From an uncultured Isosphaeraceae bacterium (GTDB taxonomy: Bacteria > Planctomycetota > Phycisphaerae > Phycisphaerales > SM1A02), in NCBI GenBank assembly GCA_964465255.1, contig CAYXKH010000005.1, forward strand, positions 9,098 to 41,193: DNA of 32,096 bases, in the 5' to 3' direction. The notes beneath the pieces are model-generated. The model did no database searches and was not told the DNA's origin. It saw nothing but the letters and a program-made list of their open reading frames with translations. Below, piece after piece: positions 1 to 32,096 of this stretch. The translations under genes were made by a program, and so were the position numbers. Positions within the stretch are counted from its first letter, which is position 1. Each line of letters begins with the position of its first letter.

Positions 1-35
1 ATGGCTGCGGGAATGGAGAGAGGAACTGTCTGAAC

Positions 36-287
36 GTGACTTCGACGACCCCAACTCAGACGGATGAACTCGACGGCGACTGTTCGTCGCGCCGCGCACC
101 CCGCGGCGCGACGGTGGTATTGGTGCAGCGCGAGCCGTGGTTTGCGTGCCTCGACCCGCTCGATCGGGAGCGACTGGTCCGGGCGTCACGGCGCATGGGT
201 CTGGGCTGCGGACTGCCCGTGGGGGTGGGTCTCAGGCTGAATGTGACCGCGGCGGCGCCACCCGCTTCGGTCGCGACCGCGGATTGA
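36..287 (+). CDS. hypothetical small protein (83 aa), weakly supported
   Basis: GTG-initiated ORF just after a stop at 31-33 in another frame. GC3 is high and the composition is protein-like (D/E/L/V), unlike the Arg/Pro/Ser-rich antisense ORF 56..541. No recognisable family. Confidence 0.25.
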   Translation: MTSTTPTQTDELDGDCSSRRAPRGATVVLVQREPWFACLDPLDRERLVRASRRMGLGCGLPVGVGLRLNVTAAAPPASVATAD

Positions 288-557
288 GCCGCAGCGGGAA
301 TCCTTCCGCCTCGCAGGCCGAACCGAGTCGGTCGCGGACCACCTGAAAAAATCTGCAACGTGCAGTGCGCAGCGCCGCACCCACCGTCCCTTTGGGAGGC
401 ACGGCACCTCATCCTTCGAGGTGGGGCAACCCTCGGATCTGCTTGCGTCGCGCTCGGAGGGGAGTCGCGCCGCAGGCGGACTCCGAGGGTCGCCCCCAGC
501 CCCGCCCCCCGCGATTGGGACGGGGGGCTGCCCGTCACCACAAACTCCTCACTGCAT

Positions 558-590
558 CACCACCGCGCTTCGCACAGCGCGGCGGTGGTG
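558..590 (-). terminator. GC-rich hairpin ~30 nt downstream of the uvrB stop
   Basis: CACCACCGCGCT (558-569) pairs with AGCGCGG(C)GGTGGTG (576-590): 12-bp stem, one bulged base, 6-nt loop. No U-tract, so the terminator function is only inferred. Confidence 0.3.
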
Positions 591-619
591 TGCGCTGCGC
601 CGCCCAATGGGGGCAGCGT

Positions 620-2823
<2,204 letters not shown>

Positions 2824-2824
<1 letters not shown>

Positions 2825-5481
2825 CACCCTGAACCCAGCAACTCCCGCGGCGCCCGGCGGGAGAGCGCCCACGCCGCAGGCAGGGCCGCGAGCGCCGCCA
2901 GGGCGATGACCGTGATCCACCCCAGCGCGGTGGGGACGACCGGGAAGATCAGTCGCATCGGAAGCCCCAGCAGATCGCGATGGAGGATCACCGACATCCA
3001 GGCGAGCTGCATGCCAAGCGCGGTGCCGACCGCCGCTCCAGTCTGGCCGATGATCACCGCTTCCGCGCAGACCAGCCGCGCCGGCAGCCAGCGCGTTCCG
3101 CCGATTGCCCGGAGCACGCCGAACTCGTGCTGCCTCGCGTGGATCCCTGCGGCGATCACGTTGCCGACTCCAAAGCAGCCCAGCAGCAGGGCCGCGACGG
3201 CCACGCCGGTGCTCACGGCGAGCATGACGCCGCCGAGCTCGTCGATGATCCTGCGGATGGCGCGGCCACTGCTGAAGACGACGCCGGGGAGGGCCTCGGC
3301 AATCGCCTCGGCGACGATCTGGTCATCGACTGCGGGATCGAGCGAGAGCTGGATCATGGTCGCCTCGTCGCTTCCGAAGCGCTCGCGCACGGTGGCGAAG
3401 TCCATGAAGACGCACGAGATCGCATGTTCGAGATAGGCGCTGCGCACGCCGAAGAACTGGGTGGCGATGTCGAGACCGGCGGCGCTGACCACCCCGGCGA
3501 TCTGAAAGTCGAAGGCGCTGCGGCCGTTGCCGAGTCGGATGGTGTCACCGACCCCGAGCCCGCGAGCGATCAGGAACTGCTCGGCGACGAGGACTCCCGC
3601 GCCTTCGCGAAGGAGCGGAATTGCGGTCTCCGGCTCTCCCTCCTTCCAGTCGAGGGTGGTCATCGCGAAGAAGCGATCCGGGTCGAAGCCGATGCAGACC
3701 ACATTCGGCGGGGCGTACCCCACGACGCCCAGTCGGGCTTCGCCTTCGACTCGCAGCGGCAGATAGCTGATCGGACAGCTTGCGGTCACGAAGGGAAGAT
3801 CGCTGACGATCTGCTGCTCCCGCGCCGAGATTCCGGTGACGCGGAAGACGAAGCCGTCGGCGAAACGAATGCGACCGACCCAGTCCTCGAGGAGCGACGT
3901 CCCGTTGGACCAACTGCTCACGAGGATGGCCACGCCGACCATCAGCGCACCGCCGGTGAAGCCGGCGCGGAACGGCGTCGCCGAGAGCGCCGCTCGCAGC
4001 AGCCCGCGCGGCAGAGCGAACACTCGCCCGACAGCGCCGGCGGCGACGAAGGCGAGGGCGGTGAGAACCGCCGGGGCCATCAGGAACCAGCCGACGTGGG
4101 CCAGCGGAAGTCCGATCACGACATAGGCCCAGAAGCGCTGCTGCGGATTGGGAAGCAGGGCGAGCCCGAGTTGGGCGGCGACGGCCGCGGCACCGACGAG
4201 GCCACAGATCACAAGCCCCCTCGAGGTGGGCACGCGGGCTCGTGCCGCGAGAGCCTCGAGCGGCGTCACCCGCGACGCCCGCCATGCGGGGTAGATCGAG
4301 CCGCCAACTCCCGCCGCGGCGGCGCCAGCCACGGCGAGGATCACGCCAAGCGGCTCGATCGAGAGACCCTCGGGGAGCCACTCGCCGAATCGCCACACGA
4401 GGAGTCCGGCGAGCGCCACACCCACCGGAACTCCGACGATTCCGCCCGCTCCGCAGATGATCAGGCCGGAGAGCACCTGGGCTCCGAAGAGCTGCCCGCG
4501 AGTGGCGCCGATTGCCCTCACGATTGCCATCAGCCGCTCCTGCTCGACGACCGCGGTGGTCATGCCGGTGGCCACGATGAAGCTGCATGCAAGGAAGGCG
4601 ATCACCGACGCCAGCAGGAATCCCATGTTCGAGGAGCGAACCTGGCGGTCGTAGCCGGTGGTGATGAGTTCCGCGGGCTCGAGAAGAAGTCCCTCGGGCA
4701 GACGGGCGGCGTTGGCGGCGCACCATGCGACCACGTCGGAGGCCGACGGATCGTCCTCGTCGAGGATGATCGAGATGACGCTGGCCTCGCCGGCCCGGTC
4801 AGTGGCCTCCGTCAGCGCCGCTCGCGAGATGATCAGTTCGGGCCGCTGCAGCATGCCCAGCGAAGGTCGGTCGTATTCGCCCACCACGATGAAGGTCATG
4901 GGAGCCCCGAAGCGCTGCAGACGAAGTGTGCTGCCGATGGGCGCCTCGAGCATCCGGACGGTCATCGAGTCGACGAGCACCTCGTTGTCGGCGCTCGGGA
5001 GTCGCCCGCGATCGGCTGCCACCTGGCCGAAGCGGGCCAGCGTGTCGAGATCGATGCCGCGGGCCTGGATCACGGCTCGTCGTCGCGTCTCTTCGGCCTG
5101 CGGCGCATCGTCAGCGGGGACTTTGCCCCGGGGGGCGACTGGTTCGTGCACCAGCGTGATCGACGAGAAGAGTCGCGCTCCCGCGGCCTCGACTCCCGGC
5201 CACGCCCGCACTTCATCGAGAATGGAATCGTCGAAGCGGTTTCCGTTCTCCTCGAGGATGCGGGCATCGGTGGCCCCGATGATCCGATTGAGGCGCGCCT
5301 CCACCGAGCGGCGCGCAGAACCGATGCCGCAGGCGACGGCGGTCACCAGACTCGACGCGAGAAGGACTGCGGCGGCGAGAAGGAGGTTTCTAACCGGCCG
5401 CGCGGAGAGTCCGCTGAGCGCGATGTGCCAGCTCGCCCGCATCGATTCCATCCACGTCGAAGGTGTCGGCGACAAGTCCAT
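2824..5481 (-). CDS. ABC transporter permease with two FtsX-type domains (MacB/YbbP-like), ~872-885 aa
   Basis: Large protein with two clusters of TM helices, each preceded by a large extracytoplasmic domain, which is typical FtsX-family architecture. It lies immediately downstream of a MacB/LolD-type ATPase. The start is ambiguous (ATG at 5481, 5451 or 5442), and all three overlap the ATPase 3' end. Confidence 0.85.
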
Positions 5482-6190
5482 CGCGCAGCACGAAGACGCG
5501 ACGACAGTGCGTCGCGGCCGCGGGCTCGTGCGTGACCATCACCACGGTGAGCCGCTCGGTCGCGGCGATCTGTTCCAGCATCGTCCACAGCAGATCGCTG
5601 CTGGCCATGTCAAGATTTCCCGTCGGCTCGTCGGCCAGGATGACCGGCGGTGCAAAGAGAAGCGCTCGGGCAATCGCCACCCGCTGCTGCTCGCCGCCCG
5701 AGAGGGCGTCGGGGCGATGGTGATCGCGGTTGGCCAGACCGAGGCGGGCCAGCAGATCGCGGGCCCTCGCCCGCAGTTCCTGGCGAGGCCGTCCGTCCAG
5801 GACGCCGGGCAGCATGACGTTGTCGATTGCCGAGAGCGTGGGAATCAGATTGAACTGCTGGAAGACGATGCCCACGCCACGCCGCCGAAAGGTGGTGAGT
5901 TCAGCTTCGCTCATGCCCTCGAGCTGGTGTTCGGCGACGCAGACCCGTCCCGAGTCGGGCCGATCGAGCCCGCCGAGCAGATGAAGCAGCGTGCTCTTGC
6001 CGCTCCCGGATGGACCCATGATGGCGTAGAACCCGGGCTCGTCGATGACCAGATCGATGCCGCGCAGCGCCGTGACGCGACCCCGGCCGCTTGCGTAGCT
6101 CTTCCGAACATCGTGGAGCAGCACGCGAGGCGGTGACGGCGGGACCATGTTGGGGGCAGTTCGTCGACGGGCGCACTTCGGATGTCGCAA
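5390..6190 (-). CDS. ABC transporter ATP-binding protein (LolD/MacB family)
   Basis: Walker A GPSGSGKST, signature LSGGEQQRVAIARAL, Walker B ILADEPTGNLD and H-loop VTHE. An alternative start at 6148 (MVPPSPPRVLLHDVRKSY) is equally plausible. Confidence 0.9.
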   Translation of the reverse strand: MRHPKCARRRTAPNMVPPSPPRVLLHDVRKSYASGRGRVTALRGIDLVIDEPGFYAIMGPSGSGKSTLLHLLGGLDRPDSGRVCVAEHQLEGMSEAELTTFRRRGVGIVFQQFNLIPTLSAIDNVMLPGVLDGRPRQELRARARDLLARLGLANRDHHRPDALSGGEQQRVAIARALLFAPPVILADEPTGNLDMASSDLLWTMLEQIAATERLTVVMVTHEPAAATHCRRVFVLRDGLVADTFDVDGIDAGELAHRAQRTLRAAG

Positions 6191-6197
6191 TCGAGCG

Positions 6198-6581
6198 TCA
6201 GCTCACCGGATGCTTCTGGTCGTAGGTTGCGGCGTCCATCAACCCCTTGAGCGCAGAGGCATCGCTCGTGCGCATCTTCACCAGCCAACCCTTGCCGAAG
6301 GGATCGCTGTTCAGAAGCGAGGGATCCTTGACGACCAGCGGATTGGCTTCGATGACCTCGCCGCCCACGGCCGAGTAGACGTCGCTCGTCGTCTTCACCG
6401 ATTCGACTTCGCCGATGCTCGCGCCTGCGGCGAGCTTGGTCCCGGAGGGCTTCAACTCGACGTAGGTGATGTCGGTGAGTTCGTCGGCGGCGAACTGGGT
6501 GATCCCGATCGTCACCACGTCGCCTTCGAGCTTGAACCATTCATGCGAGGCGGAGAAGCGGCAGTCGCGAGGGGTGGACAT
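6198..6581 (-). CDS. gcvH: glycine cleavage system H protein (lipoyl carrier), 127 aa
   Basis: SHEWFKLEGDVVTIGITQFAADELTDITYVELKP plus the lipoyl-lysine motif GEVESVKTTSDVYS. The start is the ATG at 6579-6581. The longer ORF to 6911 is a low-complexity Pro/Ser extension and was rejected. Confidence 0.93.
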   Translation of the reverse strand: MSTPRDCRFSASHEWFKLEGDVVTIGITQFAADELTDITYVELKPSGTKLAAGASIGEVESVKTTSDVYSAVGGEVIEANPLVVKDPSLLNSDPFGKGWLVKMRTSDASALKGLMDAATYDQKHPVS

Positions 6582-6619
6582 TGGATCACTCGGCGGATGA
6601 TGGAGAGCGGCGCCGCGGG

Positions 6620-6633
6620 CGTGAGCGCTCACG
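6620..6633. promoter_or_regulatory. perfect 14-bp palindrome CGTGAGCGCTCACG, 39-52 nt upstream of the gcvH start
   Basis: Verified as its own reverse complement by hand. Its position fits an operator or a 5'-UTR hairpin; the function is inferred only. Confidence 0.3.
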
Positions 6634-6722
6634 ACCGGGACCGCGGAGGGTACAGGCGGATGCGACGGGAGGAGGGAGATCACGTGCCCGAACCCCTGCG
6701 GTCGCGGGGCGTTCGGGGAGGG

Positions 6723-6747
6723 TGCAGCCAGATGCAGCCAGATGCAG
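6723..6747. repeat. 10-bp tandem repeat TGCAGCCAGA x2.5
   Basis: Direct reading: tgcagccaga tgcagccaga tgcag. Confidence 0.8.
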
Positions 6748-6790
6748 GGCGGCGAAGTTTGGGAATGCTGAACACGGCGACTTGACCAAC

Positions 6791-6846
6791 TGGATGGAGG
6801 GAACTGGGTGGAGGGAACTGGATGGAGGGAACTGGGTGGAGGGATC
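6791..6846. repeat. 14-bp tandem repeat TGGRTGGAGGGAAC x4 (alternating A/G, i.e. 28 bp x2)
   Basis: Direct reading: tggatggagggaac tgggtggagggaac tggatggagggaac tgggtggagggatc. It lies 210-265 nt upstream of gcvH. Confidence 0.85.
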
Positions 6847-6954
6847 CCGCATGCCGGAGCAGGTCCGGGGAAGCGGTGTCGGGCTCGCGGGCTTCCGGCC
6901 CTCGCCGACACCCGTTTCGGCTCGCGAGGTCGGGCTCATCGGTGGATAACCCAA

Positions 6955-7190
6955 TTTGTCAAGAAGCTTCCGCTCGAACTCTGAATTTCTAAATCATGCT
7001 GAGACATCGACTTATGCCAAAATGGCAGACCCAGAGTGAAGATGGGCAAAAAAAAGGTCCCAGTTCCTTGCCGAAGTTCTCCATTTCGTTATCATCACGC
7101 CAGCAAGTTGCAAAGAAGGACTTGCCCCACCTCGGATCTTTCTCCCCTCCGGAAAACGTCGGCCTTCGTGGTCGACGTTTTCTCTTTTGC
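6955..7190 (+). ncRNA. candidate small non-coding RNA or structured element in a low-GC island (family unknown)
   Basis: Hand count gives ~47% GC over 6961-7140 against ~68-70% in the flanks. There is no credible ORF, an A8 run sits at 7048-7055, and the region ends in a strong hairpin with a T-rich tail on the + strand. No known RNA family was recognised by eye. Confidence 0.3.
7152..7189 (+). terminator. intrinsic-terminator-like hairpin
   Basis: 13-bp stem GAAAACGTCGGCC / GGTCGACGTTTTC (one G-T wobble) with loop TTCGT, followed by TCTTTTG. Every base pair was checked by hand. Confidence 0.5.
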
Positions 7191-7243
7191 CCTGCAACTG
7201 AGCGAGAGACCCGAGTTCACGAGAGCCTCACTCGCGAATCGCC

Positions 7244-7287
7244 GCCGTGCGTTTGCCGTGCGTTTGCCGCGCAGTTGCCGCGCATTT
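7244..7287. repeat. 11-bp tandem repeat x4 (GCCGTGCGTTT x2, GCCGCGCAGTT, GCCGCGCATTT)
   Basis: Direct reading. The T-runs are phased at 11 bp. It lies 145-190 bp upstream of the CDS starting at 7432. Confidence 0.85.
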
Positions 7288-7431
7288 GATGGGCCGGCGC
7301 TTCCCGGGCGGACTCGATCGCGGCGGGCGCACCGGCGAATTCCGGACTTTCCCCCCGGAACGAGCCTTCGTCAGCGGTGAGGCGGAGTTGGTGCGGTAGA
7401 GTGTCGCCGGTCCGTCGCTGCGGCTCCCCAC

Positions 7432-8313
7432 ATGCTTCTGACGCTCACGGTCAACTCGTTGCGCACGCTCCTCGCCGGCCGCGGAGAGCGCACCCTCACT
7501 CCCTGCGAGGTGCCGCGATTCGCCCACGACGAGCTCGGGCTGCACGGTCTCAGCGTGCCCGCTTCGCTGCTCCGCGGATGGACCATCGCCGAGATCGAGC
7601 GACTGCGGGATGAAGCTGACAAGGCTGCCTGCCCATGCCTGGTTCTGGTCGATGATGAGCCGCTCGAATTCGGTTCCGCCGACGAGAAGCTCCGCACCGC
7701 CGCGGCGACGCGCCTCGGACGCCTTGCGGCCGCCGCGAACCGGCTTGGATGCAGCGCCCTCGGGGTGGGCTGCCGCGGGAAGGACTCGGCCGACGTCTTC
7801 GATCGCACCGCGGCGCTTCTGAAGGGCTCGCTCCAGTCGGTCGATCGCCTCGAACTCAACATTCTGCTTCGGCCCGGCACCGGGCTCACCGACGATCCGA
7901 CGCGGCTGACCGATCTCATCAAGCGGGTGGGCGGGTTCAGGGTCGGTTCGCTGCCCGAGTTCGGTCACGCCAAGAAGAGCGGCAACGCCGAGACCACGCT
8001 CCGCAAGCTGGCCCCGTACGCGGGGGCCATCCACGCCACGGTGGAGGGATTCGATCGCGCCGGGGTGCACTCGGGTGCCGATCTCGCGGCGTGCGTCAAC
8101 GCCATCCGCAGCGTCGGCTACCAGAACACCCTCTCGATCGATTACGTCGGCAGCGGCAACGCCGTCGAAGAGATCAAACGAGCTCGCGACATTCTCACCA
8201 ACGCCATCCGCGGCGAAGAGGAACCTCTGGACGAACTCGACCTCCTTGCCGCCGTCGACGAACTCGAGGGCGCCGCAGTCGAGGAAGAGGCGGTCGAGGG
8301 AGAGGACAACTGA
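7432..8313 (+). CDS. xylose-isomerase-like TIM-barrel (sugar phosphate isomerase/epimerase family) protein, 293 aa
   Basis: Length and segment pattern (ELGLHGLSV, LGCSALGV, LNILLRPGTGL, DLIKRVGGFRVGSLPEFGHA, YQNTLSIDY) resemble the AP-endonuclease-2/TIM-barrel family. It has an acidic C-terminal tail. The assignment is by eye only. Confidence 0.55.
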   Translation: MLLTLTVNSLRTLLAGRGERTLTPCEVPRFAHDELGLHGLSVPASLLRGWTIAEIERLRDEADKAACPCLVLVDDEPLEFGSADEKLRTAAATRLGRLAAAANRLGCSALGVGCRGKDSADVFDRTAALLKGSLQSVDRLELNILLRPGTGLTDDPTRLTDLIKRVGGFRVGSLPEFGHAKKSGNAETTLRKLAPYAGAIHATVEGFDRAGVHSGADLAACVNAIRSVGYQNTLSIDYVGSGNAVEEIKRARDILTNAIRGEEEPLDELDLLAAVDELEGAAVEEEAVEGEDN

Positions 8314-8315
8314 CC

Positions 8316-9062
8316 GTGAAGCACTCGCCCCTCCCAGCTCGACCGATCGTGATCACCATCGATGGTCCAGCCGGAACGGGGAAGTCTTCCGTCGCCGCCG
8401 AACTCGCAGCCCGGCTCGGTCTGGAGTTCCTCGATACCGGGGCCATGTATCGGGCCGCAGCCCTGCTCTCGATTGAACGCGAGATCTCGCCACATGACGG
8501 TTCGGCGCTGGCCGGTGCAGTGCGTTCCGCCGGTCTGCGCTTCCTCTGGGGCAGCGCCCGACCTCGCCTCATGCTCGATGGTCGGGATGTCTCCGAGCGC
8601 ATCCGCGACATGGACGTGAGTCGAGTCGTGTCGATCGTCGCCGGCTGCCCCACGCTTCGGCAGCTCATGGTCGAGGAGCAGCGCCGGATCGCCAGGGAGC
8701 ATCCGCGTCTGGTCACCGAGGGGCGCGATCAGGGATCGATCGTCTTCCCCGATGCCATCGTCCGCTTCTACCTCGACGCCCGACCCGAGGTTCGTGCGGC
8801 GCGACGCCAGGCGCAGCTCGAGGCCTTGGGTTCCGCAGTCGACGAGCAACTGGTGAAGGCGGACATCTCCCGCCGCGATCAACTCGATTCGACGCGAAGC
8901 GAAGGACCGCTGCGCCGTCCCGAAGGGGCGCTTCTGCTCGATACCACCGATCTCACTCTCGCCGATGTCGTCGATCGGCTCGAGGCCCTGGTGCGGGAGC
9001 ACGTGGGCGAATCGGATCCTCTGCCGGTCGGCGCCGGCTCGGGCGAGCGGTCGGCGCGATGA
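8316..9062 (+). CDS. cmk: cytidylate kinase, 248 aa
   Basis: ITIDGPAGTGKSSVAAELAARLGLEFLDTGAMYRA is a classic Cmk N-terminus. GTG start at 8316, 2 nt after the upstream stop. The in-frame ORF extension back to 7749 overlaps the previous gene and was rejected. Confidence 0.92.
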   Translation: MKHSPLPARPIVITIDGPAGTGKSSVAAELAARLGLEFLDTGAMYRAAALLSIEREISPHDGSALAGAVRSAGLRFLWGSARPRLMLDGRDVSERIRDMDVSRVVSIVAGCPTLRQLMVEEQRRIAREHPRLVTEGRDQGSIVFPDAIVRFYLDARPEVRAARRQAQLEALGSAVDEQLVKADISRRDQLDSTRSEGPLRRPEGALLLDTTDLTLADVVDRLEALVREHVGESDPLPVGAGSGERSAR

Positions 9063-9883
9063 GTCGATTCGAGTTCGCCCGCCGAGTGCCCGGTCACTCG
9101 GCGACCCAGATCCTCTGGTTCGACTTCTGCCGCTTCCTCTCGGGCGCGCCGCTGCAGGTGCTCTACGGCATGTGCGAGGTCGGTGCGTCGCGCATTCCGC
9201 GGAGTGGACCGGTGATCTTCGCGAGCAATCACCAGACCCTCTTCGATCCGATCATCAACGGGTTCGTGGCCTCGGATCGGCAGTTCAGCGCCATCGCTCG
9301 CGAGGGGCTCTTTCGCTTCCCTCCCTTCGGCTGGCTGATCACCTCCTTCGGGGCCATCTCGATCCGACAGGACGCCGGCGATGCCGCGGCGATGAAGGCG
9401 GCGCTGGCGGAGCTTGCGGCGGGGCGATGCGTCCTCATCTATCCGGAGGGATCGCGAAGTCCCGACGGCACGCTCCAGGAATTCAAGCGCGGGGTGGCGC
9501 TCCTGCTTCGCCGCGCCAACGCCACGCTGGTCCCGATGGGGCTCGACGGGGCCTGCGACATCTGGCCGCCGTCGATCAGGCTTCCGCGACTGAGCGGCCG
9601 CATCGCCATCAAGGTCGGCGAGCCGATTGCCACCTCGGAACTCGTGCGAGAGGGCGCCGATCAGGCCCTGGAACGGCTGCGGCGCGAGATCGAACGGCTG
9701 CGACTCGAGGCCCGCGCCGACCTTCGGCGGCATTCCAGGGGCCGCTGGCCGAAGCCGGGACCGGCAGACCACGCCTACTGGGAACGCCCCGCACCGCTCG
9801 AGCCGGAGGCGCGTGCAACGAACGAGCCGAGCACCGCGCCGACGCCGAGCATCGCGCCGCTCTCGAGTCTCACGCCGCAGTGA
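9059..9883 (+). CDS. 1-acyl-sn-glycerol-3-phosphate (lysophospholipid) acyltransferase family protein
   Basis: HX4D motif NHQTLFD, block III YPEGSRS and FKRG. ATGA overlap with the cmk stop; cmk-plsC adjacency is common. Confidence 0.85.
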   Translation: MSRFEFARRVPGHSATQILWFDFCRFLSGAPLQVLYGMCEVGASRIPRSGPVIFASNHQTLFDPIINGFVASDRQFSAIAREGLFRFPPFGWLITSFGAISIRQDAGDAAAMKAALAELAAGRCVLIYPEGSRSPDGTLQEFKRGVALLLRRANATLVPMGLDGACDIWPPSIRLPRLSGRIAIKVGEPIATSELVREGADQALERLRREIERLRLEARADLRRHSRGRWPKPGPADHAYWERPAPLEPEARATNEPSTAPTPSIAPLSSLTPQ

Positions 9884-11903
9884 TTTTGGCGCTGGCCCGC
9901 ACCGGCTTGGCCACTCGCGCCGCCTCGGCCCGTCGACGAGCTTCTTCGGCGTCGGCGAAGTCCTCGCCGAATCGCACCAGCCGCAGGCTGTTGGCGATGA
10001 CGATCACGTATCCAGTGGCGTAGAGGACCGGCGCCACCCAGAGCGAGATCTGTCCGGTCGCCGCGAGTGCCAGACCGATGATGCCCAGGGCCAGGCTCGC
10101 GGCGATGTTCTGTCCGATGACGACTCTGGTGCGGCGAGCGATCTCGACCAGGAAGGGGATGTGCCGCAGATCGTCGTTCATCAGGGCGACACCCGCGGAG
10201 TTCGTGGCGATGTCGGATCCCGAGAGACCCATGGCCACGCCGACTTCGGCGCTGGCGAGGATCGGTCCGTCGTTGATGCCGTCGCCGACCACCAGCGTCC
10301 GATGGCCGCGGCTGATCAGGTACTTGAGTTCCTCGTGCTTCTCCTCGGGGAGGCACTCGGCTTCGATGGCATCGACCCCGACCGCCTGGCCGACGCGGGT
10401 GGCCACGGCGAGTCGGTCGCCGGTGAAGATGCAGATCTTGCGCACGCCGAGTTCACGGAGCTTGCTGACGACCTCCGCAGCGTTGCGACGCAGCTTGTCC
10501 TCGAGGCCCACGGCGCCGAGGTACCGACCGCTCTGCATGACGTGCACGCCGGACATGCCTTCGATGCGGGCTTCGACTGCGGCGATCTTCTCCGCTTCGG
10601 CGGGATTGACGCTCACCAGCCACGAGGCGCGACCGACGTAGACCTCGCCATCGGAGGCATACGCGACGACGCCGCGACCGTGCAGCTCCTCGTAGCGATC
10701 GATGGCGCGGGGACGAATTCGAGCCTTCTCGGCGGTCTCCAGAATCGACTTCGCCAGCGGGTGATTCGAGTACTGCTCGCCGTCGGCCGCGGCCTGGAGC
10801 AGTTGGGCGCCGTCGACGCCGTCGGCCGGCACCAGTCGGCTCACCGCGAACTTGCCCGTGGTCAGCGTGCCGGTCTTGTCCATCACCACGGTGTCGACGG
10901 TCGCGGCCGCCTCAAGCGTCTTGGTCTGCTTGATCATGATGCCGAGCCGCGCGGCCGCGGCGAACGCCGCCACCATCGCAGTCGGATAGGCAATCAGCAG
11001 AGCGCCCGGGCAGGTCACCACCAGCACCGTGATGGCCCGCGCCGCGGCAGCGTTGCGAACCTCGGGATCGGCGCTCTTGCTGGTGAAGAACCAGACCAGT
11101 CCGGCGACCATGAGAACGACGGGGACGTAGTAGGTCGCGAGCTGCTCGATCAGTTCCTGCCGCTCGCTCTTGCTGCTCTCGGCTTCACGAATGAGCTGCT
11201 CGACCTTGCCGATGGTGGTCTGGGAGGCCACCGCGGTGACCTGGATGTCGATCTGCCCGGTGAGGTTGGTCGTCCCTGCGTAGACGTCGGTGCCGGGCTG
11301 GGCCTCGATGGGCACGGCTTCGCCGGTGAGCGAGGCCTGGTTGATCGAGCTGGTGCCGCGGGTCACGCGTCCGTCGACGGGCAGGTTCTCGCCGGGGCGC
11401 ACGCGAACCACCAGACCGGGGCGCAACTGGTCCAGCGAGACCTCGCGTTCCGCGCCGTCGGCCTCGACCACGCGGGCCACATCGGGAGTGAGTTCGATCA
11501 GTTCGCGGATCGCCCGCTGGGCGCCCCAGGCGGTGCGGGAGAGGATCAGTTCCGCAAGCCAGAGGAAGAAGGCCAGGAAGCCGGCGGCGAGAAAGTTGCC
11601 GATGGCAATTGCTGCGAGGACCGCGAGCGACGCGAGCGAGTCGCTCGAGGGGCGTCCGATTGCGAATTCGCTGACCGCGCCTCGGAGGAGAGGGATCACC
11701 AGGATGATTGCGCCAATCAGCGCCGGCACGCTCGCGACCTGCTCGCCGAAGCCGACCAGTTGGGCAATCCAGCCTGTCAGCAGGAGCACGCCACCAACCA
11801 GCGCAATGAAGAGCTGCCGCTCCAGGCGCTCGGCGCCGGCGGTGCCCGACTCACGCAAGGTGCGATCCTGATCTGCGGCTCCAGCGAGGGAGAGTTCCGA
11901 CAT
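9870..11903 (-). CDS. P1B-type heavy-metal-translocating ATPase, 677 aa, no N-terminal metal-binding domain
   Basis: Motifs TGE (LTGEAVP), DKTGTLT, HPLAKSI, GDGINDGPILA and a TM motif TCPGAL. The start is set at the ATG at 11903, preceded by AGGAGG 9 nt upstream. The ORF extension to 12092 was rejected. Confidence 0.9.
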   Translation of the reverse strand: MSELSLAGAADQDRTLRESGTAGAERLERQLFIALVGGVLLLTGWIAQLVGFGEQVASVPALIGAIILVIPLLRGAVSEFAIGRPSSDSLASLAVLAAIAIGNFLAAGFLAFFLWLAELILSRTAWGAQRAIRELIELTPDVARVVEADGAEREVSLDQLRPGLVVRVRPGENLPVDGRVTRGTSSINQASLTGEAVPIEAQPGTDVYAGTTNLTGQIDIQVTAVASQTTIGKVEQLIREAESSKSERQELIEQLATYYVPVVLMVAGLVWFFTSKSADPEVRNAAAARAITVLVVTCPGALLIAYPTAMVAAFAAAARLGIMIKQTKTLEAAATVDTVVMDKTGTLTTGKFAVSRLVPADGVDGAQLLQAAADGEQYSNHPLAKSILETAEKARIRPRAIDRYEELHGRGVVAYASDGEVYVGRASWLVSVNPAEAEKIAAVEARIEGMSGVHVMQSGRYLGAVGLEDKLRRNAAEVVSKLRELGVRKICIFTGDRLAVATRVGQAVGVDAIEAECLPEEKHEELKYLISRGHRTLVVGDGINDGPILASAEVGVAMGLSGSDIATNSAGVALMNDDLRHIPFLVEIARRTRVVIGQNIAASLALGIIGLALAATGQISLWVAPVLYATGYVIVIANSLRLVRFGEDFADAEEARRRAEAARVAKPVRASAKITAA

Positions 11904-12174
11904 GAAAGAGGCCTCCTGAGCCGGGCAGTGTAATGGGAGACGGCGGCAAGACTTGAGGAGATCCAAGGCAAGGACTGCGGCGGGCGCCGCGGGCAACCTC
12001 CACCTACGCCCCGGCGCGGGCCGAGGTTCGCACCAGCGAACCCTGCCGCGGCGCCCCTCGCCGAACCCCCATCGAAGCCCCGGGCACCGCACCGCCCCTT
12101 TGCTGCTCTAGCCGCCCGGAGCGGCATTCACGGGGCGCTGGAGTGCGAGTCCCTTCCTCTATAGTGGCTCCCGC

Positions 12175-13176
12175 ATGAGCACCGGCGTCACAACCATCAT
12201 CGGCGACGGGCAGATGGGGCTGGTTCTCGCCCAGCTTCTGGCCGAGCACTCCCGGCCGGTGCGGCTGACCGGACCGTTTCCCGAACACCTCGAGCGGCTC
12301 CGCGACACCCGGCGCTCGCCGCGGCTTCCCGAGCTGTTGCTCCCCGACGAGGTCGAGTGCGTGAGCGATCTCCGCGAGGCCGTCGAGGGAAGCACCTGCC
12401 TCGTCAACGCGATTCCGACGCAGTTCATCCGGACCGTGTGGGAGCGTCTCGGCGAGTCCGCCGCGGGGGGATCGATCGTCGTGAACGTGGCCAAGGGACT
12501 CGAGGTCGGCTCGATGAAGCGGCCCTCCGAGATCCTCCGCGAGTACGTCGGCGAGCGCGGAATCGTCACCCTTTCGGGTCCGACGATTGCGACCGAACTC
12601 GCCCGGCGGCTTCCCGCGACCGTCGTGGCCGCCTCGCCCGATCACGCAGCGGCCCACGCGGTGCAGGAGACCTTCAGCGGTCGCTGGATGCGGGTCTACA
12701 CCAACGGCGATCTGATCGGCGTGGAGCTCGCTGGCGCGGCCAAGAACGTGATTGCCCTCGCCGCGGGAATGGTCGATGGCCTGGGTGCCGGCTGCAACGC
12801 CAAGAGCGCCCTGCTGGCCCGCGGACTGGCCGAGATCGTGCGGCTCGGCGTGGCTCTCGGGGCCCGGATCGAGACCTTCTTCGGAATCGCCGGCGTCGGT
12901 GACCTGGCCACGACCTGCTTCAGCCCCGACGGCCGCAATCGCTCCTGTGGCGAGCAGCTCGGCCGCGGTCGCACGCTTCACGAGATCCTCGGGACCTCGA
13001 CCTCGGTGGTCGAGGGAGTGGAGACGGCGCGGGCCCTGACGGCACTCGCCGCTCGGCACGGGGTGGACATGCCAATTGCCCGAGCGGTGCACGCGATCCT
13101 CTTCGAGGGACTCGACCCGAGTCGGGCCATCGAGGCCCTGATGGGCCGCGAGCTCAAGGCGGAGAAGGTCGGATGA
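12175..13176 (+). CDS. gpsA: NAD(P)H-dependent glycerol-3-phosphate dehydrogenase
   Basis: N-terminal Rossmann motif IIGDGQMG, plus GPTIATELA and KNVIALAAGMVDGLGAGCNAKSALLARGLAE. Confidence 0.93.
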   Translation: MSTGVTTIIGDGQMGLVLAQLLAEHSRPVRLTGPFPEHLERLRDTRRSPRLPELLLPDEVECVSDLREAVEGSTCLVNAIPTQFIRTVWERLGESAAGGSIVVNVAKGLEVGSMKRPSEILREYVGERGIVTLSGPTIATELARRLPATVVAASPDHAAAHAVQETFSGRWMRVYTNGDLIGVELAGAAKNVIALAAGMVDGLGAGCNAKSALLARGLAEIVRLGVALGARIETFFGIAGVGDLATTCFSPDGRNRSCGEQLGRGRTLHEILGTSTSVVEGVETARALTALAARHGVDMPIARAVHAILFEGLDPSRAIEALMGRELKAEKVG

Positions 13177-13610
13177 CCATCGGAGAGTTCACCACCTCGC
13201 TGCGGATCATGACCCTTCCGCGGGACACCAACCAGTACGGCACGGTCTTCGGAGGCGTGATCCTCTCGGCAATCGACCAGGCCGGCTTCATCGAAGCCAG
13301 GAAGCACGGGCTGCATCGCTGGGTCACGGTGGCGGTCGACCGCGTGGAGTTCCACGCCCCGGTGCTGGTGGGCGACGTCGTGGCGTTCCAGACGCGGACC
13401 AGGTCGAGCGGGACCAGCTCGGTCACGGTCGAGGTGCGGGTCGAAGCCGAGCGCTTCATGACCGGCGATCTGGTCAAGGTGACCGAGGCGACGCTGACGA
13501 TGGTCGCGGTGAATGCCGCGGGTCGGGCGATTCCCTTCACCTCGCCGCCGAGCGTGAGCGTGACCATCGGCAAGGAACGATTCGACGATCCGCACGGCGG
13601 CGCTCGATGA
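13173..13610 (+). CDS. acyl-CoA thioesterase (hotdog fold, YciA/BFIT-like), 145 aa
   Basis: PRDTNQYGTVFGGVILSAIDQAG and VDRVEFHAPVLVGDVV. ATGA overlap with gpsA. Confidence 0.85.
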   Translation: MTIGEFTTSLRIMTLPRDTNQYGTVFGGVILSAIDQAGFIEARKHGLHRWVTVAVDRVEFHAPVLVGDVVAFQTRTRSSGTSSVTVEVRVEAERFMTGDLVKVTEATLTMVAVNAAGRAIPFTSPPSVSVTIGKERFDDPHGGAR

Positions 13611-14233
13611 CCGAGCTCTCCGGTCCCGAGCGCTCGGGCAAGGGCCCACTTCGCACGGCACTGCTCATCTCCGGCGGAGGTCGGACCGCGCTCAACCTCT
13701 TCGACTGCGCCGAGCGCGGCGAGCTTCCAATTGCCCCCGTCGTCGCAATCGCCACTCGCGTCGAGGCTCCGGGGGTCGAGCGGCTGCGGGCTCGCGGCGT
13801 GGTCGTCCACGTGGTGGCGCGAACTGCAGGCGACGACTGCGAGTCGGCCCACGAGCGCACCGACTTGATTCTTCTCGAGGCCGGAATCGAACTCATCTGT
13901 CTCTGCGGATGGCTTCGGCACTTCCGAGTCCGCAGCGCTCGCGCCGACTGGCGCACGCGAGCGATCAACATCCACCCCGCCCTCCTTCCCGAGTTCGGTG
14001 GCCCCGGCATGCATGGGGATCACGTCCATGCGGCGGTGCTGGCCGCGGGTCGCAGCGAGTCGGGTTGCACCGTGCACTACGTCGACGAGCTCTACGACCA
14101 TGGTCCGATCATCCTGCAGCGGCGCGTGCCGGTCCTTCCCGGCGATGACGTTCCGCGGCTCGCGGCTCGAGTCTTCGAAGCCGAGCTTCTCGCCTATCCC
14201 GAGGCCCTGCGAGGGCACGTCACCGGCAGCTAA
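13607..14233 (+). CDS. purN: phosphoribosylglycinamide formyltransferase
   Basis: LISGGGRTALNL, NIHPALLPEFGGPGMHG and SGCTVHYVDELYDHGPIILQ. ATGA overlap with the thioesterase gene. Confidence 0.9.
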   Translation: MTELSGPERSGKGPLRTALLISGGGRTALNLFDCAERGELPIAPVVAIATRVEAPGVERLRARGVVVHVVARTAGDDCESAHERTDLILLEAGIELICLCGWLRHFRVRSARADWRTRAINIHPALLPEFGGPGMHGDHVHAAVLAAGRSESGCTVHYVDELYDHGPIILQRRVPVLPGDDVPRLAARVFEAELLAYPEALRGHVTGS

Positions 14234-14242
14234 GTTGGGTCG

Positions 14243-14273
14243 GACGGCTCGCTCCAAGCAGGACGGAGCCGTC
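14243..14273 (+). terminator. hairpin just after the purN stop
   Basis: GACGGCTC (14243-14250) pairs with GAGCCGTC (14266-14273), with partial inner pairing. There is no U-tract. Confidence 0.3.
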
Positions 14274-14296
14274 AAACACAACCTAGACTCGCCCCG

Positions 14297-15934
14297 ATGC
14301 GCCACCGCGACCGCCATCGCTCGACCGCCGGAGTGATTCGCCTGGTGCTCGTGGCGACCGCGCTGGCGTGTGCCGCCCCGCCCTCCGTGCGGGCCTTCGC
14401 CGAAACGCCGGTGGCGCCACCGCCGCGATCGCCGAGCGCTCCGCCGCCCCTTGCACCAGGCCCGCCACCACGGGTGCCGGGGAGTGCGCCGGATGCGCCA
14501 CTGGGGCCGCGCGATCGGGTCAGCGAGCCCAACGCTCCGGCGGGCTCCGCACCGCGCCGACCGCCGCGGGCGCCGACCGAAGCAGAGATCGTGGCCGCGT
14601 TCGGGCGGGGCGATTACGTCGAAGGACTCCGCCTGGTCGAGCTTGCCCTGCAGGTCACTCCCGACGATCCGCTGCTGCACTACAACGCCGCGTGCGCTCT
14701 GGCCCTGATGGGTCGGCCCAACGACGCCGCCGATCGGCTGATGCGGGCCGTCACGTGCGGCTTCCGCGACTTCCAGCATCTCGAGCGCGACCCCGACCTC
14801 GACTCGATCCGCGACCATCCCACGTATCAGGCGATTCTCGAAGCCCGCGCCCGCCACGACCGCGACGCCGCGAAGTCCGAGGTGGATCGCTGGCGGAGTC
14901 GCTTCGGCGAGGAGCGCTATCGCTACGAGCGCGACGAGCACCTCAACCTGCACTTCGCCACCGCCCTCGAAGAACCCTCCTATGAGCGGATGCGCGAGAT
15001 GCTCACCCGCCAGGCGGATCAGCAGATCGGCACTCTGTTCGCCGCCGCGCCGCGCGAAGCGGTCTTCATCGCGGTGCCGACGACCGCCGACTCCCAGACC
15101 TTCTTCCGCGAACTGGCCGCGCGCGACGCGACCTTCAACAGTCCGAACGTGGGCGGGATCTACGAGCATCGCCCGCGGCGCCTGGTGTCGACCGACATCG
15201 GCGCCTCGTTGCGACACGAGTTCACCCACGCCCTCCACTACGGGGACATGGAACGGCTTGGGCAGCCGCACCCGCTCTGGATCCAGGAGGGACTGGCGAC
15301 GCTTTACGAGACCTACGACCTTCCCAAGGGCGGAGAGATCATCTTCCTCGCCAACGATCGCGACGACGTGATCCGCGGACTGGTCAAGGGAGGCGGGGCG
15401 CTGCCCTGGGCCAGGATGCTGGTGATCGGGGCTGAGGACTTCATGAAGCGGCCCCAGCAGCTTTATCCGCAGGTCCGCTCGATGTTCCGCTTCCTGGCCG
15501 AGCGGAAGAAGTTGGCCGAGTGGTACAAGGCCTACACCCGGTCGTTCGCGACGGACCCGACCGGTCGCAAGGCCTTCGAGCAGGTGTTCGCCTCATCGCT
15601 CGAGGACATCGAGCGCGACTGGCGGCGGTGGGTCTCCGCGCAGCGCTCGGCGAGTCGGGTGGTCGGACCGGGCGACGCGTCGCTTGGCGTCTCCATCGAC
15701 GACGAGCCGGACGGCGCCCGGATCACCCAGCTCATGACGGGTTCCGCAGCGTCGCGGGCAGGGCTGCGCCGCGGGGACGTGATCATCTCCGTCGACGAGG
15801 TTGCGACTTCCTCGGCGGCTGAACTGGTCTCGGCGATTGCCAAGCGGCGGGTGGGCGAAGCCGTGCGGCTGCAGGTGCGGCGCGGGGCCGAGGTCCGCGA
15901 GGTGGTGGTCCGACTCGAAGCGCTGCGAATGTGA
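14297..15934 (+). CDS. secreted TPR / HExxH (DUF1570-like putative metallopeptidase) / PDZ domain protein, 545 aa
   Basis: N-terminal signal peptide (LVLVATALACAAPPSVRAFA), a Pro-rich linker and a TPR-like segment (LLHYNAACALALMGRPNDA). It carries the HExxH motif HEFTH and a C-terminal PDZ domain (GVSIDDEPDGARITQLMTGSAASRAGLRRGDVIISVD). Confidence 0.7.
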   Translation: MRHRDRHRSTAGVIRLVLVATALACAAPPSVRAFAETPVAPPPRSPSAPPPLAPGPPPRVPGSAPDAPLGPRDRVSEPNAPAGSAPRRPPRAPTEAEIVAAFGRGDYVEGLRLVELALQVTPDDPLLHYNAACALALMGRPNDAADRLMRAVTCGFRDFQHLERDPDLDSIRDHPTYQAILEARARHDRDAAKSEVDRWRSRFGEERYRYERDEHLNLHFATALEEPSYERMREMLTRQADQQIGTLFAAAPREAVFIAVPTTADSQTFFRELAARDATFNSPNVGGIYEHRPRRLVSTDIGASLRHEFTHALHYGDMERLGQPHPLWIQEGLATLYETYDLPKGGEIIFLANDRDDVIRGLVKGGGALPWARMLVIGAEDFMKRPQQLYPQVRSMFRFLAERKKLAEWYKAYTRSFATDPTGRKAFEQVFASSLEDIERDWRRWVSAQRSASRVVGPGDASLGVSIDDEPDGARITQLMTGSAASRAGLRRGDVIISVDEVATSSAAELVSAIAKRRVGEAVRLQVRRGAEVREVVVRLEALRM

Positions 15935-15992
15935 GCGAGCAAGACGATCCGGGAGCCAGCCGCAGGGGGTCTCGCTTCTACACTCCCGGCCC

Positions 15993-16916
15993 ATGTCCAG
16001 GTCGCCCCGTCGTGCTCCCGCCGCCGAGTCCAAGCGGTTCTTCCTCCGCGGACTGGCCGTGCTGCTGCCGTCGGTCCTCACGTTGTGGCTGATCGTCTAC
16101 GCCTACCGATTCGTCGAAGGCTTCATCGCCGAGCCTGTGAATTCATGGGTGAAGGTCGGGCTCTATCAGGCCACGACCCGCTCCGAAACCCTCCAGTCGC
16201 TCTTCGCCCCGAACGAGGAACAGGTCAGTTCCACGCTGGTCCAGCGGCAGCGCAACGACCCCGCGGCGACACGCTTGGCAGTGCAGGCGCAGCTCACCCA
16301 GAAGAACATCTCCGACTGGTGGGCGGCGCGGTGGTGGACCAACCTCATCGGTCTCGCGGTGGCGGTGCTTGGCGTCTACACCGCCGGGCGACTTCTCGGC
16401 GGGTTCCTCGGGCGCGGAGTGGTGGCCCGCGTGGAGCGGCTGCTGACCTCGATTCCCATCATCCGCGTGGTCTATCCCTCGGTGAAGCAGGTGGTCGACT
16501 TCGTGATCAGCGACGAGCGGCAGATCCAGTTCAGTCGCGTGGTGGCCATCGAATATCCGCGCAAGGGAATCTGGTCGATGGGACTTGTCACCAACGACCT
16601 CGCCAATCCCATTGCGCCCGAATCCGAGGATGCGGTCACGGTCTTCCTGCCCAGCTCGCCGACCCCCTTCACCGGCTACACCCTCGCCGTGCCGCGCAAG
16701 GACGTCAGGGAACTGCCCATCACAATCGATCAGGCGATCCGGTTCTTCGTCTCGGGTGGCGTGCTCGTCCCCGAACTCGGAACGGCACGCCCCGGCTCCG
16801 GTGTCCGCGGCCCAGTCAGCCCAGCCACGCTGCCCCCGCACGCCACCAGGATCGACGCGCCGCATGCTGAACGATTGACCGAGGAGAAGCGTACCGCTCC
16901 AATCGGACCGGTCTGA
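15993..16916 (+). CDS. DUF502 family membrane protein, 307 aa
   Basis: KRFFLRGLAVLLPSVLTLWLIVY at the N-terminus and VFLPSSPTPFTGYTLAVPRKDVRELPITIDQAIRFFVSGG match DUF502 hallmarks. The start is the ATG at 15993; the ORF extension to 15801 was rejected. Confidence 0.8.
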   Translation: MSRSPRRAPAAESKRFFLRGLAVLLPSVLTLWLIVYAYRFVEGFIAEPVNSWVKVGLYQATTRSETLQSLFAPNEEQVSSTLVQRQRNDPAATRLAVQAQLTQKNISDWWAARWWTNLIGLAVAVLGVYTAGRLLGGFLGRGVVARVERLLTSIPIIRVVYPSVKQVVDFVISDERQIQFSRVVAIEYPRKGIWSMGLVTNDLANPIAPESEDAVTVFLPSSPTPFTGYTLAVPRKDVRELPITIDQAIRFFVSGGVLVPELGTARPGSGVRGPVSPATLPPHATRIDAPHAERLTEEKRTAPIGPV

Positions 16917-17019
16917 GCATCGGTACCCTCTGAACGTTTCAGTTCCCCGTTTCCATCCAATTCGGCGTCCGGTCATTCCAAGGGACCGCGCAACGCCTCT
17001 GCTACGCTGGAGCCAACCC

Positions 17020-17403
17020 ATGCAGATCAACCTGAGCGCCAAGCACATGACTCTGACTCCGGCGATCGAGGAGTACGCCCGCAAGAAGGTCGAGAAGTTC
17101 TCCCGCTACTTCGACCGCATCCAGGCGGTGGGGGTGTTGATCTCCAAGGATCGCATTGGCTTCAGCGTCGAAATCCGAACCGATGTCGAGCATCACGAGG
17201 ACTTCATCGCCACCAGCACGCATGAAGACCTCTACGCCTGCATCGACATCACCTCGGACCGCTCGATCCGACAGTTGAGCGATCACAAGAGCCGGCTCCG
17301 CAACCATCATCAGGGCGCCCACCCGAACACGGGCGGCGTGCCTGGCGCGAGTGGCTCGCCGCGCGGCAAGGGTGCCGATGGCGCCGACGGGAAGAGCACA
17401 TGA
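17020..17403 (+). CDS. hpf: ribosome hibernation-promoting factor / sigma-54 modulation protein family
   Basis: MQINLSAKHMTLTPAIEEYARKKVEKFSRYFDRI is a typical HPF/RaiA N-terminus. GGAG lies 9 nt upstream. Confidence 0.92.
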   Translation: MQINLSAKHMTLTPAIEEYARKKVEKFSRYFDRIQAVGVLISKDRIGFSVEIRTDVEHHEDFIATSTHEDLYACIDITSDRSIRQLSDHKSRLRNHHQGAHPNTGGVPGASGSPRGKGADGADGKST

Positions 17404-17876
17404 AGCTCCGCGAGATCGTCGTCGAGAAGGCGATTGTTCCGCGGCTCGTGGCCGTGCAGCGGGACGAGGTGATCGGCGAGATGCTGGATGTCCTGATCGC
17501 GGCCGGCACGGTCGAGCCGTCGCTGCGCGACGAGTTCATCAAGGCGGTCATCAAGCGCGAGAAGCGCGGTTCGACCGGGGTCGGACAGGGTGTGGCCATT
17601 CCGCACGTCAAGAGCGAGCGGATCGCCAGGCTCTCGGTCGCGGTCGGGGTGAGCGCCAACGGCGTCGAGTTCAGCGCCCTCGATCGTCAGCCGGTGCACC
17701 TGGTCTTTCTCGTGCTCAGTCCCGAGAACCGGCCCGAGGAGCATCTGGATGCGATGCAGGTGATCTTCTCGACGCTGGGCCAGCCGCAGTTCCGGCGGTT
17801 CCTCCGACAGGCCACCACCGTTCAGGAAATCGTCACGCTCCTCGAGGAAGCGGACGCGAGTCACTTCGTCCGTTGA
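17400..17876 (+). CDS. ptsN: PTS EIIA(Ntr)-type nitrogen regulatory protein
   Basis: EIIA-2 fold with the active-site region GVGQGVAIPHVKS. ATGA overlap with hpf; hpf-ptsN is the classic order. Confidence 0.88.
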   Translation: MKLREIVVEKAIVPRLVAVQRDEVIGEMLDVLIAAGTVEPSLRDEFIKAVIKREKRGSTGVGQGVAIPHVKSERIARLSVAVGVSANGVEFSALDRQPVHLVFLVLSPENRPEEHLDAMQVIFSTLGQPQFRRFLRQATTVQEIVTLLEEADASHFVR

Positions 17877-18019
17877 TCGTTCGTCCAGTGGTGTGCGGAG
17901 TGTCCCGGAGCGGGGCTGCCGCAGGCCGAATCTTCGCTTGTCCTTCATGTCCTTCAGATGGACCCTCGGTCGGGACTTCATTCGGTCCCTCACCCCTCGG
18001 CCATCCGCTCGGAGACTTC

Positions 18020-18301
18020 GTGCCGGATCGCTCCTCGGTCATCGTGGTCATCGCCAATCGCCTCGGGCTGCACGCTCGACCGGCGATGACGTTCGTCGAA
18101 CGGGCCATGGCCTTCGACTGCGACGTGCGGGTCCGTCGCGCCGATCAGGACGAATGCGTCGACGGCAAATCGATCATGCAGATGATGATGCTCGCAGCCA
18201 CGATGGGCACGCCCATCGAGATCGTCTGCGAAGGGCCCCAGTCCGACGCGGCCTCGGCCGCGCTCCGCGCCCTTGTCGAAAGCAAGTTCGACGAGGAGTG
18301 A
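18020..18301 (+). CDS. HPr-family phosphocarrier protein (NPr-like), 93 aa
   Basis: NRLGLHARPA (His-15 region) and DGKSIMQMMML (Ser-46 region). GTG start at 18020 with GGAG 5 nt upstream. The in-frame ORF back to 17351 overlaps ptsN and was rejected. The start is moderately uncertain. Confidence 0.85.
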   Translation: MPDRSSVIVVIANRLGLHARPAMTFVERAMAFDCDVRVRRADQDECVDGKSIMQMMMLAATMGTPIEIVCEGPQSDAASAALRALVESKFDEE

Positions 18302-18330
18302 GCGGGGGAGTGAGCGGGGGAGTGGACGGG
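18296..18330. repeat. 12-bp tandem repeat GAGTGAGCGGGG x~3, spanning the HPr stop codon
   Basis: Direct reading: gagtgagcgggg gagtgagcgggg gagtggacggg. Confidence 0.8.
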
Positions 18331-18582
18331 ACAGGTGGTCGCAACGGGCAGCGGGGGACGCAGCCACTGGTGGGCAACTCATCCCTCCGGCCAGTCGACG
18401 TCCCGCTCGAAGGGCTCGATCCTCACCAGATCGCGTTCAAGACGTTCACGACCGCTCAGAGAGAAGAGGACCGCTGCTGCGCGGCTCATCGGCTCCGTTG
18501 AGCGGGCGGCTCGGTAGGCCACCCCGCCTCCTTCAACTAGACTGCTCCGGTTCCCGCAGTCCCCTGTTGAAGGAGTTTCCTG

Positions 18583-21500
18583 ATGCGACACAGCCGATCG
18601 GTTCGTGGCAGACATGTCGTGCTTGCCTCGATCGCCCTCTCCGGCGGCGCGGGACTGGGGTCTGCTCAGCCGCTTCAGGCCACTCCGCCGGCTGCACCCG
18701 AGGGCCCATCCGCCGTCGCACCCCCGACCGGCGGCGCCGCCCCGGCAGTGGCTCCGGTCACACCGCCAGGGCCCGCAGTGGTCCCGGCTCCGGCACCCGC
18801 GCAGGCTGCTCCCGAAGTCTCCTTCAACTTCAAGTCCGCCACCTGGGAGCAGGTCCTCGACTTCTTCTCCCGGGCCACCGGCCTGCCGGTCGTCAAGGAA
18901 GTCCCGCTCCCCGACGGCGTCGTCGACTATCTCTCGCCCCGGTCCTATCCGCTTCCCGAGGCGCTCGAGACCCTGAACATCCTGCTTCAGACCCGCGGCG
19001 TCATGCTGCGCGTCGAGGCCGAGCGTCTCTACCTCCAGAAGCTCGATGACATGAAGCGGGAGAACATCCCGACCTTCATCGGCAAGCTCCCCGAGGGACT
19101 GACCAACGATCAGATCGTCACCCTGGTGATGCCGCTCAAGAATGCGGCGGCCAAGCCGGTTGCCGAGCAGCTTGCGCAGATGGTCGCGTCCTACGGCTCG
19201 ATCAGCGCGATGGAGAAGCAGAACGCCCTGGTGATCGTCGAGACCGCCGCCCAGGTGCGGCGTCTCGAGCGCATCATCAGCGAGCTCGATCGCGAGGATG
19301 TCGAGAACATCGTCGAGTTCCTCCCGATCAGGCACGCCAAGGCCACCGAGATGGTCGCGTCGCTGACGGCGCTGATGGGCGAGCGGGTGGTCGAATATGT
19401 CATCAACCCGCAGACCAATCAGAAGGTCAAGCTCGAGGAGACGCGACTCGGCGGCATGACCATCGCCGCCGACGCCCGCACCAACGCCATCGTCGCTCGC
19501 GGCACGCGGGCCAAGATCGACCAGCTCAAGCAGACGATCGAACTGCTCGATGTGGCTGGGGCCGGCGAGCGGCGGGCGATGCGCACGTTTGGGCTGCGCA
19601 CGCTGACGGCGGCGGTGGCGATGCCGCAGGTGGCGGCGCTCTTCAATTCGCTCCCCGCCGAAGGTCGGCCGATGGTGCTGCCGGCGCCGGACGGTCTGCG
19701 CCTCACCGTCGTCGGCCCCGAGACCGCAATTGCCGAAGCCGCGGCGCTGCTCGTCGAGATCGACGGCGCCCCCGGAAGCGACGCCGACGACGACATGACC
19801 CTTTCGGTCGTGGCCCTCAATCACGCGGCGCCGGAGGCAGTTGCGAACACCGCGAAGGCGGTGCTCGGGCGGCAGCTCGGCCTGGTCACCCTGACGCCCG
19901 GCGCTGACGGTCGCTCGGTGGTGGTGAGCGGCCCGGCGGGGCTGGTCGATTCGGCCAAGGCCATGATCGCGGCGCTCGATCGTCCGGCGCGAAGCGAGAA
20001 GTCGCTGCGCCTGTCTCGACTCATCGGAAGCGATCCCGCCTCAATCCTCGCCCGCGCCCAGCAGCTCTACACCGCGCAGCGCGACCCCGACGATCTTCGA
20101 GCCGAGGTCGTCGCCAACTTCGACGCTGCCACGCAGAGTGCCATCCTCGTCGGCGAAGCCCCGGCGCTCGCTCGCTTCGGAGCGATCATCGACCAGCTTC
20201 AGGCCGCCGCCGGACCGCAGCCCGACGTGCGCGTGGTGACCCTCGAGCATGCCACGGCCCAGGAGGTCGCCGACTTCCTCAATGCCCTCACCGAGAGCGA
20301 GCTCGGCATCATGTTCGCGGGGGTCGCGGGAGCCACTGGCGCATCGCGTCCCCTCATCGAGCCGATTGCCGGCACCAACACGCTGCTGGTCGCGGCCCAG
20401 CCGATGCAGCATCAGGTGATCCAGTCGCTGGTGCGCACCGTCGACGTGCCCCAGGAGACCGAGCTTCCGCCGCTTCGCATCCTCCAGTTGCGCACGGCCG
20501 ACGCCGTGAACCTCGCCCAGACGCTGATGGCGACCTACTCGCGCCGCTCCAACGAGGAGCGCAACGCGAAGCCCGCGTCGATCACCGCCGACATCCAGAC
20601 CAACGCGCTGCTGGTCGCGGCCCACCCCGATCTCCTTCCCGAGATCGAGCGGGTCGTGCAGGAGCTCAACGACAGCAATCGCGTCGACAGCGAAGGACGC
20701 GAGATCCGGATCTTCCCGCTGAAGGTGGCCCGGGCCACCGAACTGGCCAAGACCATCGACGAGATGTTCCCGCCGCCGCCGGTGCCGGTCGATCCGCGCG
20801 GTCGACCGCGCCCCGAACTCCAGAAGCCGCGGGAAGTCGTGGTCCGCGCCGATCCGCAGACGAACGCCCTGATCGTCGACGCCCCAGTGCAGCGCATGGC
20901 CGGATTCCAGGAGCTGGTGCAGTCGCTTGATCGCGCCGAGATCACCGACGAGGTCTCGATCCGCACCTGGCGCCTGCAGCGTGCCGACGTGAACGCGGCC
21001 GCGGACGCGATCCGTCAGCTCGCCGCCAATGGCTCGCTCGGGAGTGGCGCGGCGAACCGCCGCGCCGCGGTCACGGTGACCGTCGAACCGTCGACTCGCA
21101 CGCTGGTCGTCTCCGCCCCCGACGAAGCCTTCGAGAGCATCGAGCAGGTGCTCACCAGTCTCGACGAGGAGCGAGCGCTTCCCGCGACGTCGCTTCGCTT
21201 CTTCAAGCTGGTGACGGCCCGGGCCGAGAACGTGGCCCCCATGCTGCGAGAGATTCTCGCGGGCCGCATGGCCGAGGAGATTCCCGGCACGCCGGCCGAG
21301 CTGCAGGCGCTCCTCAAGGTCACGACCGACAAGAAGTCGAACGTGCTGATCATCTCGGCGCCGCCGAGCGTGATGCAGATTGCGGAAGAGCTCGTCAAGC
21401 AGATCGATTCGACCGCCAGCGCCGCCGGTGGAGTCGAGCCGATCATCCGTGTGCACCCGCTGACCTTCGCCTCGGCGAGCGAAGTCAGTCAGTCGCTTTC

Positions 21501-24500
21501 CTCGGCGCTGCCGACGATCATCAGCAAGGTGACCGGCGAGCCGGTCGCGGTGAGGCTCATCCCCAGCGTCGGCGCAAACGCCCTGATCCTCGTGGGCATC
21601 GAGTCGGAGCTCAAGGAAGTCGAAGCCCTGATCGAACCGCTCGACGCCCGCCCGGCGCTCGATGCCGTCGACGCCAGGACCTTCGAGCTCAAGCATTCCG
21701 TGGCCACGCGCATCGCGCCCCTGGTCCAGAACCTGCTCACCGATCAGCAGGAGACCGATCCGCGCATCGTGCTCGAGCGGCTGCGTCGTTCGCGCGGACA
21801 GATCGACACCACTCCGAAGGTGCGGGTCGAAGCCGACGAGCGGACCAATCGCCTGATCGTCTCGGGCCCGCAGCGGGTGGTGGCCCTGGCCGAAGCGCTG
21901 ATTGTCGAACTCGATCGGCCCGACGAGAGCGCCGAGCGCGAGATCGCCACCTTCACGCCGACCAACGCCGACCCGTCGACCCTCGCCGCCACCGTGCGAC
22001 AGGTGCTCGAGAACACCCGAGGCAGTGGGCAGCGTTCGACGCTCCAGGTGATCCCCGAACCGCAGAGCGGTGCACTGCTCCTGATTGGCACCAAGGAGGA
22101 GATCGCTCGGGCCAACACGCTTCTCAAGTCATGGGACGAGCGGGTGATCGCAGCCCCGTCGATGGATCTCAAGGTGCTGACCCTCAGGCACGCCGACCCG
22201 CGAGTGGTGGCGGGGCCGATTGCCTCGCTCCTGCAGGATCGAACGCGCTGGCCGGAGCGCCTGCGACAGACGGCGCGAGCGGGACTTCCGGTTGGTCAGC
22301 CGACGGTGACCGCGGAGGCCACCGGGCCGCGACTCCTGGTGAGTGCGCCGGGCGAGCTGATGCCGCTGGCCGAGGCGATCCTCGCCGAACTCGATCGACC
22401 GCGGGACGGGGCATCAGCAATCGAAGTCCGCACCTTCACGCTCATCCAGGCGGACGCCCGCGGAGTGAGCGACGCAGTGCGCACCGCGATGGACGCGCGG
22501 GCGACGCAGCGACCCGCCGAGACCAGGGCCACGATCTCGCCGGAACCCTCGAGCAACGCCATCGTCGCCACCGGCACTCCGGAGCAACTGGCCCAGATCG
22601 AGACGATCGTTTTGGGGCTCGACGCCGGAACGCCGCGCGATCAGGCCCAGGTGCGGACGCTCTTCCTGAAGCACGCGCGGGCGACGGAGATCATCCCGCT
22701 TCTCGAGAGCCTCCTCGTCGAGCGCGAGCTCATCGACCCCAAGGCATTGCCCACATGGGCCCAGGCCGAATACCTCCGCATCAGACAGCAGAATCTGGCC
22801 GGCAAGCCCGAGGTGCGGCTCGTCGCCGACGAGCGGTTGAACGCAATCGTGGTCGCGGCGCCGGCCTCGGTCCTCGACGCCGCCGAGCAGATGGTCGCCC
22901 AGCTCGATGTCGAGCGCGGCGAGGGCGGGGAGAGCGGTGATCGTTCGGTGCGTCTCCTCACGCTGCGCAACGCAGACGCGACCGAAGTTGCGGCGAGCCT
23001 CGAAGCGATCTTCGCCGAGGAGAAGGACCGCGAGAAGCCGCCGACGGTGCGGGTGAGCACGGCCAGCAACGGACTTCTGGTCCGAGCCAGCGAGCGGCAG
23101 TTCGCCACCATCGAGCGGGTGATCGGCGACATCGATCGGGCCACGGTGGCGACCAGCCGCCAGATGCGCACGATTCCAATCGACCAGAGCAAGGCCTCGG
23201 CGCAGGAGATTGCGGAGATGCTCCGCCGACTCCTGGGCACCGACGACGCGGCGACCAGCGTCGAAGTCATCTCGCTGGAAGAGCTCATCAAGCGCGAGGC
23301 GGGAGCGAAGCCGGCCTCGCCCGCCGGTGGGAAGCGCTCGATGGGCGGTGCGGGGCACTGGCCCGGCTCGCTTCACGCGCTCCTGATCGAGTCGATCTTT
23401 GCGCTCGCTCCCGTGGCCGCCGATGGACGGGCCGATGACGCTGGCGCAACAGCCAATGCCGAGCCCGCGCCGGAGAGCGACGGTCCGGATGTCACAATTG
23501 CCGTCGACCCACGAACCAACTCGCTGGTGCTGATTGGCTCGCCCCGGGCGGTCGAGCGCCTCGCGGAGCTGGCCAGACAGGCTCAGGAGCAGGTTCCCTC
23601 CGCCCCGCAGAAGATGCGGGTGGTCACCCTCGATCGGGCCACCGATCCGGAACGGCTCCGGGCTCTGGTGGCCCAGGTCCTCGGGCGCATCACGCCGCCG
23701 GGCGGCGCTGCGGGCGACCTGGCGAAGCGTGTCGGACTGCTTGCCGATCCGGGCACGAACGCTCTGGTGATTGCCGCAAACGACAACGACTTCCGAGCGG
23801 TGACGGAGATCCTCGTCGCCCTCGGTTCGGCTCCGACGGCAAACGACATCCCGATTCGAACGATCGTCCTCGAGCGGGCCTCCGCCGCCGCGGTCGCTCA
23901 GGCGGTGCAGCGCTTCGAGGACGAAAGGGCCAAGCTCTCCGGCGTCCGCGGTCGACGCGAGCAGCGCCGCTTCGCAATCGTCGGCGATCCGACCAGCAAC
24001 ACGATTCTCGTCGCCGCCGAGGACGAGGACTTCAAGGCCCTCGAAGCGATCGTCAAGCAGTTCGATTCACCGGCCGCGTCGGCGGCGCTCGAGATGCGGA
24101 TGTATCCGCTGCGTCACGCCCGCGCCGGCGAGATCGAGCGGACGGTGCAGGCGGTGGTCTCGGATCTCACCTGGGGACAGCCGTTCTTCGTCGGCCCGCG
24201 GGCCAGCGAATCGAGCCGTCGCGACGAGGTCGCGGTGCGCTCCGCGCCGCATCTGAATGCGCTCCTCGTCACCGGAACCGGGGACAAGTTCCAACTCGTC
24301 CAGCAGATCATCGAAGCCCTCGATACCCCCACCAGCGCCAATGCGGCGCGAGTCGTCAAGCTCTATCCGGTCAGGCACAGCGATGTCGATCTGGTGGCCG
24401 AGATCGTTCGTGATGCAGTCGGCGGCGGGCGCGAACGGCGACCGTGGGAGACCGCGGATCCGACTCAGGCCCGCGTCCGCGTCGACGCCCGGACCCGGAC

Positions 24501-27500
24501 GATCGTCGTGGTCGGCACCGAGTCGCAGCAGGCCGAGATCAGTCAGGTGCTCGCCGGCCTCGATCGCCCCGGAGACCAGAAGCCGCAGCAGACGGAAGTC
24601 GTCCGCGTGGAGTTCGCGAAAGCGTCGGAACTGGCCCGCACCCTCGGCGAGTTTCTCGAGTCGCGGGCGGCCACGGCAGGTGCCGGTCAGCCGACCGTCA
24701 CGATCGTGCCGAGCGACTCGGCCAACACGTTGCTTCTGGCCGGTGACGCCGCCGAGATCGCCACCCTGCGCGATCTGCTGACCCGGCTCGATCAGCCCGG
24801 CACCGGCGGCGATCGCCGCATCGAGATCGTGCAGATCGCCGATGGGAAGGCCGACGAACTGGCCCGCATGCTGGTCAGCCAGTTCCCGCGCGGCACCGGC
24901 GGCCAGGGCGTGATCATCACCCCCGACGTGCGGACCAACAGTCTGATCGTCAACGCGCCGCCGACGCTCTTCCCGCAGGTGATGGCCCTGATCGATCGCC
25001 TCGACGCCAAGTCGCTCGGCGATGTCACGGTCATCCGCACCTACGCCCTCACCGGAGCGCAGGCCGATGAAGCGGTGCGCATCCTCGGACAGACGCTCCA
25101 GCTCGACGCCCGCGGCCAGACTCAGCAGGGGGCCGTCGTCAGGCTCGACGAGGATGATGCCCAGCCGGTGAACGTGAAGGCTCGCGTGGTCGCCGATCGT
25201 CGCTCGAACAGTCTGGTGGTCTCGGCCACGCCGGAATCGTTCCCGGTGATCGAAGCGCTCATCAAGCGCATCGACGACGTTCCCGCGAGAAGTCCGGTCG
25301 AGTACCGGATTCTGCGCCTTCAGCATGCGCTTGCCGACGAAGTGAGCTTCACGTTGCGGCAGATCGTGCGTCCCTCCGGCGATGAGCCGGCGCCGCGCAT
25401 CGACTACAACATGGCCGAGAACCAGCTCGTGATCGGAGCCACCTCCGATCAGTTCGAGCAGGTGGCGAAGATTCTCGAACAGATCGATGTGCCCAGCGAT
25501 CGCGTGCGGCAGACCGATTTCGTGCCCATCAAGTTTGCCGGGGCCGAGAAGGTCCGTGAGGCCCTCCAGTACTTCTACGGCCCGAGGGCAATCGACGCCA
25601 ACACGCCGGGTCGGCAGTCGGTGGTGATCGTCGCCGACACCGCCACCAACAGTCTGGTCATCTCCGCCGATGCCGCCGAATGGGAAGGCATCCGCGCCCT
25701 CGTCAGCAAGCTCGACAGCGAGGAGTACGACGCCTCGCAGCAGCTTCGGGTCTTCCCGCTTCTGCACGCCGACGCGGCGGCGGTCGCCCGCGCCGTCAAC
25801 GACGCCTTCCAGGGTCGCATCGATCGCCGTGGACAGCTCGACGCGGCGCGGCGCGGTCAGAACGCACCGGGCGCCGATCCGCGCACGCAGCAGCTTCCGA
25901 CGGTGCTGGTCGAGAGCGACGAGTGGGTGAACGCCGCCGCCGAGACTCAGACCAACTCGCTGATCGTCTCGGCCAGCCGGACCAACCTGCGGAAGATCGA
26001 GCTGATCGTCGCCCAGATCGACACCGTCGATTTCGCCAAGCTGCCGCCGCCGCGGATCATCCCAATTGGCGTCGGCAATCCGGTGCAGCTCGCCGAGACG
26101 ATCCTGCGGATGTTCGCCCCCGATCCTGCCGAGCGCGGCGGCAATCGCTCGACCCGCGGCCTGCGGATCGTCGGCGACCTGGCCACCAGCGCCCTGATCG
26201 TGCGAGCCAACGACGAGGAGTTCGCTCAGGTCGAAGCCCTGGCCCAGGCGATCCAGCAGGAGGGCAGCGCTCAGGGGCTCGCGGTGAAGGTGCTTCCGCT
26301 GAAGGCGGCGCCGGCGGTGCGCGTCGCCGCGGCCATTCGCGAGGCGTACACCGCCAAGGCCAAGCAGCAGAACCTTCCACTCTCGATCTCGGTCGACGCC
26401 GCCGGCAACAGTCTGGTGATTGCCAGCAGCGCCGCGCTCTTCGCCGAGATCCGGGCCACCGTCGAAGAGATGGATGCCCTCGCCCCTGGCGTGGGTCAGG
26501 CCATCTTCGTGATCGACCTCGAGCACATCTCGCCCGAGGCGGTCAAGGGTGTGGTCGAGACCATCGGTCTCGACAAGCCGCAGCCTGAGAATTCGGTCTC
26601 GAAGGTGGTCAGCGAACCGATCAAGATCTCGCTCCTTCCGGGTCGCAAGTCGGTGATCGTGGTGGCGAATCCCGGTGATCGCGACACCGTGGTGGCGCTC
26701 TTCAAGGCGCTCGACGCCGAGCCTGCGCTCGCTCAGGGGCAGATGCGGGTCGTCAAGCTCAAGAACGCTCAGGCCGGCGCTCTGGCCGCGACCCTCTCGC
26801 AGATTCTCACTCCCGCTCCGGCGCAGGGCTCGCAGGCCCTGGCCCGCGCGGTGCAGGAGCAGCTTCGTCGCCTCGCGGTGCGTCGTGATGGTCTCAAGGA
26901 AGAGGACCTCCGCATCGATCTCGAGAAGCCGATCCGGGTCATTCCCGATGCGTCGCTCAATGCCCTCGTGGTGGCCTCGACTCCGGAGAACGTGCAGGCC
27001 ATCGAAGAGCTGATTGCGATGTTCGATCAGGTGCCGATGTCCGACGCCGTCGTCGTTCAGATCTTCCCGCTCGAGAACATCGCCGCCGATCAGTTCGCGC
27101 GGATCGTGCGCGAGCTCTTCGCCCAGGGCAAGGCTCTGGGATCGATCCCCGGGTCGAAGGTCGAAGCCGTCCCCGCAGGCACCGTCGGGCGTGCGCTGGC
27201 GGATTCGGTGGCAATCAGCATCGATTCCCGCACCAACACGGTGGTCGTCGCCGGCAAGGAGGACGCCGTCGCGCTGGTCGAAGTGCTGGTCAAGCGGATC
27301 GATACCGAGGTGGCCACCGGTTGGGTCGAGCCGCGGATCCTCCCGCTGCGCTTCGCCGATGCCGAGGAGCTCTCCACCACGCTCAACGCCGTGCTCGTCG
27401 ATGGCGCCACCGTCTCGCCCCAGTCCAACCCGCTCCAGCAGCAGGTGGCCCGACTGCGGATGCTGCGCCGCAACGGCGGCGCCTTCCCGGTGCCGCAGCC

Positions 27501-30500
27501 GCCGGTTCCGTCGAACGTGCAGGGTCCGCCGGCGCCCAACGCCGCGCCAGCGGTCGTCGTCGATGCGGCCGAGACGATGGCCGCCGACATCTTCCAGCCG
27601 ATGACCCGCACGGTCATCCGCGCCGAACGGAACATGAACGCTCTCGTGGTCGTGGCCACGCCGGCGAACCTCGAGGTGATCGGCGAGCTGGTCCGCATGC
27701 TCGACGTCGAAGCGGCCTCGCCCTCGGCGAGCGTCCGCATCTACCCCATCCAGCATGCCTCCGCCGCCAAGCTGGCCGCGATCGTGCAGCGGGTGTTCGA
27801 GCAGCAGTTCCAGGCCAAGTCGATCCGCGCCGAGGATCGGATCTCGGCCCAGGCCGACGAGCGATCGAACGCGCTCGTCGTCAGCACCAGCCCCCGCAGC
27901 TTCGCCGTGCTCGAGAGCCTGCTGAAGTCGCTGGATGCGCCGATTCCCGTGGACCTGAAGGAGATCCGCACCATCGAGCTGAAGCATGCCTCGGCGGCCC
28001 GGCTCGCCCAGATGATCCAGCAGCTCATGGATGCACGACTCGAGCGGCTGCGCCGCGTGCAGCCGGAGACGGCCGATCTCGAACGGGCCCTGGTCATCGC
28101 CGATCTGCGCAGCAACAGCCTGGTGGTCGCCGCGGGCAACGACACCTTCGATGTCATCAGGCGAATCGCCGTCGATCTCGACGTCGAGACGCTGCTCACC
28201 TCCTCGCTGGTGCAGGTGATCACCCTCGAGAAGGGGAATGCCGATCGCATCCGCGCCGCGGTGCAGCAGATTCTCGATCGCCGCTACGCCGATCTGCCGC
28301 CCGAAGTCAGACAGAGCCAGCGTCCGATGGTGCTCACCGACGCCCGCAGCAACTCGCTGCTGGTCGCGGCCGCGCCGGAGGACTTCGACCTGATCCGCGA
28401 TCTGGTCTCGAAGCTCGAGTCGGCCCCGATGAATCCCGCCGTCGGCGTGCACGTGATCGCCCTCACCAGCGGCCGCGCCGAGACGCTGGCCCCGCGCGTC
28501 GAGGCCCTCATGCAGAGCCGTCGGCAGTCGCTCGGTCCCGCAGCGATGCCCAGCGACGCGGTGAGCATCCAGCCGGAAGCCGCGAGCAACAGCCTGATCG
28601 TCGCGGCCAGCAACGAGAACGCCGAGATCATCCGTGAACTCGTCGGCGTGCTCACCGAAGCCGAGGCCGTCGGTGGCGGCCGTTCGGTCGAGATTCTGAC
28701 GCTCACCGCGAGTCGCGCAGTCGATCTCGTTCCTGTTCTCAACGAGATGTACGTCAACGAGGAGAACCGCCGCCGCGGCCAGGACAGCGTCCGCGTGACC
28801 ACCGAGCCGCGACTCAACGCGGTGGTGGTGACCGGTGATCCCGGCGATGTCGAAGCCCTCCGCGGCCTGGTGGCTCGACTCGACGGCACCAGGCCCGAGA
28901 CCGTGGTCGAGATCAAGTACATCCCGCTCGCCAGCGCCAACGCCCTGGAGACGGTGAGCCTGGTCGAGAATGTGCTGAGCGGTCGCAGCCTCGCCGGTCG
29001 CGCCGGTCGTCAGGCGACCGTGCTCAAGTACATGCGAGCGGAGAGCGAGGGGGGAACCTCGACCGAAACGCAGGTCAGTGCTGCAATCCGCGAGAGCATC
29101 AATCTCACCCCCGATGTCCGCACCAACACCATCATCGTCTCGGCTCCACGCGACTCGATGGAGATGATCGAGCGGATGATCCGCGACCTCGACGCCTCCA
29201 CGGTCGGGGCCCAGAACATCCGGGTCTTCCGACTCACCAACGCCGACGCCGAGGGGATGGCCGAGATCCTGAAGGCACTCTTCAGCCTCGAACAGCGCGG
29301 TGATCTGCTGGTCCTCAAGCCGCGCGAGCCGAGCGCCGCACCAGGTGAGGGTGGCGCGGGCGGCGCCGATGGGCCGGCGTCGGGCGGGGCCGCGCCCCAG
29401 GGTCTCGCCGGCGTCGAACTCAGCGCGGTGCCCGACGAGCGGCAACAGCTCTCGATCACCGTCGACAGCCGCACCAACAGTCTGCTGGTCTCGGCCACCC
29501 CGACCTATCTCGACCTCGTGGCCCAGGTCGTCAAGGAGCTCGACGCCCAGGAGGCCAACGAGCGCGAGACCAACATCTATCGCCTGAAGAATGCGGTCGC
29601 GGCCGAAGTGGCCCGCGTGGTCAGCACCTTCGTGGAGCAGGACCAGAAGAAGCTGATCGACACCCTCGGCAGCGATCAGTTGCCCTCGGCGGCGCGACTC
29701 CTCGAGCGCGAGGTGACCATCGTCGGCGACGACAAGACCAACACCGTCCTGATCAACGCCAGCCCGCGCTACATGACTCGGGTCGAGGACATCATCCGCG
29801 AGCTCGACGTCGATCCGCCGCAGGTGCTGATCCAGGTGCTGCTGGCCGAGATCACCCTCGATGCGACCACGGAAACCGGCGTCGACATGGAGGCCGCCGT
29901 CGACATCGGCGAGTACCTCGTCGGCGGCGGCTTTGGCCTCGCCAGCGTCGCGGCCACCAGCGTCGGCGTGCCCACCGTGCCCTTCTCGAAGATCCCGCAG
30001 ATTGCAGTGACCGGCCCCGACTTCTCGCTTCTCATCAAGGCCCTCCAGTCGCAGGGACGCCTTCAGGTCCTGAGCAATCCCTCAGTCATGGCGGCCAACA
30101 ACGAAGAGGCCGACATCCAGGTGGGCGAGACCATTCGGGTGCCGGAGAGCACCTCCTTCGTGCAGGGGCAGCAGCAGTCGTCGGTCGTCGCCGAGGACAT
30201 CGGCATCATTCTGAAGGTGAGGCCGTCGATCAATCCCGACGGCTTCGTGCGGATGGACATCAATCCGGAGATCTCGGAGCTCTCCCAGCGCACCACGCAG
30301 ATCTCCGAGAACTTCGAAGCTCCGATCATCACCAGGCGCCGGGCCAACACCACCGTCACCGTGCGTGACGGCGAGACCATCGTGATCGGCGGCCTGATCT
30401 CCGACCGCTACGAGAAGCGCGGCAACAAGGTCCCGATCCTCGGCGACATCCCGGTGATCGGGTTCTTCTTCCGCCGCGACATCGAGACCGTCGCCAAGAC

Positions 30501-30822
30501 CGAGCTCCTGATCGTCATCACTCCCCACGTGGTCATGAGCCCCTCGTCGCTCCAGGTCGAGCGCGGCAAGAGCCTGACCAACGAGCAGATCGATCGCCTC
30601 TCGCTTCCCGACTGGATGAAGGACCAGATTCGCAAGGGCGAGCTGGAAGGACTCGAGCAGCTCTACGACGACGAGGGACGCCCCATCGAAGAAGGCGCCT
30701 TCCAGAAGTCGTCGCGTCGGCGCATTCCGACTCCGCCGCCGGGACCGACTCGGCCCGAGCCCCGTCCGGAAGCCATGACCCCAGTCCAGGGCGGGTCGTC
30801 AGCCGCAGGAGGCGCACCGTGA
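18583..30822 (+). CDS. giant secretin (type II/III secretion system secretin family), 4,079 aa
   Basis: Single uninterrupted ORF with GAAGGAG 7 nt upstream of the ATG. It has a Sec signal peptide, an N0-like domain, ~41-42 secretin N-domain repeats and a canonical C-terminal secretin domain ending ELLIVITPHVV. Confidence 0.9.
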   Translation: MRHSRSVRGRHVVLASIALSGGAGLGSAQPLQATPPAAPEGPSAVAPPTGGAAPAVAPVTPPGPAVVPAPAPAQAAPEVSFNFKSATWEQVLDFFSRATGLPVVKEVPLPDGVVDYLSPRSYPLPEALETLNILLQTRGVMLRVEAERLYLQKLDDMKRENIPTFIGKLPEGLTNDQIVTLVMPLKNAAAKPVAEQLAQMVASYGSISAMEKQNALVIVETAAQVRRLERIISELDREDVENIVEFLPIRHAKATEMVASLTALMGERVVEYVINPQTNQKVKLEETRLGGMTIAADARTNAIVARGTRAKIDQLKQTIELLDVAGAGERRAMRTFGLRTLTAAVAMPQVAALFNSLPAEGRPMVLPAPDGLRLTVVGPETAIAEAAALLVEIDGAPGSDADDDMTLSVVALNHAAPEAVANTAKAVLGRQLGLVTLTPGADGRSVVVSGPAGLVDSAKAMIAALDRPARSEKSLRLSRLIGSDPASILARAQQLYTAQRDPDDLRAEVVANFDAATQSAILVGEAPALARFGAIIDQLQAAAGPQPDVRVVTLEHATAQEVADFLNALTESELGIMFAGVAGATGASRPLIEPIAGTNTLLVAAQPMQHQVIQSLVRTVDVPQETELPPLRILQLRTADAVNLAQTLMATYSRRSNEERNAKPASITADIQTNALLVAAHPDLLPEIERVVQELNDSNRVDSEGREIRIFPLKVARATELAKTIDEMFPPPPVPVDPRGRPRPELQKPREVVVRADPQTNALIVDAPVQRMAGFQELVQSLDRAEITDEVSIRTWRLQRADVNAAADAIRQLAANGSLGSGAANRRAAVTVTVEPSTRTLVVSAPDEAFESIEQVLTSLDEERALPATSLRFFKLVTARAENVAPMLREILAGRMAEEIPGTPAELQALLKVTTDKKSNVLIISAPPSVMQIAEELVKQIDSTASAAGGVEPIIRVHPLTFASASEVSQSLSSALPTIISKVTGEPVAVRLIPSVGANALILVGIESELKEVEALIEPLDARPALDAVDARTFELKHSVATRIAPLVQNLLTDQQETDPRIVLERLRRSRGQIDTTPKVRVEADERTNRLIVSGPQRVVALAEALIVELDRPDESAEREIATFTPTNADPSTLAATVRQVLENTRGSGQRSTLQVIPEPQSGALLLIGTKEEIARANTLLKSWDERVIAAPSMDLKVLTLRHADPRVVAGPIASLLQDRTRWPERLRQTARAGLPVGQPTVTAEATGPRLLVSAPGELMPLAEAILAELDRPRDGASAIEVRTFTLIQADARGVSDAVRTAMDARATQRPAETRATISPEPSSNAIVATGTPEQLAQIETIVLGLDAGTPRDQAQVRTLFLKHARATEIIPLLESLLVERELIDPKALPTWAQAEYLRIRQQNLAGKPEVRLVADERLNAIVVAAPASVLDAAEQMVAQLDVERGEGGESGDRSVRLLTLRNADATEVAASLEAIFAEEKDREKPPTVRVSTASNGLLVRASERQFATIERVIGDIDRATVATSRQMRTIPIDQSKASAQEIAEMLRRLLGTDDAATSVEVISLEELIKREAGAKPASPAGGKRSMGGAGHWPGSLHALLIESIFALAPVAADGRADDAGATANAEPAPESDGPDVTIAVDPRTNSLVLIGSPRAVERLAELARQAQEQVPSAPQKMRVVTLDRATDPERLRALVAQVLGRITPPGGAAGDLAKRVGLLADPGTNALVIAANDNDFRAVTEILVALGSAPTANDIPIRTIVLERASAAAVAQAVQRFEDERAKLSGVRGRREQRRFAIVGDPTSNTILVAAEDEDFKALEAIVKQFDSPAASAALEMRMYPLRHARAGEIERTVQAVVSDLTWGQPFFVGPRASESSRRDEVAVRSAPHLNALLVTGTGDKFQLVQQIIEALDTPTSANAARVVKLYPVRHSDVDLVAEIVRDAVGGGRERRPWETADPTQARVRVDARTRTIVVVGTESQQAEISQVLAGLDRPGDQKPQQTEVVRVEFAKASELARTLGEFLESRAATAGAGQPTVTIVPSDSANTLLLAGDAAEIATLRDLLTRLDQPGTGGDRRIEIVQIADGKADELARMLVSQFPRGTGGQGVIITPDVRTNSLIVNAPPTLFPQVMALIDRLDAKSLGDVTVIRTYALTGAQADEAVRILGQTLQLDARGQTQQGAVVRLDEDDAQPVNVKARVVADRRSNSLVVSATPESFPVIEALIKRIDDVPARSPVEYRILRLQHALADEVSFTLRQIVRPSGDEPAPRIDYNMAENQLVIGATSDQFEQVAKILEQIDVPSDRVRQTDFVPIKFAGAEKVREALQYFYGPRAIDANTPGRQSVVIVADTATNSLVISADAAEWEGIRALVSKLDSEEYDASQQLRVFPLLHADAAAVARAVNDAFQGRIDRRGQLDAARRGQNAPGADPRTQQLPTVLVESDEWVNAAAETQTNSLIVSASRTNLRKIELIVAQIDTVDFAKLPPPRIIPIGVGNPVQLAETILRMFAPDPAERGGNRSTRGLRIVGDLATSALIVRANDEEFAQVEALAQAIQQEGSAQGLAVKVLPLKAAPAVRVAAAIREAYTAKAKQQNLPLSISVDAAGNSLVIASSAALFAEIRATVEEMDALAPGVGQAIFVIDLEHISPEAVKGVVETIGLDKPQPENSVSKVVSEPIKISLLPGRKSVIVVANPGDRDTVVALFKALDAEPALAQGQMRVVKLKNAQAGALAATLSQILTPAPAQGSQALARAVQEQLRRLAVRRDGLKEEDLRIDLEKPIRVIPDASLNALVVASTPENVQAIEELIAMFDQVPMSDAVVVQIFPLENIAADQFARIVRELFAQGKALGSIPGSKVEAVPAGTVGRALADSVAISIDSRTNTVVVAGKEDAVALVEVLVKRIDTEVATGWVEPRILPLRFADAEELSTTLNAVLVDGATVSPQSNPLQQQVARLRMLRRNGGAFPVPQPPVPSNVQGPPAPNAAPAVVVDAAETMAADIFQPMTRTVIRAERNMNALVVVATPANLEVIGELVRMLDVEAASPSASVRIYPIQHASAAKLAAIVQRVFEQQFQAKSIRAEDRISAQADERSNALVVSTSPRSFAVLESLLKSLDAPIPVDLKEIRTIELKHASAARLAQMIQQLMDARLERLRRVQPETADLERALVIADLRSNSLVVAAGNDTFDVIRRIAVDLDVETLLTSSLVQVITLEKGNADRIRAAVQQILDRRYADLPPEVRQSQRPMVLTDARSNSLLVAAAPEDFDLIRDLVSKLESAPMNPAVGVHVIALTSGRAETLAPRVEALMQSRRQSLGPAAMPSDAVSIQPEAASNSLIVAASNENAEIIRELVGVLTEAEAVGGGRSVEILTLTASRAVDLVPVLNEMYVNEENRRRGQDSVRVTTEPRLNAVVVTGDPGDVEALRGLVARLDGTRPETVVEIKYIPLASANALETVSLVENVLSGRSLAGRAGRQATVLKYMRAESEGGTSTETQVSAAIRESINLTPDVRTNTIIVSAPRDSMEMIERMIRDLDASTVGAQNIRVFRLTNADAEGMAEILKALFSLEQRGDLLVLKPREPSAAPGEGGAGGADGPASGGAAPQGLAGVELSAVPDERQQLSITVDSRTNSLLVSATPTYLDLVAQVVKELDAQEANERETNIYRLKNAVAAEVARVVSTFVEQDQKKLIDTLGSDQLPSAARLLEREVTIVGDDKTNTVLINASPRYMTRVEDIIRELDVDPPQVLIQVLLAEITLDATTETGVDMEAAVDIGEYLVGGGFGLASVAATSVGVPTVPFSKIPQIAVTGPDFSLLIKALQSQGRLQVLSNPSVMAANNEEADIQVGETIRVPESTSFVQGQQQSSVVAEDIGIILKVRPSINPDGFVRMDINPEISELSQRTTQISENFEAPIITRRRANTTVTVRDGETIVIGGLISDRYEKRGNKVPILGDIPVIGFFFRRDIETVAKTELLIVITPHVVMSPSSLQVERGKSLTNEQIDRLSLPDWMKDQIRKGELEGLEQLYDDEGRPIEEGAFQKSSRRRIPTPPPGPTRPEPRPEAMTPVQGGSSAAGGAP
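18817..19050 (+). other. N0/STN-like domain of the secretin
   Basis: VSFNFKSATWEQVLDFFSRATGLPVVKEVPLPDGVVDYLSPRSYPLPEALETLNILLQTRGVMLRVEAERLYL resembles GspD N0 / secretin-TonB N-terminal domains. It is preceded by a signal peptide (18583-~18672) and an Ala/Pro-rich linker. Confidence 0.6.
19111..29815 (+). repeat. protein-level tandem array of ~41-42 secretin N-domain (ring-building-motif) repeats, ~85 aa each
   Basis: A recurring unit has two parts. It begins with a strand/helix such as IRVFPLKHADAxxVAxxL. It ends with d.rTNsLIVsAp...f..Ie.li..LD (e.g. IQTNALLVAAHPDLLPEIERVVQELN, VRTNSLIVNAPPTLFPQVMALIDRLD, SRTNSLLVSATPTYLDLVAQVVKELD). I counted 42 TNxL-type motifs by hand. The units are diverged at the DNA level. 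Confidence 0.8.
29816..30537 (+). other. C-terminal secretin beta-barrel domain
   Basis: VLIQVLLAEITLD; FSLLIKALQSQGRLQVLSNPSVMAANNEEADIQVGE; GIILKVRPSINPDGFVRMDINPEISELS; ITRRRANTTVTVRDGETIVIGGLI; KVPILGDIPVIGFFFRR; ELLIVITPHVV. Confidence 0.9.
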
Positions 30823-31400
30823 GCGTTCGTCGACCCGGAGGCACGCTCTGTCGTTCGAGGCGTTCGGCTGCTCTCGGGTTCGGCGGTGCGATCGTTGCCG
30901 TGCTCGCGGCCTGCCAGACCACGGTCACTCAGGGAAGCAACGTGCGCCCGATGCCTCCGAAGCCCACGGCGGGGCCGGTGACACCGCCGACCGCGGCGGT
31001 GAACAGCGTGGCCCTCCTGCTCCTGAGTCCGAAGGCCCGCGATACTGACGGCAACGGGATTCCCGACACCATCGACGTCGAGGTCTATCTCTTCGCCGAA
31101 CCGTTCCCTGCGCCGGTCTTCGCCGACGGCGAGTTCATCTTCCGGCTCTCCACCGCGGGCACATCCACCGATCGATCCGCCCCCGCCCTGCGCGAATGGC
31201 GCTTCAGCGGCGAAGTGATCCTCGCCGCCCGCTCGCGCGCCCTTGCAGGCCCGTGCTACCGCTTCGCTCTGAGCCTGCTCGCCGACGGCGGCCGCGAACT
31301 CGCGGTCTCGACCGCCGATCTCACTCTCACCTTCCAGGCCTCCGGCGACCGTCCCCCCGTCCACATCTCCGGTGTCCGCACCGTGCAGTTGGTGGGGTAG
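30819..31400 (+). CDS. lipoprotein of unknown function, translationally coupled to the secretin, 193 aa
   Basis: The GTG start overlaps the secretin TGA (GTGA). Lipobox AVLAAC follows a basic n-region. It also has a Pro-rich linker, an Asp-rich DTDGNGIPDTID motif and a beta-rich remainder. Confidence 0.65.
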   Translation: MSVRRPGGTLCRSRRSAALGFGGAIVAVLAACQTTVTQGSNVRPMPPKPTAGPVTPPTAAVNSVALLLLSPKARDTDGNGIPDTIDVEVYLFAEPFPAPVFADGEFIFRLSTAGTSTDRSAPALREWRFSGEVILAARSRALAGPCYRFALSLLADGGRELAVSTADLTLTFQASGDRPPVHISGVRTVQLVG

Positions 31401-31442
31401 CGAACGGACGTCCCGCGAGAACCTCGCAGCGATCGAGTCGGG

Positions 31443-31979
31443 TCAGCGCATTGTCAACCGACCCGGCAGGTTGCCTGTCGCCCGCTCCTCGCGCACGTGG
31501 TGGTGACAGGAGAAGCATGACGCGGCGACGCGGAGATAGGCGGCCTCGGCGGCGACGTGATCGCGAGCCCTGGCCGCTTCGGCGAGGGCGGTCACATCGC
31601 GGCGGAACGACTCGCTGAGGGCGCGATAGGCCACGGTGTCGCTCACTGCGAACGCGGTGCTCAGGCTGAGCTTGCGAAGCTCTTCGGCGTTGGCCTCGAT
31701 CGTGGCGCAGTCGCGCACCGAGACCGCCTGAAGAAGCGGTGCCGCGAAGACGACCTTCATCGACATGATCTCGGCGACCGCCTCGCGATCCACGACACTC
31801 GTCCGGACGGCCTGCGGCCCTGCGAGTGACTCAGGAGGGGTCGTCTGATCGGTCCGCGCCCCAGCATCGCGGCTGGATTCGACTTCGGTCTCCGAGTTGC
31901 AGGCGGCAATCCACGGCACGGCAATTGCAACAGTGGCAAGAAGCACGACGCTGGCACGGCTGACATTGAGACGGGGCAT
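31443..31979 (-). CDS. cytochrome c'-like (class II cytochrome c) lipoprotein, ~178 aa
   Basis: Single heme motif CFSCH ~20 residues from the C-terminus of a helical ~130-aa body, which is the class II cytochrome c arrangement. The start is taken at MPRLNVSRASVVLLATVAIAVPWIAAC (signal peptide with lipobox IAAC). The coordinate is derived from the ORF-track frame; my hand check of this ATG did not close (cat read at 31976-31978, out of frame), so treat the exact start as uncertain by a few nt. Confidence 0.6.
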   Translation of the reverse strand: MPRLNVSRASVVLLATVAIAVPWIAACNSETEVESSRDAGARTDQTTPPESLAGPQAVRTSVVDREAVAEIMSMKVVFAAPLLQAVSVRDCATIEANAEELRKLSLSTAFAVSDTVAYRALSESFRRDVTALAEAARARDHVAAEAAYLRVAASCFSCHHHVREERATGNLPGRLTMR

Positions 31980-32096
31980 GGTGTGACTCGCTTTCGGTGG
32001 AAGTTGGCAGCAGTGCCGATCGACGCGCTGCCAGGCGATGACTGACGTCTGAGAGTATCGCAGTGTCGCGCTCGCGCGGCGCACTGGTCCCGGCCC

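What the first reader, a model, noticed from the sequence alone, without database searches (positions are those of the whole stretch)
18583..30822. 4,079-aa 'mega-secretin' with ~40 tandem N-domain repeats
Seen in sequence: one 12.2-kb ORF encodes a signal peptide, an Ala/Pro linker, an N0-like domain, ~41-42 copies of an ~85-aa secretin N-domain-like unit (counted by the recurring TNsLIVsA...LD motif), and a textbook secretin barrel. Established knowledge: characterised secretins (GspD, PilQ, InvG/YscC, pIV, RcpA) are roughly 450-900 aa and carry about 2-4 such periplasmic ring domains. Inference: if these units stack as rings at roughly 3 nm each (my recollection of GspD/InvG structures), the periplasmic conduit would exceed 100 nm, several-fold wider than an ordinary Gram-negative periplasm. 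That points either to a cell plan with a greatly enlarged periplasm (planctomycete-like) or to a different use of the repeats, such as a tether, a cage or peptidoglycan threading. I did not notice long identical DNA repeats among the units, so the array looks old and selected rather than a recent amplification or an assembly artefact.
Basis: partly seen in the sequence, partly recalled or inferred. Interest (0 to 1): 0.85.

Follow-up and report, generated by a model that had tools for sequence, protein, structure and literature searches.

The report
Giant 42-ring type II secretin
This is a real 4,079-residue outer-membrane secretion channel from a planctomycete (class Phycisphaerae) whose periplasmic part has 42 ring-building domains where known secretins have 1 to 6; it belongs to a large family found only in metagenomes that has not been studied, and it may build the longest periplasmic protein tube known.

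Summary
ORF 18583-30822 (+) encodes 4,079 aa: a signal peptide, an Ala/Pro linker, a GspD-type N0 domain, 42 tandem Secretin_N (ring-building) domains that tile aa 182-3742 with uniform 9-14-aa linkers, a secretin barrel and a C-terminal tail. The units are only about 23% identical to each other, and there are no long DNA repeats. The same ORF appears in at least 7 independent assemblies. It is not an oddity: at least 108 full-length relatives (cluster representatives at 50% identity) carry 26-74 units, median 43. All that carry a name or record title come from Planctomycetota metagenome-assembled genomes, mostly Phycisphaerae, and those names are automatic. Units are positionally orthologous. 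In all 16 related loci the gene ends a T2SS-like operon (gspF-G-...-J-K-L-like-M/C-like-D) and is followed by a conserved lipoprotein. In this window only the secretin-lipoprotein pair is present. Both ends score best as GspD. I found no paper that describes such secretins; the largest characterised one, Thermus PilQ, has six rings. The inference of a conduit longer than 100 nm is plausible but untested, and described Phycisphaeraceae are reported to lack crateriform structures and internal membranes. Verdict: a new variant of a known kind, of high interest.

The parts
18570..18575 (+). Shine-Dalgarno-like AAGGAG, 7 nt upstream of the ATG at 18583
   Evidence: Read from the sequence.
18583..18669 (+). 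Signal peptide (about aa 1-29): basic n-region, hydrophobic core, GSA|QP
   Evidence: Translation. Read by eye, no predictor run. Homologues have similar N-termini.
18670..18813 (+). Ala/Pro-rich linker (aa 30-77)
   Evidence: Translation. Poorly conserved, 32-42% identity to orthologues.
18814..19092 (+). N0 domain, GspD type (aa 78-170), the domain that docks secretins onto their inner-membrane partner
   Evidence: phmmer against PDB hits only T2SS GspD N0-N1-N2 (3EZJ, E 3.5e-11). TIGR02517 model positions 1-234 match aa 81-331 at 100 bits, against 44 bits for PilQ. 62-84% identical to orthologues, among the best conserved parts.
19126..29808 (+). Array of 42 Secretin_N / ring-building-motif domains (aa 182-3742), beta-alpha-beta-beta-alpha each, joined by 9-14-aa linkers
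   Evidence: Pfam PF03958 in 38 stretches. Own HMM finds 42 units with contiguous tiling. AlphaFold of u39-u42 gives four b-a-b-b-a domains with block pLDDT about 82-94 in their ordered parts. Each unit is positionally orthologous.
23167..23580 (+). Unit 18 with an insert of about 70-85 aa in the alpha1-beta2 loop (aa 1529-1666; contains the hydrophobic stretch LHALLIESIFALAPVAA)
   Evidence: Unit length 138 aa against a median of about 68. Present in orthologues with 11-15% gaps. Function untested.
27334..27705 (+). Unit 34 with a long insert (aa 2918-3041; PLQQQVARLR motif shared with homologues)
29221..29544 (+). Unit 41 with a long, partly disordered insert (aa 3547-3654; LVLKPRE motif conserved)
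   Evidence: AlphaFold pLDDT is below 50 across the insert.
29821..30534 (+). Secretin C-domain / beta-barrel (aa 3747-3984; Pfam Secretin core aa 3820-3984)
   Evidence: PF00263 E 3.8e-52. The AlphaFold beta-barrel region is confident. Foldseek top hits are T2SS GspD structures, E 1e-28 to 1e-26.
30535..30822 (+). C-terminal tail (aa 3985-4079) with one predicted helix (aa 3987-4005; the conserved PDWMKDQI motif lies just after it, aa 4009-4016), then a Pro-rich disordered end and the stop codon. It sits where the S-domain that binds a pilotin sits in other secretins.
   Evidence: Helix at model residues 627-645. PDWMKDQI was conserved enough to serve as a scan pattern. The S-domain role is an inference.
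30819..31400 (+). 193-aa lipoprotein gene whose GTG start overlaps the secretin stop by 4 nt (lipobox LAAC, invariant Cys32; beta-sandwich aa 61-190). Candidate pilotin or accessory protein.
   Evidence: Found immediately downstream of the giant secretin in 14 of 14 related loci that extend that far. Alignment with invariant Cys. AlphaFold pLDDT 74. No Pfam or NCBIfam family.

Best explanation
The gene encodes the outer-membrane secretin (GspD type) of a divergent type II secretion / type IV filament-like machine of a Phycisphaerae planctomycete. Shown: the protein is exported (signal peptide). Its C-terminal domain is a secretin barrel. Its N-terminus keeps the GspD-type N0 domain that in all studied secretins docks onto the inner-membrane platform. 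Between them lie 42 ring-building domains joined by GspD-like short linkers, and each one is individually conserved. Relatives sit at the end of a gspF-G-(H)-(I)-J-K-L-like-M/C-like operon. A lipoprotein gene is always translationally coupled downstream. Inferred: like other secretins it forms a 12-16-mer, about 6.5 MDa if it is a 15-mer. The N-domains of neighbouring subunits form stacked rings, as N1-N3 do in GspD and N0-N5 do in Thermus PilQ. The result would be a segmented tube of 43 rings. At my recalled 3-4.5 nm per ring this is on the order of 130-190 nm, linking the outer-membrane pore to an inner-membrane platform whose own periplasmic parts are of ordinary size. The pseudopilin fibre (GspG, tipped by GspK-J-I) would polymerise inside this tube, and folded exoproteins would enter at the inner-membrane end. 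Such exoproteins could include the polysaccharide-degrading enzymes typical of these bacteria. The long-insert units (u18, u34, u41) may form internal gates. The lipoprotein would act as a pilotin or outer-membrane anchor through the C-terminal tail. Length varies between lineages (26-74 units), mainly by gain and loss of units just after N0-u02, which suggests that the tube length is tuned to each lineage's envelope.
For: Identity as a GspD-type secretin: and (C-terminal 534 aa: GspD 282 bits, PilQ 181, YscC 146; N-terminal 339 aa: GspD 100, PilQ 44). Array anatomy: 42 contiguous units with uniform 9-14-aa linkers. The u01-to-u02 junction aligns with the GspD N1-to-N2 junction. Selection on every unit: orthologous units are 35-91% identical and paralogous units 23%. 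N0, u01 and u02 and u42 plus the barrel are among the most conserved parts, as expected if both ends keep their canonical contacts. Operon context in relatives: all 16 loci have GspJ-like, GspK-like, a roughly 500-aa PilM/GspL-like gene and a roughly 330-aa gene directly upstream. Two loci show T2SSF-T2SSG-...-secretin, and one has GspE nearby. The platform proteins have ordinary periplasmic parts. The lipoprotein is conserved in 14 of 14 loci. Family size: 108 full-length members with 26-74 units and a slope of 83 aa per unit. Precedent: Thermus PilQ uses six stacked rings to span a wide periplasm, and the secretin N-module is described as superposed rings whose number depends on the machine.
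Against: No structural or experimental datum shows that all 42 units form rings or that the rings stack straight. The monomer model has pTM 0.47, and its alignment to GspD has rmsd 17-19 A. Described Phycisphaeraceae are 0.3-1.3 um cocci reported to lack crateriform structures, and internal membranes appear absent in the class, so a periplasm of 130 nm or more is not documented and would be 10-60% of the cell diameter. In this window the gene is not next to any T2SS gene: it follows hpf-ptsN-HPr, there are no T2SS genes within 10 kb downstream, and there are no tblastn hits of the relatives' upstream genes in the window. The upstream genes of relatives match GspI/J/K/L models only weakly, below the curated cut-offs. 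The lipoprotein resembles no known pilotin. The rise per ring is my recollection, not a measured value.
Confidence: 0.55

Rival explanations
1. Same secretin and same machine, but the N-array is not a straight continuous tube. It could be a flexible, extensible or collapsible tether (accordion or beads on a string) that keeps the pore connected to the inner-membrane platform while the periplasm width changes. It could instead fold back into a compact multi-layered cage or vestibule that fits a normal periplasm.
For: Phycisphaeraceae are not reported to have an enlarged periplasm or crateriform structures. The N-modules of ordinary secretins are flexible and poorly resolved. The rings of Thermus PilQ move relative to each other. 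AlphaFold gives confident domains but no fixed inter-domain geometry. An indel hot spot at u03-u06 tolerates gain and loss of units.
Against: The very uniform short linkers (9-14 aa) and the position-specific conservation of every unit are more than a mere spacer would seem to need. No precedent is known to me for ring-building domains forming folded-back layers within one chain.
Confidence: 0.3
2. The secretin has been recruited for something other than classical protein secretion. It could be a nozzle for exopolysaccharide or slime, a conduit for a long surface fibre or pilus, or a route for uptake of polymers. The long tube would guide a polymer across the envelope.
For: GspD/PilQ-family secretins form slime nozzles in cyanobacteria and myxobacteria (abstract of PMC12475490, listed). 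Phycisphaeraceae isolates carry fimbriae or polar fibres and one grows embedded in an extracellular matrix. In this window the gene is uncoupled from the T2SS genes. Planctomycetes are proposed to fish polysaccharides with pili.
Against: In all 16 related loci the gene is embedded in a pseudopilin/GspF/GspG operon, not in a polysaccharide-export cluster. Both ends score best as GspD. A pseudopilus-driven T2SS remains the simplest reading, although a pilus-like fibre is not excluded by it.
Confidence: 0.12
3. Artefact: a chimeric or collapsed assembly of repeats, a fusion of several genes through sequencing errors, or a decaying pseudogene.
For: Two related loci from long-read MAGs (L003, L015) have the gene split by frameshifts or stops. 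Most database hits are fragments.
Against: The identical ORF is recovered in independent assemblies. There are no DNA repeats above 77% identity over 69 nt that could mislead an assembler. Intact orthologues of 2,514-4,899 aa lie on contigs of up to 3.05 Mb. Alignments are collinear end to end. GC3 is of coding type throughout. 108 full-length family members were found.
Confidence: 0.02

Closest known systems
T2SS secretin GspD / PulD / XcpQ (for example ETEC GspD 5ZDH and 3EZJ, K. pneumoniae PulD 6HCG, V. cholerae EpsD 5WQ8)
   Same: Same domain grammar: signal peptide, N0, ring-building N-domains with short linkers, secretin barrel, C-terminal tail. Best sequence and structure matches at both ends. 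Relatives lie in a gspF-G-...-K-L-M-D operon. A lipoprotein is encoded next to it, as for pilotins.
   Different: 42 ring-building domains (26-74 in the family) where GspD has three, N1-N3. 4,079 aa against about 650. The middle 39 units have no counterpart in GspD. The partner genes are very divergent, below the curated cut-offs. The lipoprotein is not a PulS/AspS-type pilotin. In this genome the gene is detached from the operon.
Thermus thermophilus PilQ (T4P / DNA-uptake secretin, 757 aa, six stacked rings N0-N5)
   Same: It is the characterised precedent for adding ring domains so that a secretin spans an unusually wide periplasm. The rings are b-a-b-b-a domains, the stack is flexible, and loops form internal gates.
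   Different: Six rings against 43. It is of PilQ type and not GspD type (PilQ models score lower here). It belongs to a pilus machine. It comes from a different phylum.
GspD/PilQ-family 'nozzle' secretins of cyanobacteria and myxobacteria (slime secretion)
   Same: They are T2SS-type secretins used for a non-classical cargo. This shows that secretin function is not limited to protein export (abstract seen).
   Different: I did not read this paper beyond the abstract, so its N-domain content is unchecked. The operon context of the present family is pseudopilin-based.
Secretin pilotins (PulS/OutS, AspS, MxiM, ExsB, PilF/PilW, TadD)
   Same: Small outer-membrane lipoproteins encoded beside the secretin, often binding its C-terminal S-domain. 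Here the 193-aa lipoprotein is translationally coupled and co-conserved.
   Different: No sequence family is hit, and the predicted beta-sandwich has no significant match to any solved pilotin. The role is inferred from position only.

Membership tests
Secretin superfamily (Pfam PF00263; TCDB 1.B.22) | C-terminal secretin domain forming the double beta-barrel | tested here: met
   PF00263 E 3.8e-52 over profile positions 1-168 of 169. The AlphaFold barrel is confident. Foldseek hits GspD, InvG, PilQ, pIV and RcpA.
Secretin superfamily | Periplasmic N-module of ring-building (Secretin_N) domains joined by short linkers | tested here: met
   38 Pfam stretches and 42 units by own HMM, with linkers of 9-14 aa. 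The number is far outside the known range.
Secretin superfamily | Homo-oligomer of 12-16 subunits with stacked rings | not testable with these tools
   Only monomer prediction was available. This needs multimer modelling or EM.
T2SS secretin GspD (NCBIfam TIGR02517, equivalog) | Score above the curated cut-off (351 bits) and better than the PilQ and SctC models | tested here: met
   The whole protein scores 1148 bits, inflated by the repeats. The ends alone score 100 + 282 = 382 bits and beat PilQ (44 + 181) and YscC (28 + 146). The margin over the cut-off is small once the repeats are removed.
T2SS secretin GspD | N-terminal N0 domain of GspD type (partner of the GspC HR domain) | tested here: met
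   phmmer against PDB returns only GspD N0-N1-N2 chains. Binding to a GspC-like partner was not tested.
T2SS secretin GspD | Encoded with the T2SS core genes gspE/F/G and the minor pseudopilins | tested here: not met
   In this window, not met: the neighbours are hpf, ptsN-like, HPr and unrelated genes. In relatives, met: 16 of 16 loci have J/K/L-like/M-like genes upstream, and two loci show T2SSF-T2SSG upstream, one with GspE nearby. Whether this genome has the operon elsewhere could not be tested.
T4P secretin PilQ (TIGR02515) | Best match to the PilQ model, AMIN domains, pilMNOPQ context | tested here: not met
   PilQ scores are lower than GspD scores at both ends. There is no AMIN hit. The context in relatives is gsp-like, although the L-like gene weakly resembles PilM.
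Known pilotin families (PulS/AspS/MxiM/ExsB/PilF/TadD) | Lipoprotein signal, plus sequence or fold similarity to a known pilotin | tested here: not met
   The lipobox with invariant Cys is met. No family hit. Foldseek against PDB gives no match with E below 1e-3, only generic Ig-like sandwiches. It may work like a pilotin but is not a member of a known pilotin family.

The most novel reading that the evidence does not exclude
The family builds a rigid or semi-rigid protein nanotube of 27-75 stacked rings, roughly 100-300 nm long and 6-11 MDa, between the two membranes. That would be the longest periplasmic conduit known. It would mean that Phycisphaerae have, at least locally, a periplasm several times wider than reported, and that a type II secretion pseudopilus must act as a piston or conveyor over more than 100 nm. 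Unit number would be an evolvable ruler of envelope width.
Probability: 0.35. Interest if true: 0.9.

Novelty: new variant of a known kind. Interest (0 to 1): 0.75.

Why it matters
Secretins are the universal outer-membrane gates of type II and type III secretion, type IV pili and filamentous phage. Their periplasmic module has been taken to be one to six rings matched to a periplasm of about 20-35 nm. A conserved, widespread family with 26-74 rings breaks that rule by an order of magnitude. It raises concrete questions. How wide is the periplasm of Phycisphaerae, an abundant class of polysaccharide degraders whose cell biology is barely known? Can the piston model of type II secretion work over more than 100 nm? 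How are 600 to 1,100 ring-building domains assembled and targeted? Does domain number act as a molecular ruler? The family also gives a natural length series for testing how ring-building motifs stack, and a possible scaffold for engineered protein nanotubes.

Tried and rejected
1. A whole-protein query to the search for homologous proteins timed out. The C-terminal query returned only fragments of at most 1,180 aa, none with an N0 domain, so that table says nothing about full lengths.
2. Full lengths came instead from genome loci and from a profile of the 42 units searched against 1.84 billion representatives.
3. The mechanical ORF 17893-18501 (202 aa) upstream is spurious: it is Arg-rich, has no homologues and no coding GC3. 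The real gene there is HPr at 18020-18301.
4. The 1,792-aa antisense ORF 24067-29445 and other minus-strand ORFs inside the gene are GC-rich shadow ORFs.
5. Pilotin identity of the lipoprotein: there is no family hit and no structural match. I keep it only as an inference from position.
6. I tried to test ring-stack geometry by superimposing an AlphaFold model of u39-u42 plus the barrel on GspD. The domain folds match, but the global rmsd is 17-19 A with pTM 0.47, so the test is uninformative.
7. A link to planctomycetal crateriform structures is rejected for now, because described Phycisphaeraceae lack them.
8. Ten literature searches found no description of multi-ring giant secretins. Terms included secretin with Planctomycetes, Phycisphaerae, crateriform, giant, GspD, Secretin_N and enlarged periplasm. 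Surveys of giant proteins and a 2025 review of the phylum do not mention them. The library omits most subscription journals, so absence is not proof.
9. Promoter and terminator scans around the gene gave nothing above chance.
10. Three cluster look-ups gave only MAG or metagenome sources, so no cultured host was identified.
Full report
OBSERVATION

The window (68% G+C) contains one ORF at 18583-30822 (+) of 4,079 codons. Its composition is that of a real gene: GC3 is 0.86 and GC2 is 0.46. An AAGGAG sits 7 nt before the ATG.

Pfam reports 38 Secretin_N stretches (1180 bits) and one Secretin domain at aa 3820-3984 (E 3.8e-52). NCBIfam ranks GspD first.

An HMM grown from one unit by iteration on the protein itself finds 42 units that tile aa 182-3742 with no unassigned stretch. 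Linkers are 9-14 aa, median 10. Most units are 55-94 aa. Three carry long inserts: u18 (138 aa), u34 (124 aa) and u41 (108 aa).

Residues 59-339 align to the crystal-structure sequence of ETEC GspD N0-N1-N2 (3EZJ, E 3.5e-11), and only T2SS GspD chains are hit. The N-terminal domain is therefore a GspD-type N0, and u01 and u02 correspond to N1 and N2.

AlphaFold on aa 3361-4010, with a 63-sequence alignment, gives four confident beta-alpha-beta-beta-alpha domains followed by a beta-barrel. Foldseek then returns T2SS GspD structures first (5ZDH, 6I1X, 6I1Y, 6HCG, 5WQ8, 5WQ7; E 1e-28 to 1e-26).

The protein has no cysteine. The mature chain is about 433 kDa with pI 5.0.

NOT AN ARTEFACT, NOT RECENT

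- The units are on average 23% identical to each other, 40% at most, and identity does not depend on distance along the chain.
- The best direct DNA repeats are 50-69 nt at 60-77% identity, centred on the D-x-x-T-N-x-L-x-V motif. There is no tandem DNA array.
- The identical 4,079-aa product is called on contigs from three assemblies: JGI 3300022222, ENA ERZ505514 (61 kb, 51x) and Logan SRR6448207. Four further Logan runs carry the identical downstream gene behind an upstream ORF of 3,327-3,329 aa that is cut off by the contig end.
- Orthologues are intact on contigs of up to 3.05 Mb.

A LARGE, CONSERVED FAMILY

A scan of one genome per GTDB species returned 16 loci. All are Planctomycetota MAGs, mostly labelled Phycisphaerales or Phycisphaeraceae, with two labelled Isosphaeraceae. 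G+C ranges from 54 to 73%. Twelve hold intact ORFs of 2,514-4,899 aa with about 22-52 units. Two are cut by contig ends. Two long-read assemblies have the gene interrupted.

A profile of the 42 units, searched against 1.84 billion cluster representatives, gave 2,022 proteins at E <= 1e-30. The top 150 are 2,185-5,532 aa with 22-59 matched stretches. Of 175 retrieved sequences, 108 are full length (N0 at the start, secretin at the end). They hold 26-74 units, median 43, and length rises by 83 aa per unit. The longest are 6,805 and 6,885 aa. The window's protein is thus a typical member of its family, not an outlier.

All source names are automatic ('secretin N-terminal domain-containing protein', 'type II secretion system protein D'), and all sources are MAGs or metagenomes.

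POSITIONAL ORTHOLOGY

BLASTP alignments to the homologues are collinear from end to end: 66% over 4,053 columns to L001, and 42-43% to L016 and L007. Longer or shorter homologues align anchored at the C-terminus. For example, window aa 140-4022 aligns to L008 aa 646-4564, and window aa 1798-4036 to L004 aa 291-2503.

Unit by unit, identity to orthologues is 35-91%, against 23% between paralogous units. N0, u01, u02, u08, u12, u27, u42 and the barrel are the most conserved. The zone u03-u06 is an indel hot spot. Each unit has therefore been kept as an individual for a long time, and changes in length are concentrated just behind the N0-N1-N2 head.

CONTEXT

In the window the upstream genes are hpf, a PTS EIIA (ptsN-like) gene and HPr (18020-18301). 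Further out are unrelated housekeeping genes. The 10 kb beyond the downstream gene hold no secretion genes.

Immediately downstream, overlapping the stop codon, is a 193-aa ORF with a lipobox (LAAC, invariant Cys32) and a predicted beta-sandwich. It follows the giant secretin in 14 of 14 related loci that reach that far. It has no Pfam or NCBIfam family and no significant structural neighbour in the PDB.

In all 16 related loci the secretin is preceded by the following genes:
- a GspI-like gene;
- a GspJ-like gene (N_methyl + T2SSJ);
- a GspK-like gene (HHH_3 / T2SSK);
- a roughly 500-aa PilM/GspL-like gene;
- a roughly 330-aa gene.

Two loci read further upstream show T2SSF-T2SSG-x-x-J-K-L-like-M/C-like-secretin. 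One of them has a GspE ATPase gene about 6 kb further upstream on the opposite strand.

By eye, the roughly 500-aa protein is a cytoplasmic actin-like domain, one transmembrane helix and about 160 periplasmic residues. The roughly 330-aa protein is a membrane anchor, a coiled coil, a proline-rich linker and a small C-terminal beta domain reminiscent of the GspC HR domain or PilP. This reading is mine and was not tested. None of these genes is in the window. In this organism the secretin-lipoprotein pair has been separated from the operon.

WHICH SECRETIN TYPE

Scoring the ends separately removes the inflation caused by the repeats. The C-terminal 534 aa give GspD 282 bits, PilQ 181, MshL 163 and YscC 146. 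The N-terminal 339 aa give GspD 100 bits (model positions 1-234) and PilQ 44. Together with the operon context, this places the protein as the GspD of a divergent T2SS-like machine.

MECHANISM

Shown:
- an exported protein;
- a GspD-type N0 at one end and a secretin barrel at the other;
- 42 individually conserved ring-building domains with GspD-like junctions;
- T2SS genes around the orthologues;
- a co-conserved lipoprotein.

Established knowledge: secretin N-modules are superposed rings joined by short linkers, the number of rings depends on the machine, and N0 contacts the inner-membrane partner. From: Thermus PilQ uses six rings to span a wide periplasm and is called one of the largest characterised.

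Inference: the protein oligomerises, and the 43 N-terminal domains form a stack of rings. At a recalled 3-4.5 nm per ring that is about 130-190 nm, and about 6.5 MDa for a 15-mer. The stack would connect the pore to a platform whose own periplasmic parts are ordinary. The pseudopilus would run inside it. Units with long inserts might form gates, and the lipoprotein might act as a pilotin through the C-terminal tail.

I put 0.95 on 'GspD-type secretin of a T2SS-like system' and about 0.55 on the long stacked-ring conduit.

WHAT SPEAKS AGAINST THE LONG STRAIGHT TUBE

Described Phycisphaeraceae are cocci of 0.3-1.3 um without crateriform structures. A recent review states that internal membranes appear to be absent in Phycisphaerae. 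A rod of 130-190 nm would be 10-60% of the cell diameter.

The monomer model says nothing about the packing between domains. A flexible or foldable array is therefore a serious rival (0.3). A non-protein cargo such as slime or a fibre is a lesser rival (0.12); secretins of this family serve as slime nozzles in cyanobacteria and myxobacteria (abstract).

NOVELTY

Ten literature searches, two surveys of giant proteins and a 2025 review of the phylum gave no description of secretins with tens of N-domains. A TCDB survey gives secretins as 555 +/- 151 aa.

The sequences are in public databases under automatic names, so the family is catalogued but, as far as I could find, unstudied. I rate it a new variant of a known kind: the same parts and probably the same machine, with one module expanded ten-fold or more and conserved across a class. 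Interest is 0.75. It would be higher if the long conduit is confirmed.

Noticed in passing
window 17020-18301: hpf (ribosome hibernation factor), a PTS EIIA-2 (ptsN-like) gene and HPr (18020-18301) form a nitrogen-PTS-like trio directly upstream of the secretin. The mechanical ORF 17893-18501 that overlaps HPr is spurious.
   Followed up: partly
window 24067-29445 (-) and other minus-strand ORFs within 18583-30822: A 1,792-aa antisense ORF and many antisense ORFs of 100-550 aa lie inside the secretin gene. The shorter ones that passed the GC3 filter have high GC at codon position 2, typical of shadow ORFs in GC-rich DNA. I take all of them as non-genes.
   Followed up: partly
window 23167-23580, 27334-27705, 29221-29544: Three units (u18, u34, u41) carry conserved inserts of roughly 40-85 aa in the alpha1-beta2 loop. 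The u18 insert holds a hydrophobic stretch (LHALLIESIFALAPVAA). They could be internal gates or partner-binding sites.
   Followed up: no
window 19582-20445 (u03-u06): This is the least conserved part of the array and an indel hot spot: u04 and u05 are absent or replaced in the 43-unit orthologues L007 and L016. Differences in length between family members map to the N-terminal side, just behind N0-u02.
   Followed up: partly
L003 4300-18069; L015 5952-19873: In two long-read MAG assemblies the giant gene is broken into 2-4 ORFs by frameshifts or stops. These are probably sequencing errors, but pseudogenisation is not excluded.
   Followed up: no
L008 4863-5849; L007 4339-5337 (gene just upstream of the secretin in relatives): A roughly 330-aa protein with no Pfam hit that looks like a membrane anchor, a coiled coil, a Pro-rich linker and a small C-terminal beta domain. 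It is possibly a fused GspM/GspC(HR)- or PilP-like partner for N0.
   Followed up: partly
window 31443-31979 (-): A conserved 178-aa gene convergent with the lipoprotein gene (a weak cytochrome c'-like Pfam hit on the longer 213-aa ORF). It is present in all assemblies of this organism, and tblastn found no match to it in any related locus.
   Followed up: no
L008, L009, L010, L011, L013, L014, downstream of the lipoprotein: In the Phycisphaeraceae-type loci the secretin-lipoprotein pair is followed by a phosphate-binding-protein-like gene (PBP_like_2) and a roughly 960-aa ABC permease fusion. In L007 and L016 a SASA-family carbohydrate esterase follows instead.
   Followed up: partly
window 18583-30819: There is no cysteine in 4,079 residues. 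The protein is acidic (pI 5.0) and rich in Ala, Val, Leu and Arg.
   Followed up: no
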